Assembly: GCA_964399075.1 (NCBI GenBank)
Contig: CAYNPK010000001.1
Location: 55,457 to 119,456 of the forward strand
Source of the DNA: an uncultured Candidatus Saccharibacteria bacterium
GTDB lineage: Bacteria > Patescibacteriota > Minisyncoccia > Phycocordibacterales > JACOZG01
Direction: 5' to 3'
Length of the DNA stretch: 64,000 bases
A program made the position numbers and the translations under genes. This document shows positions 1 through 64,000 of this stretch, piece after piece; positions within the stretch are counted from its first letter, which is position 1, and each line of letters opens with the position of its first letter. The notes under the pieces are model-generated. The model saw only the letters and a list, made by a program, of their open reading frames with translations. It made no database searches and had not been told where the DNA came from.

Positions 1-228
1 GGCGCCGTGTTGCTGATACCATTCCTCAATGGCAATGCAGAGCTCGATGAGGGCGTCATTCTTGACGAAGGTTTGTCGATTGGGATGCAATTCAACACCC
101 TTCGCGATGATTTCGCCCTCAAATACTCCAGACGAGAGCGCCGTTACCACCTCTTCGGCTAGCAACCTTTCGGTTGATCGAAGCATGAGGTGGAGGGGGA
201 TACGTGAATCGTCACGCGCTGTCCCCAT
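1..228 (-). CDS. hypothetical protein, partial (C-terminus beyond left window edge); high-GC foreign-looking gene
   Basis: Minus-strand frame is open from about 420 down to position 1 with no stop. It reads ...GRKLPEVVINGTTLFRLFIARKSKKGGRDGRVLMGTARDDSRIPLHLMLRSTERLLAEEVVTALSSGVFEGEIIAKGVELHPNRQTFVKNDALIELCIAIEEWYQQHGA, which is protein-like. First in-frame ATG is at 228; GTG/TTG starts are possible up to about 400. The plus-strand ORF 29..397 is an S/R/P-rich antisense shadow. Confidence 0.35.
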   Translation of the reverse strand, partial: MGTARDDSRIPLHLMLRSTERLLAEEVVTALSSGVFEGEIIAKGVELHPNRQTFVKNDALIELCIAIEEWYQQHGA

Positions 229-571
229 AAGAACTCGACCGTCTCGTCCCCCCTTCTTGCTCTTTCGAGCGATGAAGAGACGGAAGAGGGTGGTGCCGTT
301 TATCACCACTTCCGGCAACTTACGACCTTGGAACTCCGAAGCCACAACGTCTGACCAGACTCGGTGTTCACCCTTCTCGGATGTGGGTCCGAGCTGATGA
401 GCGCCAAAGCGCGAAACAGAAAAGCGGTGAAAAAAATTAGCAGCCACGGATGTCACAATTTATTTGGAAACATCTTGTCGGCCGCTGTGAGGGTTTGAAA
501 AAGTTTTCGAATCTTAACAGTGGACTGACAATGTGTCGGTTCGGAAGTAGGTCTTTAAATTGGAGATTACC

Positions 572-919
572 ATGAGCGTTTGCGAAATCTGCGGCGGCCA
601 CGGCAGCGTCACGATCGTCGAGAAGATCTCATGTGGTGGCGGGTGCTGCGAAGCATTCCGCAACGAGATCGGCATGAAGATCACCAAGGGTCAGAATCCA
701 GAGAAGTGTCCCAACGGCGATGCTGCCAAGCACGCTGCCATTGGGATCTGCTCGGCCTGCGCGCGGCAGCGAGTTCGGCGGTTGCCGACTGAGTTCCCGG
801 AAGGTTGCGAGCATCGGCCATCGGTTTTCAAAACCGTGGTTCCGTCTGCTTCGTCACCGCCCAGGAGCTCTTCGGTCGCCCGCACTTCTGCCTCCAAGAC
901 CCACACGCGTTCGCTGTAA
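572..919 (+). CDS. small Cys-rich protein (possible zinc-ribbon), C-terminal half low-complexity; high-GC block
   Basis: GGAG 7 nt upstream of ATG 572. N-terminus MSVCEICGGHGSVTIVEKISCGGGCCEAFRNEIG...CPNGD...CSAC has several Cys pairs. The true 3' end is uncertain. Confidence 0.3.
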   Translation: MSVCEICGGHGSVTIVEKISCGGGCCEAFRNEIGMKITKGQNPEKCPNGDAAKHAAIGICSACARQRVRRLPTEFPEGCEHRPSVFKTVVPSASSPPRSSSVARTSASKTHTRSL

Positions 920-1045
920 TCCACAACGGCTTGGAAAGTGCCTTTAAACTTTCCCCTGATATTCGCCTGTGTGGGCGGACTGATGATTCCGAAAGGATGA
1001 AATCAGGATGATCTTTCAAACAAATTTTTCCGAAAGGAAATAAAT

Positions 1046-1456
1046 ATGAGTAAGTGGTTTATTCTAGAAGGTGATTGGGGTGGGCAGATTTATTTGACCA
1101 TACCAATCGCCAAAACAACGGCAGAGCGTGCACAGCAGGCTCTTCGCATCATCGATGCGGTTGAGTGGTCTTGTAATGAGCGCAGAGGCGCCTCATTCTA
1201 CACTCAAGATGGTCAGCCGGGCGATGGTGTTTGGGGCGGGATGGGCGGTGGTCTACTTACGGAAGGTCTCTGGACGCATCATCACCTCAACCCGGCACTC
1301 AAACTCTGGGTTGCCTCGTTCCTGATTGGAGAGGCTAATCTCCCGAACCCAGAAACCATGGCCGATTGGCTTTTGGCTGAAGAGCTCCACTGCTACTGCC
1401 CTCGTGAGGAGGCAGTGCAGAAGATGCGCAGAGCCCTTCATCCTCGCCAACCCTGA
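1046..1456 (+). CDS. hypothetical protein (high-GC block)
   Basis: ORF with AGGA-type RBS (aaaggaaataaatATG). Followed by a strong intrinsic terminator. No recognisable domain. Confidence 0.4.
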   Translation: MSKWFILEGDWGGQIYLTIPIAKTTAERAQQALRIIDAVEWSCNERRGASFYTQDGQPGDGVWGGMGGGLLTEGLWTHHHLNPALKLWVASFLIGEANLPNPETMADWLLAEELHCYCPREEAVQKMRRALHPRQP

Positions 1457-1477
1457 CTTGGCACCTGGCTCAAACGG

Positions 1478-1512
1478 CCAACGGACCCCACGACTGTGTC
1501 GCGGGGTCTTTT
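1478..1512 (+). terminator. rho-independent terminator
   Basis: GACCCCACGAC...GTCGCGGGGTC stem followed by TTTTTTTTATT. Confidence 0.6.
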
Positions 1513-1584
1513 TTTTATTCAAATATCTCTAAATTTACTACTTTATCTACAGCGCCCGTCGGTTCTTTGTGTTAGAATTAAATA

Positions 1585-2649
1585 ATGGACAATTTAGTGG
1601 TTTATATTTTAATCGCTGTTTTAGTTATTGCCGGGGGATTGATCTTTTGGCTATGGCGAAATCAGAGCAAATTACCTCAATCAGGAACGACTAATGATCA
1701 AGCTTTTCTTCTTATTCAGTCCCAACTTTCCGAATTAACTAAGAATTTAGATTCCAAACTCACAGAGTCAACTCGTTTTATGCAAGAATCAGTCCGAAGT
1801 CAATTTTCAGAGTCCTCGCTCTTGATTAAGAGCATTACGGAAGAATTAACTAAGGTTGGCGAGGGGCAGAAGCAGGTTGTTAGCTTCGCGGAACAACTCC
1901 GTCAATTGCAAGATATTCTAAAGAATCCCAAACAGCGCGGGGTGTTAGGTGAGTATTATTTGGAAACTTTGTTGAAAAATGTTTTACCTCCCGGTAGCTT
2001 CCAAATGCAATACGAATTTCCGGACGGCACTATTGTTGACGCTGTCGTTTTTGTTAAGGACAAAATTATTCCCATTGATTCTAAATTTTCTTTAGAAAAT
2101 TATAATCGCTTAGCAGAAGAGCGTAACGAAGCAGAGCGAGATAGATTAGAGAAATTATTTGTTAATGATCTGAAATTAAGAATTCAAGAGACTGGCAAGT
2201 ATGTTCAGCCGGAGCAGGGGACGATGGACTTTGCTTTTATGTTCATACCTCATGAGGCTATTTACTATGATTTGTTGACCAGCAAGGTCGGTGGTTTGAG
2301 AGGCGAAGATGAGAATCTCATCCAACGAGCCGCCAGTAAATATCGGGTTATTATTGTTTCGCCAACTTCCTTCCTGGCCTATCTCCAGACGGTTCTCCAG
2401 GGTTTGAAGGCGCTTCAGATTGAGGAATCAGCCAAAGAGATTCGCAAACGAGTGGAAGAGCTTGGCAAGCATCTGAAGGCTTATGATGAATATTACAAAA
2501 AATTAGGTAATAGCCTGACAACCACGGTCAATCATTATAGTTTGGGCTACAAAGAATTAAAAAAGATTGATAAGGACGTGCTTAGAGTTACCGGTACTGC
2601 TATTGGGATTGAAACTCAAGTTCTAGATAAGCCCATCCTTGAGGATTAG
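1585..2649 (+). CDS. rmuC: DNA recombination protein RmuC
   Basis: N-terminal TM, long coiled coil, C-terminal RmuC nuclease-like region (DAVVFVKDKIIPIDSKF...). Confidence 0.8.
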   Translation: MDNLVVYILIAVLVIAGGLIFWLWRNQSKLPQSGTTNDQAFLLIQSQLSELTKNLDSKLTESTRFMQESVRSQFSESSLLIKSITEELTKVGEGQKQVVSFAEQLRQLQDILKNPKQRGVLGEYYLETLLKNVLPPGSFQMQYEFPDGTIVDAVVFVKDKIIPIDSKFSLENYNRLAEERNEAERDRLEKLFVNDLKLRIQETGKYVQPEQGTMDFAFMFIPHEAIYYDLLTSKVGGLRGEDENLIQRAASKYRVIIVSPTSFLAYLQTVLQGLKALQIEESAKEIRKRVEELGKHLKAYDEYYKKLGNSLTTTVNHYSLGYKELKKIDKDVLRVTGTAIGIETQVLDKPILED

Positions 2650-3147
2650 GGATTCTTTTTGAATCTTCATGATCTTCTCTTTAACTTTCTGTGGCGACTT
2701 AGCGCCCTTGAAAACGAATTCTCCCTGTCCACCAGCAGTTTGCAGACGCAAATTACCGAAATCAAGTAACATTGCAAAAATACCCGGAACTTCGGCTACC
2801 ACATCTTGAACTTTGACGATTTGGCAAGTAGCCACCTCGCGATTGAAGAGCCCGCGTTGTTCAATGTCAATTATTTTAGTTGGCGTTACGATCCAAATAT
2901 CAAGATAGAAATCAGTCCAGATGATAAAAAAGACTATCCAAAGAATCATTAACCACAAACTGTAAGCAAAAACATAAAACCATCCCAGAGTGATAGTTAG
3001 ATCAGGAACAAGAGTTTTAACAAAAGGCAAACTGGCCGGTAGAATTGCAACCAGACCTAAACTAATTCCTTCTAATAAAAATATAAACCAGTGTTTGCGA
3101 ACCTCTATCAATACTTCTTCTTCATTGAAATCTATAGGATCAATCAT
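2623..3147 (-). CDS. membrane-flanked bacterial PH (bPH_2/YdbT-like) domain protein
   Basis: Two TM helices flanking a PH-like soluble region; typical YdbT architecture. Confidence 0.55.
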   Translation of the reverse strand: MIDPIDFNEEEVLIEVRKHWFIFLLEGISLGLVAILPASLPFVKTLVPDLTITLGWFYVFAYSLWLMILWIVFFIIWTDFYLDIWIVTPTKIIDIEQRGLFNREVATCQIVKVQDVVAEVPGIFAMLLDFGNLRLQTAGGQGEFVFKGAKSPQKVKEKIMKIQKESLILKDGLI

Positions 3148-3170
3148 TTTTTAATTTTTTAATATTAACA

Positions 3171-3371
3171 TTAATTTAAACTAATCATTACTAAAGCCAA
3201 CAGCGCTATTAGAGCTAGAGGAATGAGAACAGTTAAATAAGTTGTCTCAACGAGAGCGACGACGCGCTTATTCATGGCGAAGCATCGCCAGTGATAAAAG
3301 AGAATCACTGTTATCGCACCAAAGCCGAGTATTAAAATAATATAAACCAACCACAGATAAATATCTATCAT
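3171..3371 (-). CDS. small membrane protein (hypothetical)
   Basis: 66 aa with two hydrophobic helices, immediately downstream of the bPH_2 gene. Confidence 0.25.
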   Translation of the reverse strand: MIDIYLWLVYIILILGFGAITVILFYHWRCFAMNKRVVALVETTYLTVLIPLALIALLALVMISLN

Positions 3372-3421
3372 TAGCTTATTTTAACTTATTCGTGTTATGA
3401 TAACAATGGATATATTAGAAC

Positions 3422-4180
3422 ATGGAAAATAACAAAAGGAGTAAAGAGGTGAAAAAAACTGACAAAACAAGAAAAACCGTGATTGTTGTAGGCGCCTCGG
3501 GTGGTCTTGGTAGGGTCTTATGTGATGAACTTAGTCGAGCCGGACTCAATCTTGTGTTGGCCGCTAGGGGATTGGAAACCCTGGAGAAAGTGGCCTCTCT
3601 CTTGCCACCAGAGCGGACTTTGGTGATCCCAACTGACGCTAACGATCCGGAAGCGGTCGTGGAACTTTTCCAGCAGGCTCGGGAACGTTTTGGTCGCGTG
3701 GATGCGGTGATAATCTCGGTTGGCACTTGGAAGCAGTTAAGCTTTGGAGATCCGCTTGATTTGGCTACGAAGCTCTTCGACGAACATGTCCGGAGTCTCT
3801 TGCGTCCGAATTTTATCGTCGGATTCGTGGCAGCGCAGTTCTTCAACCTGCAATCAGGTGGGGGATGGATCGTTAATATTTCCTCCCATGCCGCTATCCG
3901 TCCCGAATTGCCGGGCAATCTAACCTACGGACCTCTCAAGGCCGCTGGGTTACACTTCATGCGAGCTCTTGGGGCGGAACTAGTTGGAAGTGAAGTCAGG
4001 GTTACAGACATCGAACCGGCCATCATCAATCTGCCAGGCAATTACGACGCTCTTGGTACCCCCGAAAGGCGAGCCAAAGCTGTCCAACCGCCGGCTATTG
4101 CTAAGTGGATTATTGAGCAGCTTGGTAATCCCAATCCTCCGACAACCAAACTCTTTGACAGTGAAGTGATTTTGCCTTAA
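3422..4180 (+). CDS. short-chain dehydrogenase/reductase (SDR) family oxidoreductase; elevated GC
   Basis: GASGGLG nucleotide-binding motif and YGPLK catalytic Y-x-x-x-K. GC visibly higher than neighbours. Confidence 0.8.
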   Translation: MENNKRSKEVKKTDKTRKTVIVVGASGGLGRVLCDELSRAGLNLVLAARGLETLEKVASLLPPERTLVIPTDANDPEAVVELFQQARERFGRVDAVIISVGTWKQLSFGDPLDLATKLFDEHVRSLLRPNFIVGFVAAQFFNLQSGGGWIVNISSHAAIRPELPGNLTYGPLKAAGLHFMRALGAELVGSEVRVTDIEPAIINLPGNYDALGTPERRAKAVQPPAIAKWIIEQLGNPNPPTTKLFDSEVILP

Positions 4181-4218
4181 TTGCCTCTCTGTGTGACAAA
4201 TATGGCAAAATTAAGACA

Positions 4219-4260
4219 GACGCAAGGTAGGTTCACGCCACCTTGCGTCTTTTTTATTTT
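4219..4260 (+). terminator. rho-independent terminator after SDR gene
   Basis: Perfect 10-bp stem GACGCAAGGT/ACCTTGCGTC followed by TTTTTTATTTT. Confidence 0.65.
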
Positions 4261-4279
4261 CGTGTAAAATATGGTGATT

Positions 4280-4594
4280 ATGTCTTTTGCGGTAATTAAA
4301 ACAGGTGGTAAACAGTATCGGGTAATTCCTGGTCAAGTTTTAACTATTGAAAAATTAGTCAAACCAACTAAGGATGACAAAATTGTTTTCGATGAGGTTC
4401 TATTAGTAGATGATGGGAAAACCACAAAAATTGGCACACCTATCATTACTAGTACTAAAGTTTCTGCAACTTTTCTTGAGGAAGGCAGAGCTAAAAAGGT
4501 TACAACTATTAAATTCAAGTCAAAATCTAATTACAAAAAGAAACTCGGTCATCGTCAGCCCTTCACTAAAGTTAAGATTGACAAGATTGGTTAA
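4280..4594 (+). CDS. rplU: 50S ribosomal protein L21
   Basis: MSFAVIKTGGKQYRVIPGQVLTIEKL is a hallmark L21 N-terminus. Confidence 0.9.
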   Translation: MSFAVIKTGGKQYRVIPGQVLTIEKLVKPTKDDKIVFDEVLLVDDGKTTKIGTPIITSTKVSATFLEEGRAKKVTTIKFKSKSNYKKKLGHRQPFTKVKIDKIG

Positions 4595-4605
4595 TTATAA
4601 TTTAC

Positions 4606-5235
4606 TCACTCTCTGTGTCTTAAGGCATTTTTAAGTGTCTCTGTGTCAGAATATTCTAATTCAGTTCCAGTAGATAAACCACGGCCAAGCATGGATATGG
4701 TTAATTTGTATTTCTTAATGACAGGTGTTAAATATTGACGAAGAAAGTCGGCGGTATAATCACCTTCAGTTGTTGCCGAGAGAGCCAAAATAATTTCTTT
4801 TAGGTTTAAATTTTTGGTTCGTTTTTCAATCGCGCTCGTCAATTCTCGTAGGCGGATATGTTGCTCTGGAGTTTTGTCTAAGATCGGAACATTTCCGCCG
4901 AGAATAAAATAATGACCATTATAAATTCTGGCTCTTTCCATATTTTCTAAATCAGTATCTTTTTCCACAATCATTAGTAATCCTTGGTCGCGATTTTGAT
5001 CTTGACAGAGACGGCACAGGGTTGAACTTTTTTGAAAAGGGGAGAAGAAGCGAAAGCAGTCCGGGCATTGATTGATGCCTTGTCTTAAGGCTTTAATTTG
5101 ATCGATTAATTTATTTTGAAGATTATGATTACTGCGCAGAAGATAATACACGAAGCGTCGCGCTTGTCGTGGGCCAATTCCAGGGAACTTCATAAAAGTT
5201 TCCATCAATTGTTGAATAGTGTCGTCGCCAGTCAT
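4606..5235 (-). CDS. recR: recombination protein RecR
   Basis: HhH (FPGIGPRQARR), C4 zinc finger (CPDC...C..C), Toprim region. Confidence 0.9.
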   Translation of the reverse strand: MTGDDTIQQLMETFMKFPGIGPRQARRFVYYLLRSNHNLQNKLIDQIKALRQGINQCPDCFRFFSPFQKSSTLCRLCQDQNRDQGLLMIVEKDTDLENMERARIYNGHYFILGGNVPILDKTPEQHIRLRELTSAIEKRTKNLNLKEIILALSATTEGDYTADFLRQYLTPVIKKYKLTISMLGRGLSTGTELEYSDTETLKNALRHRE

Positions 5236-5253
5236 ATTTGAGTTTTTTGAATT

Positions 5254-6663
5254 TTATAATCCTCCAAAATCGGATTTGTCCATGGTGTGGAAAGTTACTC
5301 GCTCTTCGTCAAAGTAAAGTTGAATTTCTCCCGTGGGGCCATTACGATGTTTAGCAATTAAAATTTCGGCAATATTTTTCTTTTCAGAATTGACGTTCAT
5401 CTTGTCTTCTCGATGGATAAACAAAACCACGTCGGCGTCTTGCTCGATTGAGCCAGAGTCGCGTAGGTCGGAGAGTCGAGGTCTGCCACCGCGTTGTTCA
5501 ACCGAGCGATTGAGTTGAGAAAGGGCTAATACCGGTACATCAAGCTCGCGAGCTAGTCCCTTCAACGAACGAGAGATTTCGGTAATTTGTTGCACTAGAG
5601 AATCGTTTTCTTTCCGCGGGATCATTAATTGGAGATAATCCACGATGATTAAATCTAATCCATGTTCAACCTTAAGCTTTCGTGCCACCCCGCGCATTTT
5701 TACAATATTATTCGACGCTTCGTCGTCAATAAAGATCGGCGCTGTTGCTAGGCGATCTAAGGCGTCGCGAATCCGAGCGAAATCTTCATCAGCTTTAATT
5801 TTGCCTGTGCGCAGATGCCAAGAGTCAACCTTACTCTCGGAAGCTAACAGTCTATCTACTAATTGTTGAGAACTCATTTCTAGAGAAAAAATACCAACAG
5901 ACTTTCCGTATTTACAAGCAACATTACGAGCAATGTCTAAGGCAAGGGAAGTCTTTCCCATTGATGGCCTAGCGGCCAAGATTATTAGATCCGATTTTTG
6001 AAAACCGGCTAATTTATTATCCAGATCGCGAAAGCCAGTTGGCACGCCTCGCATCTCTTGATCTGATTTGTGGAGTTTGTCGAAACGTTCCCAGGCTTCT
6101 ACCAAAGTATCTTTTAGTCTAGTGAAAGTTTTTTTAGAAAAACTACTAATGCCTAAAATGATTTTTTGAGCTTGGTCGAAAACGTCATCAATCTGTTCTT
6201 GTTCGTTGTAGCCTAATTCAGCAATTTCATCAGCGGTATTAATTAATCTGCGTAGGCCGGCTTTTTTGCGAACAATTTCAGCATAATATTTAGCATTGGT
6301 GGCAGAAGGAACCATGTTAATTAATTCCGTAAGATAGGTTGCTCCGCCCAGAACTTCTAATTGTTTCTTTTCTCGCAGAGAACTGGTGAGGGAAACTAGA
6401 TCTATTGGCTCACCTCGATCTTGCAATCCCATCAAGGCATTAAAGATTCGGCGGTGCTTATCAGCATAAAAATCTTTTTCGGTTACTACATCTAGAACCT
6501 CGTACAAAGCATCGGGGCGAATCATTATTGAACCCAACAACGCTTGTTCAGCGACGAGGTCTTGGGGTGGTAAGCGCAAAGAATTTTTAACAAAAGACAT
6601 TTTTGGGACTGATGGCGTGGTCTTTTTTGTTTGAGATTTTTCTTTTTCTTTAAGCTCTGGCAT
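5254..6663 (-). CDS. dnaB: replicative DNA helicase DnaB
   Basis: DnaB N-terminal domain (AEQALLGSIM...), Walker A GKTSLALDIA, RecA-like C-terminus. Confidence 0.95.
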   Translation of the reverse strand: MPELKEKEKSQTKKTTPSVPKMSFVKNSLRLPPQDLVAEQALLGSIMIRPDALYEVLDVVTEKDFYADKHRRIFNALMGLQDRGEPIDLVSLTSSLREKKQLEVLGGATYLTELINMVPSATNAKYYAEIVRKKAGLRRLINTADEIAELGYNEQEQIDDVFDQAQKIILGISSFSKKTFTRLKDTLVEAWERFDKLHKSDQEMRGVPTGFRDLDNKLAGFQKSDLIILAARPSMGKTSLALDIARNVACKYGKSVGIFSLEMSSQQLVDRLLASESKVDSWHLRTGKIKADEDFARIRDALDRLATAPIFIDDEASNNIVKMRGVARKLKVEHGLDLIIVDYLQLMIPRKENDSLVQQITEISRSLKGLARELDVPVLALSQLNRSVEQRGGRPRLSDLRDSGSIEQDADVVLFIHREDKMNVNSEKKNIAEILIAKHRNGPTGEIQLYFDEERVTFHTMDKSDFGGL

Positions 6664-6729
6664 GATTGTTATTGTAACAAAATAAAAGCACTAGAAGAAA
6701 ACGATATCAGTGGAGAACTAGTGGATAGC

Positions 6730-8091
6730 TTAGATTTTCTGTATTTTGGGGCCAGAATCAGTGTCTTTGATTGAAAAGCCCTTATTTTCAATTTCCTGAC
6801 GAATTTGGTCGGCCAGGAGCCAATCTTTAGCCTGACGAGCAACCTCTCGTCTATGGGCCAATTCGGTGATTTCTGGGGGGGTTTCGACTGCTTTTAATTT
6901 AGCTAACCCTAGACCTAAAATTTGATCAAAATCAAGCAGGGTCGTCTTTTTATTAGCCGGTTCAATGTCTGGATTCTTGACTAATTCCCAGGTGATGGCG
7001 AGAGCTTGAGGTAAATTTAAATCAGTATTAACCGCTTCAAGAAATTTGTTTTTGTAATTTTTATCAAGTTGACCGTCAGGATAATTAAGTTGCAAATCAA
7101 GAAAAAATTGGTGCAATTTTTGCAAGGCTGTCTGGGCGCTAATCATTGATTGCCAAGTGAAATTTACAAGAGTGCGATAGTGCCCAGTTAGAACCCAATA
7201 ACGGTAAACTAAGGGAGAAAAATCTCGCTTCCTTAAATCTTCAAGAATCAGAAAATTATTAAGCGATTTTGACATTTTTTCTTGTTCAATATTTACAAAC
7301 TCACTGTGGATCCAATACTTAGCGAGCAATTGTCCGGTGATTGCTTGAGATTGTGCCAGTTCATTTTCGTGATGGGGGAAAATCAAATCACTACCCCCAG
7401 TGTGAATATCAAATTTGGGTCCGAGAGTTTTCATACTCATGGCCGAACACTCAATATGCCAGCCGGGACGACCAGCGCCGAAGGAAGCTTCCCAACGAAC
7501 CGACCCATCTTCTGAACGATAGAATTTCCATAACGCAAAATCTCGCTTATCTCGTTTGTTTTGTTCAGATTCTCTTTCTCTCACGCTTTCGTTTTCAGCA
7601 ATTGGTAGGTCTGAAGTAGTGCTCTTGCGAAAATGGCCGTAAGCAGGAAAATCAGCGACACTAAAATAGACTCCATCAGTGCCAACATAAGCAAATCCTG
7701 CTTTAATCAATTGTTCAATTAAAGTGATCATTTCAGAAATATAATCAGTCGCTCTGACTATGTTCGGTTCAATGATATTTAACGACGCTAAATCGTTTAG
7801 AAAAACCTCTTCGTATTTTTTGGTGAAAACGAGAAGTGATTCATTGTGATGGCGACTAGCGGCGATAGTTTTATCATCGACATCAGTAATATTCATGACG
7901 TGTTTGACGTTAAGATTGTTATATTTTAGAGTTCGATAGAGAAGATCGGCGATTAAAAAAGTTCGCCAATTACCAATGTGTGAGTAGTTGTAAACAGTTG
8001 GTCCGCAGGTATACATGCCCACCAAATTGGAATTAAGGGGTTGAAATATTTCTTGTTTTCGCGATAGGGTATTGAAGAGTGTTAAAGTCAT
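6730..8091 (-). CDS. cysS: cysteine--tRNA ligase
   Basis: HIGN and KMSKS class-I motifs, CGPTVY. The true start MTLTLFNTLSRKQ is at 8091 and overlaps the upstream stop in an ATGA arrangement. The ORF-track N-terminal extension to 8226 is spurious. Confidence 0.9.
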   Translation of the reverse strand: MTLTLFNTLSRKQEIFQPLNSNLVGMYTCGPTVYNYSHIGNWRTFLIADLLYRTLKYNNLNVKHVMNITDVDDKTIAASRHHNESLLVFTKKYEEVFLNDLASLNIIEPNIVRATDYISEMITLIEQLIKAGFAYVGTDGVYFSVADFPAYGHFRKSTTSDLPIAENESVRERESEQNKRDKRDFALWKFYRSEDGSVRWEASFGAGRPGWHIECSAMSMKTLGPKFDIHTGGSDLIFPHHENELAQSQAITGQLLAKYWIHSEFVNIEQEKMSKSLNNFLILEDLRKRDFSPLVYRYWVLTGHYRTLVNFTWQSMISAQTALQKLHQFFLDLQLNYPDGQLDKNYKNKFLEAVNTDLNLPQALAITWELVKNPDIEPANKKTTLLDFDQILGLGLAKLKAVETPPEITELAHRREVARQAKDWLLADQIRQEIENKGFSIKDTDSGPKIQKI

Positions 8092-8810
8092 AGCAAAAAT
8101 TGAATGATTAGCGACAACAAAACAAAAACAATCAATATCATGACAGCTAGACGAACCAAACGGACCTTTTTTGCTAGTAATGTTGTTTGAGCTATTTGAT
8201 AAAATTCTACCGTTGCTTGGTGGCAAAGATTCATTGTTTGGCAGATTTTGTCATGAGTCATTATTAGAGTTTTAAATTGAGAATTAAAATTTTCCGGCTT
8301 AAAAAAGTTATTTAGCATTGGTTCAAGCGAGTTTAGTGTGTCTTTAAGTGGCCTCAGAACTAAACGAAAATTATATAAATATTCATTTAATTGGTTAACT
8401 GTTGTTATGCCACTTATTTCTTGATTGGTTTCCAAACATTGTTTCGCCCGCTTCAATTGATCCTTGAGAGCAAATTTCTCCAGTTCTTGTTCACATAGAT
8501 CATACATTGCTTGCAAAATGGACAGAAGGATTGTCCCAGTCGATCGTTCTCGCCCTGTTTTTTCGAAGTTTAATTTATGGCCAAAAATTTTGGCGAAATC
8601 GGTTAAAGTTTTAATTGTCTCGTCGTGGATGGTAATAATAAAGTCTATTCCAGCGATAAAATTAATCGTAGCTTGATGGGGGAGAGTTGCGGTTAAAGAT
8701 AAGAACTGACGGTTTGCTTTATAATCTTTCTCGATTTCTGCCAATTCTTTTTTACTCGGTTTTTCCAAGTCAATCCAGGTAATCTCACGGTAATTAAACT
8801 TTTTTAACAT
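8088..8810 (-). CDS. CorA-like N-terminal domain protein with single C-terminal TM (truncated relative to canonical CorA; no GMN motif)
   Basis: ITWIDLEKPSKKELAEIEK-type CorA N-terminal pattern. One C-terminal TM. Stop overlaps the cysS start. Confidence 0.35.
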   Translation of the reverse strand: MLKKFNYREITWIDLEKPSKKELAEIEKDYKANRQFLSLTATLPHQATINFIAGIDFIITIHDETIKTLTDFAKIFGHKLNFEKTGRERSTGTILLSILQAMYDLCEQELEKFALKDQLKRAKQCLETNQEISGITTVNQLNEYLYNFRLVLRPLKDTLNSLEPMLNNFFKPENFNSQFKTLIMTHDKICQTMNLCHQATVEFYQIAQTTLLAKKVRLVRLAVMILIVFVLLSLIIQFLL

Positions 8811-8879
8811 TTAAGTATTATAACATCGCTTAGATTTGACTGCCAGTCTTGATTTTGCCATAATTTAAGCTATCTTTCT

Positions 8880-10115
8880 ATGAAAATTAGAAAATTTATT
8901 TCTATTGTTGTCCCGATTGTTATTATCCTTATCATTGTCGGTAGTGCTTTTTCGGTTGGAGTAATCTTTGGCTATAAGGAGAGGTCAGAAGTTAGGCAGA
9001 TCACTGGTTTGATAAACAAAGACGAAGATCAGCCAGAGCGAGTCGACTTTGAACCATTTTGGGAAGCTTGGAGATTGATTGACGAACGCTATGTTCCTAA
9101 TGATGATGACGAAGAGCCTGTTTCTGTAATTACTGATCAAGACAAAGTCTGGGGAGCGATTGATGGTTTGGTAAACTCTCTGGGCGATCCTTATTCTGTA
9201 TTTTTAACTCCCAGAGAGAATCAGCTTTTTCGCGAAGATGTTAGTGGTAATTTTGGCGGTGTTGGCATGGAGGTTGGCGTCCGTGGTGGAGCACTGACGG
9301 TTGTGGCGCCTCTAAAAGATTCACCAGCCGCGCGCGTGGGTATTAAAGCCGGAGATATCATTCTTGAGATTGATGGTAAAACCACAATGACAATGTCAAT
9401 TCATGAGGCAATCACTTTAATTAGAGGTGAGCCAGGAACTCCGGTTCAAATTAAAGTTTTTCGAGAGGGGGGGGAGAATCCACTCTCTTTTAGTATTCTT
9501 AGATCTGAGATAAGTATCCCTACTATTGAGAGTCAGATGTTGCCAGAGAATATTTTTCTCATTCGACTTTTTAACTTTGGCGCGCTTGCTCCTAATCTGT
9601 TTAGAGAAGCTTTGCGCGAATTTGTTTTATCTGGTTCTGATAAGCTTGTTCTTGATTTGCGAGGCAATCCGGGTGGTTACTTAGAAGCTTCAATCGACAT
9701 GGCCAGCTGGTTTCTACCCTTAGGTAAGCCAGTTGTTATTGAAGAGCGTGGTCGAGAAGAAAAACCAAAAGTTTATCGCAGTAAGGGTTTTGATATTTTT
9801 ACTGACAAATTAAAGTTAGCGATTCTAATTGATGGGGGAAGCGCTTCGGCTTCGGAAATTCTAGCTGGGGCTTTACAGGAACATGGTGTCGCTGTTTTAG
9901 TTGGCAGTCAGACATTTGGGAAAGGTTCGGTTCAAGAATTATTACCTCTAACTGATGACACCTCATTAAAAATTACTATTGCGCGATGGCTAACCCCCAA
10001 AGGAGTGTCTCTGTCTCATCAGGGCCTTATTCCAGATATAGAAATTAACTCAGATAACGCAGATGGTGATGATAAACAACTGACTGCTGCTATCGATTAC
10101 CTTTTACAAATATAA
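8880..10115 (+). CDS. ctpA: S41 family carboxyl-terminal processing protease (CtpA/Prc-like)
   Basis: N-terminal TM, PDZ (GIKAGDIILEIDG), S41 motifs LDLRGNPGGY and DGGSASASEILAGAL. Confidence 0.85.
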   Translation: MKIRKFISIVVPIVIILIIVGSAFSVGVIFGYKERSEVRQITGLINKDEDQPERVDFEPFWEAWRLIDERYVPNDDDEEPVSVITDQDKVWGAIDGLVNSLGDPYSVFLTPRENQLFREDVSGNFGGVGMEVGVRGGALTVVAPLKDSPAARVGIKAGDIILEIDGKTTMTMSIHEAITLIRGEPGTPVQIKVFREGGENPLSFSILRSEISIPTIESQMLPENIFLIRLFNFGALAPNLFREALREFVLSGSDKLVLDLRGNPGGYLEASIDMASWFLPLGKPVVIEERGREEKPKVYRSKGFDIFTDKLKLAILIDGGSASASEILAGALQEHGVAVLVGSQTFGKGSVQELLPLTDDTSLKITIARWLTPKGVSLSHQGLIPDIEINSDNADGDDKQLTAAIDYLLQI

Positions 10116-10120
10116 ATATT

Positions 10121-10594
10121 ATGAAACTTATTTTACTACAAGATGTTGCCAAAGTTGGACGGCGTTACGAAATAAAAGAAGTAGCCGATGGTTTTGCTCG
10201 TAATTTTATTATCGCGCGTAATTTGGGTTGGGTCGCCAATGAAAAGAATTTAAAAAAGTTAGCTTTATTAAAGTTAAAGTCAAAATCTGTTTCTCATATT
10301 CAGCCAGGTGAGGCAGCTATTAAGAAGATTTTTTCGACGCTGGCTGACACCTCTCTTACGTATCGCGCCAAGGCCAATAAACAAGGCCAACTTTTTGCCG
10401 GTATTAGTAAGGTTGATATCCTGAAAATTTTAGAAACTAAATTAAAGCTAAGATTTCAATCAGATTGGTTAATTCTTGATCGCCCAATCAAGCAAATAGG
10501 GGAGTATAAAATTGATATTCAAATCAATCTTGCTGATAAAAATGACGAGATTCTTACCGGTCAGTTGAGTTTAGTGGTAGAGGCTGAAGATTAA
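10121..10594 (+). CDS. rplI: 50S ribosomal protein L9
   Basis: MKLILLQDVAKVGRRYEIKEVADGFARNFII is an L9 N-domain. Confidence 0.85.
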   Translation: MKLILLQDVAKVGRRYEIKEVADGFARNFIIARNLGWVANEKNLKKLALLKLKSKSVSHIQPGEAAIKKIFSTLADTSLTYRAKANKQGQLFAGISKVDILKILETKLKLRFQSDWLILDRPIKQIGEYKIDIQINLADKNDEILTGQLSLVVEAED

Positions 10595-10853
10595 CAACTT
10601 TAACCATTTTTACCTTGCCGTCGTAATTAGTTTTTCTCTTCGTTGCAAATTTTACTATACCAGGGTTAATAGCAAAAATTGTGTGATCTTTGCCGATCTT
10701 AGTGTCCTTGCCGGCCACAAAACGAGTTCCGCGTTGGCGGATAATAATTGATCCAGATTTAGCCTCTTGTCCGTCATGGAGCTTAACTCCTAAATATTTA
10801 GGATTAGAATCGCGGAGGTTTTTAGCTGTTCCGCCAGCTTTACGATGTGCCAT
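10554..10853 (-). CDS. rpmA: 50S ribosomal protein L27
   Basis: MAHRKAGGTAKNLRDSNPKYLGVK is an L27 hallmark. Convergent 41-bp overlap with the rplI 3' end. Confidence 0.9.
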   Translation of the reverse strand: MAHRKAGGTAKNLRDSNPKYLGVKLHDGQEAKSGSIIIRQRGTRFVAGKDTKIGKDHTIFAINPGIVKFATKRKTNYDGKVKMVKVVNLQPLPLNSTDR

Positions 10854-10884
10854 AATTACTTTCTTTTACTTTAAATCTGCTAAA

Positions 10885-11265
10885 ATGATTGTTATGAGTA
10901 TAGCCGATCTGCCTAAAAAAATCAAGTCAAAGTCAATAAGCAATTATCTATCTCAAGAAGCTAATAATTTATTCATAATCTCTCTGGTGTTATTAGTCGG
11001 CTCTTTAGGATTTGGTTTATGGCAATTGTCCAAAATTGAGAAGGGGATTGAACCGATTAGAATTGAGCAATTAGCGTCAATGTCATCATCTGATAGCCTG
11101 GGAGCTGGTCAGGCGGTAGTGGCTTCTAAGAGTGGGAGTAAATATCACTTACCTTGGTGTAGTGGTGCCCAGAGAATTAAACCAGAAAATTTAATTACTT
11201 TTACTTCAAGAGACGAGGCTGAAAGGGCGGGTTATACCCCAGCCGCTAATTGTAAGGGTTTGTAA
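10885..11265 (+). CDS. membrane-anchored protein with C-terminal Ada-Zn-binding-like (H-x-P-x-C ... C) domain
   Basis: Start taken at ATG 10885 (MIVMSIADL); the ORF-track upstream extension is an antisense shadow of rpmA. One TM, C-terminus KYHLPWCSGAQRIKPEN...GYTPAANC. Confidence 0.45.
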   Translation: MIVMSIADLPKKIKSKSISNYLSQEANNLFIISLVLLVGSLGFGLWQLSKIEKGIEPIRIEQLASMSSSDSLGAGQAVVASKSGSKYHLPWCSGAQRIKPENLITFTSRDEAERAGYTPAANCKGL

Positions 11266-11345
11266 TTTTTCTCTATAATAGAACAGGGGCAAGAGAGTCG
11301 CACAATATGCCTTTTGCGACGTTATAATTGAATTTCCTCAATTCC

Positions 11346-11780
11346 CTATCGAGACCAACATTTTTTACTCCAATTCCAATGGCGAGAACCTTCTTTGCTT
11401 AGAAGCCACATGGCATAATCAATGTTCCCCTCAGTTGTGTAGATATCATAGCCAAGCTCTAAGCTTTTATCTAAGTGATATTTTTCATTAATCTGAAATA
11501 GTCCAATGTCCTGAGCGTTATGGATTCCGCGCAAGGGTTCACCATTTTCATCAAATTGACGATTGGTACTTTCACAGAACGCGATTTTTTGGGCCAAACT
11601 AACATCTACACCATTAGTATGGGCTTTTTCAGCGATCATGTCGGTGATAGTTAAAACTCGTGCCGGTAGTGGTTTATCAACGACGTTGTTATTAGCGTCA
11701 ATTTGACTGTTAGGTACAGACAAGGGTGTCAATTGGGCTGATAAGGTTATTAAGCTTGCCAAACTTATTTGTGCTAACAT
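11346..11780 (-). CDS. secreted lysozyme-like / lytic transglycosylase (SLT-like) domain protein
   Basis: Signal-like N-terminus. AFCESTNRQFDENG...DIGLFQINEKYH resembles the SLT catalytic E-S...GLMQIN motif. Confidence 0.5.
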   Translation of the reverse strand: MLAQISLASLITLSAQLTPLSVPNSQIDANNNVVDKPLPARVLTITDMIAEKAHTNGVDVSLAQKIAFCESTNRQFDENGEPLRGIHNAQDIGLFQINEKYHLDKSLELGYDIYTTEGNIDYAMWLLSKEGSRHWNWSKKCWSR

Positions 11781-11827
11781 AGTAAAAATAAAAGTAATAA
11801 AATGGCCCTATTGAGCCATTACTGTCT

Positions 11828-11856
11828 ATATTAGCATAAAGCGATTATTTTGTCAA
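11828..11856 (-). promoter_or_regulatory. sigma-70 type promoter (TTGACA-N17-TAATAT) for the lysozyme-like gene
   Basis: Minus-strand reading: TTGACAaaataatcgctttatgcTAATAT. A short hairpin lies in the roughly 45-nt leader before the ATG at 11780. Confidence 0.5.
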
Positions 11857-12016
11857 TAGAAGATAATAATATTCGAATTTAGTCAATATTAGGGTTATCC
11901 AGGCGCGCAAGTCTATTTTAAAGTAATTTAGCAGGAAAATAGCGACTAGTAATATCAAAATTAGCTTAATAATCCCCTTTTGGTTATTTTGTTTGGGTGT
12001 GATTGTCATAAAATTG

Positions 12017-13336
12017 TCATAAATATGATAAAGGGTCTAAATAAGCTTCGATTGGAATAAGAGGGATACGGAAAATGGCTCCCGGACACGCCTTGCTGGG
12101 TAAATTACCGATTGTCGTAGCAGTGCTTGCCACTAGCCCCAAATGTAAATGTGGTCCGGTGCTATAACCGGAATTACCACTATAGCCAATTACGTCACCA
12201 CGATTAACTACCTGACCTTCACGAACCCCAATCAGGCTTAAGTGAGCAAAAACTGACGCTAAGCCATTGCCATGATCAATCATAATCCATTTGCCATACG
12301 AGGCGCCCCGGCAAGCAATATCAGTGTCGCCAACGCCGACAATATTACCACTAGCCGTTGATTTTATTGGCGTTCCCACCGAGGCCCGGAAATCAATACC
12401 ATTATGGAAATTTGAAGAGTAAAGTTTTGAAGCGGCGCTTGTATAACCGAATTTCTGGGTTAAGCATTGGCTATTGCCTAAATCTTTATATAAATGACAC
12501 TTAGACATATCGATTGGCCAGGATAACACACCCCTACCTGCAGAAGGGAGACTCTTTGGGTCAATAATTGCTTTTAATTGAGATTCAAATTCGAATATTT
12601 CTTGTTCGAAAATAGTTCTTCTGGTTTGATATTCGGTTAGTAGTTTACGATAGGCGGCTTCTTCATTTTGAGTTTCGCGTAAAAAAGCTGATTTTGTTCC
12701 TTGTTGATCAGCAACAATACTTTTCTGATCACCTAATTGTTTAGTTAAACCGATCAATTTTTGTCTTTCTGTTTCCACTTCCTCCTGTTGTTGCTTCAAT
12801 CTGTCTTTAACATTTTCCAAATTAGCGATTTGGTCTCGAACTTTTATCTGAAGATTGTTGTGACGATCATATTGAGTGAGTAGATCTGATAGCGTGTATT
12901 TGGACAAAAAGACTTCCGTCAATGAAAGAATTTCTCCTTGGCGCATTTCTCGTAGAGATTCAGCTAGAGCATCACGACTCACACCTAGGTGGTTATTCTT
13001 ATCAGAAATTTCTAGTGATAATTTTTCTAATGTTAATTTGGCTGTTGCGATTTTATTTTCCGTTAAATTAATATCTGTATTAATTTTTTTAATTACCGTG
13101 TCTAGCTTAGTTATTTCGTTTTTAAGACTCGAAGCTTGTTGACTGGTGTTGGTTACGTTTTGTTGATAAATATTTATTTGTCGCTCTAGTTCTTTAATTT
13201 TTAAATTACGTTCGGCTATCTCTGTTTTGAGTTCATCTAAACGTTCAGTTTTAACATCAGCTAAAGCTAATTGACCGATAATTAGAGAAATTAACAGGAA
13301 AAATAAATAGTTAAATTTATAATAAGTCTTTAGCAT
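12017..13336 (-). CDS. M23 family peptidoglycan DD-metalloendopeptidase with N-terminal coiled coil (EnvC-like)
   Basis: Signal/TM, long coiled coil, C-terminal LytM motifs HNGIDF and GPHLHLG. Confidence 0.8.
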   Translation of the reverse strand: MLKTYYKFNYLFFLLISLIIGQLALADVKTERLDELKTEIAERNLKIKELERQINIYQQNVTNTSQQASSLKNEITKLDTVIKKINTDINLTENKIATAKLTLEKLSLEISDKNNHLGVSRDALAESLREMRQGEILSLTEVFLSKYTLSDLLTQYDRHNNLQIKVRDQIANLENVKDRLKQQQEEVETERQKLIGLTKQLGDQKSIVADQQGTKSAFLRETQNEEAAYRKLLTEYQTRRTIFEQEIFEFESQLKAIIDPKSLPSAGRGVLSWPIDMSKCHLYKDLGNSQCLTQKFGYTSAASKLYSSNFHNGIDFRASVGTPIKSTASGNIVGVGDTDIACRGASYGKWIMIDHGNGLASVFAHLSLIGVREGQVVNRGDVIGYSGNSGYSTGPHLHLGLVASTATTIGNLPSKACPGAIFRIPLIPIEAYLDPLSYL

Positions 13337-14678
13337 GATTCAAGCGTTGCAAAGTTTCTTCTTTACCAATAATTTCCGCTATAGTAAAAGGGTCAGGTGA
13401 TCGTTCTTTGCCTGTTAGGGCGGTGCGCATTGGCCACAGAACCTCTCCCCTGCCCTGGATACTGGCGTAATCCCAAATTGCCGTCTTAATTTTTTCGGCA
13501 ATAAAATCATCTTTACTAAGTGACTCAAGTAATTTAATCAAACTGCTAAAATGTTTCTGATTTTTAAGTAAGTTCTTATCAATCGCGGGTTTGTCAAAAA
13601 AATAATCAAATTCGCCTTCATCTCTAGCTTTAGCTAAATCACCCCAAGTATTAACTCTGTTAATAATTTCCGGTATTAACTTTTCAGCTATCTTGTCATT
13701 AGCTTTGGGAAAGAATTCTTTTATTTTCAAAATAATCTCATCACTAGGTAATTTTTTTAAATATTCCCGATTGTACCAATTTAGTTTTTGTTTGTTGAAT
13801 ATCGCGTTACTTTTTTGAACTTTTGTTAGATCAAAAGCCTTAGTTAGTTCTTCTAGGGCGAATAACTCTTGTTCGGTGTCAGGGTTCCAACCCAAAAAAG
13901 CAATAAAATTTATTATTGCTTCGCTTAAGTAGCCTTCTTTAATTAGCCCATTTAGAGAAGCAATTTCTGCATGTTTTCTTTTTGAGAGTTTCGTTTTATC
14001 CGGAGCTAAAATCATTGGCAAGTGGGCAAAGATTGGTTGTTCGATACTTAAAGCTTCTCCGATGAGAATTTGTCTTGGTGTGTTGGACAAATGATCTTCT
14101 CCACGAATAATATGCGTGATTCCTAACTCATAATCATCAACAACACTAGCAAAATGATATAATGGTGTGTCTAAATCTTTTGCCACCACAAAATCGCCAA
14201 GCTCCGTGGTGTCAAATTCTATTTTACCCTTAATTAAATCATCAAAGCTTACTTTTTTGTTTGGATTGCGAAAACGAATTACTTCTGCGCGTTTTTTAGC
14301 ACTCTCCCCTGTTTCTGCTTGCTCTTCCACTTTTTCTTTCGATAAATAAATTTTATTTTCTTCTAAAAGTTTAGTTAGCCACTGTTTGTAAATTTGTGTC
14401 CGAGCTGATTGGTAGAATAATTCATCGGGTTTTAAACCCAGCCAAGCAAGGCCATCCAAAATATCTTTCTCATATTCGGGTTTTGAGCGTTCTTTATCGG
14501 TGTCATCAATTCGGACAATAAAACTGCCTTGATGTTGTTTGGCGTAAAGATAATTAAACAAGGCGGTTCTAACACTACCGGTGTGTAGAGTTCCGGTTGG
14601 GCTTGGTGCAAATCTTACTCTAATTTTTTTATCTTCATTCTTCATGTTTAAGGGCGAGGGCGATAATTTCTTCGGCAA
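13317..14678 (-). CDS. gltX: glutamate--tRNA ligase
   Basis: RFAPSPTGTLHTGSVRTALFNY (HIGH-type) and KLSKR (KMSKS-type). Confidence 0.9.
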   Translation of the reverse strand: MPKKLSPSPLNMKNEDKKIRVRFAPSPTGTLHTGSVRTALFNYLYAKQHQGSFIVRIDDTDKERSKPEYEKDILDGLAWLGLKPDELFYQSARTQIYKQWLTKLLEENKIYLSKEKVEEQAETGESAKKRAEVIRFRNPNKKVSFDDLIKGKIEFDTTELGDFVVAKDLDTPLYHFASVVDDYELGITHIIRGEDHLSNTPRQILIGEALSIEQPIFAHLPMILAPDKTKLSKRKHAEIASLNGLIKEGYLSEAIINFIAFLGWNPDTEQELFALEELTKAFDLTKVQKSNAIFNKQKLNWYNREYLKKLPSDEIILKIKEFFPKANDKIAEKLIPEIINRVNTWGDLAKARDEGEFDYFFDKPAIDKNLLKNQKHFSSLIKLLESLSKDDFIAEKIKTAIWDYASIQGRGEVLWPMRTALTGKERSPDPFTIAEIIGKEETLQRLNHAKDLL

Positions 14679-15762
14679 TCACATTAGCGGCATTTGGGTG
14701 GGCAAAGTTTTTTGCCCCAGCTTTCATTTTATTTCGCAAGGATTCGTTTTCTAGTAGACGATTAATTTCTGACTGGAGAACAGATGGAGTAAGATTATCT
14801 TGCTCAATAACAACCGCTCCCCCACTCCGAGCGTAGGTAAAAGCGTTTGTTCTTTGGTCGTGACTAATTGTTTCTGGAATTGGAATAATAATTGCTGGCA
14901 ATCCCCAGACCGCTATTTCAAAGAGAACTGAACCAGCACGAGTAATTACCAAGTCAGAAATTCCGGCCAGCATTCTCATAGCAGAAGTGTTTAGAAAAGG
15001 AAATGGATGATAACGATTTTTTTGCTCCTGCTCTGTGAGAAGAAAGAAGGCTCTTTGTTTAATTTCTTCAAAATTGTCAATACCAATCTGGTGAATTATT
15101 TGATATTTTTTAGTTAATTGAGGTAGAATATCAACTAGAGTATCGTTAATCACTGAAGCGCCGGACGACCCTCCGGTCACAAAAATTATTTGTACTCCTT
15201 TTTCGAGTTTTAAAAATTCATGAGCGCCAATGGTAATGGGATTTAGAAGTTCTTGACGAATTGGATTGCCAGTAATGGCTACTGGTTTGTCATTAAAATA
15301 GTGATTTGCCTCGGGGTATGATAAGGCAATTCTTTTCGCAAACTTAGCTGACCATAAGCTAACTCGACCGGGATGAGAATCAGATTCGTGCATCACTACT
15401 GGAATCTTCAAAAATCTAGCTGCCCACAGAGTGGGAAAACTATCATAACCGCCTTTGCTGAAAACAACATCTGGATAAATCACATAAAGTTGCCATAAGG
15501 CAATTATAATACCGCGAATGGTCTTAAAAATGTCAAAAAAATTTTTAATCGAAAAATATCGTCTAATTTTCCCCGCTGGAACCGCTTTAAATTCAAGATG
15601 ATTTTCAAACAAAGAAACCTCATCGTAAGGTGCGGTTGCGAGATAGTACAATCTGGCATCTACCAGTTTGCGTTGCTTAATAATAGTATTAATAGCTTGT
15701 GCCACAGCGATAATTGGGTAAAAATGACCGCCAGTTCCACCACCAGTAAAAACGATTTTCAT
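14635..15762 (-). CDS. murG: undecaprenyldiphospho-muramoylpentapeptide beta-N-acetylglucosaminyltransferase MurG
   Basis: MKIVFTGGGTGGHFYPIIAVA is the MurG N-terminal G-loop; dcw context. Confidence 0.9.
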   Translation of the reverse strand: MKIVFTGGGTGGHFYPIIAVAQAINTIIKQRKLVDARLYYLATAPYDEVSLFENHLEFKAVPAGKIRRYFSIKNFFDIFKTIRGIIIALWQLYVIYPDVVFSKGGYDSFPTLWAARFLKIPVVMHESDSHPGRVSLWSAKFAKRIALSYPEANHYFNDKPVAITGNPIRQELLNPITIGAHEFLKLEKGVQIIFVTGGSSGASVINDTLVDILPQLTKKYQIIHQIGIDNFEEIKQRAFFLLTEQEQKNRYHPFPFLNTSAMRMLAGISDLVITRAGSVLFEIAVWGLPAIIIPIPETISHDQRTNAFTYARSGGAVVIEQDNLTPSVLQSEINRLLENESLRNKMKAGAKNFAHPNAANVIAEEIIALALKHEE

Positions 15763-15772
15763 AATTTAAGAT

Positions 15773-16867
15773 TTAAGAGCGAATCGCATGACGCGAAATA
15801 TTAAGAATAATTCCAGCTTGAAATAAAGTAACTAATAAAGCTGTTCCACCATGACTAACAAAAACCAGCAAGGTCCCAGCTAAAGGAATAATACCAAGCA
15901 TCGAAGCAATGTTGATAAAAGTGCCGGTTATGATCATTATAACAATTCCCACTGCCACTAGTCTACCAAGACGATCTGGGGCCCTAACTGCGACCCTAAG
16001 CCCAGCAAAGGCGAAAATTAGAAATAGAGCAATGATAATTGTTGCTCCAATAAAACCAAATTCTTCGCTCGCAACCGAAAAAATAGAGTCACCAATTGGT
16101 TCTGGTAGATATTGGAATTTCTGAATACTCTGCCCGAAACCTCGGCCAGTTAGACCTCCTGAACCGATAGCAATTAAAGATTGGTCAACTTGGTAACCGC
16201 TACCTAAAATATCGGCGGTGGGATCAAAAAAGGTTTTAACTCGATCGATAACATATGGCTTATAAACTGCCACAGCGCCTAAGCCAATTATGGCTAAAAA
16301 CCCAATTAGAATGATCTGTTTCCAAGGAGCGCCACTCACAAAAAACATTGCTACTCCGGCCACGAGCATGATTACTAAAGTGTCCAGATCTGGTTGGGCT
16401 GCCATAATTATCCCGACAACAGCTGAGATAGCTAAGAGTGGCACCAGACCTTTCTTGGGGTTTGTAATTTGATCTTTAAATTTTGCTAAATAACTAGCTG
16501 TATAAATAATAAAGCCAAACTTAAGCAGTTCTGCCGGTTGAATTGAAAAAGAAAACAACCTAATCCAGCGTTGAGCACCACCCGAAGTGATACCAATACC
16601 AGGAACAAAAACTAGCAAGGTTAAAATAATGGTGAAAATAAAAATTAAGAGACTGTGATCTCTCCAAAAGTGATAATTAACTTTAGAAACAAGAATAAAA
16701 ATAATTAAACCAGCTACTAATACTACTAATTGTTTTAGGGCCACTAGATTGAAAGAAGCGCCACTGCGACTAATTAGACCAAGAGAGGCAGAAGTAAAAA
16801 TGAAAAAACCAAAAAGCGAAAGCCCTAAAACGGTAAAAAAGAATACACGATTAGGCTTCTGGCTCAT
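15773..16867 (-). CDS. ftsW: SEDS family peptidoglycan glycosyltransferase FtsW
   Basis: 10-TM SEDS topology, between mraY and murG. Confidence 0.8.
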   Translation of the reverse strand: MSQKPNRVFFFTVLGLSLFGFFIFTSASLGLISRSGASFNLVALKQLVVLVAGLIIFILVSKVNYHFWRDHSLLIFIFTIILTLLVFVPGIGITSGGAQRWIRLFSFSIQPAELLKFGFIIYTASYLAKFKDQITNPKKGLVPLLAISAVVGIIMAAQPDLDTLVIMLVAGVAMFFVSGAPWKQIILIGFLAIIGLGAVAVYKPYVIDRVKTFFDPTADILGSGYQVDQSLIAIGSGGLTGRGFGQSIQKFQYLPEPIGDSIFSVASEEFGFIGATIIIALFLIFAFAGLRVAVRAPDRLGRLVAVGIVIMIITGTFINIASMLGIIPLAGTLLVFVSHGGTALLVTLFQAGIILNISRHAIRS

Positions 16868-16868
16868 A

Positions 16869-17924
16869 TTAACGGCTAATCAAAGTTATAATTAAGCCAA
16901 TAATTGCCGCAATAATTCCAATAATCCAATAACGCATCACCACTTTGTATGCTGGCCAGCCGATAGCTTCAAAGTGGTGATGAATTGGCGCGACCAGGAA
17001 AACTTTCTTGCCTCGTAGACGCTTTGAACCCATTTGGATAACATTGCCAACAATTGTGGCAAAAAGTGGTAAGGCGATAATTGGCAATAACAAAACAGTA
17101 TTAGTCAGAAAAGCGACCACTGTTAAAGTGAGAGTTAAACCGAGAATTCCTGTTTCTGACATATAAAATCGAGCTGGCGGAATATTGAACCACAAGAAGG
17201 CCAAAACACCACCAGTAATTACGGCGCAAAATGCCGCTAGATCGATTTGATTTTGTAAAAATGCAATTGTTGTATAGGTAACAAAAATTATTGCCATCAC
17301 TCCCCCAGCTAAGCCATCTAAGCCGTCGATCACGCCACTAGTGAACAAACTAACAATGACTAATAGAAAAATCGGAATAAAAAACCAACCGATAAATACA
17401 TCCCCGAAAAATGGAACGAAGATACTGTCCATCTCTAGTTTGAAGTAAAACCAACCAGCAATAACCAACCCAAGAATAATCACAATCGTTAGCCGTTCCT
17501 TAAAAGGTAGCCCTCCGGCAATGTATCGTCCCTTGCCACTAATTTCTAACCAATCATCGAGCAAGCCAACTAGGGAACCAATCAATAAGGTGACGAAGGG
17601 AATCCAAGTTTGATTACGACTCAAGAAATTAAGCTTGCTAGTTAAATCTGAAGGAAAAATAATAGAGATAATATAAATTGCCAGGACGGTAATAATGGCG
17701 CTGACCCAAATAATGATACCGCCCATCCGTGGAGTGCCGACCTCTTTGTCTTTGTGTAATTGGTTAAAAATGGGGGTTGCCTCGCCACTGGGAGATAATT
17801 TGCCGGCTCTCTTTTTCCACAATTTGTGTTTATAAAGATAGTGAGTGAGTATGGGTGTAATAGCGATTCCAACAAAAAATGAAATCGTAATTGGTGCGAA
17901 AACTTTAAAGATATCGGTGATCAT
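16869..17924 (-). CDS. mraY: phospho-N-acetylmuramoyl-pentapeptide-transferase MraY
   Basis: Polytopic membrane protein with MraY conserved D-rich loops (GLLDDWLE, DGLDGLA). Confidence 0.85.
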   Translation of the reverse strand: MITDIFKVFAPITISFFVGIAITPILTHYLYKHKLWKKRAGKLSPSGEATPIFNQLHKDKEVGTPRMGGIIIWVSAIITVLAIYIISIIFPSDLTSKLNFLSRNQTWIPFVTLLIGSLVGLLDDWLEISGKGRYIAGGLPFKERLTIVIILGLVIAGWFYFKLEMDSIFVPFFGDVFIGWFFIPIFLLVIVSLFTSGVIDGLDGLAGGVMAIIFVTYTTIAFLQNQIDLAAFCAVITGGVLAFLWFNIPPARFYMSETGILGLTLTLTVVAFLTNTVLLLPIIALPLFATIVGNVIQMGSKRLRGKKVFLVAPIHHHFEAIGWPAYKVVMRYWIIGIIAAIIGLIITLISR

Positions 17925-18442
17925 GAAATTAATTCTTTGAGTTTCTCTGTGGTTGTTTGATAATCTGGCAATTCTTCAATCCGGCTGATTCCTAAATGCT
18001 GAAGCAGTTCAATCGTTGGCTGATAGAGAAAGCTTCTACCATCTTCCGGATTATTAATTTTTTCTACCAAGCCGCGAATTTGGAGTGCTCGTAAAATAAA
18101 ATTGGAATTAACACCTCTAATATAATCAATTTCAGCGCGCGCCACTGGCGCGCGGTAGAGAATAATTGTTAACGTCTCCAGGCCAGCCTTGCCCAAATCT
18201 CGCGACAATTCTTCTCTCGTTAGCTGTTCAATGATAGAACTGGCTTCTGGGGCGGTTCCTAACGCCACTTCATCATTTTTACGCACCACCGTAAGACCTC
18301 GAGATTCTAGAGAGCGAGACAGACAGTCTAAAGATGCGAAGATTTTGGCTTCAGGTTCATTTAGAATTTTTGCTATTTTTGAGATTGTTATTGGTTCAGC
18401 TTTCCAAAACAAGATGGCTTCGATTTTGGCTTCTAAATTCAT
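17921..18442 (-). CDS. scpB: segregation and condensation protein B
   Basis: EAILFWKAEPITISKIAKIL is a ScpB winged-helix N-terminus; 4-bp overlap with mraY. Confidence 0.85.
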   Translation of the reverse strand: MNLEAKIEAILFWKAEPITISKIAKILNEPEAKIFASLDCLSRSLESRGLTVVRKNDEVALGTAPEASSIIEQLTREELSRDLGKAGLETLTIILYRAPVARAEIDYIRGVNSNFILRALQIRGLVEKINNPEDGRSFLYQPTIELLQHLGISRIEELPDYQTTTEKLKELIS

Positions 18443-18443
18443 G

Positions 18444-19187
18444 TTAATTTATTGTATCATAACGTGGTGGACCGAGAGAACCGCTAGCTTCTAAGGTAAT
18501 ATCGGCAAAATGGACAGATTGTTCGACTTCGATAACACCCTGACGAACAAGTTCGAGAATACCAAGAAAGCTAACAATAACATTCACCCGCTCTTTCCGA
18601 CCTCTCACTAGATCACGAAAACCTATTTTGAGCGATGACTGAATCCTTTTTGTTAAATCAGCAATGGCCTCTTCCAGACTAATAATTTTACTAACAACAA
18701 TTTTAGGTAAAGTTTCGACCTTGGGAAATAGTGTAATTAAATTTTTAACAGTAGCGACTAGTATTTTTAAATTAATTTCTGGTGTGACAGAAAAAACCGG
18801 GACAATTTCGCGGTTTTGTCCACGAGAAAAAATTATCTTGTTACCAAAACGATTTTTTATTTCACCACTTAACTCTTTTATTTGTTGATAAATTTTTAGT
18901 CGTCGCTCTAGATCAACCATGCTTTCTTGTTCTTCTGGAGTAGTTTCTATTGTTGGCAGAAGAGAAACTGACTTAATCAACATTAGAGTGGCCGCAACTA
19001 AAATAAAATTAGCTCGTCTAGTTTTGTCTGTCCGGTCTAATTTTTCTAAATAGAGGATAAAGTCGTCAGTGACCGTTGCTAACGACACCTGACTAATGTG
19101 GAGTTTTTTGTCCTCAATTAAATTAAGTAGAACCTCTACGGGGCCTTCAAATTCTCCCACTCTTATTTTAAAGGCTTCTTTTGACAC
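18444..19187 (-). CDS. scpA: segregation and condensation protein A
   Basis: FEGPVEVLLNLIEDKKLHISQVSLATVTDDFILYL is a ScpA hallmark. Confidence 0.85.
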   Translation of the reverse strand: MSKEAFKIRVGEFEGPVEVLLNLIEDKKLHISQVSLATVTDDFILYLEKLDRTDKTRRANFILVAATLMLIKSVSLLPTIETTPEEQESMVDLERRLKIYQQIKELSGEIKNRFGNKIIFSRGQNREIVPVFSVTPEINLKILVATVKNLITLFPKVETLPKIVVSKIISLEEAIADLTKRIQSSLKIGFRDLVRGRKERVNVIVSFLGILELVRQGVIEVEQSVHFADITLEASGSLGPPRYDTIN

Positions 19188-20577
19188 TCTGAATATTGAG
19201 TCCTAATTCTGCTAATTGTTTTGGCTCAATGGGAGCTGGTGCGTCCATCATTAAGTCCTTACCTTCACCAGTCTTGGGGAAAGCGATCACTTCGCGGATG
19301 TTGGGTTCGCCGTAAAGTAGGGTGACGAAGCGATCGAAGCCCCAAGCAATACCGCCGTGTGGTGGCGCTCCGGAAGCCAGAGCCTTAAGCATGTGGCCAA
19401 AGTTACTCGCAATCCTTTCCTCAGCAAAACCCATAATTTCGAAAACTTTCTTGAGTGCGTCTGGTTGATGGTTGCGAATACTGCCACCGCCAATCTCGAA
19501 ACCGTTTAGAGCCACGTCGTATTGAGTGGTAATGATCTCGCCAATTTTCTCTTTATTCATCAGCCAAGCTTCGTGTTCCGGAATAGCGCGAGAGAACGGA
19601 TTGTGAGTGAAGGTCCAACTACCATCTTCTGTTTTCTCGAAGAACGGAAAATCAATCACCCAACAGAAAGCGAGTAAGTTTGGATCATTCTTGTCCTCAC
19701 GCATATCTGGACGGTCGGTACCATACTTCTCCATCGCTTCCTTGTAAGTGATGCGGGGAAAAGGAATTTGTTGGATCTTTTTTTCTGGTGCTAAAGTCTG
19801 CACAATCTTGATTAGGAGTTCTTCATTGAGCGCCATCACGTCATCACGATTAACGAAAGACATTTCCATATCAAGTTGAGTGAATTCTGGCTGACGGTCG
19901 CCACGAGTATCCTCGTCTCGCAAACAACGAGCAAATTGGAAATATCTTTCCAAACCAGCTACCATTAATAATTGTTTGTATTGTTGCGGTGATTGCGGTA
20001 GGGCGTAGAATTTACCGGGGTCAAGACGCGACGGAACAACATAATCTCTAGCTCCTTCCGGTGTAGATTTTGTCAAAATCGGCGTTTCTACTTCCACAAA
20101 ACCTTCTTTGGACAAGTGGTCGCGAATGAATCTCATAACCTTATAGCGATTTCTAATATTCTTTTGTAGGCGTTCACGCCTTAAATCTAAATAACGATAT
20201 CTAAGACGTGCTTCCTCATTAATTTCATAGCCTGGAGTGTCAATCGAAATTGGTAAAGTCGAAGCTTCATTGAGTACATTTAAAGAGAGAATTTCAATCT
20301 CTAAGTCACCGTTTAATATTTTGGAATTAATATTTTTTTCTGGACGTTTATTAACTTTACCGATTATTTCTATCACCCATTCCGGACGAACTTTTTCAGC
20401 AATTGCGTGAACTTCTGCGTTGTTTGGCAAAGCTACCATTTGCACCTGACCGCTTTTATCTCGCAAATCCATAAAAATTAATTTACCTTGATCACGACGA
20501 GAGTTTACCCAGCCGGCCAAACGCACCTCGGCGCCAATCTTATCAGTTAGTTGATCAATATAAATTCGCTTATTCAT
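19168..20577 (-). CDS. aspS: aspartate--tRNA ligase, short (archaeal/type-2 like, no GAD insertion); could be non-discriminating
   Basis: Class IIb anticodon-binding OB-fold N-terminus. Motif 3 GGGSIRNH...PHGGIAWGFDRFVTLL...IREVIAFPKT. 469 aa. Confidence 0.7.
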   Translation of the reverse strand: MNKRIYIDQLTDKIGAEVRLAGWVNSRRDQGKLIFMDLRDKSGQVQMVALPNNAEVHAIAEKVRPEWVIEIIGKVNKRPEKNINSKILNGDLEIEILSLNVLNEASTLPISIDTPGYEINEEARLRYRYLDLRRERLQKNIRNRYKVMRFIRDHLSKEGFVEVETPILTKSTPEGARDYVVPSRLDPGKFYALPQSPQQYKQLLMVAGLERYFQFARCLRDEDTRGDRQPEFTQLDMEMSFVNRDDVMALNEELLIKIVQTLAPEKKIQQIPFPRITYKEAMEKYGTDRPDMREDKNDPNLLAFCWVIDFPFFEKTEDGSWTFTHNPFSRAIPEHEAWLMNKEKIGEIITTQYDVALNGFEIGGGSIRNHQPDALKKVFEIMGFAEERIASNFGHMLKALASGAPPHGGIAWGFDRFVTLLYGEPNIREVIAFPKTGEGKDLMMDAPAPIEPKQLAELGLNIQSVKRSL

Positions 20578-20601
20578 GTGGTTATTTATACCATTTATTT
20601 T

Positions 20602-20633
20602 TTAATAATGAAAGCGAGATTCCCTGTTACAGA
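20602..20633 (-). terminator. terminator-like hairpin (perfect 10-bp stem) between the high-GC lipoprotein gene and aspS
   Basis: AAGCGAGATT-loop12-AATCTCGCTT with modest U-rich flanks on both strands. Confidence 0.4.
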
Positions 20634-20641
20634 AATCTCGC

Positions 20642-21241
20642 TTATTTTCGCCCCAAAGTGATCTCAATGCCGATTGAACCATACCAGCCGTCAAGATCAA
20701 CATCGGCGCGTCGAGTGAAAGTTTCCGTGAAGTGATAGCCCATTCCCCAAACCACTCGCCAGTCTTTGCTTTTGCTGATCGGAATTTCTCCAATGGCTCC
20801 CAAATTAAGACCGAGACCAGTAAACTGATCCGGGGTGGTCAATTTGATGGGTCCTAGTCTGCCCATCATCCGATAGCGAGCTTGATAGGCTTCCAGACCA
20901 AGGTCTAGTCCCATCACTCGACTGGTTATCGGGAAATAGTGAACGCCCAATCCCCCAGAAACAAATGACCCTTCAGCTTGGCCAGCCAGAACCGGGTGGG
21001 TGGCTTGCACCCCTCCCTGATTGAACTGCAGTTGAGCATAAGCGTCAAGGTTGTCAGTCAAGCGCTGTTTAGCTCGCAGTTCCCACAGCGGAATAACAGC
21101 CTTAGCTCGCATTCCGTTGTATTTGCCACTAATTTGACGTGTAGCAAGGCCCAAGCTACCCCGATCGGGACTAATAACACAAGCCCCCAGAAAACCAGAT
21201 AGTCCTATCAAAACCAGAATTGACGCCTTTCTGATAGTCAC
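20642..21241 (-). CDS. lipoprotein with outer-membrane beta-barrel-like C-terminal region (OmpW/OmpX-like pattern); high GC
   Basis: GTG start with GGAG RBS. Signal plus lipobox LGAC. Alternating-hydrophobic strands (VHYFPITSRVMGLDLGLEAY, WRVVWGMGYHFTE, GWYGSIGIEITLG). GC well above neighbours. Confidence 0.5.
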   Translation of the reverse strand: MTIRKASILVLIGLSGFLGACVISPDRGSLGLATRQISGKYNGMRAKAVIPLWELRAKQRLTDNLDAYAQLQFNQGGVQATHPVLAGQAEGSFVSGGLGVHYFPITSRVMGLDLGLEAYQARYRMMGRLGPIKLTTPDQFTGLGLNLGAIGEIPISKSKDWRVVWGMGYHFTETFTRRADVDLDGWYGSIGIEITLGRK

Positions 21242-21300
21242 TTTTTTCTCCTTTCACTTTTTTATGACATGAAGAACAAGATCCTTGTTACTCTTCTATT

Positions 21301-21330
21301 TTTAGCACATTTAGCGAAATTTAGCTAATG
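21301..21330. repeat. three tandem 10-bp direct repeats (tttagcacat / ttagcgaaat / ttagctaatg)
   Basis: ATTTAGC core recurs with exact 10-bp phasing, immediately upstream of the high-GC lipoprotein gene and downstream of the trpS stop. Confidence 0.5.
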
Positions 21331-21336
21331 TTTAAA

Positions 21337-22317
21337 TTATCTCACCCCGATCTTCTGACGAACTGTCGCTAATTTCAATTTAGCCAAATCTCTCGCTCGA
21401 CTTGCTCCGTTGGCTAGAATCTGCTCAACATCGTCAACGTTTTTCGCAATACTTGCTCGTCGTTCAACCAGAGGTGTAAGCATCGTGTTAATATTTTTAA
21501 TTAAAATTTCTTTTGATTCTTTATAGCCAATTTTCCCTTCCAGATAACGACTCTCCAGTTCTGGAAGTTGACCTTCAGAAAATAGCTTATGCAGAGCAAA
21601 CACATTGCATTTCTCTGGGTCTTTAACTTCATCGGTTGATTTAGAATCAGTCACAATACTCATGACTAATTTTGCTACTTCTTGTTCGTTAGCAAAAAGT
21701 GGAATAGTATTGTTATAACTTTTACTCATCTTGCGACCGTCAATCCCTGGTATGGTCTTAATTTTATCCAGAATCAATGGCTCCGGAAGGTGGAAGGTGT
21801 CGTCAAACAATCGATTGAACTTCTCGGCGGTGTCACGAGCAATTTCCACATGCTGTTTCTGGTCTTGCCCGACTGGCACCACATCAGCGTCGTATAGCAA
21901 AATATCAGCCGCCATCAGTAATGGATAAGCAAAAGTTCCCACGCTCACTTCCACCCCTTTGCTAAGGGCGTCTTTATAAGCGTGAGCTCTCTGTAGATAA
22001 GGCACAGTAGTGAGACAATTGAAAATCCAAGCTAACTCTGTGTGTTCCGGCACCTCTGATTGTTTAAAGAGAATCACTCGCTCTGGATCAAGACCGATAG
22101 CGAGATAATCTATAGCCATATCCAGAGAATTTCGTCGGAGATGAGGCGCTCGATGTTCAGTTGTTAGGGCGTGATAGTCGACAATCATAACCAAACTCCG
22201 GTATTCATCCTGAAGGTCTACAGCCTGTTTGAGAGCACCAAAATAATTACCAATATGCGGTCGCCCAGTTGGCTTAATTCCTGTAACTAAAATTTTCTGT
22301 TTGTTACTAGTTTCCAT
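21337..22317 (-). CDS. trpS: tryptophan--tRNA ligase
   Basis: TGIKPTGRPHIGNYFGAL (HIGH-type) and KMSKS. Confidence 0.9.
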   Translation of the reverse strand: METSNKQKILVTGIKPTGRPHIGNYFGALKQAVDLQDEYRSLVMIVDYHALTTEHRAPHLRRNSLDMAIDYLAIGLDPERVILFKQSEVPEHTELAWIFNCLTTVPYLQRAHAYKDALSKGVEVSVGTFAYPLLMAADILLYDADVVPVGQDQKQHVEIARDTAEKFNRLFDDTFHLPEPLILDKIKTIPGIDGRKMSKSYNNTIPLFANEQEVAKLVMSIVTDSKSTDEVKDPEKCNVFALHKLFSEGQLPELESRYLEGKIGYKESKEILIKNINTMLTPLVERRASIAKNVDDVEQILANGASRARDLAKLKLATVRQKIGVR

Positions 22318-22400
22318 ATTTTCTCATTATAGCAAAAAATATTATGGTGGTCTAAGTTGCGAATTGTATCTTTCCATAGCTCCCTTTTTGTTTTTCATGC

Positions 22401-22439
22401 AAAAAAAGGACCCCATCCACCAATTGGTGAACGGGGCCC
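22401..22439 (-). terminator. rho-independent terminator of the high-GC 212-aa gene
   Basis: Minus-strand GGGCCCCGTTCACCAATTGGTGGATGGGGTCC followed by TTTTTTT. The core contains the 12-nt palindrome CACCAATTGGTG. Confidence 0.65.
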
Positions 22440-22476
22440 AAGGTCTAAGAATCCAGAAGTTCTGGGATTCCAGACT

Positions 22477-23115
22477 CTAGACACTTTGCGAGACGACAAA
22501 CGCAAAACCGCCGTCAACATTCCACCTGCTGCCGGGCTTGTCGTAGCACGCATGCAGCAAGCGACCGTCGCGGTACGCACCGAGTAAGTGCGGGAGGCCG
22601 AGGGAGTCGAGGATGAGTTTGTGCATGGCGACGATCCAGGCCAGACCCATCTGCTCGATTTCCTTGTCCGTGAACTTCAGACGGATGAGGCAAGCCAGCT
22701 CGGCGTTGGGGGTGGTCAGCTTGCGCCTCTTGGCCTGGGCGCGGATCTTTGAGCTGATCCGGTCCTCGTCTTCGAAGAGCAGGCCCTTGATCACAGCGAC
22801 TTCGGTGGTCACGCCACTCGTCGGTTTGAAGTCCGAGGAACGGAGCAGCTGCTTGGCGTGGTCTCCAATACAGACGCCCTGGCTCTCCAGTCTGGCGATC
22901 CAGTCTTCGCCGGTCGTGCCGTCCGAGGTGACGCTGAAGCGAATGACGCCGTTTTCCTCGTGCCAGGTGCGAATTGGCTTTTGAGCCACGAGCTCGCCGG
23001 CGAGAAATGCCCGGATACCGTTTGCGGTACTCATTCCGGCATCCTGTCCGATCTTCATGAGGGCCGCGTCCAGCTGTCCACGGGTGAAATGATTCAGTTC
23101 GTTGACCCGACCCAT
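22477..23115 (-). CDS. hypothetical protein, high-GC single-gene cassette (no recognisable domain)
   Basis: AGGAGA RBS 6 nt before the ATG and its own terminator. Inserted between trpS and valS. GC visibly far above flanks. Confidence 0.55.
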   Translation of the reverse strand: MGRVNELNHFTRGQLDAALMKIGQDAGMSTANGIRAFLAGELVAQKPIRTWHEENGVIRFSVTSDGTTGEDWIARLESQGVCIGDHAKQLLRSSDFKPTSGVTTEVAVIKGLLFEDEDRISSKIRAQAKRRKLTTPNAELACLIRLKFTDKEIEQMGLAWIVAMHKLILDSLGLPHLLGAYRDGRLLHACYDKPGSRWNVDGGFAFVVSQSV

Positions 23116-23160
23116 GACATTCTCCTTTCGGCTAATTGCCGAAAAATATTCTCGCTACCC

Positions 23161-23239
23161 GCGAGCTGGGGCCAGACCATTGTGGTCATAGCCAAGAAAA
23201 GCCTAGTTTCTAAGTCCCTTTTGGCTATGACCAGCTCGC
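23161..23239. repeat. long imperfect inverted repeat (about 19-bp arms, one arm carrying a 15-16 nt insertion)
   Basis: gcgagctgg[ggccagaccattgtg]gtcatagccaa ... ttggctatgaccagctcgc. Lies between the valS stop and the start of the high-GC gene. Confidence 0.5.
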
Positions 23240-23278
23240 AAATTTTATTAAAGATCAGATACTCCCCTTAGTAGATAC

Positions 23279-25363
23279 CTAAACCACAGATTTGTCAAGC
23301 GTTGGCCACTTGGCCACAAGCAACAATTCTGATTGATTTATTTTCTCCCAAATTGTCTCGGTGATGAAGGGCATCACGGGGTGGATAATCTTCAAAGTTC
23401 GCAATAACACTGTCGCTAAAATTTTACCAGTGTTTTCTTTTAATTTAGGATCTAATAATTGCTTCTTACTCTCTTCAATATATTTATCAGCCAAATCACG
23501 CCAAACGAAATCATATAAGAAGTGGGTAGCCTGACCAAAATTATAATTCTTAATCTGTGCCTCAACTTCAGTAACCGTCTTGTTAAGCGCCGAAATAATT
23601 AGCTTATCAGCATCAGTTAAGGCTGTGAGTTTAGTCTCTTCAATTTTAATTTCTCCACTTTTTTTATCATCAATAGCGCTAACAACATAACGAGAAATAT
23701 TCCAAAGCTTGTTGCAGAATTTTTTTCCAGTGATTAAAATATTTTCATTGAAACGCATTTCCTGACCTTCGAAAGATTGATACAACAAACCAAACCGCGT
23801 GGCATCGGCGCCGTATTTATTAATCATTTCCATTGGGTCAATACCGGTACCCAGAGACTTACTCATTCGCCGACCGTCTTTAGTTAAAATCGTGGCATGA
23901 ATTACCACATCAGAAAACGGTAACTTGTTGGTAAACTCCAGACCGGAAAAGAGCATCCTAGAAATCCAAAGGTGGATAATATCACGAGCTGAAGTGATTA
24001 CTTGCGTGGGGTAAAACTCTGACAAATCTTTAGTTTTCTTAGGCCAACCAAGAGTCGCCAGTGGCCACAGGGCTGAAGAAAACCAGGTATCAAAGGTGTC
24101 AGTGCTATCGGCGATAGGAATAGGGTGTCCCCACCAAATTTGACGCGAAATACACCAATCTCGAACATTCTCGAGCCAGTCAACGGCAACCTTGGTCCAG
24201 CGTTCCGGATAATAAGCTACTTCCCCATTTTTAATCGCTGTCAAAACTTTTTTGGCCAAGGGGGCCATCTTCAAGAACCACTGCTTAGACATCATTGGCT
24301 CCACCGTTGAGTTACAACGATAACACTTGGCTACATTATGAACAGCTTTTTCCTCTTTCTCAATTAGACCTTTCGCTCGTAATTTTTCAACAATTTTTGA
24401 CCTGGCTTCGGAAATTTTCAAGCCAGCAAATTTTCCAGCGATTGGTAAAAGTTTTCCATATTTATCAATAATTAACTCACCATCTAATTTATGGCGTTCC
24501 GCAATCTCGAAATCAACAATATCGTGATAAGGAGTGATCGTCATCACACCAGTGCCGAAATTCATATCAATTGCCTTGTCTTTAATTACAGTGGCGGTCA
24601 CTGGTCCATTGATCCATTCCAGACTAATTTTCTCTCCATGTTCATATTGTTGATAGCGAGTATCATCCGGGTGCATTACAACGTATTTATCACCAAATTT
24701 TGTCTCTGGTCGTGCGGTGGTGATGATAAAAGGTCCATATTTAAGATAATAAAAGATTCCTTCTTCTTCAACATACTCAAGCTCCAAATCAGAGAGGGCT
24801 GTCTGATCTTTAACACACCAATTGATCACTCGCTCACCGCGATAAATCAAACCCTGTTGGTGATAATTTTCAAAAGCTGTTTTAACCGCCTCTTGATAGT
24901 CTTTGTCCATAGTAAAACGAGTTCGAGACCAGTCGCAAGAACAACCGAGAGTTTTGAGTTGGTTTAAAATAATATCACCGTATTTATCTTTCCATTCCCA
25001 GATTTTTTCCAAAAACTTTTCTCGCCCCAAATCATGGCGACTAAGACCTTGTTTTTTTAAATCTTTTTCTACCACATTTTGCGTCGCAATCCCGGCGTGA
25101 TCAGTTCCGGGAAGCCAGAGGGTTTTGTAGCCTTTCATCCTATGGAATCTGATCAATACATCAGAAATAGTATTTTCCAACGCGTGTCCCATATGAAGAG
25201 AGCCAGTCACATTTGGTGGCGCAATGAGAATGGTATAAGGCTCCTTTCTGTCGCCGGGCAAATTATCCGGGTTAAACAAACCACTCTTTAGCCACTTATT
25301 ATAGATTTTCTCTTCAGTTTCTTTGGGATTATATTGCGCTGTTATTTGATCCATTTGAATCAT
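23279..25363 (-). CDS. valS: valine--tRNA ligase (short form, lacks C-terminal coiled-coil)
   Basis: PPNVTGSLHMGHALENT (HIGH) and KMSKSLGTGIDP (KMSKS); 694 aa. Confidence 0.85.
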   Translation of the reverse strand: MIQMDQITAQYNPKETEEKIYNKWLKSGLFNPDNLPGDRKEPYTILIAPPNVTGSLHMGHALENTISDVLIRFHRMKGYKTLWLPGTDHAGIATQNVVEKDLKKQGLSRHDLGREKFLEKIWEWKDKYGDIILNQLKTLGCSCDWSRTRFTMDKDYQEAVKTAFENYHQQGLIYRGERVINWCVKDQTALSDLELEYVEEEGIFYYLKYGPFIITTARPETKFGDKYVVMHPDDTRYQQYEHGEKISLEWINGPVTATVIKDKAIDMNFGTGVMTITPYHDIVDFEIAERHKLDGELIIDKYGKLLPIAGKFAGLKISEARSKIVEKLRAKGLIEKEEKAVHNVAKCYRCNSTVEPMMSKQWFLKMAPLAKKVLTAIKNGEVAYYPERWTKVAVDWLENVRDWCISRQIWWGHPIPIADSTDTFDTWFSSALWPLATLGWPKKTKDLSEFYPTQVITSARDIIHLWISRMLFSGLEFTNKLPFSDVVIHATILTKDGRRMSKSLGTGIDPMEMINKYGADATRFGLLYQSFEGQEMRFNENILITGKKFCNKLWNISRYVVSAIDDKKSGEIKIEETKLTALTDADKLIISALNKTVTEVEAQIKNYNFGQATHFLYDFVWRDLADKYIEESKKQLLDPKLKENTGKILATVLLRTLKIIHPVMPFITETIWEKINQSELLLVAKWPTLDKSVV

Positions 25364-26102
25364 TTTTTAATTCTACAATAAAAGTACTGCCTAAGTTTTT
25401 GCCATCGCTCTCGGCCCAAATTTTGCCATTATGCGCCTCGATAATTTGTTTCGATATATACAAACCTAAACCAGTACCAGGAGCATAAGATTGGCTAAAG
25501 TCTTTAGAGCGAGCAAATTTTTCAAAAATAGTTGGCATTGTTTCTGAAGAAATACCCATCCCGGTATCTTTAACAGTCAATCTAATACCAGTTTCTGTTC
25601 TCGACAAAGAAACTTCCGCCTTGCCTTTTTCGGTAAATTTTATAGCGTTATCAATTAAATTATTAACTACTTGAGCTAATTGATCAGAGTCGGCTAAGAT
25701 GCTGTAATTTTCGCCTGTAGCGATTTCTAAATCAAGATTTAATTCTTTTCTTTCGGCAAATGGTTTAAATTTATCAATAACTTGTTTAGTTAATATATCA
25801 AGATCCAGCTTCTCAAATTTATAATTTAATTTTCCCAGTTCGATTCTAGAAGCGTTTAAATAATTTTCAGTGATATCAATTAGTTGCTGACTGGATTGAT
25901 AAATTGCCTCAACGGCTGTCTGCGCTTCACTGTTTATTTTACCGAAGGATCCTTCTAAAATCATTGAGGAATAACCCTTGATTGTGGTAAGTGGTGTCCA
26001 CAATTGATGATAAAGGAGAGATAAGAAGTGAATCTTTTGCTGTTCTAGATCTTGAGTTTGCTCTTCTGATTTTTTTAAAGTGTTTATTTGTGTTATTTCC
26101 AT
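25329..26102 (-). CDS. cytoplasmic sensor histidine kinase (HisKA + HATPase_c), no TM
   Basis: H-box YHQLWTPLTTIKGY. N/G boxes NLIDNAIKFT, GTGLGLYISKQIIEAHNGKIW. 35-bp overlap with the valS start. Confidence 0.8.
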   Translation of the reverse strand: MEITQINTLKKSEEQTQDLEQQKIHFLSLLYHQLWTPLTTIKGYSSMILEGSFGKINSEAQTAVEAIYQSSQQLIDITENYLNASRIELGKLNYKFEKLDLDILTKQVIDKFKPFAERKELNLDLEIATGENYSILADSDQLAQVVNNLIDNAIKFTEKGKAEVSLSRTETGIRLTVKDTGMGISSETMPTIFEKFARSKDFSQSYAPGTGLGLYISKQIIEAHNGKIWAESDGKNLGSTFIVELKNDSNGSNNSAI

Positions 26103-26110
26103 AAATTATA

Positions 26111-27166
26111 TTAAATTCCCTCCTTTTTTAAATCCTCAATTAATTTTCTAGCCTGACGAGAAAGTTTAGCTGGTGTTTTAATAATCATTCGAATCAATAA
26201 ATCACCGCGTTTACCACCGCGATAAGGTACCCCACGACTACGAACTCGCAATATTTCTCCATAAGAAATACCCGCCGGAATTTTAACTTTAATCATTCCA
26301 TCCAAAGTTTCTACCGCGTACTCTGCACCCAAGATTGCATCAGAAAGTTTTACTGACAAATCCATTACTAAATTTAAACCATCGCGACGAAACGTTCTGT
26401 GTTTTTCAACGTGAACTCTAACATACAGATCGCCACTAACTCCGCGAGGTGCTGCTTCTCCTTGGTTGGCCAGACGAATCATTTCTCCATTCTCTATGCC
26501 CGTTGGGATAGCTACTTTAATTTCTTCTGGGCCCTTGACTACTCCAACCCCGTCACAATTAGAACATTTTTCTTCCGGCACTTCCCCACTACCGAAACAG
26601 GTAGTACAATCTCTAGCCACGCTGATAGTTCCCAAAAAGGATTTTCTCGCTTCGCGAATTTGACCTTTACCGTCACAAGTTTGACATTTTTTAGCTTTTG
26701 AACCAGTTTTAGCGCCATTACCTTGGCAAACTTGGCATTGGCTAACTTTATGAATTAGTACTTGGCGATCAACGCCGAAAACCGCTTCTTGAAAAGTTAC
26801 TTGGATGTCAACTGAGATATCTCGCCCACGCTTTACTTGCTGTCCCCGACCTCTTCCGCCAGAAAAAAATTCGCTAAAAATGTCGCCAAAATCAAATTCC
26901 ATTCCACCGGCGCCATTAGCTCGAGTAAAATCAGAAAAATCCCAAGTATTGCCACTTGTGGCGCCGGAGGAACCATAAGCATCGTACTCTTGCCGTTTCC
27001 TGTCGTCAGACAAAATCTGATAAGCTTCATTTATGGCTTTAAATTTGCCCTCATCACCAGTTTTCTTGTCGGGATGGTAACGATGCGCCAGTTTATGAAA
27101 AGCTTTTTTTATTTCGTCCTTGGATGCGGTTCGGTTAACACCTAAAATTTCGTAATAATTCTTCAT
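26111..27166 (-). CDS. dnaJ: molecular chaperone DnaJ
   Basis: J-domain with HPD (YHPDKK), G/F region, four CxxCxGxG zinc-finger repeats. Confidence 0.9.
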   Translation of the reverse strand: MKNYYEILGVNRTASKDEIKKAFHKLAHRYHPDKKTGDEGKFKAINEAYQILSDDRKRQEYDAYGSSGATSGNTWDFSDFTRANGAGGMEFDFGDIFSEFFSGGRGRGQQVKRGRDISVDIQVTFQEAVFGVDRQVLIHKVSQCQVCQGNGAKTGSKAKKCQTCDGKGQIREARKSFLGTISVARDCTTCFGSGEVPEEKCSNCDGVGVVKGPEEIKVAIPTGIENGEMIRLANQGEAAPRGVSGDLYVRVHVEKHRTFRRDGLNLVMDLSVKLSDAILGAEYAVETLDGMIKVKIPAGISYGEILRVRSRGVPYRGGKRGDLLIRMIIKTPAKLSRQARKLIEDLKKEGI

Positions 27167-27175
27167 AAACTGATC

Positions 27176-29077
27176 TTATTTTACCTCAGCGTCACGTATC
27201 TGGCTATCGGTATCAGGATTTGGTTCGTCCTTGTTGTCATTTTTATTGTTATCTTTTTTGCTTTGTTCAGCCATAGTTTGGCCAATTTTTTGCATTTCCG
27301 TCGAGAGTTCCTCCGAGGCTTTTTTCAGCGTTGAACTATCTGAACTATCTTTAGCTTTTTTTAGATTAGCAATTTTCTCCTCAACAGCTTGTTTTAATTC
27401 ATTTGTAATTTTATCGCCGGCGTCCTTCAGGGCTTTTTCCGCAGTATAAATTAAACTATCGGCAACATTTCGCAATTCGATCAATTCTTGAGTTTTCTTA
27501 TCTTCTTCGGCATGGAGTTCGGCTTCTTGTTTCAATTTCTCAATTTCTTCTTTAGTCAAACTGGAGCGGGCTTCAATTTTTACCGACTGTTCGCGACCGC
27601 TGGTTTTGTCTTTAGCTTTGACGTTTAAGATGCCGTTAGCGTCAATGTCAAAAGTAACTTCAATTTGAGGTAAACCTCGCGGAGAAGGTGGGATTCCATC
27701 CAGAATAAATCTCCCTAAGGTTTTGTTATCGGCCGCCAGAGGTCTTTCTCCTTGGACGATATTAATTTCGACTTGAGTTTGATTATCGGCCGCTGTTGAG
27801 AAAACTTGTGACTTTGAAGCTGGTATAGTGGTATTTTTCTCTATTAATTTAGTTGCCACTCCACCTAAGGTCTCAATACCGAGAGCCAGCGGGATAACAT
27901 CAAGCAATAACACGTCTTTAACATCACCCTGGAAAATTCCGGCCTGAATTGCCGCTCCTAGAGTAACTACTTCATCTGGATTTATTGAACGATTAGGCTC
28001 ACGGCCAAAAAATTTCCGCACTGCTTCGATAATAGCCGGCATGCGAGTTTGACCACCAACTAAAATAACCTCTTCAATTTCATTAGTTTTGTAACCAGAA
28101 GCCTCCAGAGCTCGTCCGCAAATCTCAATCGAGCGGTCAATGTAACCCTTAGCCAAATCTTCCAATTGACTGCGAGTCATTTTCAGTAAAAGATGTTTGG
28201 GGCCATTAGCATCAGAGGTGATAAAAGGAATGTTAATTTCTGTCTCTAAGGTTGTTGATAGCTCGTGCTTAGCTTTTTCAGCTGCGTCTTTTAAGCGCTG
28301 GAGGGCTAATTCATCTTTAGTGATATCAATGCCGGAATCTTTCTTAAATTGTTCGGCAATCCATTTCATAATATCTTGATCAATATCTTCGCCTCCCATA
28401 TGGGAATCGCCATCGGTTGCCTTCACTTGGATACTTTGTTCTCCGTCATCAGCACCAATAATATCTAATATTGAGATATCAAAAGTACCACCACCAAAGT
28501 CATAAACGGCCACCTGTTCGTTCTTGCGCTTATTAAAACCATAAGCCAAAGCCGCCGCTGTGGGTTCATTAATAATGCGCTTGACCTTAAACCCCGCTAT
28601 CTCTCCAGCATTACGAGTTGCTTGTCTTTGCGCATCATCGAAATAAGCCGGCACGGTAATTACCGCTTCTTCTATTTTTTCACCCAACTTTGCCTCAGCG
28701 TCCTTTTTTAATTTTTGTAAAATCATTGCCGAGACTTCTTCCGGACGAAAGAATTTATCTCCCATTTTCACTTTCACACCACCGTCATCGGCTGCTTCAA
28801 TTTCGTAAGAAACAATTTCTCGGTCACGCTTAATGTGTTTATCGCTAAATCGGTGACCCATTGTCCGCTTAATTCCATGAATAGTATTCTTAGGATTAGT
28901 TACCGCTTGTCGTTTAGCTAATAATCCAACTAGTCGTTCACCGTTTTTCGAAACAGCAACAACTGAAGGAGTAGTTCTGGCTCCCTCAACATTTTCAATA
29001 ATACGAGGCTGACCTCCCTCAACATAAGACATTGCCGAGTTTGTGGTTCCCAAATCGATTCCTAAAATTTTTGTCAT
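27176..29077 (-). CDS. dnaK: molecular chaperone DnaK (Hsp70)
   Basis: [19 protein letters not shown] and other Hsp70 signatures. Confidence 0.95.
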
Positions 29078-29100
29078 AAAATCTTAAATATTTAAAATTC

Positions 29101-29667
29101 TTAATTTCTAATAAAACGACCAACTTTTACTTGGGTGGGGCGAATTATTCGATCATGGAGTTTGTAACCTTTCTGTACCACCTCTAACACAATATTATCT
29201 TCAGCGGGAGTGTCCGTGTCAATAGTCGCAATAGCTTGATGTTCTGCGGGGTTAAAATGCTGTTTCAGACTATCAATCTCGGTCAGGCCATTTTGTTTTA
29301 AGATGATTACTAATTGGGCATACAGCTGTTCGACCCCTTGTCGCCAATTTTCTGCGACAGCTTCCCAAACATTTTTATTCTGAAAAGCTAATTCAAAACT
29401 ATCAGCCAATTTGATTAATTCAAGCAATATTGGCTCCTTTGCAAATCGTATGGCTAGTTCTTTTGCCTCTTTTTCCGTTCGTCTTAAATTTAAATAATCA
29501 GCTTTTAGACGTTGACTAGTGGTTAAAAATTCCTGACGTTCAGTCTGGCAAGTCTTTAATTTGTCTCTTAATTTCTTTAGAGCAACTTGCGGATTATTAT
29601 TTAGAATATCGTCATCGACGACAATTTCTTCATCTTCATCAGATTTGGATTCTCGATCTTTAACCAT
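29101..29667 (-). CDS. grpE: nucleotide exchange factor GrpE
   Basis: Coiled-coil N-terminus and GrpE C-terminal beta-domain (GYKLHDRIIRPTQVKV). Operon grpE-dnaK-dnaJ. Confidence 0.8.
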   Translation of the reverse strand: MVKDRESKSDEDEEIVVDDDILNNNPQVALKKLRDKLKTCQTERQEFLTTSQRLKADYLNLRRTEKEAKELAIRFAKEPILLELIKLADSFELAFQNKNVWEAVAENWRQGVEQLYAQLVIILKQNGLTEIDSLKQHFNPAEHQAIATIDTDTPAEDNIVLEVVQKGYKLHDRIIRPTQVKVGRFIRN

Positions 29668-29677
29668 ATTTTGAAGC

Positions 29678-30082
29678 CTAACGCTTAGACCACTGAGGCG
29701 CCTTACGGGCCTTTTTCAATCCGAATTTTCGACGCTCTTTAATTCTAGAATCACGTTTTAATAAAGTAGACTTTTTAAGAGTTGGCTTTAAGTTTACATC
29801 GTACTTTATTAAAGCTCTAGCGATTGCTAAAGCGAGAGCTTGAGCTTGGGCGCTAACCCCACCACCAATAATTTTTGCACTAACAGAAAATTTATCTGTT
29901 AACTGTTGTTCGGCTAATGGTCGACTGACGACATTTCGCAAACTGTTTGTTGAAAAATAATTAGTTACAGCCCGATCATTAATCAGAAATAAGCTTTTAG
30001 AATCAGCGGTTAGACGTACTCTTGCCGTTGCCTCTTTTCTTCGACCAACAGCTTCATAATAAATTAAGGTATTTTTAGTCAT
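29678..30082 (-). CDS. rpsI: 30S ribosomal protein S9
   Basis: YYEAVGRRKEATARVRL... C-terminal ...RKAPQWSKR. Confidence 0.9.
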   Translation of the reverse strand: MTKNTLIYYEAVGRRKEATARVRLTADSKSLFLINDRAVTNYFSTNSLRNVVSRPLAEQQLTDKFSVSAKIIGGGVSAQAQALALAIARALIKYDVNLKPTLKKSTLLKRDSRIKERRKFGLKKARKAPQWSKR

Positions 30083-30431
30083 GAATGGTAAGACGTTTTA
30101 TTAATTTTGCTCGTAATTTATTCCCCGGCAACATACCCAAAACTGCTAGACGCAATGGTTCAGCATAGCCTTTTTTCTCAATTAACATCTCTAAGGTTTT
30201 CTCTTTGAGTCCACCGGGGTAACCAGTATAAGTTTTGTAAGTTTTAAGAGTTTTTTTGGTTGGAGAAATCTTCATTTCTTTAGCGTTAGTAACTTCCACA
30301 CTCACATCTGGGAGTAAGTGTGGTCGAAAGTTTGGTTTACTTTTTCCACGCAAAGCAACCGCCACTTGAGTCGCAATTCTCCCAATCGATTTTCCCTTAG
30401 CGTCTATCTTGATAAGATTAGTATTCAACAT
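30075..30431 (-). CDS. rplM: 50S ribosomal protein L13
   Basis: IDAKGKSIGRIATQVAVALRGK ... AVLGMLP; 8-bp overlap with rpsI. Confidence 0.85.
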   Translation of the reverse strand: MLNTNLIKIDAKGKSIGRIATQVAVALRGKSKPNFRPHLLPDVSVEVTNAKEMKISPTKKTLKTYKTYTGYPGGLKEKTLEMLIEKKGYAEPLRLAVLGMLPGNKLRAKLIKRLTIHD

Positions 30432-30446
30432 AATGTTCTATTTAGT

Positions 30447-30797
30447 TTAGACAAACTCAATTACCGCCATTTTACTACCATCACTTCGTCGTGGTGGTAA
30501 TTTCACAATTCTAGTATAACCACCAGCACGATTGACATAAGTCGGAGCGAGGTCGTCAATAAGTTTTTTGGCACGAGCGACAGTACCTAAGCGCGCAATG
30601 ACTAACCGTTTACTAGCAAGATCCCCTCGTCTAGCGGTTGTAACCAATTTTTCCACAAAGGGGCGTAATTCTTTAGCTTTGGCCTCAGTTGTGCGAATAC
30701 GACCTTTTTCAATCAGACTTTCAGCCAAGGACCGTAAAAGCGCCAAACGCTGATTGCGTTCTCGTCCTAATTTTCGGTTGGCGTTGTGGTGTCTCAT
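30447..30797 (-). CDS. rplQ: 50S ribosomal protein L17
   Basis: MRHHNANRKLGRERNQRLALLRSLAESLIEKGRIRTT. Confidence 0.9.
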   Translation of the reverse strand: MRHHNANRKLGRERNQRLALLRSLAESLIEKGRIRTTEAKAKELRPFVEKLVTTARRGDLASKRLVIARLGTVARAKKLIDDLAPTYVNRAGGYTRIVKLPPRRSDGSKMAVIEFV

Positions 30798-30805
30798 CGG
30801 AAAGT

Positions 30806-31795
30806 TTATTTTAAAGTAATTCCTAAATTATTCAAGGCCTTTTTTATTTCTGTCACTCCTTTTTCACCAAGACCAGTTATCTTTTTGAGATCTTCTTCCT
30901 TTTTTCTGGCCAAGCCACCAACCGTTCTGATGCCTTCTGTGGTTAAAGCTCGAGAAATACGGCTAGAGAGATTTAGATCATCAATTCTTGTTTTGAGAGC
31001 CTCATCTTGACCTTTTTGCTCCTCAGTGTCAGTAAAAGCCTCTTCTTTGCTAAAAATTTTGTCCTCATGATCTGATCCATCAACAGAAGCCTTGTCACTG
31101 TCTTCTTTCAAATCAGCAATTGATCTAAGTTGAGTAATCATGATTTCGATCGATTTTTGCAAAGCTTCCGCTGGTGTTAAAGTGCCGTCAGTTTCGATAT
31201 GTAAACGTAAGCGATTATAATTTGTTCTATCGCCGACTCTCATATTTTCTACTTCATAACTAATTCGACTTACGGGAGTAAAAGCTGCGTCAACGAAAAT
31301 TAAGCCGACTTCATTTTTTTCTCGAGACATTGACTCCTTAGGCAAGTAACCTAAACCCTTTTCTAGAGTCATTTCTACATTGAGTGAACTATTTTTTTCT
31401 GTTAACGTCGCAATGTGTTGAGTTTTATTTAAGATTTCAACCAAACCGCCAGTTTCAATATCAGACGCTGTTACCTCACGAGAACCCTTCACTGACAAAG
31501 TAATCTTTTTAGGCTCTTGATCGGCGAAATTAAATCTAATTTTTTTAAGATTCAAAATTACCATGATCATATCTTCTTTTACGCCTGGCAAAGTAGAAAA
31601 TTCGTGCTCAGCTCCCTCAATTTTTATTGAAGTAATAGCTACTCCCAATAAAGAAGACAGGATGATCCGTCGCAAAGAATTACCCAGAGTTTGACCGTAA
31701 CCAGGATGTAATCCTTCTATTTCATAAGTGCCACTGAAATCATTTTGACTGACAACTTTTAACTTAGAAGGCAAACTAATGTGTGACTCAATCAT
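30806..31795 (-). CDS. rpoA: DNA-directed RNA polymerase subunit alpha
   Basis: Alpha NTD (GTYEIEGLHPGYGQTLGNSLRR) and CTD (LNLSSRISRALTTEGIRTVGGLA...). Confidence 0.95.
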   Translation of the reverse strand: MIESHISLPSKLKVVSQNDFSGTYEIEGLHPGYGQTLGNSLRRIILSSLLGVAITSIKIEGAEHEFSTLPGVKEDMIMVILNLKKIRFNFADQEPKKITLSVKGSREVTASDIETGGLVEILNKTQHIATLTEKNSSLNVEMTLEKGLGYLPKESMSREKNEVGLIFVDAAFTPVSRISYEVENMRVGDRTNYNRLRLHIETDGTLTPAEALQKSIEIMITQLRSIADLKEDSDKASVDGSDHEDKIFSKEEAFTDTEEQKGQDEALKTRIDDLNLSSRISRALTTEGIRTVGGLARKKEEDLKKITGLGEKGVTEIKKALNNLGITLK

Positions 31796-31831
31796 AATTA
31801 ATATAAATTTGCTAAATTATTGTCATTAAAA

Positions 31832-32461
31832 TTAAACTCGACTATAAAACTCCAAAATGGAACCATAATTAACATCCAAGTCAGTTTCACCCATTATTGG
31901 TTCGCCTTTAACCTTTGCGGTCATTAACTTTGGGTCAAAAGCTAACCAAGCCGGTCCATGGTACTGTTTAAGATACTCTGGCAAATTTTTGAAAGCACCA
32001 CTGGTTTGACTAGCCGGACGGACACTCACGACATCGTCAGTTTTGAGTTGATGAGATGGAACATTGAGTCGACGACCATTTACCAAAATATGACCATGGG
32101 TTACTAACTGCCGCGCGAAAGCTCTAGAAGTTGCTAGACCAGAACGATAGACAACATTATCTAGCCGCCATTCCAAAAATTTAAATAATTCAGTAATGGG
32201 ATTAATTTTTGTCCGTCGACGAATAGTTTTAACATAGGTTGCCAATTGACGTTCTTTCAGTCCATAAGCATAGCGGACCTTTTGCTTTTCAATTAATTGC
32301 AAACCGTATTCGGAAATCGTTCTGGCACGATGACTACTCTTGCCAGAAGATTTCTTGCCTTTTTGCTCTGTGCCAGAAATACTAAATTTAGTAGTTTGAG
32401 TTTTAGGAAAAATACGAGCACCCAAACGTCTGGCTATTTTAAATTTTGGTCCAATTTTCAT
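31832..32461 (-). CDS. rpsD: 30S ribosomal protein S4
   Basis: True start MKIGPKFKIARRLG at 32461. The ORF-track upstream extension reads through the intergenic region. Confidence 0.9.
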   Translation of the reverse strand: MKIGPKFKIARRLGARIFPKTQTTKFSISGTEQKGKKSSGKSSHRARTISEYGLQLIEKQKVRYAYGLKERQLATYVKTIRRRTKINPITELFKFLEWRLDNVVYRSGLATSRAFARQLVTHGHILVNGRRLNVPSHQLKTDDVVSVRPASQTSGAFKNLPEYLKQYHGPAWLAFDPKLMTAKVKGEPIMGETDLDVNYGSILEFYSRV

Positions 32462-32477
32462 AAAAATAATTTTATAC

Positions 32478-32906
32478 TTATACTCTGCGTGGCTTACGTA
32501 ATTTAGGTCCGTTAAACGGCACCGGTGTTGAATCTTTAATAGTATCAATGATAAAACCACGCGCCATAAATGCTCTAATGGCCGCTTCGCGGCCAGCGCC
32601 AACTCCCTTAACGATCACATCAACCTCTTTCACACCCATTGTTTCAGCTTGATTGGCAATAACTTCAGCCACCTTACCGGCAGCAAACGGTGTTCCTTTC
32701 TTTGCCCCCTTAAAACCAAGACTACCACTAGAAGACCAGGTTAGAGCATTACCCATTGGATCGGTTAACAATAATTTAGTGTTATTATAGGTCGCTTGGA
32801 TATGCAAGACAGCGTGAGAAACCTTCCTTTTGGAAGCGGTCGAAGATTTAACGACAGATTCTGTCGCCTCACCCCCTTTTTCAGATGTGATACGTTTTTT
32901 TCCCAT
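32478..32906 (-). CDS. rpsK: 30S ribosomal protein S11
   Basis: AVLHIQATYNNTKLLLTDPMGNALTWSSSG is an S11 hallmark. Confidence 0.9.
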   Translation of the reverse strand: MGKKRITSEKGGEATESVVKSSTASKRKVSHAVLHIQATYNNTKLLLTDPMGNALTWSSSGSLGFKGAKKGTPFAAGKVAEVIANQAETMGVKEVDVIVKGVGAGREAAIRAFMARGFIIDTIKDSTPVPFNGPKLRKPRRV

Positions 32907-32912
32907 GTTATA

Positions 32913-33293
32913 TTATTTCTTCTCTACTTTCTTGCGACCAGAGGTCATGGTCTTCCGGATATTTCCTCGTCTAGTGCGAGAGTTTGTCTTCGTGCGTTGT
33001 CCGCGAACTGGTAGATGCTTAGAGTGACGACTACCACGATAACTTTTAACATCGATTAGACGCTTAATATTACCTGAGACTTCACGACGCAGAACACCCT
33101 CGGTTTTGTATTGATCAACCAATTCTCGAATATTTTTTTCTTCTTCGGGTTTCAAATCTTTAGCTAGGGTATTGTAAGATATTTTAGCGTTATTCAAAAT
33201 CATTCGAGCTCGGCTTTTACCAACACCGTAAATCACAGTTAAAGCTACTTCTAAACGCTTGCTATCAGGAATATTAATACCAGTGATTCGCAT
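32913..33293 (-). CDS. rpsM: 30S ribosomal protein S13
   Basis: MRITGINIPDSKRLEVALTVIYGVG. Confidence 0.9.
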   Translation of the reverse strand: MRITGINIPDSKRLEVALTVIYGVGKSRARMILNNAKISYNTLAKDLKPEEEKNIRELVDQYKTEGVLRREVSGNIKRLIDVKSYRGSRHSKHLPVRGQRTKTNSRTRRGNIRKTMTSGRKKVEKK

Positions 33294-33302
33294 AAATTTA
33301 AA

Positions 33303-33419
33303 TTAAGCTTGTTTTTGTTTGTGGCTAGGCTTAGATTTGCACACAACATACAAATGGCTGCGTCTTTTTACTAACTGACAACCAGCACACCGTTTTTTAA
33401 TCGAGGCTCTTACTTGCAT
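33303..33419 (-). CDS. rpmJ: 50S ribosomal protein L36
   Basis: Not in the ORF track (38 aa). My minus-strand translation is MQVRASIKKRCAGCQLVKRRSHLYVVCKSKPSHKQKQA, which matches the L36 zinc-ribbon consensus. Confidence 0.85.
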   Translation of the reverse strand: MQVRASIKKRCAGCQLVKRRSHLYVVCKSKPSHKQKQA

Positions 33420-33430
33420 GTTTAATTTGT

Positions 33431-33670
33431 TTAAAATCGTTTGATAATTCGACCTTTACCTCCATAGGAATCAAGAAAAACTTCAACTCTATCACCGATA
33501 AGCACCCGAATTCGATGTAAACGCATTTTGCCTGAGAGATAAGCAAGAATTTGCTTACCAGACTCGATTTCAACTCGAAAAAGAGTATTTGGCAAAGCTT
33601 CAACCACCACACCAGAAGTAACCTCTTCTGATTTCTCTGATGGTTGGCTTAATTGGCCTTCTGTCGGCAT
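33431..33670 (-). CDS. infA: translation initiation factor IF-1
   Basis: S1-like fold: GVVVEALPNTLFRVEIESGKQILAYLSGKMRLHRIRVLIGDRVEV. Confidence 0.9.
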   Translation of the reverse strand: MPTEGQLSQPSEKSEEVTSGVVVEALPNTLFRVEIESGKQILAYLSGKMRLHRIRVLIGDRVEVFLDSYGGKGRIIKRF

Positions 33671-33678
33671 TATTTGAG

Positions 33679-34941
33679 CTACGAACTTATATTAGCAGAA
33701 GCCTCCGGATGAGTCAATACTTTAATTTCTATGTCTTCGGATTGAGACGGGAAATATCTAAGCCACGGTGGCCAAAAAATAGCCTTGGCCGAATAAATAG
33801 CTGGAAATTGTTGAGAAATGGACTCTCCTTGACGCTTAGAATTACCAGCTAATAATTGGCTTAGCGCAATGGTATCAACTTCAGCTTGAATATAAGCTTG
33901 GCCAGAAACAGTAAGAGTAATCGACTCTGAGCTCTCAGTCACTTGTTCTTTATTATTTATCGTGATATCCAGATCGCTTAAATTAGAGATGAAATATTTT
34001 AAATCTTGAAAATCGGGAATTTCTCCATTGATCAAGTGAACAGTAAATTGATTTCGGTCAAAAATAATCACGCGCGGTAGAGCTGAAACAGTTAAGGTTA
34101 CCGAATTATCTTCACCCTCATTAACTTGCAATTGTTCAGAAAAATCAACAGATAAAGAATCGGCAGACCAAATAAAGGTGTCCGGAATTTGCGTCACCAA
34201 TTGACCCAAAGCTTGTTCTCTCAAAATTTGCTCTAATTCCGCCCGAGAAGATCTCTTGTCGTCGTCGGCCACTTTGGGAATTGAGCCGACGTAGCCACCA
34301 GTCATGGGAGTTTTTGAGCGAGCATAGAATTTTTCATATCGCGGACTATCTTTAAATCCAGGAATAGAGAAATCAGTTAGTGGAGAATTATAATTTTCTC
34401 CCGGATTATCAGCATAAACTGTTACTTCAACTTGTCCGGGAACAATTTGACCAGAAATGGTTGTTTGACCGGGAACGACAACTTCTTTATTAATGCGATA
34501 AATATTACCCGCCGTAGACTCAAATCTAGTGCCGGTAATTAAGGTTTGAGGAGAAGTGTTAAAATTATTATAAATAACAATTTGACCGCTAGCTTTTTGT
34601 TCAACCTCTTCGATCCCGCTGGCGATAAGATTTCTAGAGTCAACTAGAGATGGGAAGGTGGCAATTTTAAAATCAGGAATTTGAACTTGTTTATTATCAA
34701 AAGTTAAAATTTCCTGTCTAGGTGTTATTTCTACAGAAACACTAGAAAATAAACTCCCGATCGTGTAGATGACAATAGAGAACAAAACTAAAACAGCGAC
34801 AATAATAAAAACACGAACAGTAGCCGGAGACGGAGATCGATGAGGTCTAGCGATTGATATGGCCACTGGTTTGGTTGCTGATACCTTCTTGGGTAAAATT
34901 TCGCTTAAACTTTTTTTGTGATTACGAATATCTTGAAACAT
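33679..34941 (-). CDS. hypothetical bitopic membrane protein (short cytoplasmic N-terminus, one TM, large extracytoplasmic domain)
   Basis: TM RVFIIVAVLVLFSIVIYTIGSLF. No recognised domain. First gene of a three-gene cluster between infA and alaS. Confidence 0.4.
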   Translation of the reverse strand: MFQDIRNHKKSLSEILPKKVSATKPVAISIARPHRSPSPATVRVFIIVAVLVLFSIVIYTIGSLFSSVSVEITPRQEILTFDNKQVQIPDFKIATFPSLVDSRNLIASGIEEVEQKASGQIVIYNNFNTSPQTLITGTRFESTAGNIYRINKEVVVPGQTTISGQIVPGQVEVTVYADNPGENYNSPLTDFSIPGFKDSPRYEKFYARSKTPMTGGYVGSIPKVADDDKRSSRAELEQILREQALGQLVTQIPDTFIWSADSLSVDFSEQLQVNEGEDNSVTLTVSALPRVIIFDRNQFTVHLINGEIPDFQDLKYFISNLSDLDITINNKEQVTESSESITLTVSGQAYIQAEVDTIALSQLLAGNSKRQGESISQQFPAIYSAKAIFWPPWLRYFPSQSEDIEIKVLTHPEASANISS

Positions 34942-34943
34942 AA

Positions 34944-36101
34944 TTAATTAATTGATTTTTTAATTCTACCATAAAAAACGGTTTCTGCTACTAGGGCTTG
35001 ATCATAAATAACCCCCGACGTTAAACTATAACCTTCTCGTAGAATATCAGCGGATAATACATTTACCATAAACGGCTTACGGCTAACTTTAAATTCACCG
35101 AATTCATACGCCTGAAGCCATTGATGGAACAATGGGGCCATCAGTGGATCACTGACAATAAAAACAGTACTTGGCATAAAGCAATCGTCTAAGACCTTAA
35201 TCAACCCCTGGCGGAAATTATCTAACCACTTGGTTTTAGCCTTATTTAATGCTTGATTTATCCGTTCCGCAATGAGTGGATGTTGCTTATTGGCGATAAA
35301 CAGAGCAAGAGAAGATCGCATTTCGGCTGGGGTTGTGGCAAACTCCTTAACCAAGGTTCTAAGCAACCAATGACTGCCGAAAGGGTAAGAAACACTCCCC
35401 CTTAGTAATTTCTGCCAAACTAGAGAAATCTCACTTACTTCCCCATCAACATCCAAAATAACAAAACTATCTTGATCTGAAATGTCTTTCAAAACTTGAT
35501 AGAAAGCGAAGGCGGTCGCACAAAATTCAACTTCAACATGATGCCATTTGGCCATAATCACTTTACGAAATTGGTCCAAAATTCGACTGGAACCAAGATT
35601 TAAATAATGAGCAATTTCCAGTTCGTTTACTTTCTGACCAAACGGATGAGGTAACAAATAACCATTAGTTTTAATTTGCATTTGTTCAGTTTGTATTAAT
35701 TCGTGAGCGGATTTTTTTTCTTGGGGAGAAAAGAGTGATGGCAGAGATCGTTTAAAAGTCGCGACCTGGCTCATCACTAATTTATTTACCAATTGCGATG
35801 TTAAGAGAAATGGCTTAATCTCACTTTTTTTAATTACTTGAGTGCGAGAGGCATAAAATGGCGCCGAAAGAAAGCAAACCACCTTCTCTGGACGAGAAGC
35901 GCCTTGAGAAATAAGCTGGGTGATAGATTCTTCCAGAGTCAGGACTACTTGATGCAGAAATCGTTCTGAAGTTAAATTTTCCTGGAAATTAACCTCTCGA
36001 CGAACTCGCTGAATGATTTCTGGTTTCGAGCCTTTCGATTGCTTCACTAAAGCGATTCCAATTGAGGCGCTACTAATATCAACAATAGCAACTGAAGACA
36101 T
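34944..36101 (-). CDS. actin-like ATPase fold protein (FtsA/PilM-like N-terminus)
   Basis: N-terminus VAIVDISSASIGIALVK resembles the phosphate-1 motif of FtsA/PilM/Ppx. About 385 aa. Weak overall. Confidence 0.35.
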   Translation of the reverse strand: MSSVAIVDISSASIGIALVKQSKGSKPEIIQRVRREVNFQENLTSERFLHQVVLTLEESITQLISQGASRPEKVVCFLSAPFYASRTQVIKKSEIKPFLLTSQLVNKLVMSQVATFKRSLPSLFSPQEKKSAHELIQTEQMQIKTNGYLLPHPFGQKVNELEIAHYLNLGSSRILDQFRKVIMAKWHHVEVEFCATAFAFYQVLKDISDQDSFVILDVDGEVSEISLVWQKLLRGSVSYPFGSHWLLRTLVKEFATTPAEMRSSLALFIANKQHPLIAERINQALNKAKTKWLDNFRQGLIKVLDDCFMPSTVFIVSDPLMAPLFHQWLQAYEFGEFKVSRKPFMVNVLSADILREGYSLTSGVIYDQALVAETVFYGRIKKSIN

Positions 36102-36125
36102 TTTAAAAGTATAACATGAATTAGC

Positions 36126-37685
36126 TTAAGGAAGGACACTGGGATTGTGAATAATTTTAAGCTTTTCAACTAAAGAAAGTATTTCTGAAGAGTCTGGACG
36201 ACTTTGTTGAGAAATCGAGATAAACTGAGCAATAGTCGGCCATAGAATCATCGAACGCCTTTCTGGTGTCAAATCATTCCAGTTTTCCGCTTCCTTATCT
36301 GGATCTGTGTAATCTGTGTGAGCTAGAACAGGGGGAGTTATTTTTTTTAGATTAGATTTAGGTTTGGATTTAACCAAAACAGGAAGATTATCATCTTCTG
36401 GGACTTGGGATGAAGTATAAAGTAAGACAGAAAAAGTTTCGCTAGCTGAATTATTAGACAGATCAACCGCCTGGCAAGTTACCAAAGTGGTACCAAGATC
36501 AAAAATCGTTCCAGAACTCGGACTACAAATAACCTCGACAACGCCATCGACCATATCGCTAGCAACTGGATAATCATAGTTAACAACGCTCGGTCCACCA
36601 ACTTCAATTTCTCTATCAACCACCGAAGATAAAACCGGTGGCGTAGTATCAACAACCGTAATTGTTCTTGTAATTGGTAGGGCTGAATTATCAGACAAAT
36701 TATTAACTTGATAAGTGACGATATGTTCGCCCAAAATAAGGGTATCAATTGGCAAACCGGTAACTTCAATAAGATCTGTAAGATCACCGTCATCTTGATC
36801 CCAAGCCGTAGCTCCGAAATCCACATAAGTTGAACCAGCCTCGACAACAATCAGCTCCTCGCCAATCAAAATAATAACAGGAAGATCTGGGTCAACCTCA
36901 ACAACTTCTTCCATTATTTCTTGCACGACAGTGTCAGAAGTACTGCCCTGGAAATTATCGTCACCCTCGTAAACAACAAAAAGTGAATGGAGCCCGGGCA
37001 ACAAATCAGAAATAGAAACAGTAGCCACGCCAGCAGAGTCTAATTCCAATGATTCAGCCAGATCTGTTTCCCCAAATTCACCAGTTTCTTTCAATTTAAT
37101 AACTCCGCTAGGAATACCAACACCGTCAGGAGAAGAATGAGACACAGTGACCACTAATTCTAAATCTTCTGTTGGCAAAGATGGGTTTGTTGCAGAAGAC
37201 AGAGTTATAATGCTATCAGCTTGATCGACTGTCTTATTTAAGGGGGCACTGTAGCCAATTGCAAGATTAATTAAACCCTCACTTTTATCAATAACTTCAG
37301 CAGTCAAATTAACTTCACCAGCCGAAGTGTCGCGATAGAAAAAATTATCGGTGTTTTGTCTGGGTGAAAGAATATCAAGAATTAAGTTTGTTTCTGTAAA
37401 ATCACCAACAGTGCTAGTATCAAAATACCCAGTTGGAGAATCTGAAGAAATTTTTACTCTAAGATATTGATCAGTCCCAGTTACCGCTTCAGCTAGGCCG
37501 TCAATATTTTGAGCCCGAATTCTTAGCGGTTTTGAAGTGATATTAGGCAAACCAACAATAAAACTTGGTGGCTGATCTACAGGATTAAATCCAATTTGAG
37601 TAATTTCATCACTGGCCGCTTCGACAATTCTAAAAACACCAAAAAGGCTAACCAAACAAAAGGTTAGAATAAAAAGATTTTTCAT
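36126..37685 (-). CDS. secreted protein with tandem bacterial Ig-like (DUF5011/HYR-like) domains
   Basis: Signal peptide. ...DDGDLTDLIEVTGLPIDTLILGEHIVTYQVNNLSDNSALPITRTITVVDTTPP and a second ...DGVVEVICSPSSG...LVTCQAVDLSNNSASETF repeat. Confidence 0.45.
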   Translation of the reverse strand: MKNLFILTFCLVSLFGVFRIVEAASDEITQIGFNPVDQPPSFIVGLPNITSKPLRIRAQNIDGLAEAVTGTDQYLRVKISSDSPTGYFDTSTVGDFTETNLILDILSPRQNTDNFFYRDTSAGEVNLTAEVIDKSEGLINLAIGYSAPLNKTVDQADSIITLSSATNPSLPTEDLELVVTVSHSSPDGVGIPSGVIKLKETGEFGETDLAESLELDSAGVATVSISDLLPGLHSLFVVYEGDDNFQGSTSDTVVQEIMEEVVEVDPDLPVIILIGEELIVVEAGSTYVDFGATAWDQDDGDLTDLIEVTGLPIDTLILGEHIVTYQVNNLSDNSALPITRTITVVDTTPPVLSSVVDREIEVGGPSVVNYDYPVASDMVDGVVEVICSPSSGTIFDLGTTLVTCQAVDLSNNSASETFSVLLYTSSQVPEDDNLPVLVKSKPKSNLKKITPPVLAHTDYTDPDKEAENWNDLTPERRSMILWPTIAQFISISQQSRPDSSEILSLVEKLKIIHNPSVLP

Positions 37686-37699
37686 TTAATTAAATTTTT

Positions 37700-39505
37700 T
37701 TATTTTAAAACAGCTTTAATACGACGAATACCGGCAGCAATCGCTTCTTCTTTAATAATCTTGAATTCACCTAATTCTCCCGTCCGAGACACATGCGGAC
37801 CGCCACAAAATTCTTTAGAATAAGCGGAGTCTAAGCTATCGCCAATATAATAAACCGACACTTGCTCACCGTATTTGTTGCCGAAAAACCGAAGCGCGTC
37901 AGTCTTCTCCGCATCAGCGCGATTCATGATTTGGCAATTGACTGGTAAATCTTGTTGGATAATATTATTCACTTCGGTTTCTACGGCTAACTTCTCTTCA
38001 GTTGTTAATTTATCTCCGTGAACGAAATCGAAGCGCAACCGCTCTGGAGTGATGTTACTCCCCTTCTGTTGCACTTGATCACCTAAAACATTTCTTAGAG
38101 CCTGATGCAAGAGATGAGTAGCGGTGTGATATCTAGTTTCTAGCTCACTAGTACCAGCCAAACCACCCTTAAACTTTTGACCGGCACCAGCTCGAGAGAG
38201 TTGCTGGTGTTTTTTCATTTCCTGATTAAATTCACTAACATCAACACCCAATCCTTTTTCATCAGCAAGCTCAATAGTCATCTCGAGAGGAAATCCATAG
38301 GTTTGAAAAAGATAAAATGCATCCGTACCAGAGATTACCTTGTTTCTCATTTTTACATTAAAATTATACATTCTACCAAACCACTTAATTCCTTCCCGCA
38401 AAGTCACTCGAAACTTTTCTTCCTCTAAACTAATTTCTTTTTTAATTTTTACCCATTCAGTCTTTAATTCCGGATAAACTTCTTGATATTTCTTAACAAT
38501 CACTTCCGCAATTTCAGTCAAAGCGCCGTTACCTAATCTTGAAGAATCAGCATAACGCACCGCGCGACGCATTAGACGACGCAAAATATAACCCCGATCA
38601 GTATTGGTTGGCAGAACACCATCCGCGATCATGAATACCGATGTCCGAATATGATCAGCAATAATTCTCGCTGATTTACTGTCTGAATTTTTAGCTAGAT
38701 TTTTAATTTTACTAATAATCTCATCGAAGAGATCAGTCTCGTAAATACTTCCTTTTTTCTGAATGACCATCAAGAGTCGTTCTAGCCCGGCGCCTGTATC
38801 CACATTGCGCTCCTTCAATTTTCCAATAACTTTGCCCTGATCTTTCTGAAATTCCATGAAAACATCATTCCAAACTTCAACGATTTTTTGCTCGTCTTCC
38901 GCTTTCTGTTCTTCTTCCGGAGTTAAATCACCCAAGCCCTTCGGAGTAATGTCATAAAACATTTCTGTACAAGGCCCCGTTGGACCAGACCAAGAATCAA
39001 CACCTTTTACCGCTGGCCACCAATTGGCATCCGCGCCCTTAAAATAAATTCGCTCTTTGGGCACGCCAACTTTCTGCCAAATTTCCGCCGACAAAGTATC
39101 CCGAGGCGAATTCTGATCACCGGCAAAAACGGTGACATAGAGTCGAGCTGGATCAAGCCCCAGTCCTTCTTCAGTGGAAGTTAAAAATGCATAACTCCAC
39201 TCAATCGCCTCTTGCTTAAAATAATCTCCTAGAGACCAATTACCCAGCATCTCAAAAAAAGTAGCATGAGTGTTATCACCAACATCCTCAATGTCAGTGG
39301 TGCGAACACATTTTTGGACATTGGCTAGGCGCTTGCCGGCAGGATGTTTCTCGCCCAGTAGATAAGACACTAGAGGTTGAACACCGGCGGAAATAAAGAG
39401 GGCCGAAGGATCATTCTCCGGCACGAGAGAAGCCGAAGGCAGGATAGCGTGTCCGCGCTGTTTGAAAAAAGCTAAGAATCGTCGGCGAATTTCTGTTGAT
39501 TTCAT
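37700..39505 (-). CDS. alaS: alanine--tRNA ligase (short form lacking C-Ala domain)
   Basis: True start MKSTEIRRRFLAFFKQRGH at 39505. Editing-domain HxxxH/CxxxH present (HTATHLLH, CGGPHV). About 600 aa. Confidence 0.85.
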   Translation of the reverse strand: MKSTEIRRRFLAFFKQRGHAILPSASLVPENDPSALFISAGVQPLVSYLLGEKHPAGKRLANVQKCVRTTDIEDVGDNTHATFFEMLGNWSLGDYFKQEAIEWSYAFLTSTEEGLGLDPARLYVTVFAGDQNSPRDTLSAEIWQKVGVPKERIYFKGADANWWPAVKGVDSWSGPTGPCTEMFYDITPKGLGDLTPEEEQKAEDEQKIVEVWNDVFMEFQKDQGKVIGKLKERNVDTGAGLERLLMVIQKKGSIYETDLFDEIISKIKNLAKNSDSKSARIIADHIRTSVFMIADGVLPTNTDRGYILRRLMRRAVRYADSSRLGNGALTEIAEVIVKKYQEVYPELKTEWVKIKKEISLEEEKFRVTLREGIKWFGRMYNFNVKMRNKVISGTDAFYLFQTYGFPLEMTIELADEKGLGVDVSEFNQEMKKHQQLSRAGAGQKFKGGLAGTSELETRYHTATHLLHQALRNVLGDQVQQKGSNITPERLRFDFVHGDKLTTEEKLAVETEVNNIIQQDLPVNCQIMNRADAEKTDALRFFGNKYGEQVSVYYIGDSLDSAYSKEFCGGPHVSRTGELGEFKIIKEEAIAAGIRRIKAVLK

Positions 39506-39536
39506 TGATTTAGCTATTCTAACAAATTTTAAACAT

Positions 39537-39569
39537 AAAAAAAACAGGCAAACCTCATCGGCTTGCCTG
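39537..39569 (-). terminator. rho-independent terminator of the alpha-CTD-like gene
   Basis: Minus strand: CAGGCAA-loop11-TTGCCTG then TTTTTTTT. Confidence 0.55.
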
Positions 39570-39589
39570 CGCCTCACTCTCCCAGCTTG

Positions 39590-39988
39590 TCAAACACCAT
39601 CAGACTTTGCCGGCGACTTCCAGGCGAGAATCTCTCTTTCAGTCATCCCCAGACGAAGGCCAGAGATAGTGAGCAGTTTGCCTTCGATCTCCTTAAGAGT
39701 ACCGTACCCAAGACCACGAATACAAAGCAACTCATAGTCTCTCTTCCTGACCAATTCACCAATGGTCCGAATTCCAATTTTAACGAGACAATGTCTCGCT
39801 CGTGACGACAATTCAAGCAAGCTAAGTTCGCACTCAAAAATGTCGGCAGGTGAAGTTCTGGGTAACCCAACGAGGGGGTCACAATCTGACCAAATTCCAA
39901 TATATCTCAAGCGAGACTTGAGGGCTTGATTTTCTTTTTCCAGTCTTCGATTTTCTGCTTCGAGATTACTGATCCTGTTCGTCATCAC
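39590..39988 (-). CDS. stand-alone RNA polymerase alpha-subunit C-terminal-domain (alpha-CTD)-like protein with N-terminal coiled coil; high GC
   Basis: C-terminal ELSLLELSSRARHCLVKIGIRTIGELVRKRDYELLCIRGLGYGTLKEIEGKLLTISGLRLGM aligns with E. coli alpha-CTD [58 protein letters not shown]. N-terminal heptad region (LEAENRRLEKENQALKSRL). AGGA RBS. Confidence 0.6.
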   Translation of the reverse strand: MMTNRISNLEAENRRLEKENQALKSRLRYIGIWSDCDPLVGLPRTSPADIFECELSLLELSSRARHCLVKIGIRTIGELVRKRDYELLCIRGLGYGTLKEIEGKLLTISGLRLGMTEREILAWKSPAKSDGV

Positions 39989-40025
39989 ACACCGTCCTTT
40001 CTGGTTAGGGTTTTAGATGTCCAAG

Positions 40026-40055
40026 TCCACTTTAATATCTAGCATAAGCATCTAC
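40026..40055 (-). promoter_or_regulatory. putative promoter for the alpha-CTD-like gene (TTGACA-N18-TAGATA)
   Basis: Minus-strand TTGACAttatgtagatgcttatgcTAGATA upstream of the RBS; -10 is imperfect. Confidence 0.3.
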
Positions 40056-40061
40056 ATAATG

Positions 40062-41120
40062 TCAAACACTAATGATTCCCCCGCCCAAACACTCATTGCC
40101 ACGATAAATCACCAGAGATTGGCCGGAAGCGATGGCGCTTGGCGGTCTAGCGGTAAATTCTATTGTTAAAGATTTTCCCTGTTGGTTTAATACACAAGGA
40201 ACTAATTCGCCACGATGGCGAATTCTGGCGGTTAACTTGTTTAAATCAGTTTTACTTAGCAAATTAATTTGCTCTAGAGTAATTATTCTAGAATTAAGCT
40301 TATCGATAATTTTTTTATTTTGCGAAACTACCAAAATATTTTTTACCAGATCGCGACTGACAATATAATACGGCTTATCAGAGGCTGTTTTTTTATTTAT
40401 TTTAAATCCGTGACGCTCACCGATAGTATAGAATATCGCACCCTCATGTTCTCCTACCAATTCCCCATTATCGTTAAGAACCAGTCCAGATTTGGTCTTG
40501 AGATAACGTTTAAGAAAGTCTTTGACATCAACCTTGCCAATGAAGCACAGGCCCTGACTGTCTTTCTTAGTCGCATTTGATAATCCAAATTTACTTGCCA
40601 ACTTCCGTACTTCGGTTTTATGCAAGTGCCCCACTGGAAAAAGAATGTGCTTCAGTTGTTGAGTCTTAAGAGTCCAGAGGAAATAAGTTTGGTCTTTCTC
40701 TTTGTCTTTACTTGCTAATAATTTATTATTTTTAATTTGAGCGTAATGACCAGTTGCAACATAATCAGCGCCTCGTTCCATTGACCAATCGTAAAAAGCG
40801 CCAAACTTAATATGACGATTACACATTACGTCTGGATTAGGTGTCCGGCCGCGAGCGTATTCTCCAATCAAATAATCGACCACTTCCCTCTTGTAGATCT
40901 TCTCTAAATCAAGCGTCAAGAGTGGTATATCCAAGCGAGCGGCCACGCGCATCGCCTCACGTCTGTCATCTCGCCAAACACAAGGATAGCCGGGAGGTTC
41001 CCAAACTTTAATGAAAACCCCCACCACTTTATAGCCAGCCTTAACAAGCAAAGCCGCCGATACGGAACTATCGACGCCACCGGACAAACCAACAAAAACT
41101 GTGCCCTTTACTTGTCTCAT
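40062..41120 (-). CDS. mnmA: tRNA-specific 2-thiouridylase MnmA
   Basis: PP-loop VFVGLSGGVDSSVSAALL, MnmA conserved Cys residues. Confidence 0.9.
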   Translation of the reverse strand: MRQVKGTVFVGLSGGVDSSVSAALLVKAGYKVVGVFIKVWEPPGYPCVWRDDRREAMRVAARLDIPLLTLDLEKIYKREVVDYLIGEYARGRTPNPDVMCNRHIKFGAFYDWSMERGADYVATGHYAQIKNNKLLASKDKEKDQTYFLWTLKTQQLKHILFPVGHLHKTEVRKLASKFGLSNATKKDSQGLCFIGKVDVKDFLKRYLKTKSGLVLNDNGELVGEHEGAIFYTIGERHGFKINKKTASDKPYYIVSRDLVKNILVVSQNKKIIDKLNSRIITLEQINLLSKTDLNKLTARIRHRGELVPCVLNQQGKSLTIEFTARPPSAIASGQSLVIYRGNECLGGGIISV

Positions 41121-41133
41121 TTATACCCTAACC

Positions 41134-41667
41134 CTAACCTTCTATCAGTCGCTTGTAAACTTCTAGAGCTGTTTTAGCATCAGACAAGGCCGAGTGAGCC
41201 TGTTTATTGATAATACCAAAATGTTCGCAAAGTGATCGCAGATTAAAGCGCTGAACTTGATTATGGTGATAAAGTTTGACGAAAGCCATTGACAGAAGAT
41301 CCAGACGGACACTGGCCATTAAATTTGGCACCTTAGTTTTGGCAAAAGCTCTCTCTAGAAAGGCCCAATCGAAGGTGATGTTATGACTAATCATTATTGC
41401 CCCCTCGGCCTTGTCGTTTAGAGCCTTAAGAGCTTGATCTAGATCAGACGCAAAGATCCAATCAGCGCTATTGTAACTATTGATTCGCAAGGCTTCCGGC
41501 TCAGCAGTTTCCAGATGTTCCGGCTTTACTTTAAGATCAAGCTCACTAACAATTTCAAAATTTGCTCCTGGTTTGACAACAACACAACCGATTTCGATAA
41601 TTTCCTGTCTCTCTGGATCAAGACCGGTCGTTTCTAAGTCAATAAAAGCTAGATTATTCTTTTTCAT
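41134..41667 (-). CDS. DEDDh 3'-5' exonuclease (DnaQ/epsilon-like)
   Basis: Exo I motif FIDLETTGL; H-x4-D motif near the C-terminus (HSALSDA). Confidence 0.75.
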   Translation of the reverse strand: MKKNNLAFIDLETTGLDPERQEIIEIGCVVVKPGANFEIVSELDLKVKPEHLETAEPEALRINSYNSADWIFASDLDQALKALNDKAEGAIMISHNITFDWAFLERAFAKTKVPNLMASVRLDLLSMAFVKLYHHNQVQRFNLRSLCEHFGIINKQAHSALSDAKTALEVYKRLIEG

Positions 41668-42578
41668 GCTTGAGGCATTATACTATTTCGTAAATATTGA
41701 TCAATATTTTTCTTGTGATCAGGATAATTACGAGCGTAGTGAGTCTGACCAGTGTTATCAGAAAGGAAAAACCAAAATTCATTTGGAACTGGATCAAGAG
41801 TGGCCATGATCGCTTTGAGACCCGGACTAACAATCGGTCGTTCTGGCAGACCATAATTTTCGTAAGTTTCGCGAGCCACATCAACCTCTAGTTTCCAACC
41901 TTCATCAAGCCTCTTCCAGAGAATACCAGCAATCATTCGACGAGTTTCGTAATCACTAGCTTCTTTTTCCACAATAGAACTCATCACCAGCACCTCTTCT
42001 AGAGAACGGCCACTATCTGTAATTTGCCCCTGGAGATCTGCGATTTGCCGTTGGAAATTTTTATTCATCAGGTCCAAAATTTGCTCGACTTTAATTCGTG
42101 AAGGAAATAAATAAGTACTGGGGAATAAATAACCTTGCTTACTTAAACCCATCTCAATAAAAACATCGGGATCAAATTCCAACAGTGGCGCTCGAGAAAA
42201 TATTTTAGCCATTTGCGCTACTGATAGACCTTCGGGCAAAGTAACTTTAACCGGCGCTAAAGTAAAATCACCATCAATGAAGCGCCGAGCTAGCTGAAAA
42301 ACATCAAGCGCTTCTTCAAATTGATAATAACCAGCAATTACCCGATCCTCGCCAGCAAACCACTTGGTGACAGTGGTAAAAACTAGAGGCGAGCGAATGG
42401 CTTTTTGCTGATATAAAGTCAGACTAATATTCTTTAAACTTTGCCCTGATTCGATAACTATAATTTGATCGACCGGAAAATATTTAGGCGGAGCAAAAAA
42501 AGCACCAAACAATAGCAAGGCGCCAATTATTAAGAAAGAAGCGATTGCGCCGATAATAATAATAAAATAACGTAACAT
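41664..42578 (-). CDS. mltG: endolytic murein transglycosylase MltG (YceG family)
   Basis: N-terminal TM plus YceG-like domain; 4-bp overlap with the exonuclease gene. Confidence 0.8.
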   Translation of the reverse strand: MLRYFIIIIGAIASFLIIGALLLFGAFFAPPKYFPVDQIIVIESGQSLKNISLTLYQQKAIRSPLVFTTVTKWFAGEDRVIAGYYQFEEALDVFQLARRFIDGDFTLAPVKVTLPEGLSVAQMAKIFSRAPLLEFDPDVFIEMGLSKQGYLFPSTYLFPSRIKVEQILDLMNKNFQRQIADLQGQITDSGRSLEEVLVMSSIVEKEASDYETRRMIAGILWKRLDEGWKLEVDVARETYENYGLPERPIVSPGLKAIMATLDPVPNEFWFFLSDNTGQTHYARNYPDHKKNIDQYLRNSIMPQA

Positions 42579-43949
42579 CTAGATGGGCAAATTAGTCGGT
42601 GGTTCAGCGCGCTTAGATTCAACCCTCTTTAAGCTTGGGGTGGCCACTACCCGACCAGGAAGATGGAAAATTGTGGCTAACTCTTCGGTCGTTAAAATAT
42701 AAGGTTTATTCATAAAATTTTGATACGGCGGTTGGAAAATCGAACGCTTTTTATAAGCATCGAGCATTTGAATTTCCATTTTATTGCGAACTTTGCGCAT
42801 ATGATTAGAGAACCAAGGCAACCAACCAAAAACAGTCAAGAGATCTTTTCCCAGATCTCTGTGGTCCGTAAACCAACCGAGTTTCAACTTATTCAACTCC
42901 TCGGAATTATACTGGCGCACACTACCAATTAATCCGGTAATATTTCCAGAATTAAAGTGATCTTTACGAGCGATATAGAAACCGCGCATCATCACTTCAA
43001 AGGGCAACTTCGCAATACTGCGCTCGATAGCCTCCATTTTTAATTGTTGACCCTTGGTTGGATGAGAAAAAGAAGTTTTCCCTTTATTGCCTTCTTGGGT
43101 AATGATATCGGCCTCAACAATCGCCTCTTTACGAATCTCCTCAATTTCATCTAAGGCTGCCTGTGTCCAATTTGGTTTTTCAAACAATCTGCCATCTTTA
43201 AGACCCTCCTTGCGGTGAGCTTGGCATAAAATTTGAATCCAGACTCGTTCATTGGGACCAACAGAACCTAGGTATTCCAAAACCGAACTAATAGGATCAA
43301 TCTTCTCTTCTTCTTCCGCCGGTTTGTCTAAACCATAATCAATATAAGTTTTAATGGGATAAACATCATCTTCCGCCAATTTAAAATGAGTTCCCCACAT
43401 AATCCAGGTTTCTGGGTCCCAATGAACTTCCTCCGTGTAATCTTCGACTTGACGGATTTCAATATCAGGATATTGAGCATAAAGTTGAGCCTCCACCACA
43501 TCCCGCATTTTATCTTGGCTCACCCAGATAAAGAATTTAACATCACCACCAAGAGAAACCAATTCACAGGAAAACCAGGGTCTGATTTTACCCAGCCAGT
43601 ATTGTTCAAGAAAAGAAGTATTTCCGGGTAAGTACAGAGAAGTAAAAAATAACTCCATAGCCAGAGGAGAACGACTCACTTCTCGTGGGAGTTTGATTTC
43701 CAATAAAACTGACTTCTGTGAAGCAACGCTAAGACTACGGATATAGAGCAACCACAAGCGCCAGAAAAGCATACCCAACATGAAGGTAAGCCAAATTGGC
43801 GCTGTTAGCAATAAATAATAAGCTGTCCTAGCAAGAACGGTTCCGGTTCCTGACCAGACAACAAAGAGAATGATCAAGCCGAAGAAACCCAGCAACAAAA
43901 CCAGGACGATCCAAATTTCTTTTAAAAACTCAAGAAATTTCTCAGGCAC
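42579..43949 (-). CDS. hypothetical membrane protein (2 N-terminal TMs + about 350-aa cytoplasmic domain)
   Basis: No recognisable motif; abuts mltG with no gap. Confidence 0.4.
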   Translation of the reverse strand: MPEKFLEFLKEIWIVLVLLLGFFGLIILFVVWSGTGTVLARTAYYLLLTAPIWLTFMLGMLFWRLWLLYIRSLSVASQKSVLLEIKLPREVSRSPLAMELFFTSLYLPGNTSFLEQYWLGKIRPWFSCELVSLGGDVKFFIWVSQDKMRDVVEAQLYAQYPDIEIRQVEDYTEEVHWDPETWIMWGTHFKLAEDDVYPIKTYIDYGLDKPAEEEEKIDPISSVLEYLGSVGPNERVWIQILCQAHRKEGLKDGRLFEKPNWTQAALDEIEEIRKEAIVEADIITQEGNKGKTSFSHPTKGQQLKMEAIERSIAKLPFEVMMRGFYIARKDHFNSGNITGLIGSVRQYNSEELNKLKLGWFTDHRDLGKDLLTVFGWLPWFSNHMRKVRNKMEIQMLDAYKKRSIFQPPYQNFMNKPYILTTEELATIFHLPGRVVATPSLKRVESKRAEPPTNLPI

Positions 43950-44006
43950 CTAATAAGTATAATCTAGAATGAGAAAATTATCTACAGATTTAAACTTTAA
44001 ACAATT

Positions 44007-45080
44007 TTAAACCAGAGTATAACGCCCCTGTTTGTCTTGCTTGAAGTAACGACGATTCTTAATGTTAACCATAACGGTATTTTCTTTAACATAACGCTCT
44101 TTCATCACCTTGCTTAGAATTTCTTCTTTAGATAGAGGGCCATTATCTTTTATAATTTGACGAATGACATCTCTAACTACCCCTTTAATGTAACCCCACT
44201 CGCTAAGAGCATAGATACCGCGCCCAACTAGGATAAAGCGACCATCTTTAATTAATTCGTTATGACAAGTGGCAGAGTTAGCCTTGCGACCAAAGTTTTG
44301 CTGGATCGCCTTAGCAACTTCTGTAAAGTGCATTGGAGAACCATGCTTGCGCATAATTAAATAAGCATAATCACGAATGCCTCGAACATAAACATTGGGT
44401 GAGCTAGTTAATCCCCAATCACCGATTGGCGATTTTCCAATCTCCTTAGAGAGCATCAAATAACGTTTGGCGTGAGCCTTAGCTTGTTCCGGAGAAAGAG
44501 TTTCGTACAGATTTTTTAGAAAAGTATCAATAATCTCCTGTTCAGATAATAATTGATCTTCTGACAATTGAGTACACAAATTTTTAAGCGAGCCTCGAAC
44601 TCCTTCTGCCAATTCCGGATCAGTCGTCCAGTGGTGATAGAACGAATCTCCTTCTTTAACTTTAGAGAAGGCATCGCCTAACACTAGAAGAAAGTGAATA
44701 TTATTTTGGGTCATCCGTTCGCCAGATAGGTGGTTTAGAAATTCTTGCTCATGAACGATTCCGCCATATTGCTCCATCGCTGATTGCAATTCCGAAAAGA
44801 TTTCGGCTGACTCATTCATTACCGAAGAACGACGGATAGTCTTGAGACTAAAGTCTTCAATCTGGCGTACTCGTTCGCGGGTAATTTGATACTTTTTACC
44901 AATAGCCTCGAGGGTTAAACCTTTGTCGCTTTCTAAACCAAAGCGCATCTTTAAAATATCTTGCGCTCGCTCAGGCAAAACGGTTAACAAAGCACGGGTC
45001 ACCTTCTTTGGCTTAAATGTGAGAACTTCTTTGCTGATCATGATTAAATTTATTAAATCTATTCTTATAATTAAACTCAA
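44007..45080 (-). CDS. sigma-70 region-4-like HTH protein with C-terminal winged-helix (Mrr-N-like) domain; function unknown
   Basis: N-terminus LLTVLPERAQDILKMRFGLESDKGLTLEAIGKKYQITRERVRQIEDFSLKTIRR is a classic region 4.2. C-terminus ...GRGIYALSEWGY looks like a winged helix. Confidence 0.5.
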   Translation of the reverse strand: MSLIIRIDLINLIMISKEVLTFKPKKVTRALLTVLPERAQDILKMRFGLESDKGLTLEAIGKKYQITRERVRQIEDFSLKTIRRSSVMNESAEIFSELQSAMEQYGGIVHEQEFLNHLSGERMTQNNIHFLLVLGDAFSKVKEGDSFYHHWTTDPELAEGVRGSLKNLCTQLSEDQLLSEQEIIDTFLKNLYETLSPEQAKAHAKRYLMLSKEIGKSPIGDWGLTSSPNVYVRGIRDYAYLIMRKHGSPMHFTEVAKAIQQNFGRKANSATCHNELIKDGRFILVGRGIYALSEWGYIKGVVRDVIRQIIKDNGPLSKEEILSKVMKERYVKENTVMVNIKNRRYFKQDKQGRYTLV

Positions 45081-45128
45081 TTAAACTGTTATAGCTATTT
45101 CTAGCATATCAACATATTGTCGTCAAGG

Positions 45129-47975
45129 TCAAATCACAATATTAACCAATTTACCCGGAACATGAACGACTTTCTTAATCTTCTTATCTACTAACCATTT
45201 CTGGATTTTAGCTCTATTCTTAGCCTCAATTTCAATCTCAAGTGGCGACAATGACGGTGACACTTTAATAGTATCACGGAGAATTCCATTAATTTGAATA
45301 GCGATGGTGATTTCGTCAACAATGATTTTATCAGGATCATATTTCGGCCAAGGAGCAAGATGAATTGAGCGACTATTACCAAGCTCATGCCACAATTCTT
45401 CAGTTAAATGAGGAGCAAATGGAGCTAAGAGCTGAAGCATTAATTCATAATCCTGACGACTAATGTTCTCCTCTGTCTCCAGACTATTAACTAAAATCAT
45501 TAAAGAAGAAATCGCGGTATTGAAGCGCATGGCCTCAACATCCTCACTAACTTTTTTAATCGTTTGATGCAGAAGTAAGGTTAATTTTGAATTATCACTA
45601 CTCTCTTCTTTTTTGGCCACCTTGCTCCTTAAACGCCAGACTCTTTCCAGAAACCGCCGTGGGCCAATTAGACTCTCCGTACTCCAGGCAATGGCTTGAT
45701 CGAATGGTCCCATAAACATCTCGTAGAGTCGCAGAGTATCAGCACCATAAAGTTCCACAAACTTATCCGGATTAACCACATTGCCTCTTGATTTGGACAT
45801 TTTCTCTCCCCCTTCGGCCAAGATCATTCCGTGAGAAGTTCGCTTCTGGTATGGTTCACTACTCGGCACTAAGCCAAGATCGAACAAGAATTTGTGCCAG
45901 AATCGCGAGTAGAGCAAGTGGAGAGTAGTGTGCTCCATTCCACCGTTATACCAATCCACTGGCGTCCAGTGTTTTAACTTTTCTAAGGAGGCAAATGCAT
46001 CTATATTTCGAGAATCAACATAACGCAAATAATACCAACTAGAGCCAGCCCAATTAGGCATCGTGTCGGTCTCTCGCTCAGCTGGACCAGCGCAAGTTGG
46101 ACAAGTAGTCTTAACCCAATCAGTGATACCGGCAAGTGGTGATTCTCCGGTTTCTGTTGGCTGATAGCGTTCTACCGCCGGCAAAGTAACAGGCAAATCC
46201 TTCTCCGGCACCGACACCCAACCACACTTAGAACATTTAATCATTGGGATTGGTTCACCCCAATAGTGTTGACGAGAAAAAACCCAGTCACGAAGTTTGT
46301 AAGTAACTTTTTGTTGACCAAATTTATTAGTAATTTTTTCCTGCGCTTCTTCAGAAGCTAAACCATCAAATTCATTAGAATTAATCATCTCGCCTTCCAT
46401 AGAAAGAGCTGTTTCTGAAATTAACTGATTCCAAACCAGTTTTTGATGATCAGGGGTCAATCTATCAATTACAAGATCTTCATCTACCCATACAAGTGTA
46501 TGAAGTTTCTGTTCCGACTCAGCAATCACACCTTGATTCTTTAGACTATCAATTTCTGCTAATATTCCATAAGAAACCGCTTTTCTATTTTGTTTTTTGT
46601 GCGAGGCACAATATTTGGCTGCAGTGATCCAGCGTAATTTATTTTTAATAACAATTCCTTCAAGAGAGGCTTCTTCTTTTATCTCCATGAGTGCCGCCTC
46701 TTCTGGCGTCTGACCAGCCTCAATACCACCCATTATTGCTGTAGTAATACCTTCTAAACTCTCGTGCCAATCAAGTAATGCAAATTTGCCCGTAGACTTA
46801 TCACGCAAGTGGACAATAATTGTATCTCGCACAACTTCTTCAAAACCTTCACGAGGTGGATTTATTGAATCATCTTCGCATGGCATTATAACCTGCTTGA
46901 TAGGCAGATTAAATTTTTTCGCAAACGCATAATCTCTCTCATCGTGCGCCGGCACAGCCATCACGGCACCGGTGCCATACGACACCAAAACATAATCGGC
47001 GATCCAAACCGGAACCTTCTCTTGATTAGCAGGATTAATGGCAAAAACACCATCTAGCACAACGCCAGTTTTCTCTCGCCCTTCTGTGATGCGATCCATC
47101 TCGGTCTTAGTTTTGACTTCCGCTAAATATTCCTCCACCGCCGGCCAATTTTTAATTTGCGATTTCAATTTTTGAATCAACTCATGCTCCGGAGCTAATA
47201 CCACATAAGTAACCCCGAAGAGCGTGTCAGCCCTAGTGGTAAAGACTGAAACTTTTTCTCCAGAATCAACAATTTTAAATTCAAATTCCGCGCCGACACT
47301 TCGGCCTATCCAATGGCGTTGTTGAATTTTAATTTTCTCCAAATAATCTACCGTGTCTAAATCTTTATCTAATCTGTCAGCGTACTTAGTAATCGCCAAC
47401 ATCCACTGTTCCTTATCTCGCTTCTCCACCGGCGTCCCGCATCGTTCGCAATTCCCACTAACCACTTCCTCATTGGCCAAACCAATTAAACACTTAGGAC
47501 ACCAATTAATCGCCATCTTCTTCTTGTAAGCCAAACCTTTCTTAAATAATTGCAAGAAGATCCACTGCGTCCACTTGTAATATCCCGGATCAGTGGTGTT
47601 GATTTCTCGCGACCAATCAAAAGAGAAACCAAGCGACTGGAGTTGTCGCCTAAAAATATCAGTATTCTGCTTGGTAACAATCGCCGGCTGGACGCCAGTC
47701 TTAATCGCGTAATTCTCCGTCGGCAGACCGAAGGCGTCCCAGCCAATAGGATAGAGAACGTTATACCCTTCGGCGCGTCGCTTGCGGGCAATCACATCCA
47801 TTGCTGTGTTGCTCCGAATATGCCCGACATGCAAACCGTCGCCGGAGGGATAAGGAAATTCAATCAAGCAATAATATTTCCGCTTATCACTATTATCTAG
47901 AGCTTGATAAATTCCATCTTTTTCCCACTCCCTCTGCCACTTTGGTTCTATTTCTTTATGGTCGTAATTTTTCAT
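45129..47975 (-). CDS. leuS: leucine--tRNA ligase
   Basis: True start MKNYDHKEIEPKWQ at 47975. HVGH and KMSKSRGN motifs. Confidence 0.9.
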   Translation of the reverse strand: MKNYDHKEIEPKWQREWEKDGIYQALDNSDKRKYYCLIEFPYPSGDGLHVGHIRSNTAMDVIARKRRAEGYNVLYPIGWDAFGLPTENYAIKTGVQPAIVTKQNTDIFRRQLQSLGFSFDWSREINTTDPGYYKWTQWIFLQLFKKGLAYKKKMAINWCPKCLIGLANEEVVSGNCERCGTPVEKRDKEQWMLAITKYADRLDKDLDTVDYLEKIKIQQRHWIGRSVGAEFEFKIVDSGEKVSVFTTRADTLFGVTYVVLAPEHELIQKLKSQIKNWPAVEEYLAEVKTKTEMDRITEGREKTGVVLDGVFAINPANQEKVPVWIADYVLVSYGTGAVMAVPAHDERDYAFAKKFNLPIKQVIMPCEDDSINPPREGFEEVVRDTIIVHLRDKSTGKFALLDWHESLEGITTAIMGGIEAGQTPEEAALMEIKEEASLEGIVIKNKLRWITAAKYCASHKKQNRKAVSYGILAEIDSLKNQGVIAESEQKLHTLVWVDEDLVIDRLTPDHQKLVWNQLISETALSMEGEMINSNEFDGLASEEAQEKITNKFGQQKVTYKLRDWVFSRQHYWGEPIPMIKCSKCGWVSVPEKDLPVTLPAVERYQPTETGESPLAGITDWVKTTCPTCAGPAERETDTMPNWAGSSWYYLRYVDSRNIDAFASLEKLKHWTPVDWYNGGMEHTTLHLLYSRFWHKFLFDLGLVPSSEPYQKRTSHGMILAEGGEKMSKSRGNVVNPDKFVELYGADTLRLYEMFMGPFDQAIAWSTESLIGPRRFLERVWRLRSKVAKKEESSDNSKLTLLLHQTIKKVSEDVEAMRFNTAISSLMILVNSLETEENISRQDYELMLQLLAPFAPHLTEELWHELGNSRSIHLAPWPKYDPDKIIVDEITIAIQINGILRDTIKVSPSLSPLEIEIEAKNRAKIQKWLVDKKIKKVVHVPGKLVNIVI

Positions 47976-48894
47976 CTTGAATAGGAATGAGAGGGTAACG
48001 TTCCTGATCAATAGTTCTAGTAAAACAGGTATAACCTGTTTCGTGTTCCCAATTTTGTTGGACATCACCAAGTTGAGTTGGCCTCATTATGGCGGGAGCA
48101 GTATTATCTCGATTAGCAAGATTAAAATCAGCGCATAATTCAAATTCTTCTGGACCAAGCACTCGATAATCGTAAGCGACTCCAGTTTGTGGATCAAGAG
48201 GAATCTGATAATTAGAAATAGGGTCACTTAAATCCGTGAGAGCAAGCGGTAGAGAGTGTTTCTGTTGCCAATAATTAACAATCTGCCACTGAATATTTTG
48301 CAAATCATTAATTTTTCTCTCGTCAAAGCGCATTAGACGAACCGTCTGCGGTGAACCCATAATTACAAAACCGCCAACGATAGAGGCAATAATAACTACC
48401 AGAGAACTGATCGCCATTATTTTATTTAAGCGCGAATTTGTTTCATTCCTGCGTACGTCATACAAATAATAACCAAAAACTGCCATGGCAATAATCAATA
48501 CTGCTAGAACCTTAAGAATAAAGCGCGTGGTTATCTCACCGCCCAGAAAGTAATTAATTAGAGTAATAAGATTAATTACCAGAGTGACTCCAGCCACAAA
48601 TAAAGTGATGTAAATCAACCACTTACGGATCCACAAATCGCGCTTAGCCGGATCTTGAACATAATTACGATTTAAAAGCCAAGACAATAACACATAGAGT
48701 GGGAAAACAATCAAGAGCGAAGCAATAGACCAACGAATACCGGCAGAATAAGGATCAGAAAAATAATATTCCAATTGATCGGGAAAAGAAATATTGATAA
48801 TTCTAAACAACAAAGTCAGTAAACTAATAGTGCTGACAAACAAGGCGACAATAACGCCAAGATGCAAAAAGAAATCTTTTGGTGTGGTTTTCAT
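47956..48894 (-). CDS. hypothetical polytopic membrane protein with C-terminal soluble domain
   Basis: 4-5 TM helices then a soluble tail; 20-bp overlap with the leuS start. Confidence 0.4.
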   Translation of the reverse strand: MKTTPKDFFLHLGVIVALFVSTISLLTLLFRIINISFPDQLEYYFSDPYSAGIRWSIASLLIVFPLYVLLSWLLNRNYVQDPAKRDLWIRKWLIYITLFVAGVTLVINLITLINYFLGGEITTRFILKVLAVLIIAMAVFGYYLYDVRRNETNSRLNKIMAISSLVVIIASIVGGFVIMGSPQTVRLMRFDERKINDLQNIQWQIVNYWQQKHSLPLALTDLSDPISNYQIPLDPQTGVAYDYRVLGPEEFELCADFNLANRDNTAPAIMRPTQLGDVQQNWEHETGYTCFTRTIDQERYPLIPIQDEKLRP

Positions 48895-48917
48895 CCTATA
48901 ACTATAACACGAAGCTC

Positions 48918-49901
48918 TTAAATTTTAAACTCGATGACGTCGCCATCCTTCACCACATATTCCTTACCTTCGGTGCGAAGCAAACCCTTCTCTCTCGCCA
49001 CGGCATGAGAACCAACCTTAAGTAAATCTTGATAATAAATTATTTCAGCTTTAATAAACTTTTCCTTAAAATCGGTGTGGATTGCCAAACCGGCCTCCGG
49101 CGCCGTGCTCCCCCGCTTGATCGTCCAAGCCCTAGTCTCATCGAGGCCGGTAGTAAAATAAGTAATCAGATTAAGCAAACGATAACTCTCCACAATTAGC
49201 TGATCTAAACCGACATTAAAAATTGGGTCAACTTCGACAAAAGCCGAAGTCAATTTAGTCTTGAGTTCAGCTAGAGCGTTATCACTAGCAGCAGAAGTGT
49301 TGAGAACATACAAGATCGGTTTGGCAGTCAAGAGTTGTAAATGAGAAATTGTCGGCGGTAGAGATCCTGCCAATTGCCCCGACTGCAGACGGGCTAGCAC
49401 TTGCTTCAGAGCTAACTCCTCGGTCACCGCCGTCTTGTCGCCACGCTTAGCGTCACGAGCAATATTCGACAACCTTTTCTCAACTGTTTCCGTATCAGCC
49501 AGAATTAATTCGAGATTGATTACTTCCACATCAGACAAAGGATTAACTTTGCCAGCCACATGGATCACCTCCTCATCCGCAAAGACTCTAACAACCTGCG
49601 CGATGGCATCAACCTCGCGAATATGACTTAGAAATTTATTACCCAAACCCTCACCCTTGGCCGCGCCGGCTACCAAGCCGGCAATATCAACAAATTGCAC
49701 AATCGCCGGAATCTTTTTAGCCGATTGAGACAGGGTTGCTAATTGATCAAGACGCTCGTCCGGCACCGCAACTACTCCCACCGAAGGATCGATAGTACAA
49801 AAAGGATAATTTTCTGCCGGTACCTGATTTTTCGTCAAAGCGTTAAAGAGCGTGGACTTGCCGACGTTAGGTAAACCGACAATGCCGATAGAGAGAGACA
49901 T
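48918..49901 (-). CDS. ychF: ribosome-binding ATPase YchF (Obg family)
   Basis: G1 [12 protein letters not shown]-like C-terminus ([13 protein letters not shown]). Confidence 0.85.
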
Positions 49902-49910
49902 AATAAATAA

Positions 49911-50129
49911 TCAAGAAGTCAATTTAGCAATCTCTGATTGATAAGAAGTCATAACCTCAATAGCGGCTTGTTGTTGATCCATTCCACCATCCACTTTAGT
50001 TTTAATTTCCCCAGCGATCTTCTTAAACAACTCTGGATCCTTGTTCATCATCTTAACGATAGCGTCAGCTTGCTCGCTAGTAGCGCCCTGCGAACGTAAC
50101 ATTTTTTTAACCAAAAAATCTTTAAACAT
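49911..50129 (-). CDS. small helical protein (hypothetical)
   Basis: 72-aa ORF immediately downstream of ychF; no motif. Confidence 0.3.
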   Translation of the reverse strand: MFKDFLVKKMLRSQGATSEQADAIVKMMNKDPELFKKIAGEIKTKVDGGMDQQQAAIEVMTSYQSEIAKLTS

Positions 50130-50136
50130 AATGCGC

Positions 50137-50164
50137 TTTACTTTATCAAAATTCTCGCTATAGT
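50137..50164 (+). promoter_or_regulatory. putative promoter (TTTACT-N16-TATAGT) for the PRTase-like gene
   Basis: Followed by a strong AAGGAGG RBS 7 nt before ATG 50207. Confidence 0.35.
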
Positions 50165-50206
50165 GGAAGTGGCGCTCTTTAACACCAAGAAAGGAGGTGA
50201 TAAAAA

Positions 50207-50665
50207 ATGAGCGAGAATCTCTTCAGTCCTGAGCAGGTAGGGAGAATCTTTCAGAATCCCGGCCTCTTGGATCAGGCAGCTAATGCGGTCGCCATGACCT
50301 CATATCTTCTAGCCCCAAACGTTGTTCTTGGTCTAGAAGTTGAAGGCTGTGCTCTCGCGCCACGAGTGGCGGGCATGATCCAAAGTCTTAGCCGGCAACC
50401 GGTAAGATTTGCTCTCGATCTCGGGAGTGGAACCGACTTACAAAATCAAGGTGTCTTGATTGTAAGCGACGATCTTCCCGACCAAAAGATTCGAAAGGGG
50501 GTCATCAGAAAAATCGAGAAACAAGGCGGTCGCGTGCTTGGCTTTGTCGCTCTACGGTCGAGCGAAAAGGAAGAACCACAACGGTCTGGGAGGTTTCCAA
50601 CAAGGGAGACTGACCCCAGGATTGAGGTCATTCTGAACGGCGCGGGAGCGAGTGGGAGAACGTAA
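50207..50665 (+). CDS. type-I phosphoribosyltransferase-like protein with degenerate PRPP loop; high GC
   Basis: VLIVSDDL...GGRVLGFVAL resembles the PRTase PRPP-binding motif (VxxVDDxxTTGxT) but lacks the TxGxT. Own RBS, promoter and terminator. Confidence 0.5.
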   Translation: MSENLFSPEQVGRIFQNPGLLDQAANAVAMTSYLLAPNVVLGLEVEGCALAPRVAGMIQSLSRQPVRFALDLGSGTDLQNQGVLIVSDDLPDQKIRKGVIRKIEKQGGRVLGFVALRSSEKEEPQRSGRFPTRETDPRIEVILNGAGASGRT

Positions 50666-50709
50666 GATGAAGTCAGGTCATTTTTCTTCATCCTTTCTGG
50701 GTAAAACAG

Positions 50710-50752
50710 AGCCCCACAAATACACTTCTCAATGTGGGGCTCTTCTTATTTT
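50710..50752 (+). terminator. rho-independent terminator
   Basis: AGCCCCACA-loop14-TGTGGGGCT followed by CTTCTTATTTT. Confidence 0.6.
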
Positions 50753-50771
50753 CATGTTAATATTTTACTAA

Positions 50772-50844
50772 GGGCCGTTAGCTCAGTTGGTAGAGCGCTC
50801 CCATGGCATGGGAGAGGTCACCGGTTCAAATCCGGTACGGTCCA
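50772..50844 (+). tRNA. tRNA-Ala (anticodon GGC)
   Basis: Cloverleaf folds by hand: acceptor gggccgt/acggtcc with G3:U70 alanine identity pair; anticodon loop atGGCat; T-loop ttcaaat. Confidence 0.85.
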
Positions 50845-50884
50845 CAGGTCTCAATAAATAAATTGTTTTATTCAAAAAAATAAT

Positions 50885-51451
50885 ATGAACAAACGAGTAT
50901 TTATAATTCATGGCTGGGGAGGGTCGCCAGAGGGTGCAAGTTTGCCATGGCTGGCAAAAAAGCTCAAAGAAAAAGGTTTTGAAGTCTTTGCGCCCCAAAT
51001 GCCAAATACTGAAAATCCCAAAATTGAAGAATGGGTTTCGCGTCTTGCAGGGCTTGTTGGTACGGCTGATGAAAACACCTATTTCATTGGTCACAGTATC
51101 GGTTGCCAAGCGATCATGCGATATATTCAAACAATAGATCAAAAAATTGCTGGAGCTCTTTTTATTGCCGGGTGGTTTGTGTTGGATAATCTTGAAGACG
51201 ATGAGGATCCTGAAATAGCGCGTCCTTGGATTGAAGAACCAATTGATTTTGAAAAATTAAAAGTTGCTTCGGAAAATTATACGCTTCTTATTTCAGACAA
51301 TGATCCTTTTGGTGGGTTTGAGAAAAATATAGAAGAATTCAAAAAGATGAATGCTAAAATAATCATCCTGAAAGGCGCTGAACATATTGAAGATGTCGAA
51401 TTGCCAATTGCATTAGAAGAAGTTCTTTCGCAATACGAGAAGCACCCTTAG
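50885..51451 (+). CDS. alpha/beta hydrolase (RBBP9/YdeN-like serine hydrolase)
   Basis: FIIHGWGGS, nucleophile elbow GHSIG; about 188 aa. Stop codon lies inside the tRNA-Val 5' end. Confidence 0.7.
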   Translation: MNKRVFIIHGWGGSPEGASLPWLAKKLKEKGFEVFAPQMPNTENPKIEEWVSRLAGLVGTADENTYFIGHSIGCQAIMRYIQTIDQKIAGALFIAGWFVLDNLEDDEDPEIARPWIEEPIDFEKLKVASENYTLLISDNDPFGGFEKNIEEFKKMNAKIIILKGAEHIEDVELPIALEEVLSQYEKHP

Positions 51452-51515
51452 CTCAGCTGGTTAGAGCGTACGATTCACATTCGTAAGGTCGTAGGTTCAA
51501 CTCCTACAGGGTGCA
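51442..51515 (+). tRNA. tRNA-Val (anticodon CAC)
   Basis: Acceptor gcaccct/agggtgc, anticodon stem tacga/tcgta, loop ttCACat. Confidence 0.85.
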
Positions 51516-51549
51516 CTAGAGGAAAAAGAAATGCTAATATTGTCACCAA

Positions 51550-51625
51550 GGGCCGTTAGCTCAGTTGGTAGAGCGCTACATTCGCATTGTAGAGGTCACC
51601 GGTTCAAATCCGGTACGGTCCACCA
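51550..51625 (+). tRNA. tRNA-Ala (anticodon CGC), CCA encoded
   Basis: Identical to the GGC copy except the 17-nt anticodon arm (ctaca ttCGCat tgtag). G3:U70 present; ends ...acggtccaCCA. Confidence 0.85.
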
Positions 51626-51683
51626 AATTTGATTTGACGAAGGAACAGAAGCACTATGCCGATTGTTGTTATGAATTCCATTT

Positions 51684-51890
51684 CTATTTTTCTAGGCCAT
51701 GTAATCTTAAGCATCTTTCGTATCCAGTTTTCTGGTTGTTATTCCCAAAGCTATCCTTAGAATCATTAAAAGCATTAGGATATTGCTTGATACATTCTTT
51801 TCTGATTTGAGCTGGCCTTAACTGAAACCAATAAAAAGCGCCACCCAAGATAATCAATATTCCTAAAATTGAGAGTGCCTTATTTTTCAT
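51684..51890 (-). CDS. small membrane-anchored protein (hypothetical)
   Basis: N-terminal TM (ALSILGILIILGGAFYWF), 68 aa. Confidence 0.25.
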   Translation of the reverse strand: MKNKALSILGILIILGGAFYWFQLRPAQIRKECIKQYPNAFNDSKDSFGNNNQKTGYERCLRLHGLEK

Positions 51891-52077
51891 ATTTCTTTAG
51901 GAGATAAAGGATTAGGATGGCCGAAAAGAAATAAATAACAACTAAAGTGGGATTGTAATTGCAAGATGATAAACTTTGGAAACAGGGTCTTGCGTGGCTA
52001 GAAAACATACCACTAAGCGACCAAACGACCACCGCAATCTCTGTCAGTAATACTAGATATTTTTTAACCTTGCTCAT
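51880..52077 (-). CDS. small membrane protein (hypothetical)
   Basis: Two hydrophobic segments, 65 aa; 11-bp overlap with the downstream small ORF. Confidence 0.25.
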   Translation of the reverse strand: MSKVKKYLVLLTEIAVVVWSLSGMFSSHARPCFQSLSSCNYNPTLVVIYFFSAILILYLLKKYEK

Positions 52078-52118
52078 GTATCTAGTCTATACCTACCCCT
52101 TGCATAATTCAATTCCAA

Positions 52119-52151
52119 TAAAAAGGGCCGATGGAAATAAATCCACCGGCC
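52119..52151 (-). terminator. rho-independent terminator of the PEP-CTERM gene
   Basis: Minus strand: GGCCGGTGGA-loop7-TCCATCGGCC (one mismatch) then CTTTTTATT. Confidence 0.55.
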
Positions 52152-52181
52152 GAGTTTTATCTATTGTCTCACTGTGTCAAC

Positions 52182-52775
52182 CTACTGTCGTCGTCTACGC
52201 ACCAGCCCCAGGAACCCGAAACTCATGAGACCAAGCGATGCAGGTTCAGGAATCGGAATGCCAGTGAGAATGAAGTCATCAAAGTGCATCCGATCGCCAC
52301 TACTGTCCATAACGGCCGTTAGTCGTAAGGTGAAATTGGAATTGTCATCCGAAGCGACAGGCAAGAGAAGCGTCTCAGGACGCCAAACTGTTTCGGCCTG
52401 CAGTCCTTCGTAAGCAACAAGCTGCTCCCAATCAATGTTGTTGTTGGAGATCTCAACGCGAATGATGTCTTCATCCAGCTCTATACTCTCCCTTACTTTA
52501 TACCAATACTTGAGGGAGATGTTATGATAGCCAGCTAAAGAGATTTGTCCCATCAACTCATCACCCTGTTCAAACCCAGCACTCCGGCCATAAATATCGG
52601 CACTGAATTGACCAGAATGTGCTGTTTCAGTAGTCGTTCTCCATAAGCCAAAATTTCCAGGGAACCAGTTAGAGAAATTCCCCGACTCGAAATCGTCACT
52701 CCAAATCACTGCCTGGGCCCATGTCGGAACGCAAACCAACAACAACACCGTCACTGCCACAAAAATCGTCTTCAT
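52182..52775 (-). CDS. PEP-CTERM sorting-domain secreted protein; high GC
   Basis: Signal peptide MKTIFVAVTVLLLVCVPTWAQA. C-terminus PEPASLGLMSFGFLGLVRRRRQ is PEP motif, hydrophobic helix, then Arg cluster. AGGAGA RBS. Confidence 0.6.
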   Translation of the reverse strand: MKTIFVAVTVLLLVCVPTWAQAVIWSDDFESGNFSNWFPGNFGLWRTTTETAHSGQFSADIYGRSAGFEQGDELMGQISLAGYHNISLKYWYKVRESIELDEDIIRVEISNNNIDWEQLVAYEGLQAETVWRPETLLLPVASDDNSNFTLRLTAVMDSSGDRMHFDDFILTGIPIPEPASLGLMSFGFLGLVRRRRQ

Positions 52776-52976
52776 CTCGAATCTCCTGACAAAGAACCAT
52801 CGTGCCCAGAAAACATTTCCGAGCGCTTATCAAACTATAGACTGGCATTTATTCTCTATTAAGTCAATAGCTATTCAATTTGCCGAGCGCCTAAAATCAC
52901 TCCAGACGCTTCAAAAACCCAAGATTGTAGTTGGTTCCAACTTTGGCATACTAAGTCCACCAAACGAAATGAGAAA

Positions 52977-53108
52977 CTAAGACAAGAGGCGGGCGATCAA
53001 TATAATAAGCGCAATAGCAAGCAAGGTGTGAATGAGATTACCTCCCACCTTGAAGCTAAAGCCAAGGAGCCAGAGCACGACTAAAATAATGATAATTGTC
53101 CAAAGCAT
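52977..53108 (-). CDS. lmo0937-family small membrane protein (43 aa)
   Basis: Below the ORF-track size cutoff. My translation is MLWTIIIILVVLWLLGFSFKVGGNLIHTLLAIALIILIARLLS. Confidence 0.55.
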   Translation of the reverse strand: MLWTIIIILVVLWLLGFSFKVGGNLIHTLLAIALIILIARLLS

Positions 53109-53110
53109 AT

Positions 53111-53629
53111 TTAAGTTTGATTATTGTATAATATCTTAAGCTTGATAAGACCCCGATGCGCTTGCACGGCAACAGTATTTCTCGATTGACCCGTAATGAG
53201 AGCTATCTCTTTAAGCGAGAGATCCTGCGCATACCTCATTCACATCACTTTCTCGTATTTTGCCGGAAGGTACTTGATTAAGAGTAAGGCCACCTTACCG
53301 TCAAAGATGTTGGAAACGCGTTCGGAATGATCGAAACTTGGCTGAAAACCTTTTTCAAGAAGGACATCAAGAGAAGATGTCTTGTGTTTACGATATTCAT
53401 CAATAATCAGGTGATTCAGAATGTGGTACAAAAACGGCTTCATCAGATCAATCTTTCCTCCCTTAACGAGATAATCCCAAGTTTTAATGAAGGTGTCTTG
53501 AACCAAATCTTGACCAGTTGCATGATTGTGTACCTTGAAAAAAGCATGCGAATTCATCATTTTCCCATAGTCATGGTGGGCTACGGTCAATATTCCCTCT
53601 CGTTCAATTTTCTGCTTCGGAGTCATCAT
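53111..53629 (-). pseudogene. ECF-type sigma-70 family factor interrupted by a single in-frame TGA (region 2 in 53240..53629; region 4 HTH in 53111..53239)
   Basis: Upstream ORF ends ...LLIKYLPAKYEKVM-TGA and the same frame continues MRYAQDLSLKEIALITGQSRNTVAVQAHRGLIKLKIL. Together these reconstitute the canonical region-4 sequence (LPxxYRxVxxLRYxxDLSxKEIAxxxGxSxxTV). Confidence 0.55.
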
Positions 53630-53852
53630 ATATTAAGCCGAGCACAGGGTCATTTCATTACACAGCTATTACATAGTCGTGGTAATACTTAGGATTATCT
53701 AGATTGTTGGAACCCACCTGATGACAAAAGTATTACGACAATATCCAGCCAATGAGGAAGTGCTTGGTCTCATGAGCATACCACATCGCGCATCTTATAG
53801 CTAGTTATAGTTAGTTTTGTAATAATATCGACTTTCTAACGGCGTTTGCTGT

Positions 53853-54419
53853 ATGGAAAAGAATAAAAAAGTTGCGAAGCAAACACGTGTCACGATCGGG
53901 GCTGATTTCGTGGATCATTTTTGGGAAAAGAGTTGGACATATATTAAAACAGTGGTCGATGTCGTGCGCGAACCAGTTCTAATCTTAGATAAAAGTTTTC
54001 GCGTGATGACGGCTAACGAGTCTTTCTATCGGGCATTCCAGGTCGATCCAAGAGATACTGAACAGAAAATTGTGTACGAATTGGGAAACGGTCAGTGGGA
54101 TATCCCCGCTTTACGAAAATTGCTCGAGGATATTTTACCTAAGAACACCTTCTTCAAAGGATTCGAAGTTGTTCATGAGTTTCCCTCAATTGGACGCAAG
54201 ACCATGATCTTAAATGCCCGCCAAATTCATGTTAAAGAGGATACGGCCTTTCCGCCAATTATCCTTCTGGCCATAGAAGATGTTACAGAGATGATGGATG
54301 TGGCCGAGATGCTTGCCCGTCACACAAAGCAGTTTGAGGTTAAGACAGGAGAACGTATAGAAAAACTTGATAGTCATATCAAGAAATTGGAAAAAGAACT
54401 AAGTAGTCTTAAAAAATAA
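53853..54419 (+). CDS. stand-alone PAS domain protein with C-terminal coiled coil
   Basis: PAS fold pattern (VVREPVLILDKSFRVMTANESFYRAFQV...). Divergent from the split sigma factor. Confidence 0.6.
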   Translation: MEKNKKVAKQTRVTIGADFVDHFWEKSWTYIKTVVDVVREPVLILDKSFRVMTANESFYRAFQVDPRDTEQKIVYELGNGQWDIPALRKLLEDILPKNTFFKGFEVVHEFPSIGRKTMILNARQIHVKEDTAFPPIILLAIEDVTEMMDVAEMLARHTKQFEVKTGERIEKLDSHIKKLEKELSSLKK

Positions 54420-54443
54420 AATCTAAACAAATATTATATTATT

Positions 54444-54803
54444 ATGAATTCATCATATTCACCCACAACGAAACCACTTTATCGAGGCACCCAGATTATC
54501 TGGTACATTCTTGGCGTTATAGAATTATTGTTATTATTTCGATTTGCCCTGAAGTTACTTGGCGCAAATGCCGAAGCCGGTTTTACTAGTCTCATTTATG
54601 GAACGACAAATATTTTCGTATCTCCCTTTCTAAGTGTATTCCAAATCTCGCAAGGAGAAGGAATCATTTTTGAATGGACAACTCTTCTGGCAATGTTCGT
54701 GTATTGGGTTGTGGCAATGGGTATTATAAAGCTTCTCCTCATGGGGAAGAGCGTCTCAACACCCGAGGCAGCCCATGAGCTTAATGAGCAAGAAGACTTG
54801 TGA
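54444..54803 (+). CDS. YggT-family-like membrane protein
   Basis: Two TM helices, YggT-like motifs (IYGTTNIFVSPF ... EGIIFEWTTLLAMFVYW). Confidence 0.45.
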   Translation: MNSSYSPTTKPLYRGTQIIWYILGVIELLLLFRFALKLLGANAEAGFTSLIYGTTNIFVSPFLSVFQISQGEGIIFEWTTLLAMFVYWVVAMGIIKLLLMGKSVSTPEAAHELNEQEDL

Positions 54804-54908
54804 ATCTACAACAGGTCACGGTGATAATTACTGTAATAATACTGAATTCAGGACGGCATCATTATAAGTAGAGATTAAGCATAAAGGTCGATTATGTAGA
54901 AACCTCAA

Positions 54909-54924
54909 TAATCTCTAGAGATTA
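54909..54924. promoter_or_regulatory. 16-bp perfect palindrome TAATCTCTAGAGATTA (candidate operator)
   Basis: Centred about 27 bp upstream of the ATG of the small secreted-protein gene. Extends to 20 bp with one mismatch. Confidence 0.4.
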
Positions 54925-54942
54925 ATCCAAACAAAAAAACAT

Positions 54943-55230
54943 ATGGATAAAATAATAAAGCGACAAAGAAACGCATTACGCATAGGACTCGTCGGGGGAA
55001 CGATGATAGCAGTAGTAATGCTTCTCGGTCTTCCAAGCCTGACCCAGGCTGCAACATACGGATATGTGAGCACCAATGGCTACGTGAGATCTGTTGTTGC
55101 AAACGGTTGGCAGGAGGCGATAAACACCGCTTCTTCCCAAATCAGTTACAACAGTGGCGTGATCTTGCTCCAAACAGCAAAAGATTTCGACATGGTTGGC
55201 AACTACGTGACGGGAGTAAACAACAACTAG
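54943..55230 (+). CDS. small secreted protein (about 60-aa mature peptide, Gly/Tyr/Asn/Val-rich; bacteriocin-like?)
   Basis: Signal peptide ...MLLGLPSLTQA then ATYGYVSTNGYVRSVVANGWQEAINTASSQISYNSGVILLQ... No family recognised. Confidence 0.45.
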   Translation: MDKIIKRQRNALRIGLVGGTMIAVVMLLGLPSLTQAATYGYVSTNGYVRSVVANGWQEAINTASSQISYNSGVILLQTAKDFDMVGNYVTGVNNN

Positions 55231-55328
55231 TTTACTCGCTTCACGGATAGTAGATAGGTAGGCAGAATGAATAAGAATGAAAGGACGTCTAAATAGGCGT
55301 CTTTTCATTTTAATAGCGATAATTGTTG

Positions 55329-55360
55329 AATTAGAATAATTAGAATATAATTAGAATATG
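55329..55360. repeat. three tandem 10-11-bp repeats (AATTAGAATA / ATTAGAATATA / ATTAGAATATG) ending in the start codon of the downstream gene
   Basis: aattagaataattagaatataattagaatATG; the third copy contains ATG 55358. Confidence 0.5.
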
Positions 55361-56080
55361 GAAAGTTTTCCCGAGTTGGAAATTAAAGATTTCAGCGGTC
55401 AAGAATACGAAGAATTGTTTGTCACCACAATGAACGTTGGCTGGGACGCTGACGCTTTTTTGAATGCTCGAAAGCGCGAAGATCTTGAGAAAGTACCGTT
55501 TGGCACATACACTGATCCGATAATCAAAGACTGGTTTGACGAACAAGCTGATCCGGATCTGCCATCTTTTGACAAATGGAAAAAGCTCTCTTCGCTCGGC
55601 AAGAAACAAACATTGTTAGATTGGTTAATGACTAAACAACCAGAAGGTCGCCCAGACCTGGGAACAACACTTCGCAACTTAGTTGCTGAAGAATTAAATC
55701 TCGAACCAGGAGAAGTTGAGAAACTTAAACTCTATTCGTCTACTCATTCGCCTATAGATACCCTCTACGGCGTAGATGGTTTCTTCCGGTATCAAAATCA
55801 AACCGCCACTTTTGACTTAACGACTAATCCGGAAAAATTTGATTCTGGTGTAAAATATGGCAAGGCGGATGAAGTTATTTCTTGCGCTCCCTGGGATGAG
55901 GGCTGTCTCCGTAAGGCGGCTCGTGGCCTCGCCCATGAGATCAGAGCCAAGATTGAGCGAGTCGAAGCTGACCAACGTCAGGGAGCTAGAGATCCACGTC
56001 TCGCTAGTCAAGAGGAGCGTGATCGCGCTATTGCTAATCGCATCAAAGAGTTGAGGAAACGGAGGCGGTTGTTAAACTAG
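55358..56080 (+). CDS. hypothetical protein (acidic, no recognisable domain)
   Basis: 240-aa ORF; Arg-rich C-terminal helix (IKELRKRRRLLN). Confidence 0.4.
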   Translation: MESFPELEIKDFSGQEYEELFVTTMNVGWDADAFLNARKREDLEKVPFGTYTDPIIKDWFDEQADPDLPSFDKWKKLSSLGKKQTLLDWLMTKQPEGRPDLGTTLRNLVAEELNLEPGEVEKLKLYSSTHSPIDTLYGVDGFFRYQNQTATFDLTTNPEKFDSGVKYGKADEVISCAPWDEGCLRKAARGLAHEIRAKIERVEADQRQGARDPRLASQEERDRAIANRIKELRKRRRLLN

Positions 56081-56135
56081 AACGTAAAGCAAGATATTAT
56101 CACCAAGAACTTTTTCTGGTAAGATAGGTAATAAC

Positions 56136-57131
56136 ATGAGGAAAATATTCGTCATCAACTTTGTCGCGATAATGATTCTATTCGTGACGCTCTTTATCGC
56201 CACCAGGTCATCACAGGACGAGAATGGTCAAGTGGCTCTATTATTGCCAACAGTAGAAGCCTCGAAGATGGTGGCGACCTCAAGTCTCACGGTTCGCCCC
56301 AATCAAGCGCCACCACTACCGATTCCCAGCCGGGCGAAATTGAAGGCCGCCTTGCCCCTGCCAACAGCTGAAGCGCAAGCTTATCTTGTCGCTTATCTGC
56401 CACCAGAGGACATTAGCCAAGCAGAAATTCTACTAGAAAAAAACGCCTCGACTCCCCTACCCATCGCCAGTATCACCAAATTACTTACCGCCCTAACCTC
56501 TATAGAAGAATTAGAGCCTTATCAAACTATTACCTTTCTTGAGTCGGCGACTAAGGACTTCATCGATCCTTCAATAATGATACCGGGGGAAACTTTTTAT
56601 ATGCGAGACTTACTACACTCACTATTAATCGAATCTAGTAATGACAGCGCCTTGGCTTTGGCCAAAGAAATTGATCAAACCAATTTTATGGAGCGAATTA
56701 ATTTAACCGCTTCTCGTCTCGGCTTAGATACCACGCGCCTGGTTAATCCTTCCGGCCTTGATCCAGAGAACGACAGCGAACCAAATCAATCTTCGGCAAA
56801 AGATTTACTGAAATTAGTCTCATATTTGCTAATTAATAATCCCGATATTTTAGCGATTACCACTCGCGCTAATTATGATTTCTACACCGCCGATGGCCAC
56901 TTCCATCACCAATTGCTAAACACCAATCAATTGTTAAAGAGCAACGGCTGGCCAGCAGAAGTCATCGGTGGTAAAACTGGTACGACCACTTTAGCCCAAA
57001 GAAATTTAGTATTAATTCTGCGCGACAAATTATCCGGTGGTTATTTAGTTAGTATTGTGCTAAATACTACTAACCACTTCAGTGACACTCGCAATTTGAT
57101 CGACTGGACATATCAAAATTATGAATTTTAA
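56136..57131 (+). CDS. D-alanyl-D-alanine carboxypeptidase (S11, PBP5-type)
   Basis: SxxK (ASITK), SxN (SSND), KTG (GKTGTT); N-terminal TM. Confidence 0.8.
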   Translation: MRKIFVINFVAIMILFVTLFIATRSSQDENGQVALLLPTVEASKMVATSSLTVRPNQAPPLPIPSRAKLKAALPLPTAEAQAYLVAYLPPEDISQAEILLEKNASTPLPIASITKLLTALTSIEELEPYQTITFLESATKDFIDPSIMIPGETFYMRDLLHSLLIESSNDSALALAKEIDQTNFMERINLTASRLGLDTTRLVNPSGLDPENDSEPNQSSAKDLLKLVSYLLINNPDILAITTRANYDFYTADGHFHHQLLNTNQLLKSNGWPAEVIGGKTGTTTLAQRNLVLILRDKLSGGYLVSIVLNTTNHFSDTRNLIDWTYQNYEF

Positions 57132-57210
57132 TTAAAATTAAGTAGACACAATTTACTTTATGCGTTAAACTTAAGAAGTCGCAATTATTAATCAATCTCA
57201 AGGTTAAACT

Positions 57211-57345
57211 ATGGACGATAATAATCAGCCGGAACCACAGGTTCCTCCTGCTACTACTCCCGACATGCCACTCACACCAGATATCGACTCTACACCAATG
57301 CCTGATGTAGAAATCCCAGGAACCGGAGCTGAACCACAAGTCTAG
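57211..57345 (+). CDS. small Pro/Asp/Thr-rich protein (44 aa, hypothetical)
   Basis: ORF MDDNNQPEPQVPPATTPDMPLTPDIDSTPMPDVEIPGTGAEPQV with AAGG upstream, followed by a strong terminator; could be non-coding. Confidence 0.25.
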   Translation: MDDNNQPEPQVPPATTPDMPLTPDIDSTPMPDVEIPGTGAEPQV

Positions 57346-57357
57346 GGTTCACTCCCT

Positions 57358-57400
57358 CACAAAACCACCCCGCTAATTAGCGGGGTGGTTTTGTGATTTC
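57358..57400. terminator. bidirectional rho-independent terminator
   Basis: Perfect 13-bp stem AAACCACCCCGCT-aatt-AGCGGGGTGGTTT flanked by an A-tract on one side and T-rich sequence on the other. Sits between convergent genes. Confidence 0.65.
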
Positions 57401-57447
57401 TGATTATTAAAATTCTTGCCCCTTATCAATTTCTAGAACCGTAAATT

Positions 57448-57993
57448 TTATCTCCCTTGCTTCACCAACTTAAGCGCTAAATTTACTGCTTCTTTAGCGT
57501 TTTCGGCAACTTCAATTTTTATTCTGTTTCGGGCATCAAGATATTGGTCTCCAAGTTTTTCACTCCAACCTCCAGTATTTTTCAATACCACAATTGGAAT
57601 GTTCGCTTGATAAGCAATAGCAATTTCAGTAAGCGTACCAGAACCGCCATTAAGTGCGATAATAGCATCGCAACTTAAAACAAGGGTTAGTTCTCGGCCG
57701 CCACCACGTTCAAGCCCGCTTGCGATAACAACGTCCACATTCTTTTTTTCAAAAATATCAAAACCTTTTCCATAAGTTACGCCAACAGTAAGACCGCGGA
57801 CTTTCTTTGCTCCGCGGCAGGCTGCTGTTGAAAGAGAGTCGTAATCTTTTTCTGCGCCAAAAATTAGAGTTGCTCCTTTTTTCGCAACCCAATAGCCGAT
57901 TTCTTCCGCCAGTTTCTCAAATTTATTCGAATATTTAAGATCAGCAGCAGAACCCATCACTCCAATTTGCATTTTCCTTGATGATTTTTTCAT
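57448..57993 (-). CDS. TIGR00725/LOG-family Rossmann-fold protein (lysine-decarboxylase-like)
   Basis: GVMGSA...GGGSGTLTE resembles the LOG GGxGTxxE motif. Confidence 0.65.
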   Translation of the reverse strand: MKKSSRKMQIGVMGSAADLKYSNKFEKLAEEIGYWVAKKGATLIFGAEKDYDSLSTAACRGAKKVRGLTVGVTYGKGFDIFEKKNVDVVIASGLERGGGRELTLVLSCDAIIALNGGSGTLTEIAIAYQANIPIVVLKNTGGWSEKLGDQYLDARNRIKIEVAENAKEAVNLALKLVKQGR

Positions 57994-58006
57994 AAAATTT
58001 ACTATA

Positions 58007-58525
58007 TCATACTATTTGCTTAAACATTTTCTCTCTACCAATTCTTCCTAAAGCAAGCGCCCACTCCCAAGTTTTTCTATAATCATAGATACCTTCACGA
58101 CTACTTTCTACCGCTACTTGCTTATCCGCAAATTCTTGTCCGTATAACTCTGTCCAAATATCATAAAGTACAAGAAAAAGAATTTGATGTGCATCCAAAC
58201 TTTGTTGTCGATTTTCAAGTTGAAACAGAAGACGATGTCCTAATTCGTGAATCAAAGTTGCCTTTTTAACATCAGCTGAATAACTTGCTCGCAGTTTTAG
58301 TGGATCGTTCTCATTCTTTCCAGAACGACTGATTCCTTCATATATGATAACTTTTATTTCCCCTTCGGTAAATTTTAAACCAGTCACTTTCTCGAATGTA
58401 GCGACTATTTTTCCGCCTTCATTTTTCCATAACTCTACATAATCTAGAGTTGAAGAAACAATCTCTTCATCATTAGAAAACGGCTCAAAATTTAACATCA
58501 ATTTAATTGATTCACACCTTACCAT
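58007..58525 (-). CDS. small HExxH metallopeptidase-like protein
   Basis: ATLIHELGHRLL zinc-binding motif. Start taken at ATG 58525 just past the tRNA; the ORF-track N-terminus is a translated tRNA. Alternative start at 58498. Confidence 0.4.
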   Translation of the reverse strand: MVRCESIKLMLNFEPFSNDEEIVSSTLDYVELWKNEGGKIVATFEKVTGLKFTEGEIKVIIYEGISRSGKNENDPLKLRASYSADVKKATLIHELGHRLLFQLENRQQSLDAHQILFLVLYDIWTELYGQEFADKQVAVESSREGIYDYRKTWEWALALGRIGREKMFKQIV

Positions 58526-58527
58526 CT

Positions 58528-58603
58528 TGGTGGACCCTATCGGACTTGAACCGATGACCTCCGAGGTGCAAGCTCGGCGCTCTACCAACTGAGCTAAGGG
58601 CCC
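58528..58603 (-). tRNA. tRNA-Ala (anticodon UGC), CCA encoded
   Basis: Minus strand: gggccct...agggtccaCCA with G3:U70; anticodon arm ccgag ctTGCac ctcgg. Confidence 0.85.
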
Positions 58604-58625
58604 ATTTAGATTAGACAATAGCACA

Positions 58626-59588
58626 TTAGGGACGAAGAGCCAATTGGATCAAATGATCCAAGAAATCGGGATAAGCGCAACCAACCGCCGCTAATGACTT
58701 CGGCAGAAGTGACTCGGAAGTTAGTCCGGGAAGAGTATTAACCTCCAACAAATAAATACCGCGAGGTGTAATAATGAAATCAGAACGAGAATAATGACGC
58801 AAGCCTAAGGCCGAGTGGGCTCGAGTAGCCATTTCTTCGATCGTCTTCTTCTCCTCGTCATTGAAATTGGCCGGACAAATTTCTTCAGTCTCGCCACTAT
58901 ACTTATCTTGATAGTCCCAAACCGATTTATTACCGGGACGACGGATCTCAATCACCGGCAAGGCATAATGTTCAACATTGCGAAAATGATCGAGAACACC
59001 GCAGGTGGCTTCCCGACCAGCGATATATTGCTCCACTAGAACTTTATCGGAATACTGGAAAGCTTTCTTGAGAGCAACAATCAACTCTGGATAGGTTCGA
59101 GCTAGAGTTAGGCCAACAGAGGAACCACGGTCAGTTGGTTTGACAATCCACGGTGGAGAAATCTTCTCGAAAGCGGTTCTGGCTGGATCAACTTGCTCGT
59201 TTTGTCGTAAAGAAATACCATAGGGCGTCTTCAAGCCATACTTGCGGAAAACATCCTTAGCTAAAGCTTTGTTCATGCTAACAGCGGAAGCAAAAATGCC
59301 AGAACCGGTATAAGGAATACCAACTTTATCTAAAACATTTTGAATTCGCCCATCTTCGCCATACTCACCATGGAGGGCGTTAAAAATAACATCAACTTGC
59401 CTAACCATCTTTTCCGGATTGGTTGGCAAACCATTGTGGTGCCAGTCGCCACTCTTGGTAATCAAAATATCTTGAGGATGATAAGCTGATTTCGGCAAGG
59501 CATCAAGAACGCTTTGTCCCGTCTTAAGCGAAACTTCATATTCGCTAGATGGACCGCCACGCACGACGCCAACACGAATCATAGCCAT
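58626..59588 (-). CDS. ddl: D-alanine--D-alanine ligase
   Basis: ATP-grasp; N-terminus IRVGVVRGGPSSEYEVSL, ...EVNTLPGLT. Confidence 0.9.
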   Translation of the reverse strand: MAMIRVGVVRGGPSSEYEVSLKTGQSVLDALPKSAYHPQDILITKSGDWHHNGLPTNPEKMVRQVDVIFNALHGEYGEDGRIQNVLDKVGIPYTGSGIFASAVSMNKALAKDVFRKYGLKTPYGISLRQNEQVDPARTAFEKISPPWIVKPTDRGSSVGLTLARTYPELIVALKKAFQYSDKVLVEQYIAGREATCGVLDHFRNVEHYALPVIEIRRPGNKSVWDYQDKYSGETEEICPANFNDEEKKTIEEMATRAHSALGLRHYSRSDFIITPRGIYLLEVNTLPGLTSESLLPKSLAAVGCAYPDFLDHLIQLALRP

Positions 59589-59594
59589 GATTAA

Positions 59595-59981
59595 TTAGTT
59601 TTTATTAGTTAGCTTACCACCAATTTTAACCACCAAATCATCGAGGGTAAAATTAGCTTTGATCAAGAAGTCGTCCGCTCCTAATTGTTTAGCCTTTTCC
59701 ATATCTTCACGTTGTCCCAAGTTAGAGAAGACAATTACTGGTATTGTTTTCAACGCCTCATGAGCGCGAATACGTTTTAAAACTTCAAAGCCATCGATAC
59801 CGGGCAATAATAAATCAAGCAAAATTAAATTGGGTTTAGCTTCGACTGCTGAATTGAGGGCATTATCGCCGTCCACCGCCACAGCAATCTGATAACCCTC
59901 TTTCTCCAAACGCTTAGCGGTTAAAGAACGCAAAAATTCGTCATCCTCAACGATCAAAATGGTGTGTTTAATTTCGTCCAT
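59595..59981 (-). CDS. stand-alone response-regulator receiver (CheY-like) protein
   Basis: ILIVEDDEFL...LILLDLLLPGIDG...K; no output domain. Confidence 0.85.
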   Translation of the reverse strand: MDEIKHTILIVEDDEFLRSLTAKRLEKEGYQIAVAVDGDNALNSAVEAKPNLILLDLLLPGIDGFEVLKRIRAHEALKTIPVIVFSNLGQREDMEKAKQLGADDFLIKANFTLDDLVVKIGGKLTNKN

Positions 59982-60010
59982 ATTTTATTTAAATTATATC
60001 TTTACTTTAG

Positions 60011-60970
60011 TTAATTATAATCCTTTTTCTGTTTTATGGGAATTGCCACATGGAAAGAGGTGCCACCGCCCTTACCACAATCAAACCAAATTCGACCATG
60101 GTGCTTTTCCACAATCCCCTTAACAATATAGAGACCAAGACCGGATCCTTGAGTAGATTTCCCGGCGGCATTCATTGAACGGAAAGATCGAGTGAAAATT
60201 CTCGGTCGATCAGCAAGAGGAATACCAATCCCGTTATCCTGGACAGTAAATTCAATCTCGCCGTCCGTAGCATTAATTTTATCATCATTAAAAGCGATTG
60301 TCACGGTGCCACCATTTGGCGTATATTTGATAGCGTTGTCTAATAAATTCTCCACCACCATGCTAATCTTAATTGGATCAACCTCCACCAACAGAGGACT
60401 CTTCAGTGGTTCGACAATATCAAGAGACAAACTCTTTTCTTCCAATCTTGGCTTCAATTCAGAAACAATCCTATTAACCAACTCCACCAAATCAATGGCC
60501 ACAAATTTATAACTATTTTTATTAGCCTCGACATAATCTAAATTAAGCCAATCGTTGATGATCGTAATAACGCGCTCGGCGCTATCATAACCTTTCTGCA
60601 GAAAATGCTTCTGATCTTCGGTCACCGCTCCTAATTCACCACCAAGAAGCATGTGGAAGGTCCACTTAATCGCCGAGAGTGGGGTTCGCAATTGATGAGT
60701 AGTTAGAGAAATCATTTGTGACTGCTCTTTATTAATTTGTTGCAAGTGAGTATTCTCCTGACGTAATTCTCGATTGGCGCGGTGAGAAGATGAACTTATT
60801 TTGCCTACAACCTTCAACAATAAAGGAGGGCCAATAATCGCAAAAGCTAATAAAACAAAGATCGTCAACCGAACCGATGTGGTCAATAAAGAAAAATCAC
60901 CGAAAAGTAAGAACAAGAAAATAATTAAAACCAAGAGAGCGTAGTAAGTAAAAAAGGCGAAACTCTTCAT
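60011..60970 (-). CDS. membrane sensor histidine kinase
   Basis: Two N-terminal TMs. H-box LTTHQLRTPLSAI. HATPase N/G boxes (NLLDNAIKYT, GSGLGLYIVKGIVEKHHGRIW). Confidence 0.85.
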   Translation of the reverse strand: MKSFAFFTYYALLVLIIFLFLLFGDFSLLTTSVRLTIFVLLAFAIIGPPLLLKVVGKISSSSHRANRELRQENTHLQQINKEQSQMISLTTHQLRTPLSAIKWTFHMLLGGELGAVTEDQKHFLQKGYDSAERVITIINDWLNLDYVEANKNSYKFVAIDLVELVNRIVSELKPRLEEKSLSLDIVEPLKSPLLVEVDPIKISMVVENLLDNAIKYTPNGGTVTIAFNDDKINATDGEIEFTVQDNGIGIPLADRPRIFTRSFRSMNAAGKSTQGSGLGLYIVKGIVEKHHGRIWFDCGKGGGTSFHVAIPIKQKKDYN

Positions 60971-60978
60971 TCAAATAA

Positions 60979-62184
60979 TTATACCATTCGTCTCCGGAGT
61001 TTCCTATGGTAATTGATCGCAAAACGATGGGCTTCTTGATTGAGGGCAACAATAGAGTCACGATGTTCGATAATCAGCCTAGAAAGACCGATGAATTTAC
61101 TGGCTCGATGATGGGCATCTTTAATTACCCCAACCACCGGAATGTTTAATCCTCGCTCTCGTAAAACTTTTTCAAAAGCATTAACTTGAGGCCTCCCACC
61201 GTCAACGATAATTAGTTCTGGCAACAGCCACTCGCCATGACTAAGACGACGATTTAAAACTTCTTGCAAATTGGCAATATCATCAGACTGATCAGACGAG
61301 GAACCTCTTAGCTTGAAACGCCGATAACTATCTTTAGCAAGTTCTCCGTGACGCATTGCCACCATCACGCCAACCGTATGTTTACCAGAGAGATGAGCCA
61401 CATCATAGGCTTCTATTGCAAAATCTGCAGAAGTGGTAATTATTGGCTTCTTAATTAGCGAAACATCCTGAATATGCTTTAAAGCAAAAATTTGTTTTTT
61501 TATCTCCCCCGCTTGTTCAAATTTTTGTTTTTTCGCGCAAGCGATCATTTCTTTTTCCAACTGTTTAATCAGATTCGCCTTTTTGCCCTGAAAAAATAAG
61601 GTGAGGTGACGAATCGTTTTTTTATACTCAATTTTACTCATCGTGCCAGCACAAATACCAGGGCAAAGTCCGATTTGGCAATCAAAACACGGTTTGCCAC
61701 TATTAGGCTTACACTTATCTCTGAACGGAAAGATCTTGCGAATAATCTTCAAACCTTCTCTCAACTCGCCACCATGAGGAAAGGGGCCGAAAATAGTAGC
61801 TGACTTTTGCTCAGAAATATTTCGCTCTCGCACAGCCAGAATCCGAGGGAAATCCTCATCGGTAATAACTACATACAGATAACTTTTGTCATCCTTTTCG
61901 CGAGTGTTATAAAAGGGTTGATGTTTTTTAATTTCTCGTGATTCTAAAATTAAAGCTTCTAAAACAGAATCAGTTAATTTAAAATCAATTTTATTAATCC
62001 GACTAACCATCTGGGCAATCCAAGAACTGCGAGACTTGATTAAATCAGAGCGAAAATAACTTCGAACCCGCGAGCGAAGCGAGGTGGCCTTGCCAATATA
62101 GAGAATTTGTTGATTTTCTCGCAAAAAATACACCCCGGGCGCTTCGGGCAAGTTATCCACTTTCTGTTTGATTCTTGACTCCAT
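60979..62184 (-). CDS. uvrC: excinuclease ABC subunit C, short form (GIY-YIG + UvrBC + RNase-H-like endonuclease domain; lacks C-terminal (HhH)2)
   Basis: GIY-YIG (GVYFLR...ILYIGKA). Cys cluster. C-terminal IIVDGGRPQV...VVGVIKD endonuclease domain. 401 aa. Confidence 0.8.
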   Translation of the reverse strand: MESRIKQKVDNLPEAPGVYFLRENQQILYIGKATSLRSRVRSYFRSDLIKSRSSWIAQMVSRINKIDFKLTDSVLEALILESREIKKHQPFYNTREKDDKSYLYVVITDEDFPRILAVRERNISEQKSATIFGPFPHGGELREGLKIIRKIFPFRDKCKPNSGKPCFDCQIGLCPGICAGTMSKIEYKKTIRHLTLFFQGKKANLIKQLEKEMIACAKKQKFEQAGEIKKQIFALKHIQDVSLIKKPIITTSADFAIEAYDVAHLSGKHTVGVMVAMRHGELAKDSYRRFKLRGSSSDQSDDIANLQEVLNRRLSHGEWLLPELIIVDGGRPQVNAFEKVLRERGLNIPVVGVIKDAHHRASKFIGLSRLIIEHRDSIVALNQEAHRFAINYHRKLRRRMV

Positions 62185-62233
62185 AGGTATATAATTAACT
62201 TAGATAGTTCTTGGCTTCTTTCCCCCTCCGGAA

Positions 62234-62270
62234 AGCGTCGCCCTGCTCCACGCAGACGACGCTTTTTTTA
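62234..62270. terminator. intrinsic-terminator-like hairpin between uvrA and uvrC
   Basis: AGCGTCG-loop16-CGACGCT with TTTTTTT on the plus side and an A-tract on the other. Orientation favours plus-strand (antisense) termination, so its role for the minus-strand uvrA-uvrC transcript is unclear. Confidence 0.4.
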
Positions 62271-64000
62271 TTTCTGCAATATTCGGCGTAAATATTTAGC
62301 CGTGTGGGAAGTCTTATTTCTTGCCACTTCTTCAGGAGTACCCTTAGCTACTACTTGGCCACCAAGATGACCACCATCGGGACCAAGATCAATTACATAA
62401 TCGGCGTTTTTAATAACGTCAAGATGATGTTCAATAACTACGACTGTATTACCTCGATCAACTAACTTTTGCAAAATCATTATTAAATTGTTGACATCTT
62501 CGTAATGCAAACCAACTGTCGGTTCATCTAATAAATAAATAGTTCGTTGAGTCATAGGGCGATAAAGTTCGGACGAAATTTTAACTCTCTGGGCCTCACC
62601 TCCAGACAAAGTAGTGGCCGACTGGCCTAATTCAAGATAACCCAAACCAACTTCAGCAAGAGTTTGCAGTCGATCAGCCACGGCGGGAATATCACTAAAA
62701 AAATTTAAGGCTTCTTCGATAGTCATTCGCAAGACATCATGAATATTTTTTCCCTTATATTTCACTTCCAGAGTCTCTTTCTCAAAACGCCGACCGCGAC
62801 AAATATCACATTGAACGTAAACTGTCGGCAAAAAATGCATCTCCACCGCCACCTCGCCATTACCCTGACAAGCCTCGCAACGACCACCAGGAACATTGAA
62901 GGAGAAACGTCTCGGTGCCCAACCGCGCTCTCGCGCCTCTAAAGTAGCCGAAAAAATTTCGCGAATAAAAGTAAATGCTCCAGTGTAAGTCGCCGGATTA
63001 GAGCGCGGAGTACGACCAATCGGTGATTGGTCAATCAAAATTGTCCGACTAAGATACTCGGCTCCGCTAAATTCGCGACAATTAATAACCTGATTAGAGC
63101 GATAGCGACGATCAAACCGAGCGCGCAAATTTTCGTGCAAAACATCATAAAGAAAAGTCGATTTACCAGAACCAGAAACTCCAGTAATCGCAACCAAGCG
63201 ACCCAAAGGTAAATCGATGTTCAAATTGTGAATATTGTGAATTTTTCCACCTCTGATTTTAAGCACGCCCTTGTCCTGACTTCTTATTTTTTCTGAACGC
63301 TCAATCACCTTATCACCTCGTAAATAATCAACGGTTAGAGAATTAAAAGTATTTTTCTTGGCCGTAAGGAGCTTATCAGTCTCACCAGCAATTACGATTT
63401 TACCACCATGAATCCCCGCCCCCGGACCAATATCAACCAAAAAATCAGAAGCATAAATCGTATCCTCGTCATGCTCCACAACTAAAATAGTGTTACCAAG
63501 ATCTCGCAACTCCAGAAGGGTTTTAATTAAGCGGTCATTATCGCGCGGATGGAGACCGATAGTTGGTTCATCTAAAACATAAATGGCGCCAACCAATCGA
63601 GAACCAAGTTGTGAAGCAAGACGAATCCGCTGAGACTCACCACCGGAAAGAGTGTTAGCTCTCCTGTCTAAAGTTAAATAATCTAATCCAACGTCAAGCA
63701 AAAACTTTAGCCGGGCTTTAATCTCTCGCAAAACAACACTAGCAATTTCTTGTTCTTTCTTAGTCAATTGGAGCTTCTGAAAAAAATCAAAAGCTTCACC
63801 AATAGACAAAGCCACTGCTTCAACAACGCTTTTACGACCAATCAGAACTTGCAAAGCCTCGGGCCTAAGACGAGCGCCTTGGCAATCCGAGCAAGCCTCG
63901 TTACCAAAAAGATGTTTAGTCCCCAAACCATGACAAGTTGGGCAAGCGCCATATGGTGAATTAAAAGAGAAAAGTCGCGGTTCAATCTCGGGATAAGAAA
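62268..64000 (-). CDS. uvrA: excinuclease ABC subunit A, partial (N-terminal about 360 aa beyond right window edge)
   Basis: Frame stays open upstream of the ORF-track start (…PTCHGLGTKHLFGNEACSDCQG zinc finger) to position 64000. Two ABC signatures (LSGGESQRIRLA, LSGGEAQRVKIS); Walker A GVSGSGKST. Confidence 0.9.
   Translation of the reverse strand, partial: SYPEIEPRLFSFNSPYGACPTCHGLGTKHLFGNEACSDCQGARLRPEALQVLIGRKSVVEAVALSIGEAFDFFQKLQLTKKEQEIASVVLREIKARLKFLLDVGLDYLTLDRRANTLSGGESQRIRLASQLGSRLVGAIYVLDEPTIGLHPRDNDRLIKTLLELRDLGNTILVVEHDEDTIYASDFLVDIGPGAGIHGGKIVIAGETDKLLTAKKNTFNSLTVDYLRGDKVIERSEKIRSQDKGVLKIRGGKIHNIHNLNIDLPLGRLVAITGVSGSGKSTFLYDVLHENLRARFDRRYRSNQVINCREFSGAEYLSRTILIDQSPIGRTPRSNPATYTGAFTFIREIFSATLEARERGWAPRRFSFNVPGGRCEACQGNGEVAVEMHFLPTVYVQCDICRGRRFEKETLEVKYKGKNIHDVLRMTIEEALNFFSDIPAVADRLQTLAEVGLGYLELGQSATTLSGGEAQRVKISSELYRPMTQRTIYLLDEPTVGLHYEDVNNLIMILQKLVDRGNTVVVIEHHLDVIKNADYVIDLGPDGGHLGGQVVAKGTPEEVARNKTSHTAKYLRRILQK

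What the first reader, a model, noticed from the sequence alone, without database searches (positions are those of the whole stretch)
33679..37685. Three-gene cluster of unknown function inserted between infA and alaS
Where adk/map/secY-type genes usually precede infA, there are instead three back-to-back genes separated by 2-24 bp:
- a bitopic membrane protein with a large external domain (420 aa);
- a protein with an actin-like ATPase N-terminus reminiscent of FtsA/PilM (385 aa);
- a secreted protein with two DUF5011/HYR-type Ig-like domains (519 aa).

The trio of cytoplasmic actin-like ATPase, bitopic membrane partner and secreted Ig-domain protein resembles PilM-PilN/O-type assembly platforms or a dedicated surface or attachment apparatus. 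None of the three is confidently assignable.
Basis: inference. Interest (0 to 1): 0.5.

Follow-up and report, generated by a model that had tools for sequence, protein, structure and literature searches.

The report
Third FtsA/PilM-like actin with membrane partner
Two of the three genes form a conserved, uncharacterised pair found across Paceibacteria-type (candidate phyla radiation) bacteria: a cytoplasmic actin-like protein with the FtsA/PilM fold and a single-pass membrane partner. The third gene, a secreted Ig-domain protein, is a local insertion.

Summary
All three ORFs exist exactly as described (420, 385 and 519 aa; 2 and 24 nt apart), but they are not one unit.

- **Membrane protein (420 aa).** It is N-in and single-pass. 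It has a strongly conserved N-terminal cytoplasmic peptide (QDI.PP..RSIR.IP), a variable linker, and a roughly 355-aa ectodomain that starts with a GlxA/baseplate-J-like beta-barrel.
- **Synteny.** In 75 of 82 related genomes (mostly GTDB species representatives), all carrying Patescibacteria/Parcubacteria-type names or no taxon name, the two genes are adjacent. They usually sit between alaS and infA-rpmJ-rpsM. This is the normal arrangement for the group, not an insertion.
- **Ig-domain gene.** It is absent from all those loci but one, and it has no full-length homologue.
- **Paralogy.** Published tables show that Parcubacteria also carry a canonical ftsA-ftsZ pair and a separate pilM, so this is most likely a third paralogous lineage.

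I infer a PilM-PilN / FtsA-FtsN-like transmembrane module with a housekeeping role in the cell envelope. The interaction and the process are untested.

The parts
34944..36101 (-). Gene for the 385-aa cytoplasmic actin-like protein ('act'). It has the FtsA/PilM fold and belongs to a third lineage.
   Evidence: - ORF.
- AF2 model: pLDDT 95.3, pTM 0.92.
- Family size: 2599 clusters at 50% identity with E<=1e-3.
- Conserved acidic residues: D8, D217 and E221 in >=90% of members.
- No hydrophobic segment and no tail after the last helix, 368-384.
35589..35852 (-). Codons for the 1C (SHS2-type) subdomain, residues ~84-171 of the actin-like protein.
   Evidence: - The model shows strand-helix-strand-strand elements E84-99, H102-119, E133-145 and E157-171, inserted after the strand at 73-78.
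- Six of the 14 invariant or nearly invariant positions fall here (E137, N146, G147, Y148, P153, S168), and P81 lies at the junction.
- Both FtsA and PilM bind their partner's tail in the IA-IC cleft (PMC7613929).
33679..34941 (-). Gene for the 420-aa bitopic (N-in) membrane partner ('bit').
   Evidence: - ORF.
- 255 homologues, all unnamed or 'hypothetical'; nearly all names that carry a taxon are Patescibacteria groups.
- One TM segment and a positively charged tail.
- The actin-like gene lies directly upstream in 75 of 82 loci.
34891..34941 (-). Codons 1-17: the conserved N-terminal cytoplasmic peptide (MFQDIRNHKKSLSEILP in the window; family consensus [ILF]-Q-D-[IV]-[VI]-P-P-x-[KR]-R-S-I-R-x-I-P).
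   Evidence: - D is present in 97% of members, I/V in 95% and Q in 63%.
- Mean top-residue frequency is 0.46 over the motif and 0.16 in the following linker.
- The alignment is shown.
34756..34812 (-). Codons ~44-62: the single transmembrane helix.
   Evidence: Kyte-Doolittle scan: the best 19-mer starts at residue 44 with mean hydropathy 2.91. There is no second hydrophobic segment.
34384..34596 (-). Codons 116-186: the beta-barrel domain of the ectodomain, of the GlxA domain / baseplate-J type.
   Evidence: - Pfam PF21110 scores E 2.9e-4 and 21.9 bits for the window protein, below the gathering score of 27.
- 72 of 87 family members match at E<=0.01 (best 3.4e-7), and 3 match Baseplate_J.
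36126..37685 (-). Gene for the 519-aa secreted Ig-domain protein. It is a lineage-specific insertion at the alaS|act junction and not part of the conserved module.
   Evidence: - Domains: HYR, Bact_surface_Ig-like and Big_3_5. Signal-peptide-like N-terminus and no other TM segment.
- Absent from L001-L005 and L007-L089. Only L006 has a related Ig/dockerin gene at this position.
- Homologues cover only 15-41% of the protein.
37700..39577 (-). alaS, the conserved upstream neighbour. Its true start is probably the ATG at 39505.
   Evidence: - alaS identity rests on its position and on phmmer matches of the window protein to the Pfam-annotated alaS (tRNA-synt_2c + tRNA_SAD) of the homologous loci. 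The window ORF itself was not scanned against Pfam.
- alaS is present in 76 of the 89 loci that carry bit, and lies within 300 nt upstream of act in 50 of 69.
- A terminator-like hairpin at 39570-39544 sits inside the 5' extension of the ORF as listed.
33303..33670 (-). infA (33431-33670) and rpmJ (33303-33419), the conserved downstream neighbours. They are followed by rpsM-rpsK-rpsD-rpoA-rplQ.
   Evidence: - ORFs.
- infA follows bit in 73 of 89 loci, within 300 nt in 68.

Best explanation
The conserved unit is a two-gene module, not a trio.

**Proposed mechanism**
- The 385-aa protein is a cytoplasmic actin-like protein of the FtsA/PilM type, with a 1C/SHS2 subdomain.
- It docks onto the short, conserved N-terminal cytoplasmic peptide of the 420-aa single-pass membrane protein encoded immediately downstream. 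PilM binds PilN and FtsA binds FtsN in the same way.
- The complex couples a membrane-proximal, possibly nucleotide-regulated and possibly polymeric, cytoplasmic scaffold to a large extracytoplasmic domain that begins with a GlxA/baseplate-J-like beta-barrel.

**Proposed role**
- The pair is widespread in Paceibacteria/Parcubacteria. It sits, apparently co-transcribed, between alaS and the infA-ribosomal-protein/rpoA operon. These organisms also keep a canonical ftsA-ftsZ pair and a separate pilM.
- I therefore read it as a third paralogous lineage with a housekeeping role in cell-envelope growth or division, not as a pilus platform.
- The Ig-domain gene is an unrelated, genome-specific insertion encoding a secreted surface or adhesion-type protein.

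**Shown versus inferred**
- Shown: the fold, the topology, the conserved peptide, the adjacency and the distribution.
- Inferred: the physical interaction, nucleotide binding and the cellular process.
For: **Fold**
- AF2 model: pLDDT 95.3, pTM 0.92.
- Foldseek: the top 29 PDB hits are all FtsA or PilM.
- The family profile hits PilM (E 4e-4) and FtsA (E 1.2e-3) among PDB sequences.

**Partner architecture**
- One TM segment with a tail of net charge +7.
- N-terminal motif with D in 97% and I/V in 95% of members, followed by an unconserved linker.

**Precedent**
- FtsN and PilN are both bitopic, and both bind the IA-IC cleft through their short N-terminal tails (PMC7613929).
- Six of the 14 invariant or nearly invariant actin-like positions lie in 1C.

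**Linkage**
- The genes are adjacent in 75 of 82 loci, with a median gap of 43 nt and 2 nt in the window.
- One in-frame act+bit ORF of 822 aa exists in L084.

**Distribution and context**
- 290 confirmed loci among GTDB species genomes; the best 80 all carry Patescibacteria-type names or no taxon name.
- 2599 clusters at 50% identity for the actin-like family.
- alaS and infA flank the pair in most loci.
- There are no intergenic terminator-like sites between alaS and infA.

**Paralogy**
- Parcubacteria core-gene tables list ftsA (COG0849) next to ftsZ and a separate pilM (COG4972), both far from infA/rpsM (PMC4508563 Table S1).

**No pilus or ftsZ genes nearby**
- None in the window.
- No ftsZ in the related loci. 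I did not screen those flanks for pil genes.
Against:
- A mirror-tree test gave no signal: partial r 0.11, reached by 243 of 2000 permutations. The actin-like distances are saturated, so the test is uninformative.
- Seven of 82 loci lack an adjacent actin-like ORF; one of them is the fusion. In five of the other six the partner keeps a recognisable form of the motif, so the peptide might bind something else.
- The adenosine 'GG' motif of FtsA and actin is replaced (S317-D318 here), so nucleotide binding is uncertain (alignment, model).
- Apart from one barrel domain, the ectodomain fold is unknown, and the profile finds nothing significant in the PDB.
- The assignment to envelope growth or division rests only on genomic context.
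- I could not confirm that a canonical ftsA and pilM exist in this particular genome.
Confidence: 0.5

Rival explanations
1. The actin-like protein is this lineage's true, highly divergent FtsA, and the bitopic protein is its FtsN/FtsQ-like divisome partner.
For: - 42 of 100 family members hit Pfam PF14450 'FtsA' at E<=0.01.
- JGI names one member 'cell division ATPase FtsA'.
- No ftsQ is listed in the Parcubacteria core table.
Against: - Parcubacteria already have a COG0849 ftsA adjacent to ftsZ, at loci far from infA/rpsM (PMC4508563 Table S1).
- There is no ftsZ in the window or in any of the 89 related loci.
- There is no C-terminal linker plus amphipathic helix.
- PF14450 is generic and hits MreB more strongly.
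- The window protein has no Pfam hit at all.
Confidence: 0.15
2. The pair is a variant PilM-PilN alignment platform of a type IV pilus, competence or other type IV filament machine.
For: - The gene order (actin-like gene, then bitopic gene with an N-terminal peptide) is the pilM-pilN order.
- CPR bacteria rely heavily on type IV pili (PMC6744442).
Against: - There are no pilB/C/T/O or pilin genes in the 64-kb window.
- In CPR the canonical pilM/N/O genes co-localise with pilB/C/T (PMC6744442), and Parcubacteria list a separate COG4972 pilM.
- The partner's ectodomain (~355 aa with a beta-barrel) does not resemble PilN, and there is no PilN or PilM_2 Pfam hit.
Confidence: 0.15
3. The two proteins do not interact. 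The actin-fold protein is a soluble ASKHA enzyme (kinase or phosphatase type), and the adjacency only reflects a frozen gene order next to the ribosomal operon.
For: - 15 of 100 members weakly hit Ppx-GppA.
- The mirror-tree test found no co-evolution signal.
- Seven of 82 loci lack the adjacent actin-like gene.
Against: - Most family members carry an N-terminal hydrophobic-basic extension that suggests membrane binding.
- The partner's cytoplasmic peptide is conserved with no other obvious role.
- The fused ORF in L084.
Confidence: 0.1
4. All three genes act together as a dedicated surface or attachment apparatus, with the Ig-domain protein as the displayed or secreted component.
For: - The three genes are tightly packed on one strand.
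- L006 also has a secreted Ig/dockerin protein and a CAP-domain protein just upstream of the actin-like gene.
Against: - The Ig gene is absent from 88 of 89 related loci, including the closest relatives L001-L005.
- Inserts at this junction are heterogeneous.
- The Ig protein has only partial, domain-level homologues, in unrelated multidomain proteins.
Confidence: 0.05

Closest known systems
PilM-PilN (type IVa pilus inner-membrane alignment subcomplex; PDB 2YCH, 5EOU, 3JC8)
   Same: - No C-terminal membrane helix.
- The partner is a bitopic N-in protein encoded immediately downstream, and its first ~15 residues form a conserved cytoplasmic peptide.
- Fused forms occur: GspL-type fusions (from general knowledge), and L084 here.
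   Different: - Only 10-12% sequence identity, and no PilM_2 Pfam hit.
- The peptide motif (QDI.PP..RSIR) is not the PilN motif.
- The ectodomain is about three times larger and contains a GlxA/baseplate-J-like barrel.
- There are no pilO/P/Q/B/C or pilin genes nearby. The pair sits among housekeeping genes.
FtsA-FtsN (divisome; PDB 7Q6I, 1E4F, 3WQT)
   Same: - The 1C subdomain is present.
- FtsA binds the N-terminal cytoplasmic tail of the bitopic FtsN in the IA-IC cleft (PMC7613929).
- The context fits a housekeeping role.
   Different: - No C-terminal amphipathic membrane-targeting helix. Many family members instead have an N-terminal hydrophobic-basic extension.
- Not adjacent to ftsZ.
- A canonical ftsA-ftsZ pair exists separately in Parcubacteria.
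- The partner has no SPOR or POTRA domain hit.
MreB-RodZ (elongasome actin plus bitopic partner)
   Same: A cytoplasmic actin-like protein is coupled to a single-pass N-in membrane protein with an extracytoplasmic domain. Some MreBs bind the membrane through an N-terminal amphipathic helix (general knowledge).
   Different: - RodZ binds through a folded HTH domain, not a short peptide.
- A bona fide MreB exists in related genomes (L054 and L036).
GlxA domain 2 (PF21110) and the baseplate J barrel (PF04865)
   Same: 72 of 87 partner proteins match PF21110 at E<=0.01, and 3 match Baseplate_J. The match covers residues ~116-186.
   Different: - The window protein scores below the Pfam gathering threshold (21.9 against 27 bits).
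- There is no copper-oxidase or baseplate context.
- The rest of the ectodomain has no detectable relatives.

Membership tests
FtsA (divisome actin) | Actin/ASKHA fold with a 1C (SHS2) subdomain in place of 1B | tested here: met
   [not shown]
FtsA (divisome actin) | C-terminal flexible linker plus an amphipathic membrane-targeting helix | tested here: not met
   The last fold helix is 368-384 of 385 residues, so there is no tail. Family members end at the same point.
FtsA (divisome actin) | Gene next to ftsZ or in the dcw cluster | tested here: not met
   The gene lies between alaS (or the Ig gene) and the bitopic gene. There is no ftsZ in the window or in the 89 related loci. The canonical ftsA-ftsZ pair is elsewhere in Parcubacteria genomes.
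FtsA (divisome actin) | Matches the curated FtsA models (Pfam FtsA / SHS2_FTSA, NCBIfam) at the curated threshold | tested here: not met
   The window protein has no Pfam or NCBIfam hit. 42 of 100 relatives hit the generic PF14450 weakly, and none hits SHS2_FTSA.
FtsA (divisome actin) | Binds the FtsZ C-terminal peptide through subdomain 2B | not testable with these tools
   This needs biochemistry or co-folding.
PilM (type IV pilus) | FtsA-like fold without a membrane helix | tested here: met
   [not shown]
PilM (type IV pilus) | A bitopic partner encoded immediately downstream, with a conserved N-terminal cytoplasmic peptide that binds PilM | tested here: inconclusive
   The layout and a conserved peptide are present. 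The motif differs from PilN's, and binding was not tested.
PilM (type IV pilus) | Co-location with pilN/O and pilB/C/pilin genes, and a match to the PilM_2 model | tested here: not met
   There are no pil genes in the 64-kb window. No family member hits PF11104.
PilN / FtsN / FtsQ-DivIB (bitopic partners) | The characteristic ectodomain (PilN ferredoxin-like, SPOR, or POTRA plus beta domain), detectable by curated models | tested here: not met
   Only the GlxA barrel hit appears at E<=1. The profile finds no significant match among PDB sequences. The fold itself was not modelled.
GlxA beta-barrel domain (PF21110) | Match to the domain model at the gathering score | tested here: inconclusive
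   The window protein scores 21.9 bits against a cutoff of 27. 72 of 87 relatives match at E<=0.01, with the best at 3.4e-7.
Bacterial Ig-like surface proteins (HYR, Bact_surface_Ig-like, Big_3_5): the 519-aa protein | Domain matches above the gathering scores, plus a secretion signal | tested here: met
   HYR scores 54.1 bits, PF16403 48.9 and PF16640 45.2, all above their cutoffs. There is a hydrophobic N-terminus with ...VEA|AS.

The most novel reading that the evidence does not exclude
Paceibacteria possess a third, lineage-wide actin-like cytoskeletal system that is neither the divisome FtsA nor the pilus PilM. Its membrane-associated filaments or oligomers position an extracellular beta-barrel protein. 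This would be a previously unrecognised envelope-organising machine, perhaps for wall growth, cell shape or host contact, in ultra-small episymbiotic bacteria.
Probability: 0.3. Interest if true: 0.75.

Novelty: new variant of a known kind. Interest (0 to 1): 0.55.

Why it matters
FtsA and PilM are the two characterised families of bacterial actin-like proteins with a 1C/SHS2 subdomain known to me. Both work by gripping the cytoplasmic tail of a bitopic partner.

A third family with its own novel partner would add a new component to the very small set of cell-biology machines these reduced organisms retain. This family is large (about 2,600 clusters at 50% identity), widespread across a major class of candidate-phyla-radiation bacteria, and embedded in a housekeeping operon. 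Neither protein has a curated family in Pfam-A or NCBIfam, and I found no paper that describes them.

The finding gives a concrete, testable hypothesis: peptide-to-1C docking. It also gives a target for work in the few cultivated Patescibacteria.

Tried and rejected
- **First structure model.** The 6-sequence AF2 run gave pLDDT 60 with the 1C region disordered. It was superseded by the 137-sequence run.
- **The search for related loci.** A 12-sequence alignment worked.
- **afdb50 fold library.** It was not available.
- **Ectodomain against PDB sequences.** Nothing significant; the best hit was E~1.
- **PADLOC defence models.** No hit for any of the three proteins.
- **Search for canonical ftsA, ftsZ or pilM.**
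  - The window has none.
  - About 10 kb beyond each window edge also has none.
There was no FtsZ. The only extra actin-like hits were MreB, confirmed by Pfam.
- **Relaxed search with the actin-like HMM over the loci.** No paralogues in the flanks.
- **Mirror-tree co-evolution test, act against bit.** Uninformative: partial r 0.11, reached by 243 of 2000 permutations, with saturated distances.
- **Literature searches** for a description of this pair. None found.
- **Idea that the Ig gene belongs to the module.** Rejected on synteny.


Full report
**Observation.** One search lists three back-to-back minus-strand ORFs at exactly the reported coordinates: 33679-34941 (420 aa), 34944-36101 (385 aa) and 36126-37685 (519 aa). 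They are separated by 2 and 24 nt. infA (33431-33670) starts 8 nt downstream, and alaS (37700-39577) ends 14 nt upstream. rpmJ (33303-33419), rpsM, rpsK, rpsD, rpoA, rplQ, rplM and rpsI follow infA. Base composition does not mark the region as foreign: GC is 0.375-0.406 across the three genes, against about 0.36-0.47 across the 16 kb scanned. No terminator-like site lies in any of the short intergenic gaps on the coding strand, while a strong one lies just upstream of alaS. The genes are therefore probably co-transcribed with alaS and the infA/ribosomal-protein genes. That is an inference.

**The actin-like protein.**
- *Curated models.* Neither Pfam nor NCBIfam recognises the 385-aa protein.
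- *Family size.* A word-indexed search found only five relatives. An exhaustive HMMER search with their alignment found 2599 cluster representatives at 50% identity with E<=1e-3, of which 970 had E<=1e-30. Almost all are about 390 aa long.
- *Structure.* A 6-sequence alignment gave a poor model (pLDDT 60). A 137-sequence alignment (A2) gave pLDDT 95.3 and pTM 0.92.
- *Foldseek.* The top 29 hits are all FtsA or PilM (E 3e-19 to 3.5e-13). The next hit is at 2e-9.
- *1C subdomain.* The extra aligned residues are the 1C/SHS2 subdomain, at residues ~84-171 (E84-99, H102-119, E133-145, E157-171).
- *Sequence level.* The family profile reaches PilM (E 4e-4) and T. maritima FtsA (E 1.2e-3, aligned over positions 16-290) among PDB sequences. 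42 of 100 members weakly hit the generic Pfam 'FtsA' ATPase-domain model, and none hits PilM_2 or SHS2_FTSA.
- *Conserved residues.* The phosphate-1 Asp (D8), the phosphate-2 Asp (D217) and E221 are conserved in >=90% of members. The adenosine 'GG' motif is not present.
- *Ends of the protein.* The chain ends with the last helix of the fold (368-384 of 385), so there is no FtsA-type C-terminal membrane-targeting helix. Most relatives carry a short N-terminal hydrophobic-basic extension such as MSLFSFF..KKK: 85 of 121 have at least 14 residues before the phosphate-1 Asp. The window protein and its closest relatives lack this extension.

The protein is a full FtsA/PilM-type actin-like protein.

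**The membrane partner.**
- *Topology.* The 420-aa protein has a single hydrophobic segment (residues ~44-62). A tail of net charge +7 precedes it, so the N-terminus is cytoplasmic and about 355 residues lie outside.
- *Relatives.* It has 255 or more relatives. All are unnamed or 'hypothetical', and nearly all names that carry a taxon are Patescibacteria/Parcubacteria groups.
- *Alignment features.* An 87-sequence alignment (A3) shows three things:
  - A short, strongly conserved N-terminal peptide with consensus [ILF]-Q-D-[IV]-[VI]-P-P-x-[KR]-R-S-I-R-x-I-P. D is present in 97%, I/V in 95% and Q in 63% of members. Mean top-residue frequency is 0.46 over the motif, against 0.16 in the next 25 residues.
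  - A variable, basic linker of very different lengths.
  - A well-conserved ectodomain.
- *Barrel domain.* Residues ~116-186 match the Pfam GlxA beta-barrel domain weakly in the window protein (E 2.9e-4, below gathering). The match holds in 72 of 87 relatives (best 3.4e-7), and 3 also touch Baseplate_J.
- *Rest of the ectodomain.* It has no detectable relative among PDB sequences.

**Is it a trio?**
- *Closest relatives.* In the nearest loci (L001-L005; the actin-like protein is 34-39% identical) the order is alaS, actin-like, bitopic, infA, (rpmJ), rpsM, with no Ig gene.
- *Other Parcubacteria.* The same order holds in Yonathbacteria and Taylorbacteria.
- *Wider scan.* A scan of GTDB species-representative genomes with two conserved peptides of the bitopic protein gave 290 confirmed loci. 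The 80 best all carry Patescibacteria-group or Parcubacteria-lineage names (Vogel-, Campbell-, Niyogi-, Wolfe-, Yonath-, Lloyd-, Taylor-, Zambryski- and Nomurabacteria, Paceibacteria, Minisyncoccia), automated 'uncultured Saccharibacteria' labels, or no taxon name.
- *HMM-based synteny over all 89 loci.*
  - The actin-like gene lies directly upstream of the bitopic gene in 75 of the 82 loci with enough upstream sequence. The median gap is 43 nt.
  - alaS lies within 300 nt upstream in 50 of 69 loci, and infA within 300 nt downstream in 68 of 73.
- *The Ig gene.* A homologue appears in only one locus, L006. There a Bact_surface_Ig-like/dockerin protein and a CAP-domain protein sit between alaS and the actin-like gene.
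- *Inserts at the junction.* In the 18 loci with more than 400 nt between alaS and the actin-like gene, the inserted ORFs are heterogeneous.
- *The Ig protein itself.* It has a signal peptide and Big_3_5, Bact_surface_Ig-like and HYR domains. Its only homologues are partial, covering 15-41% of the protein, in unrelated multidomain proteins.

The conserved unit is therefore the pair. The Ig gene is a genome-specific insertion at a junction that tolerates insertions, and the 'inserted cluster' is in fact the usual gene order for this class.

**Is it FtsA, PilM or something else?**
- *No division or pilus genes nearby.* I scanned about 45 of the window's 54 ORFs of at least 150 aa. None is ftsZ, a canonical ftsA, pilB/C/T/N/O or a pilin gene. 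Only mraY-ftsW-murG lie about 16 kb away. Nothing of that kind lies within about 10 kb beyond either window edge.
- *Related loci.* No ftsZ is present in any of the 89 loci. The only other actin-like proteins there are true MreBs.
- *Canonical ftsA-ftsZ.* Table S1 of Nelson & Stegen 2015 (PMC4508563) lists a COG0849 ftsA immediately adjacent to ftsZ in most of its Parcubacteria genomes, for example O210_OD1C00001G0277/0278, ACD1_55_83/82 and AB197_02465/02460.
- *Separate pilM.* The same table lists a separate COG4972 pilM. Both lie far from infA/rpsM (G0255/G0253).
- *CPR pilus genes.* Meheust et al. 2019 report that canonical pilM/N/O co-localise with pilB/C/T in CPR genomes. They also report that 20 families, mostly hypothetical and 12 of them predicted to be membrane-localised, are enriched in Parcubacteria (PMC6744442).

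These points make the actin-like protein most likely a third paralogous lineage of the FtsA/PilM clade. I could not verify the three paralogues within this one genome.

**Mechanism (inferred).**
- *Precedent.* FtsA and PilM, the 1C-containing actin-like proteins discussed in PMC7613929, both bind the ~30-residue N-terminal cytoplasmic tail of a bitopic partner (FtsN, PilN) in the IA-IC cleft.
- *Same ingredients here.*
  - A 1C-bearing actin-like protein in which six of the 14 invariant or nearly invariant positions (E137, N146, G147, Y148, P153, S168) fall in 1C and one (P81) at its junction.
  - A bitopic protein encoded 2 nt downstream, whose only conserved cytoplasmic feature is its first ~15 residues.
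- *A possible fusion.* One low-coverage MAG contig (L084) even has the two as a single in-frame 822-aa ORF. This is weak support, because an assembly error cannot be excluded.
- *Proposal.* I propose a PilM-PilN / FtsA-FtsN-type transmembrane module that links a cytoplasmic, probably membrane-proximal, scaffold to an extracellular beta-barrel-containing domain.
- *Process.* The pair is widespread and embedded in a housekeeping operon. YceG/MltG lies a few genes upstream in the window and in L001, L002 and L005. I therefore favour a role in envelope growth or division. This last step is guilt by association only.

**Evidence against, and gaps.**
- The interaction is untested.
- A mirror-tree test gave no signal because the actin-like protein evolves so fast that its distances saturate: mean distance 2.29, against 0.71 for alaS.
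- Seven of 82 loci lack an adjacent actin-like ORF; one of them is the fusion. Five of the other six keep a recognisable form of the peptide.
- The nucleotide-binding site is atypical.
- The ectodomain fold and the cellular process are unknown.

**Novelty.** Neither family has a curated model in Pfam-A or NCBIfam. PADLOC has no match. Seven literature searches found no description. I rate the pair a new variant of a known kind: the FtsA/PilM-plus-bitopic-partner design with a new partner and a new context. It is moderately interesting (0.55) because the family is large, conserved across a class and gives a directly testable docking hypothesis.

Noticed in passing
window 39505-39577 (minus strand): The alaS ORF as listed starts at GTG 39577, but a strong terminator-like hairpin (39570-39544; 11 pairs plus a T-run) lies inside that 5' extension. 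The real start is probably the ATG at 39505 (MKSTEIRR..., 601 aa). Relatives are 605 aa.
   Followed up: partly
window 39590-39988 (minus strand): A stand-alone 132-aa protein consisting mainly of an RNA polymerase alpha C-terminal domain (PF03118, E 3e-13) sits between mnmA and alaS. It is separate from the full-length rpoA at 30806-31795.
   Followed up: no
window 45129-48071 (minus strand): The 980-aa leucyl-tRNA synthetase has a NUDIX-domain hit at residues 444-545 (E 4.5e-5). This may be a domain insertion after the editing domain.
   Followed up: no
window 52182-52775 (minus strand): A 197-aa protein ends in a PEP-CTERM motif (E 8.5e-6). As I recall, PEP-CTERM sorting is typical of exopolysaccharide-producing diderm bacteria, so it is unexpected in a Patescibacteria-type genome.
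   Followed up: no
Actin-like family members (alignment A2; for example P0144, P0168, P0185, P0192): Most family members carry an N-terminal hydrophobic-basic extension (MSLFSFF..KKK type). 85 of 121 have at least 14 residues before the phosphate-1 Asp. This could be a membrane-binding peptide. The window protein and its closest relatives lack it.
   Followed up: partly
L084 3046-5514 (DAOTDH010000031.1): A single in-frame 822-aa ORF joins the actin-like protein (residues 3-381) and the bitopic protein (396-820) through a 16-residue linker. It is either a natural GspL-like fusion or a lost stop codon in a contig with 3.5x coverage.
   Followed up: partly
L049, L053, L074 (for example L074 5630-6775): In L053 and L074 the alaS directly upstream of the bitopic gene is only 381 aa; Pfam, run on L074 only, shows just the catalytic domain. 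No actin-like gene lies between alaS and the bitopic gene in L049, L053 or L074, and the bitopic protein keeps its N-terminal motif.
   Followed up: partly
window 41664-43949 (minus strand), and L002 and L005: A 456-aa ORF with no Pfam hit (its counterpart in L002 and L005 is DUF8128), followed by YceG/MltG, is syntenic a few genes upstream of alaS in related genomes. This adds a cell-wall enzyme to the extended neighbourhood.
   Followed up: no

What the first reader, a model, noticed from the sequence alone, without database searches (positions are those of the whole stretch)
39537..40055. Stand-alone RNA polymerase alpha-CTD paralog with N-terminal coiled coil, on its own promoter/terminator cassette
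The 132-aa product's C-terminal 60 residues align residue-by-residue with E. coli alpha-CTD, including the DNA/activator-contacting helix-hairpin-helix and the terminal GLxLGM.

The N-terminus is a heptad-repeat coiled coil, which would dimerise the domain. The gene is GC-rich and framed by a TTGACA-type promoter and a T8 terminator.

The genome's own rpoA sits 8 kb away. A free, dimeric alpha-CTD could compete for UP elements or for class-I activator contact surfaces, acting as a transcription decoy or anti-activator. It could equally be a phage-style host-takeover factor.
Basis: partly seen in the sequence, partly recalled or inferred. Interest (0 to 1): 0.65.

Follow-up and report, generated by a model that had tools for sequence, protein, structure and literature searches.

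The report
Free-standing zipper-linked RNA polymerase alpha-CTD protein
A small gene in an uncultivated Patescibacteria genome encodes just the DNA- and activator-contacting end domain of the RNA polymerase alpha subunit, joined to a leucine zipper; the protein is real and very rare, and it probably modulates transcription, but nobody has tested what it does.

Summary
Window 39590-39988 (- strand) encodes a 131/132-aa protein. Residues 47-121 are a genuine RNA polymerase alpha-CTD: Pfam PF03118 E=3e-13, and the AF2 model superposes on E. coli alpha-CTD at 0.6-0.7 A. Residues 2-31 form a heptad leucine zipper with Asn at two 'a' positions, and a disordered linker joins the two parts. The hairpin+T8 terminator and the rpoA gene 7.8 kb away are confirmed.

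Two claims are weaker. The 'TTGACA promoter' overlaps the mnmA stop codon and has no usable -10. The GC excess is mild.

The gene is a lineage-specific insert in the widely conserved mnmA-alaS junction; none of 80 related genomes has it there. It is not a recent copy of the host rpoA.

No full-length relative appeared among the top hits of an exhaustive search. A motif search then found two true relatives: a 143-aa protein with the same architecture and a 337-aa three-module protein. Both share a 'GMTxxEIxxWxxP' tail. Looser coiled-coil/alpha-CTD proteins occur in other Patescibacteria, and phages encode free alpha-CTD proteins of similar size.

The best reading is a dimer carrying two tethered alpha-CTD heads, which mimics the CTD pair of RNA polymerase and competes for AT-rich promoter DNA or alpha-CTD partners. 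That function is inferred, not shown.

The parts
39590..39988 (-). ORF of the zipper-alpha-CTD protein. It is 132 aa from GTG 39988; the likely start is ATG 39985, giving 131 aa. The stop codon TGA is at 39592..39590.
39896..39985 (-). Residues 2-31: N-terminal helix with a leucine-zipper heptad pattern (a = I6, N13, N20, L27; d = L9, L16, L23, I30).
   Evidence: AF2 predicts a helix over residues 2-31 with pLDDT above 90. L16, N20, L23, L27 and I30 are invariant in the three full-length-type relatives. Sub-threshold leucine-zipper Pfam hits.
39851..39895 (-). Residues 32-46: flexible Pro/Gly-containing linker.
   Evidence: AF2 pLDDT is below 50 for residues 33-39 and low up to about residue 45.
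39626..39850 (-). Residues 47-121: alpha-CTD fold with two helix-hairpin-helix motifs. R63 corresponds to E. coli R265, the GLG hairpin is at residues 92-94, and GLRLGM is at 110-115.
   Evidence: Pfam PF03118 E=3.3e-13; PDB sequence hits; Foldseek rmsd 0.6-0.7 A to 3n97_B/1lb2_B; residue table.
39593..39625 (-). Residues 122-132: C-terminal tail. W123 and P126 belong to the family motif GMTxxEIxxWxxP.
   Evidence: alignments
39995..40000 (-). Shine-Dalgarno-like AAAGGA, 9 nt upstream of ATG 39985.
   Evidence: read directly from the sequence
39536..39570 (-). Intrinsic-terminator-like hairpin (11-bp stem, 5-nt loop) followed by T8. It lies between the ORF stop and the alaS start (ATG 39505).
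40060..40065 (-). It contains the TGA stop codon of mnmA, and there is no acceptable -10 at 16-18 nt.
40060..40069 (.). Copy 1 of an exact 10-nt direct repeat TGTCAAACAC, in the stop-codon context of mnmA.
39588..39597 (.). Copy 2 of the same 10-nt repeat, in the stop-codon context of the alpha-CTD ORF. The pair brackets a 472-bp segment and may be an insertion scar, but it is not statistically significant on its own.

Best explanation
The gene encodes a small accessory protein. It has a short parallel leucine zipper (residues about 6-30), a flexible linker of about 15 residues, and a bona fide RNA polymerase alpha-CTD with an RpoA-like C-terminal tail.

Inferred mechanism: the zipper makes a homodimer that displays two flexibly tethered alpha-CTD heads. 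This is the same geometry as the CTD pair of the alpha2 dimer in RNA polymerase, but without the alpha-NTD that would build it into the enzyme. Such a dimer would bind the AT-rich minor-groove (UP-like) DNA next to promoters, or the proteins that normally dock on alpha-CTD. In doing so it would compete with the polymerase's own alpha-CTDs and most probably dampen or re-direct initiation at a subset of promoters.

Shown: domain identity, fold, heptads, linker, terminator, and status as a lineage-specific insertion.

Inferred: dimerisation, DNA or partner binding, and any effect on transcription.
For: - Domain identity and fold.
- R265-equivalent R63, G296-equivalent G94, E302-equivalent E100 and E261-equivalent E59 are retained.
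- The zipper a/d positions, including the Asn at 'a', are conserved in the 34%-identical full-length homolog P0216 and in module 1 of P0045. This argues for selection on the whole architecture.
- Looser relatives with a coiled coil or N-terminal extension plus alpha-CTD (P0238, P0258; Patescibacteria) keep the canonical R/N...N-x-G-x-K-S DNA-contact set.
- Independent small fusions of a sigma-70 region 4 HTH with alpha-CTD exist (P0267, P0270). This links free alpha-CTDs with promoter DNA recognition.
- There is no alpha-NTD: TIGR02027 scores 43.5 against a cut-off of 227.8. The protein therefore cannot assemble into RNA polymerase.
- From established knowledge: alpha-CTD binds UP-element minor grooves through the 265 determinant and is the docking site for class-I activators, sigma region 4, Spx and NusA.
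Against: - N268, N294 and K298 equivalents are His, Gly and Gly. Each of these positions is needed for UP-element binding in E. coli, from the literature as I recall it, so canonical UP binding may be weakened. The host RpoA itself has Arg, Gly and Lys at these positions.
- There are no expression data.
- There is no conserved gene neighbourhood among relatives.
- The exact protein is known only from one genome and two sequencing runs, so selection on this particular copy cannot be measured.
Confidence: 0.4

Rival explanations
1. It is an ordinary gene-specific or architectural DNA-binding protein. It uses the alpha-CTD helix-hairpin-helix fold simply as a DNA-binding module, dimerised by the zipper. 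It acts on its own sites and has no functional relation to the polymerase's alpha-CTD.
For: The helix-hairpin-helix hairpins and R63 are retained, and the domain carries a net charge of about +2, counted from the sequence. Alpha-CTD domains occur in many non-polymerase architectures: TPR plus two alpha-CTDs, tandem arrays, and PglW.
Against: No target sites or regulated neighbours can be identified, and the contexts of relatives differ. The RpoA-type C-terminal tail (GM...W..P) is preserved, which suggests that more than a generic DNA-binding role is kept.
Confidence: 0.25
2. It is a pure protein decoy. The free alpha-CTD heads sequester proteins that normally dock on the polymerase alpha-CTD (activators, Spx-like anti-alpha factors, NusA) and do not bind DNA.
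For: Three DNA-contact residues are replaced while the fold and surface helices are intact.
Against: The CTD is no closer to the host RpoA CTD (23.4 bits) than to E. coli's (23.3 bits). Host-specific docking surfaces are therefore not obviously copied. Positions of the '287' and '261' surfaces differ: T285 is Arg, V287 is Tyr and D259 is Leu.
Confidence: 0.15
3. It is a recently inserted accessory gene, possibly of mobile or phage origin, with little or no role for the host. It would be a 'moron'-like cassette that landed in a variable intergenic hotspot.
For: - It is absent from the mnmA-alaS junction of all 80 related genomes, where the gap ranges from 16 bp to 5 kb and holds unrelated small ORFs.
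- GC3 is higher than in the neighbours.
- An exact 10-nt repeat sits at both borders.
- The relative P0045 sits beside a Bro-N gene.
- Phages encode free alpha-CTD proteins of 98-156 aa.
Against: There are no phage, integrase or transposase genes nearby. There are no terminal inverted repeats. There is no sequence relative in viral or plasmid collections. The ORF is intact with a good Shine-Dalgarno sequence and a high-confidence fold, and the architecture is conserved at 34% identity.
Confidence: 0.15
4. It is a phage-style host-takeover factor acting during infection.
For: Phage-encoded free alpha-CTD proteins exist.
Against: The gene sits between mnmA and alaS in a housekeeping stretch, and no prophage features were found. 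There are no sequence-level phage relatives.
Confidence: 0.03

Closest known systems
C-terminal domain of the bacterial RNA polymerase alpha subunit (RpoA alpha-CTD; e.g. E. coli 1LB2/3N97, B. subtilis 1Z3E)
   Same: Same fold: rmsd 0.6-0.7 A and 38-39% identity. R265, G296, E302 and E261 equivalents are kept, as is the GLxLGM motif and a W..P tail.
   Different: There is no alpha-NTD, so it cannot enter the polymerase. The N-terminus is a leucine zipper instead. N268, N294 and K298 equivalents are His, Gly and Gly. It is only as close to the host RpoA as to E. coli RpoA.
Its own small family: P0216/P0286 (143 aa, soil or sediment metagenome contig Ga0210388_10173897) and P0045 (337 aa, three modules)
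   Same: N-terminal zipper 'ENRxLxxxNQxL', a 'D-IF' motif, an alpha-CTD, and the tail 'GLxLGMTxxEIxxWxxP'. The query is 34% identical to P0216 over residues 3-128.
   Different: In P0216 the first helix-hairpin-helix hairpin is degenerate. P0045 has three tandem modules. Genomic contexts are unrelated: htrA for P0216, and Bro-N/secE-nusG for P0045.
Coiled-coil or N-extension plus alpha-CTD proteins of other Patescibacteria (P0238/P0239/P0249, 197-198 aa; P0258, 130 aa, Candidatus Uhrbacteria)
   Same: They are small, carry a single alpha-CTD at the C-terminus with a GLRLGM...W tail, and have an N-terminal helical region.
   Different: The N-terminal regions are longer or unrelated. The DNA-contact residues are canonical. 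Similarity outside the CTD is weak.
Phage-encoded free-standing alpha-CTD proteins (UniProt/BFVD A0A6J7WD60, A0A6J5MNY7, Mycobacterium phage Mithril A0A5Q2WLP1; IMG/VR UViG_3300025286_000463 156-aa ORF)
   Same: They are 98-156 aa with an N-terminal extension plus one alpha-CTD. Foldseek probability is 1.0, and one aligns over 124 columns.
   Different: Identity is only 20-28% and confined to the CTD. They are encoded in phage genomes. I know of no functional characterisation.
TPR + 2x alpha-CTD proteins (about 440 aa) and tandem alpha-CTD arrays
   Same: They are among the best-scoring alpha-CTD matches to the query, at about 46 bits per domain.
   Different: They are large, with TPR repeats or 3-8 tandem CTDs, and have no zipper.
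Spx-type 'anti-alpha' regulation (a functional analogy from established knowledge, not homology)
   Same: It would interfere with activator/alpha-CTD communication at promoters.
   Different: Spx binds alpha-CTD. The protein here would imitate alpha-CTD. This was not tested here.

Membership tests
Pfam PF03118 RNA_pol_A_CTD (domain family) | HMM score above the curated gathering cut-off | tested here: met
   49.6 bits against 23.8, E=3.3e-13
Pfam PF03118 RNA_pol_A_CTD (domain family) | Compact alpha-CTD fold with two helix-hairpin-helix motifs | tested here: met
   AF2 pLDDT 90-96. Foldseek to 3n97_B/1lb2_B/8y5t_A2: rmsd 0.6-0.7 A, target-normalised TM-score 0.87-0.96.
Pfam PF03118 RNA_pol_A_CTD (domain family) | Complete E. 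coli '265 determinant' for UP-element DNA binding (R265, N268, N294, G296, K298, S299, E302) | tested here: not met
   R63, G94 and E100 are kept. H66, G92, G96 and T97 replace N268, N294, K298 and S299. This feature defines the function, not domain membership.
RpoA, RNA polymerase alpha subunit (TIGR02027 / NF003513-19) | N-terminal dimerisation and assembly domains (PF01193, PF01000) and a full-length score above cut-off | tested here: not met
   43.5 bits against a 227.8 cut-off, with only the CTD matched. The true rpoA is at 30806..31795.
NCBIfam NF005841 (PRK07758) small alpha-CTD-like hypothetical protein | Score above the curated cut-off | tested here: not met
   21.3 bits against 115
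BREX PglW | Full-length kinase protein; PADLOC/NCBIfam model match over its whole length | tested here: not met
   Only a 53-residue local match to the internal alpha-CTD-like segment: 19-22 bits against a 990 cut-off.
Parallel dimeric leucine zipper (GCN4/bZIP-type coiled coil) | At least 3 heptads with hydrophobic a/d positions, Leu at d and buried Asn at a | tested here: met
   a = I6, N13, N20, L27 and d = L9, L16, L23, I30, read from the sequence. Helix over residues 2-31. These positions are conserved in relatives.
Parallel dimeric leucine zipper (GCN4/bZIP-type coiled coil) | Actual homodimer formation | not testable with these tools
Pfam zipper families hit only below threshold.
Zipper-alpha-CTD family defined here (query, P0216, P0045) | N-terminal ENRxL..NQxL zipper, an alpha-CTD, and the GMTxxEIxxWxxP tail | tested here: met
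   End-to-end alignment with 34% identity and pairwise E=2e-15; invariant columns.

The most novel reading that the evidence does not exclude
The protein is a minimal 'alpha-dimer mimic': two alpha-CTDs held by a zipper. It would act as an endogenous competitor of RNA polymerase for UP-like DNA or for alpha-CTD-docking factors. That would be a previously undescribed class of bacterial transcription regulator working by subunit-domain mimicry, found in regulator-poor Patescibacteria and paralleled by free alpha-CTD proteins in phages.
Probability: 0.25. Interest if true: 0.7.

Novelty: new variant of a known kind. Interest (0 to 1): 0.45.

Why it matters
Alpha-CTD is the main hub through which bacterial activators and UP elements recruit RNA polymerase. 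A cell- or phage-encoded free alpha-CTD, dimerised like the real alpha2, would be a simple way to tune or hijack that hub by mimicry. No such regulator has been characterised, as far as I know or could find; a 2026 review of alpha subunits does not mention one.

The gene sits in a Patescibacteria genome. A testable candidate regulator of this kind is therefore useful.

The search also showed that non-polymerase alpha-CTD proteins form a large, unstudied population that pipelines auto-annotate as 'RNA polymerase subunit alpha'. It includes TPR + 2x CTD proteins, tandem arrays, sigma region 4-CTD fusions and phage proteins.

Tried and rejected
- Recent duplication of the host rpoA CTD: rejected. 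There is no DNA similarity, and the CTD scores 23 bits against the host RpoA versus 42-48 bits against free alpha-CTD proteins.
- Conserved syntenic gene of Patescibacteria: rejected. None of 80 mnmA loci has an alpha-CTD ORF by tblastn or by HMM.
- Phage, plasmid or defence origin by sequence: nothing was found in IMG/VR, INPHARED (the hits were bacterial rpoA contamination), PHROGs or PLSDB. PADLOC gave only the PglW internal domain.
- IS or MITE insertion: there are no terminal inverted repeats. The 10-nt border repeat is not significant on its own; 32% of shuffles give such a pair.
- T-box or other RNA element upstream of alaS: Rfam finds only four tRNAs in the window.
- Sigma-70 promoter for the gene: the scan found none on the - strand.
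- afdb50 fold search: the library was unavailable.
- Literature on free alpha-CTD proteins: four searches found nothing relevant.
- Metagenome scan with the protein's own peptides: nothing. A degenerate DNA pattern for the tail motif then found L090; the other six hits were chance matches.

Full report
**What is there**

The region holds one ORF on the - strand, 39590..39988. From the GTG at 39988 it encodes 132 aa. An ATG one codon later (39985) lies 9 nt downstream of an AAAGGA Shine-Dalgarno sequence and gives the 131-aa form. That form is the one present, identical, in one NCBI assembly (contig of 352,935 bp) and two Logan assemblies, SRR11845627 and SRR11845628.

The upstream neighbour on the same strand is mnmA (40062..41120). 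The downstream neighbour is alaS, whose real start is ATG 39505. The wider stretch is housekeeping: RNase T-like exonuclease, yceG/mltG, leuS, and the rpsM-rpsK-rpsD-rpoA cluster.

The genome belongs to the Patescibacteria (CPR). Its mnmA is at most 62% identical to genomes labelled Vogelbacteria, Paceibacterota or 'Saccharibacteria'.

**Check of the observation**

The alpha-CTD claim is solid.
- Pfam PF03118 matches residues 53-105 with E=3.3e-13, at 49.6 bits against a cut-off of 23.8.
- NCBIfam RpoA models match only through their last 60-70 positions and stay far below their full-length cut-offs.
- The 40 or so best PDB sequence matches are all alpha-CTDs. The best is B. subtilis 1z3e_B at E=2e-7. 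For E. coli, query 57-116 aligns with alpha 259-317.
- An AlphaFold2 model built on a 26-sequence alignment has mean pLDDT 84. It shows a helix over residues 2-31 (pLDDT above 90), a disordered linker (residues 33-45) and a compact domain over residues 47-121 (pLDDT 90-96).
- That domain superposes on crystal structures of E. coli alpha-CTD (3n97, 1lb2, 8y5t) at 0.6-0.7 A over 67-68 residues, with target-normalised TM-scores of 0.87-0.96.

The similarity is therefore to alpha-CTD specifically, not to a generic helix-hairpin-helix.

A column-by-column comparison gives the following.

| E. coli position | Residue here |
|---|---|
| R265 | R63 (kept) |
| G296 | G94 (kept) |
| E302 | E100 (kept) |
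| E261 | E59 (kept) |
| GLSLGM 311-316 | GLRLGM 110-115 (kept) |
| N268 | H66 |
| N294 | G92 |
| K298 | G96 |
| S299 | T97 |
| D259 | L57 |
| T285 | R83 |

The host's own RpoA CTD also deviates. It has Arg at the 268 position, Gly at 294 and Gly at 299. E. coli rules therefore may not transfer to this lineage.

The N-terminal region is a textbook heptad pattern read from the sequence: a = I6, N13, N20, L27 and d = L9, L16, L23, I30. From general knowledge of GCN4-type zippers, Asn at 'a' positions favours parallel dimers. Pfam zipper families (TSC22, HALZ and others) hit only below threshold. Dimerisation itself could not be modelled.

The terminator is real. An 11-bp stem at 39570..39544 is followed by T8, with -22.4 kcal/mol and z = -3.0 against shuffles.

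The promoter claim is weak. The TTGACA at 40065..40060 contains the TGA stop of mnmA, and the scan found no - strand promoter. The best -10 candidate is TAGATA at an 18-nt spacing, matching 3 of 6 positions. Read-through from mnmA, 74 bp away with no terminator between, is at least as likely.

'GC-rich' amounts to 46.1% against 40.9%, the 88th percentile of 399-nt windows. GC3 is 44% against 26-40% in eleven neighbouring genes.

rpoA lies at 30806..31795, 7.8 kb away, and has all three RpoA domains.

**Origin and relatives**

The mnmA-alaS adjacency is conserved across Patescibacteria, and even in a Mycoplasma genome. In many genomes the two genes are 16-60 bp apart. In others the gap is 0.3-5 kb and holds unrelated small ORFs.

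None of the 80 related loci has an alpha-CTD ORF, by tblastn or by an alpha-CTD HMM run over 1.04 Mb of six-frame translations. The gene is therefore a lineage-specific insert in a variable junction.

An exact 10-nt direct repeat (TGTCAAACAC) sits on the stop codons of both mnmA and the new ORF and brackets 472 bp. Such a pair arises in 32% of shuffles. It is nonetheless the only 10/10 match among the stop contexts of 25 genes. I treat it as a possible insertion scar, nothing more.

The CTD is not a recent copy of the host rpoA. There is no DNA similarity. The CTD-only phmmer score is 23.4 bits against the host RpoA and 23.3 bits against E. coli RpoA, but 42-48 bits against non-polymerase alpha-CTD proteins.

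An exhaustive phmmer search of 1.84 billion representatives found 1739 hits. The 150 best-scoring hits that are listed match the CTD only (a few alignments reach back to about residue 18-29). Most are TPR + 2x alpha-CTD proteins of about 440 aa or tandem arrays of 3-8 CTDs. The word-index search found only the protein itself.

The best single-domain hit, P0045 (337 aa), shares a tail beyond the domain (GLRLGMTxxEILAWKxP). Its first module aligns with the whole query, including an ENxRL zipper start.

A degenerate DNA pattern for that tail then recovered, from JGI metagenomes, a 143-aa ORF (L090 775..1206, identical to P0216/P0286). It has the same zipper, linker, alpha-CTD and tail. It is 34% identical to the query over residues 3-128, with a pairwise E=2e-15. 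The zipper positions L16, N20, L23, L27 and I30 are invariant among the three.

Looser relatives of the same design are P0238/P0239/P0249 (197-198 aa, a long coiled coil plus alpha-CTD) and P0258 (130 aa, Candidatus Uhrbacteria). P0238's neighbour gene is at least 90% identical to a protein of a 'Patescibacteria group bacterium'.

The gene neighbourhoods of these relatives have nothing in common. P0045 lies next to a Bro-N gene between gyrB and secE-nusG.

**Phage question**

By sequence there is no phage relative in IMG/VR peptide or pattern scans, INPHARED tblastn or PHROGs. There is none in PLSDB plasmids either.

By structure, however, BFVD holds about ten phage proteins of 98-149 aa named 'RNA polymerase, alpha subunit, C-terminal'. 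Examples are A0A6J7WD60, aligned over 124 columns, and a Mycobacterium phage Mithril protein.

An IMG/VR contig also encodes a 156-aa protein with an unrelated N-terminal part and a canonical alpha-CTD (L094 3704..4174).

Free alpha-CTD proteins are thus a catalogued kind. I know of no functional study of them, and a 2026 review of alpha subunits does not mention them.

**How it most likely works**

Shown: a zipper-type helix, a flexible linker, an authentic alpha-CTD with an RpoA-like tail, no alpha-NTD, an intact ORF with a Shine-Dalgarno sequence and terminator, and conservation of the architecture at 34% identity.

Inferred: the zipper forms a parallel homodimer carrying two mobile alpha-CTD heads. 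This reproduces the CTD pair of RNA polymerase without the assembly domain.

From established knowledge, alpha-CTD binds AT-rich UP-element minor grooves through R265 and its neighbours, and it is the docking surface for class-I activators, sigma region 4, Spx and NusA. The most economical mechanism is therefore competition with the polymerase's own CTDs for promoter-upstream DNA or for those partners.

Supporting hints:
- The looser relatives keep the full DNA-contact set.
- Small sigma region 4-alpha-CTD fusions exist (P0267, P0270).

Against:
- Three canonical DNA contacts are replaced in this copy.
- There are no expression or binding data.

I put this mechanism at 0.4. The rivals are:
- a stand-alone DNA-binding regulator unrelated to the polymerase (0.25);
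- a pure protein decoy (0.15);
- a recently acquired, possibly idle cassette (0.15);
- a phage takeover factor (0.03).

**Verdict**

The 'promoter' and 'GC-rich' details are overstated, and 'paralog of the nearby rpoA' is true only in the distant sense.

The protein is a new, very rare architectural variant (zipper + alpha-CTD) of an already catalogued but uncharacterised kind, the free-standing alpha-CTD proteins. Interest is moderate at 0.45: it offers a neat, directly testable hypothesis of regulation by subunit-domain mimicry, with no functional evidence yet.

Noticed in passing
window 44007..45080 (-): A 357-aa protein combines a sigma-70 region 4 HTH (PF04545, E=2e-13) with a HARE-HTH domain (PF05066, E=6e-9). 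It lies 4 kb upstream of the alpha-CTD gene. It is another unusual small transcription-related protein in this genome and a conceivable partner, because in E. coli alpha-CTD contacts sigma region 4.
   Followed up: no
L003-L082 (mnmA loci of 80 genomes); e.g. L006 7153..7530, L008 7145..7525: The mnmA-alaS junction is a variable spot across Patescibacteria, with gaps from 16 bp to 5 kb. L006 and L008 share a roughly 125-aa ORF ('MAR..M.P.EA...QFR.GLGPVS...') there. L004 and L006 share a roughly 100-aa ORF. L050 has a membrane protein in the gap.
   Followed up: partly
proteins P0267 (228 aa), P0270 (193 aa), P0268, P0271: These are small proteins that fuse a sigma-70 region 4-type HTH to a single alpha-CTD. 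In one polypeptide they combine the domains corresponding to the two RNA polymerase modules that in E. coli read the -35 element and the UP region. They are uncharacterised.
   Followed up: no
proteins P0013, P0019-P0029 etc.: A large family of proteins of about 430-460 aa has N-terminal TPR repeats and two tandem alpha-CTD domains. It dominates the list of alpha-CTD hits outside RpoA. Arrays with up to 8 alpha-CTD-matching stretches also occur (P0002, 1788 aa; P0003, 736 aa).
   Followed up: partly
L083 6318..9014: The three-module relative P0045 sits next to a divergently oriented Bro-N domain gene and two small unannotated ORFs. The group lies between gyrB and secE-nusG and looks like a small accessory islet.
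   Followed up: no
window 39506..39535 (-): Directly after the terminator's T8 run there is an extended -10-like TGTTAGAAT, about 10 nt before the alaS ATG. This suggests that alaS has its own promoter with a very short leader.
   Followed up: no
window 33679..36101 (-) and 36126..37685 (-): Two ORFs of 420 and 385 aa have no Pfam match. They are followed by a 519-aa protein with Ig-like/HYR surface domains. All three lie between the ribosomal-protein/rpoA cluster and alaS.
   Followed up: no
databases: Free-standing alpha-CTD proteins and fragments are routinely auto-named 'DNA-directed RNA polymerase subunit alpha' by JGI/IMG, P0286 among them. This hides the class from keyword searches.
   Followed up: no

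What the first reader, a model, noticed from the sequence alone, without database searches (positions are those of the whole stretch)
50137..50752. High-GC PRTase-like gene with degenerate PRPP loop, complete expression cassette next to tRNA cluster
It has a putative promoter (TTTACT-N16-TATAGT), a strong AAGGAGG RBS and a 9-bp-stem terminator.

The 152-aa protein has the type-I PRTase core (VLIVSDDL, the acidic pair and hydrophobic strand) but lacks the TxGxT phosphate-binding residues. This suggests a non-catalytic or re-purposed PRTase.

Degenerate PRTases occur as effector or regulatory modules (for example ComF-like proteins and some phage-defence and retron-associated effectors). Its placement adjacent to tRNA genes is typical of acquired DNA.
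Basis: partly seen in the sequence, partly recalled or inferred. Interest (0 to 1): 0.5.

Follow-up and report, generated by a model that had tools for sequence, protein, structure and literature searches.

The report
Rare dead-enzyme gene beside tRNA-Ala
A small, extremely rare gene in a Patescibacteria (candidate-phyla) genome encodes a protein with the phosphoribosyltransferase (PRTase) fold that has lost the residues this chemistry needs, so it is most likely a re-purposed binding or regulatory protein, not a nucleotide-salvage enzyme or a phage-defence gene.

Summary
Window 50207-50665 (+) encodes a 152-aa protein with a conserved AAGGAGG ribosome-binding site, a promoter-like site and an 11-bp hairpin with a T-rich tail, just upstream of tRNA-Ala(GGC).

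Pfam, NCBIfam, PADLOC and PHROGs give no hit. Three other tests point to the type I PRTase fold:
- **Profile vs PDB sequences:** four of the six marginal hits are PRTases.
- **hhalign vs verified PRTases:** E 1.5e-4, score 32.9 against 11.2±2.1 for shuffled controls.

The PRPP loop, the PPi-loop arginine and the flexible loop are replaced or missing. The acidic pair is not conserved in the only homologue.

That homologue (153 aa, E 1.6e-5) is the only one among 1.84 billion representatives. It sits in the same divergent arrangement with a 72-aa gene (p72), so this is a real, selected, very rare gene family.

No reverse transcriptase, integrase or defence gene is nearby, so the retron/defence idea is unsupported.

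The gene is absent from two relatives in which the tRNA directly abuts the 72-aa gene. Its 5' and 3' UTRs are complementary and are predicted to hide the ribosome-binding site in full-length mRNA.

Most likely it is a non-catalytic PRTase-fold pseudoenzyme. Its partner or ligand is unknown.

The parts
49911..50129 (-). p72: 72-aa helical protein of unknown family, first gene of the ychF-DUF5671-leuS string. It is the conserved divergent neighbour of the PRTase-like gene.
   Evidence: ORF list. Homologues lie upstream of ychF in 16 Patescibacteria loci. It is 51% identical to the gene divergent from P0002 in L083. No Pfam, NCBIfam or PDB family.
50130..50206 (.). 77-bp divergent control region. 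It is the best conserved DNA of the locus.
   Evidence: 72% identical (53/74) to the 75-bp intergenic region of L083. The p72 CDS is 60% identical and the PRTase-like CDS 45%. Shuffled controls give 47±7%, maximum 68%.
50137..50164 (+). Sigma-70-like promoter candidate TTTACT-N16-TATAGT.
   Evidence: Consensus scan, at chance frequency on its own. It aligns with TGTACT...TAAGGT in L083. Function is inferred, not shown.
50169..50210 (+). 5' UTR, left arm of an imperfect inverted repeat. It contains the Shine-Dalgarno AAGGAGG (50191-50197) and the ATG.
   Evidence: the repeat finder I1+I7. Its best non-self match in the whole 64-kb window is the gene's own 3' UTR, inverted (42 nt, 76%, E 0.001). 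Alignment.
50207..50665 (+). CDS of the 152-aa PRTase-fold protein (P0001). The confident core is residues about 20-117; the C-terminal tail 118-152 is low confidence.
50678..50717 (+). 3' UTR, right arm of the inverted repeat. It is complementary to the SD/AUG region.
   Evidence: In the predicted ensemble of the full-length mRNA, SD and AUG pair with 50676-50702 at P>0.95. They are free in transcripts that end before 50670.
50708..50752 (+). Terminator-like hairpin: 11-bp perfect stem, 14-nt loop, then TCTTATTTT.
   Evidence: the repeat finder I9. RNA fold of 50660-50775: -29.8 kcal/mol, z -3.2. It also forms in the full-mRNA fold.
50772..50845 (+). tRNA-Ala(GGC), co-oriented and 28 nt after the hairpin. 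In relatives L017 and L006 this tRNA directly abuts p72.
   Evidence: ARAGORN and Rfam. Synteny.

Best explanation
Window 50207-50665 is a real, expressed-looking protein-coding gene. It belongs to a tiny, fast-evolving family: two sequence clusters in public data, both in Paceibacteria-type Patescibacteria, and both divergent from the same 72-aa gene (p72) near ychF.

The protein keeps the alpha/beta core of a type I phosphoribosyltransferase, closest to the APRT/OPRT/XPRT group. It has lost the sequence signatures of most elements that bind PRPP and catalyse transfer:
- The 5'-phosphate loop ([ST]-G-x-[ST]) is LP-x-x-K-x-R.
- The PPi-loop Arg is Glu or Asp.
- The flexible catalytic loop is deleted or unrelated.
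- The acidic pair is not conserved in the family.

It is therefore most likely a pseudoenzyme. It would use the remodelled former active-site face to bind a partner protein or a non-PRPP ligand. That face is the best conserved part of the family (GCALAP, and VS..LP..K.R). The role would be regulatory or accessory, as in known inactive PRTase homologues.

Shown: the gene's existence, its conservation, the fold assignment and the loss of motifs. Inferred: absence of catalysis, a binding or regulatory role, and the identity of the partner (unknown).

Expression is probably from its own promoter in the conserved 77-bp divergent region. Translation of the finished mRNA is predicted to be damped by pairing of the 3' UTR with the SD/AUG. 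This is inference from thermodynamic folding only, and applies to this locus.
For: Coding and selection:
- One homologue (P0002, 153 aa, E 1.6e-5) among 1.84e9 representatives. Pairwise BLASTP gives 33% identity, E 4e-15.
- Same length, same strong SD, and the same divergent partner p72 at 51% identity.
- An open frame of about 152 codons is kept although the CDS DNA is only 45% identical.

Fold:
- Profile of the two sequences against PDB sequences: best hit APRT 4m0k, aligned over residues 20-139. APRT 9vlf, PyrR 4p84 and OPRT 4paw are also among the six hits, all in the same register.
- P0002 alone weakly hits NCBIfam APRT and PRTase models.
- hhalign against seven PRTases, each verified as PF00156: probability 52%, E 1.5e-4, score 32.9 against shuffled 11.2±2.1, maximum 18.9.
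- AlphaFold with two sequences: pLDDT 68.7 overall and about 85 for residues 20-117, with a b-a-b-b-a-b order.
- Foldseek against PDB: all top 50 hits are type I PRTases, best E 1.4e-4. This was already true for the poor single-sequence model.

Loss of catalytic signatures: alignments.

Precedent: the inactive APRT homologue of Thermus thermophilus binds AMP and activates glutamate dehydrogenase (10.1101/2025.10.31.685773).

Context: housekeeping genes only.
Against: - No function has been tested.
- The family has only two members, so conservation statistics and the AlphaFold model rest on a two-row alignment.
- Pfam and NCBIfam give no hit for the window protein even at E<=10. The sequence-only link to PRTases is marginal (E 0.1 against PDB sequences; hhalign probability 52%).
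- The conserved Cys48, Lys94 and Arg96 in the former active-site loops could serve a different catalysis rather than mere binding.
- No partner or ligand is identified.
- The predicted 5'-3' UTR pairing could not be tested in the homologous locus. That contig ends 28 nt after the stop, and those 28 nt do not contain the repeat.
Confidence: 0.6

Rival explanations
1. It is still an active phosphoribosyltransferase (a salvage enzyme) with an unusual PRPP-binding loop.
For: - PRTase fold.
- The window protein retains D88-D89 after the hydrophobic strand.
- Basic residues K94 and R96 are conserved in the loop that normally holds the 5'-phosphate.
Against: - The [ST]-G-x-[ST] loop is absent in both members.
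- The acidic pair is A-V in P0002.
- The PPi-loop Arg is Glu or Asp.
- The segment corresponding to the flexible catalytic loop (RK.GKLP...EYG in APRT) is about 25 residues shorter in P0001 and unrelated in P0002.
- Below every Pfam and NCBIfam threshold.
- From established knowledge of type I PRTases (the 13-residue PRPP motif), all characterised active members keep these elements.
Confidence: 0.07
2. It is the effector or regulatory module of a phage-defence system (retron type III-A3-like PRTase effector, ComF-like protein or a similar conflict system), acquired next to a tRNA.
For: - PRTase-like domains occur as retron effectors (PMC12746101, PMC7736814).
- The gene is lineage-specific and of raised GC.
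Against: - No PADLOC or PHROG hit for either member.
- No reverse transcriptase, retron ncRNA or other Rfam family, integrase or nuclease within about 10 kb. The neighbours are ychF, leuS, sigma-70, YceG, MnmA, a serine hydrolase, tRNAs and D-Ala-D-Ala ligase.
- Retron effectors are about 51 kDa, keep the PRPP motif (VVILTDTIGSGNQ), carry Gx14PNNxP and a C-terminal winged helix, and need the catalytic site. None of this applies here.
- The same gene pair with housekeeping p72 is kept in a second lineage.
Confidence: 0.03
3. It is a functionless relic: a decaying PRTase paralogue or an orphan ORF that is no longer under selection.
For: - Only two clusters among about 15 billion proteins.
- Absent from relatives L017, L006 and L085.
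- All catalytic motifs are gone.
- The C-terminal 35 residues are unconserved and of low confidence.
Against: - Two lineages whose CDS DNA is only 45% identical both keep an uninterrupted frame of 152/153 codons. For random sequence, about (61/64)^152 = 7e-4 per frame.
- Both have an identical strong SD and the same gene partner.
- Conservation is concentrated in structural-core and cleft loops.
- AlphaFold folds the core confidently from two sequences.
- The upstream control region is the most conserved DNA of the locus.
Confidence: 0.12
4. Origin rival, not exclusive of the best explanation: the gene is a small cassette bounded by about 40-bp imperfect terminal inverted repeats that was inserted between p72 and tRNA-Ala(GGC).
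For: - An inverted repeat at 50169-50210 / 50678-50717 brackets the ORF and is the best non-self match in 64 kb.
- Relatives have an empty site.
- Raised GC.
Against: - The left arm is the conserved 5' UTR of the gene in L083, where the first 28 nt after the stop do not contain the right arm.
- No transposase or recombinase nearby.
- No target-site duplication seen.
- No other copy of the repeat in the window.
- Both Logan assemblies show the same orientation.
Confidence: 0.12
5. The GC-rich stretch is really a structured non-coding RNA or a leader of the tRNA, and the ORF is incidental.
For: - GC-rich island next to tRNAs in an AT-rich genome.
- The full-length transcript folds better than shuffles, z -3.1.
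Against: - No Rfam family even at E<=10.
- The homologue is recognisable at protein level (E 4e-15 pairwise) while its DNA is only 45% identical.
- The predicted protein fold is specific.
Confidence: 0.03

Closest known systems
Type I phosphoribosyltransferases, APRT/OPRT/XPRT group (Pfam PF00156 Pribosyltran)
   Same: - Predicted alpha/beta core with the same strand and helix order.
- Hydrophobic strand followed by the loop-helix that holds the PRPP 5'-phosphate.
- G-x-E-x-x-G...AP..A 'PPi loop' segment resembling APRT's GxEARGF...AP.A.
- N-terminal helix aligned to the APRT hood helix.
   Different: - No HMM hit.
- PRPP loop, PPi-loop Arg and flexible catalytic loop are lost.
- The acidic pair is not conserved.
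- Only 152 aa; it lacks the first 25-30 residues of APRT that carry the base-binding F-x-D-I motif.
Thermus thermophilus APRTh, an inactive adenine phosphoribosyltransferase homologue (regulatory pseudoenzyme)
   Same: - Stand-alone PRTase-fold protein without transferase activity, used as a regulatory subunit (10.1101/2025.10.31.685773).
- Thermus APRT and APRT2 structures are among the fold hits (5zgo; 6fsp).
   Different: - APRTh still binds a nucleotide (AMP) and has a known partner (GdhA/GdhB).
- Here the phosphate-binding loop is replaced, and no partner or ligand is known.
- No detectable sequence relationship beyond the superfamily level.
PRPP-synthetase-associated proteins (PAP39/41), and the PurR and PyrR regulators built on the PRTase fold
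   Different: From established knowledge of these families:
- PurR carries an N-terminal winged-helix DNA-binding domain and binds PRPP.
- PyrR keeps the PRPP motif and binds RNA.
- PAPs are two-domain PRPP-synthetase paralogues.

The protein here is a single minimal domain with none of these additions.
Retron type III-A3 PRTase-like effectors (Retron-Eco11)
   Same: A PRTase-like domain outside nucleotide salvage.
   Different: The retron effector is about 51 kDa, has an intact and required PRPP motif, a Gx14PNNxP motif and a C-terminal winged helix, and is encoded next to an RT and ncRNA (PMC12746101). None of these is present here.
Fold-back inhibition of hok-type mRNAs (3'-end element pairing with the 5' translation-initiation region). 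Comparison from my own knowledge.
   Same: The predicted pairing of a 3' UTR segment with the SD/AUG of the same mRNA leaves nascent transcripts translatable but closes finished ones.
   Different: - hok is a type I toxin mRNA regulated by 3' processing and an antisense RNA. Here the gene encodes a 152-aa PRTase-fold protein, and no antisense RNA or processing is known.
- The pairing is only a thermodynamic prediction for a single locus.

Membership tests
Type I PRTase (PF00156 / PRT family) | Alpha/beta core: parallel sheet flanked by helices, PRTase topology | tested here: met
   - AlphaFold core pLDDT about 85.
- Foldseek top 50 all type I PRTases.

This is a predicted structure, not an experimental one.
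Type I PRTase (PF00156 / PRT family) | 13-residue PRPP motif: four hydrophobic residues, two acidic residues, then a loop with [ST]-G-x-[ST] binding the 5'-phosphate | tested here: not met
   P0001 has VLIV-SDD-LPDQKIR and P0002 has ILVV-SAV-LPPRKER. There is no [ST]-G-x-[ST], and the acidic pair is absent in P0002.
Type I PRTase (PF00156 / PRT family) | PPi loop with a basic residue after the first core strand (APRT: E-A-R-G-F) | tested here: not met
   Aligned residues are E-V-E-G-C in P0001 and T-D-G-C in P0002. The Arg position is Glu or Asp.
Type I PRTase (PF00156 / PRT family) | Flexible catalytic loop between core strands 2 and 3 | tested here: not met
   About 12 residues lie between strands 67-69 and 82-87 in P0001, against about 45 residues in APRT. 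P0002 has an unrelated Q-rich insert there.
Type I PRTase (PF00156 / PRT family) | Score above the Pfam or NCBIfam family thresholds | tested here: not met
   - No family hit at E<=10 for P0001 or in Pfam for P0002.
- P0002 has only 12-bit NCBIfam APRT/PRTase hits, against cut-offs of 175-184.
Type I PRTase (PF00156 / PRT family) | PRPP-dependent transferase activity | not testable with these tools
   Needs an enzyme assay.
Retron type III-A3 PRTase effector | Adjacent retron reverse transcriptase and ncRNA | tested here: not met
   No RT among the called genes or Pfam hits within about 10 kb. No Rfam family other than tRNA.
Retron type III-A3 PRTase effector | Intact PRPP motif, Gx14PNNxP motif and a C-terminal winged-helix domain (PMC12746101) | tested here: not met
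   At 152 aa there is no room for a wHTH domain. There is no PNNxP in the sequence and no PADLOC hit.
ComF/ComFC-like competence PRTase | N-terminal Cys-rich zinc finger plus a PRTase domain with a PRPP motif (own knowledge of the family) | tested here: not met
   P0001 has a single Cys (C48). The PRPP motif is absent. No Pfam or NCBIfam hit.
tRNA-targeted genomic island | Integrase gene, insertion at the 3' end of a tRNA, and a direct repeat of the tRNA 3' end | tested here: not met
   - The gene lies 5' of tRNA-Ala(GGC).
- No integrase.
- The only tRNA-derived direct repeats are the neighbouring tRNA genes themselves: a second tRNA-Ala gene (D1) and, over 22 nt, tRNA-Val (D2).
Regulatory PRTase-fold pseudoenzymes (functional class, for example Thermus APRTh) | PRTase fold with loss of catalysis, plus a defined partner or ligand | tested here: inconclusive
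   The fold and the motif loss are shown. A partner or ligand cannot be tested here.

The most novel reading that the evidence does not exclude
This is a minimal, previously undescribed family of PRTase-fold pseudoenzymes confined to a few Paceibacteria. Its remodelled cleft (invariant G-C-A-L-A-P and V-S-x-x-L-P-x-x-K-x-R) binds a new ligand or partner.

It would work together with the co-conserved divergent 72-aa gene at the head of the ychF-leuS string. In this genome its own mRNA would be self-limiting, because a 3'-UTR anti-SD segment folds back on the ribosome-binding site.
Probability: 0.12. Interest if true: 0.55.

Novelty: new variant of a known kind. Interest (0 to 1): 0.3.

Why it matters
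If the reading is right, this is one more case of a core metabolic fold recycled as a non-catalytic module. Here it occurs in an ultra-small symbiotic bacterium that depends on nucleotide salvage.

It is also a clean example of how far a PRTase can drift. It is invisible to Pfam and NCBIfam and has only two clusters in about 15 billion proteins, yet it stays recognisable by structure prediction.

Practically, it shows that this ORF should not be annotated as a salvage enzyme or as a defence effector.

The predicted 3'-UTR/SD fold-back and the very conserved divergent control region give a small, testable system for gene regulation in Patescibacteria, where almost nothing is known experimentally. 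Without a partner or ligand, the biological importance remains modest.

Tried and rejected
- **Family libraries.** Pfam, NCBIfam, PADLOC and PHROGs scans of both family members gave nothing usable.
- **Hidden RNA gene.** Rfam at gathering threshold and at E<=10 found only tRNAs.
- **More homologues.**
  - The word-indexed search with the single sequence and with the two-sequence profile found only the two known clusters.
  - The full HMMER scan found one homologue.
  - Back-translated scans of JGI metagenome contigs and IMG/VR viral contigs found none.
  - tblastn against 80 ychF loci gave one chance hit (L037, E 0.054) inside an unrelated 243-aa ORF.
- **More p72 contexts.** A 21-base p72 start pattern in metagenome contigs gave one locus (L085) with p72 in a different context and no PRTase-like gene.
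- **PRTase controls from the fetched loci.** A regex for canonical PRPP motifs in all fetched loci found none. I therefore used seven textbook PRTase sequences recalled from memory, after verifying each as PF00156 (an eighth verified sequence, Upp, was left out of the alignment).
- **AFDB fold search.** The library was not available.
- **Terminator scan.** It found nothing because of its loop-length limit. The hairpin was confirmed by folding and by the repeat search instead.
- **RNA duplex energy of the two UTRs.** It ranks top among same-geometry pairs on the minus strand, but about ten other places reach similar energies. Energy alone is therefore not decisive. The sequence-level inverted repeat is the stronger evidence.
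- **Invertible or mobile cassette.** Rejected as the main reading: there is no recombinase, the right arm is missing in L083, and both assemblies have one orientation.
- **Antisense 81-aa ORF (50446-50691).** Considered and set aside: its SD-like sequence abuts the ATG, and it was not called in the public assemblies.
Full report
**What is there**

The stretch 50137-50752 contains one clear ORF, 50207-50665 on the + strand, 152 aa.
- AAGGAGG lies at 50191-50197, nine bases before the ATG.
- A sigma-70-like match, TTTACT-N16-TATAGT, lies at 50137-50164.
- A perfect 11-bp stem (50708-50718 / 50733-50743, 14-nt loop) is followed by TCTTATTTT.
- tRNA-Ala(GGC) follows at 50772-50845. A serine-hydrolase gene comes next, then tRNA-Val(CAC) and tRNA-Ala(CGC).
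- The ORF is 52.5% GC in a 40.9% window. ORFs of at least 200 aa average 41.1±4.6%. GC3 is 50% against 36±9%. This is raised but not extreme.
- The promoter-like match by itself is at chance frequency (5 found, 3.2 expected).

**Organism and context**

The best ychF relatives are Patescibacteria / Paceibacterota MAGs at no more than 66% identity. The gene string on the minus strand is housekeeping: p72, ychF, DUF5671, leuS, sigma-70, DUF8128, YceG, an RNase T-like gene and mnmA.

Downstream lie tRNAs, a PEP-CTERM protein, an ECF sigma factor, a PAS protein, YGGT, a D-Ala-D-Ala carboxypeptidase, a SLOG protein and D-Ala-D-Ala ligase. There is no reverse transcriptase, integrase, nuclease or other defence gene. 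No Rfam family other than tRNA matches, even at E<=10.

**Is it a real gene?**

It is nearly an orphan.
- The word-indexed search of 5.8 billion clusters finds only itself, in a singleton cluster seen in NCBI and in two Logan assemblies.
- The exhaustive HMMER scan of 1.84 billion representatives finds exactly one homologue, P0002 (153 aa, E 1.6e-5). Pairwise BLASTP gives 33% identity, E 4e-15.
- A profile of the two sequences finds nothing more. Scans of metagenome and viral contigs also find nothing.

P0002 sits on 777-nt ENA contigs, divergent from a gene 51% identical to the window's p72. The spacing is almost the same (75 against 77 bp) and the GAAAGGAGGTGA ribosome-binding site is identical.

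The intergenic region is 72% identical between the two loci. That is more than the p72 CDS (60%) or the ORF CDS (45%), and above every one of 200 shuffles (47±7%, maximum 68%).

Two lineages this far apart keep an uninterrupted frame of the same length, the same SD and the same partner. I take that as good evidence for a selected protein-coding gene.

**What is the protein?**

Pfam and NCBIfam return nothing for it at E<=10. Phmmer against PDB sequences is uninformative. Once the homologue is added, the picture sharpens.
- The two-sequence profile's six marginal PDB hits include APRT 4m0k (E 0.1, aligned across residues 20-139 of the profile and 50-175 of the enzyme), APRT 9vlf, PyrR 4p84 and OPRT 4paw. 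All four are in one register.
- P0002 alone touches NCBIfam APRT and PRTase models at E about 0.12.
- I recalled eight textbook PRTases and verified each as PF00156. I aligned seven of them, leaving out Upp. hhalign against this alignment gives probability 52%, E 1.5e-4, score 32.9.
- 200 column-shuffled versions of the query give 11.2±2.1, maximum 18.9. The reversed query gives 15.3.
- AlphaFold with the two-row alignment gives pLDDT 68.7 overall and about 85 for residues 20-117. The order is H-H-E-H-E-E-H-E.
- Foldseek against the PDB returns only type I PRTases in the top 50, best E 1.4e-4. The poor single-sequence model (pLDDT 40) did the same.

This is a type I PRTase fold, nearest the APRT/OPRT/XPRT group.

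**How degenerate is it?**

In the alignments:
- The strand-loop VLIV-SDD-LPDQKIR (P0001) / ILVV-SAV-LPPRKER (P0002) faces VLVV-DD-LLATGGT of APRT. The phosphate-binding [ST]-G-x-[ST] is gone in both.
- The PPi-loop Arg (E-A-R-G-F) is Glu or Asp.
- The RK.GKLP...EYG flexible-loop region is about 25 residues shorter in P0001, and is replaced by an unrelated Q-rich insert in P0002.
- The N-terminal base-binding F-x-D-I segment of APRT is not present.

What is invariant between the two members lies mostly in the two former active-site loops: G42-L-x-x-x-G47-C-A-L-A-P52, and V86-S-x-x-L90-P-x-x-K94-x-R96. Cys48 is the only cysteine of P0001.

I infer that the cleft is still used, but not for PRPP chemistry.

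**Most likely mechanism**

It is most likely a non-catalytic PRTase-fold protein that binds a partner protein or a non-PRPP ligand through the remodelled cleft or dimer face. Its role would be accessory or regulatory.

The fold, the motif loss and the conservation are shown. 'Non-catalytic' and 'regulatory' are inferences, and the partner is unknown. p72 is only a candidate, by conserved divergent linkage.

**Defence or retron idea**

Not supported.
- Neither member hits PADLOC or PHROGs.
- No RT or ncRNA is nearby.
- The characterised retron PRTase effector (Retron-Eco11) is a 51-kDa protein with an intact and required PRPP motif, a Gx14PNNxP motif and a C-terminal winged helix (PMC12746101). 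None of these is present here.

**Acquired DNA?**

Partly supported.
- In L017 and L006, whose p72 is 51% and 44% identical to the window's, tRNA-Ala(GGC) lies divergently right next to p72. The gaps are about 130 and 52 bp, with no ORF and no recognisable remnant.
- In the window the gap is 642 bp and holds this gene. The gene is therefore patchy: gained or lost.
- The L083 lineage has it in the same place relative to p72. The gene lies on the 5' side of the tRNA, and there is no integrase or repeated tRNA end.
- Other relatives, and the one extra metagenome locus L085, have p72 in other contexts.

**An unexpected feature**

The 5' UTR (50169-50210, including SD and ATG) and the 3' UTR (50678-50717) form an imperfect inverted repeat (repeat finder I1+I7).
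- It is the best non-self match of the upstream region in the whole window on either strand: 42 nt, 76%, E 0.001 (alignment).
- The motif GTGGSGCTCT occurs exactly only at 50169 (+), 50708 (-) and 50734 (+) in 64 kb.
- Folding the full transcript puts SD and AUG in a long-range helix with 50676-50702, in both the MFE and the centroid structure.
- Pair probabilities exceed 0.95. In transcripts ending before the 3' UTR, the core AAAGGA of the SD is unpaired.
- Duplex energy alone is not unique: about ten other places in the window reach similar values.
- The homologous contig ends 28 nt after the stop without the repeat.

I report this as a prediction: finished mRNAs would be closed to new ribosomes. 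It is not established regulation. A transposon-like or invertible-cassette reading is less likely, because there is no recombinase, both assemblies show one orientation, and the left arm is simply the conserved 5' UTR.

**Verdict**

This is a new and very small family within a known fold and a known theme (PRTase-fold pseudoenzymes). It is of moderate-to-low general interest until a partner or ligand is found.

Noticed in passing
window 45129-48071 (-); L016, L006, L030, L011, L018, L017: The leucyl-tRNA synthetase carries an inserted NUDIX domain (PF00293, 23.9 bits against cut-off 21.1, residues 444-545, after the editing domain).

Homologous inserts occur in-frame in LeuRS of some relatives, but at a different site in L016 and L006 (near residue 205-217). 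In L017 a serine-hydrolase-like segment, homologous to the window's free-standing gene 50885-51451, sits in-frame inside LeuRS near residue 233.

Variable domain insertions in a Patescibacteria LeuRS look worth a separate study.
   Followed up: partly
window 53111-53629 (-): An ECF-type sigma factor gene (Sigma70_r2 hit) is interrupted by a single in-frame TGA (..EKVM * MRYAQDLSLKEIA..). The region-4-like part continues in the same frame. This could be a pseudogene, a sequencing error or stop-codon read-through.
   Followed up: partly
window 52182-52775 (-): A 197-aa secreted-looking protein ends in a PEP-CTERM sorting motif (PF07589, 26.1 bits). This is unexpected in a Patescibacteria genome, where an exosortase partner would be needed.
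   Followed up: no
window 50767-50845 and 51545-51623: tRNA-Ala(GGC) and tRNA-Ala(CGC) are 91% identical over 79 nt, including 5 nt upstream, and differ essentially in the anticodon arm. They look like a recent duplicate. Both Logan contigs carrying the gene break inside the first tRNA, probably because of this repeat.
   Followed up: partly
window 49911-50129 (-) and 16 related loci: p72 is a conserved 70-80-aa all-helical protein (N-terminus MF.DF..K.ML) found in the same orientation a short distance upstream of ychF in many Paceibacteria, directly adjacent in several of them. It matches no Pfam, NCBIfam or PDB family. No Shine-Dalgarno is visible before its ATG, and a -10-like TAAAGT lies about 10 nt upstream, so it may be leaderless.
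   Followed up: partly
window 50446-50691 (-): An 81-aa antisense ORF overlaps the 3' third of the PRTase-like gene. It starts inside the right repeat arm with an SD-like AAAGGA that directly abuts its ATG. It was not called in the public assemblies and is probably spurious.
   Followed up: partly
window 57448-57993 (-): A SLOG cluster-4 (LDcluster4, LOG-like) protein lies next to tRNA-Ala(UGC) and D-Ala-D-Ala ligase. It is a nucleotide-binding family sometimes tied to conflict systems, but here it stands alone.
   Followed up: no
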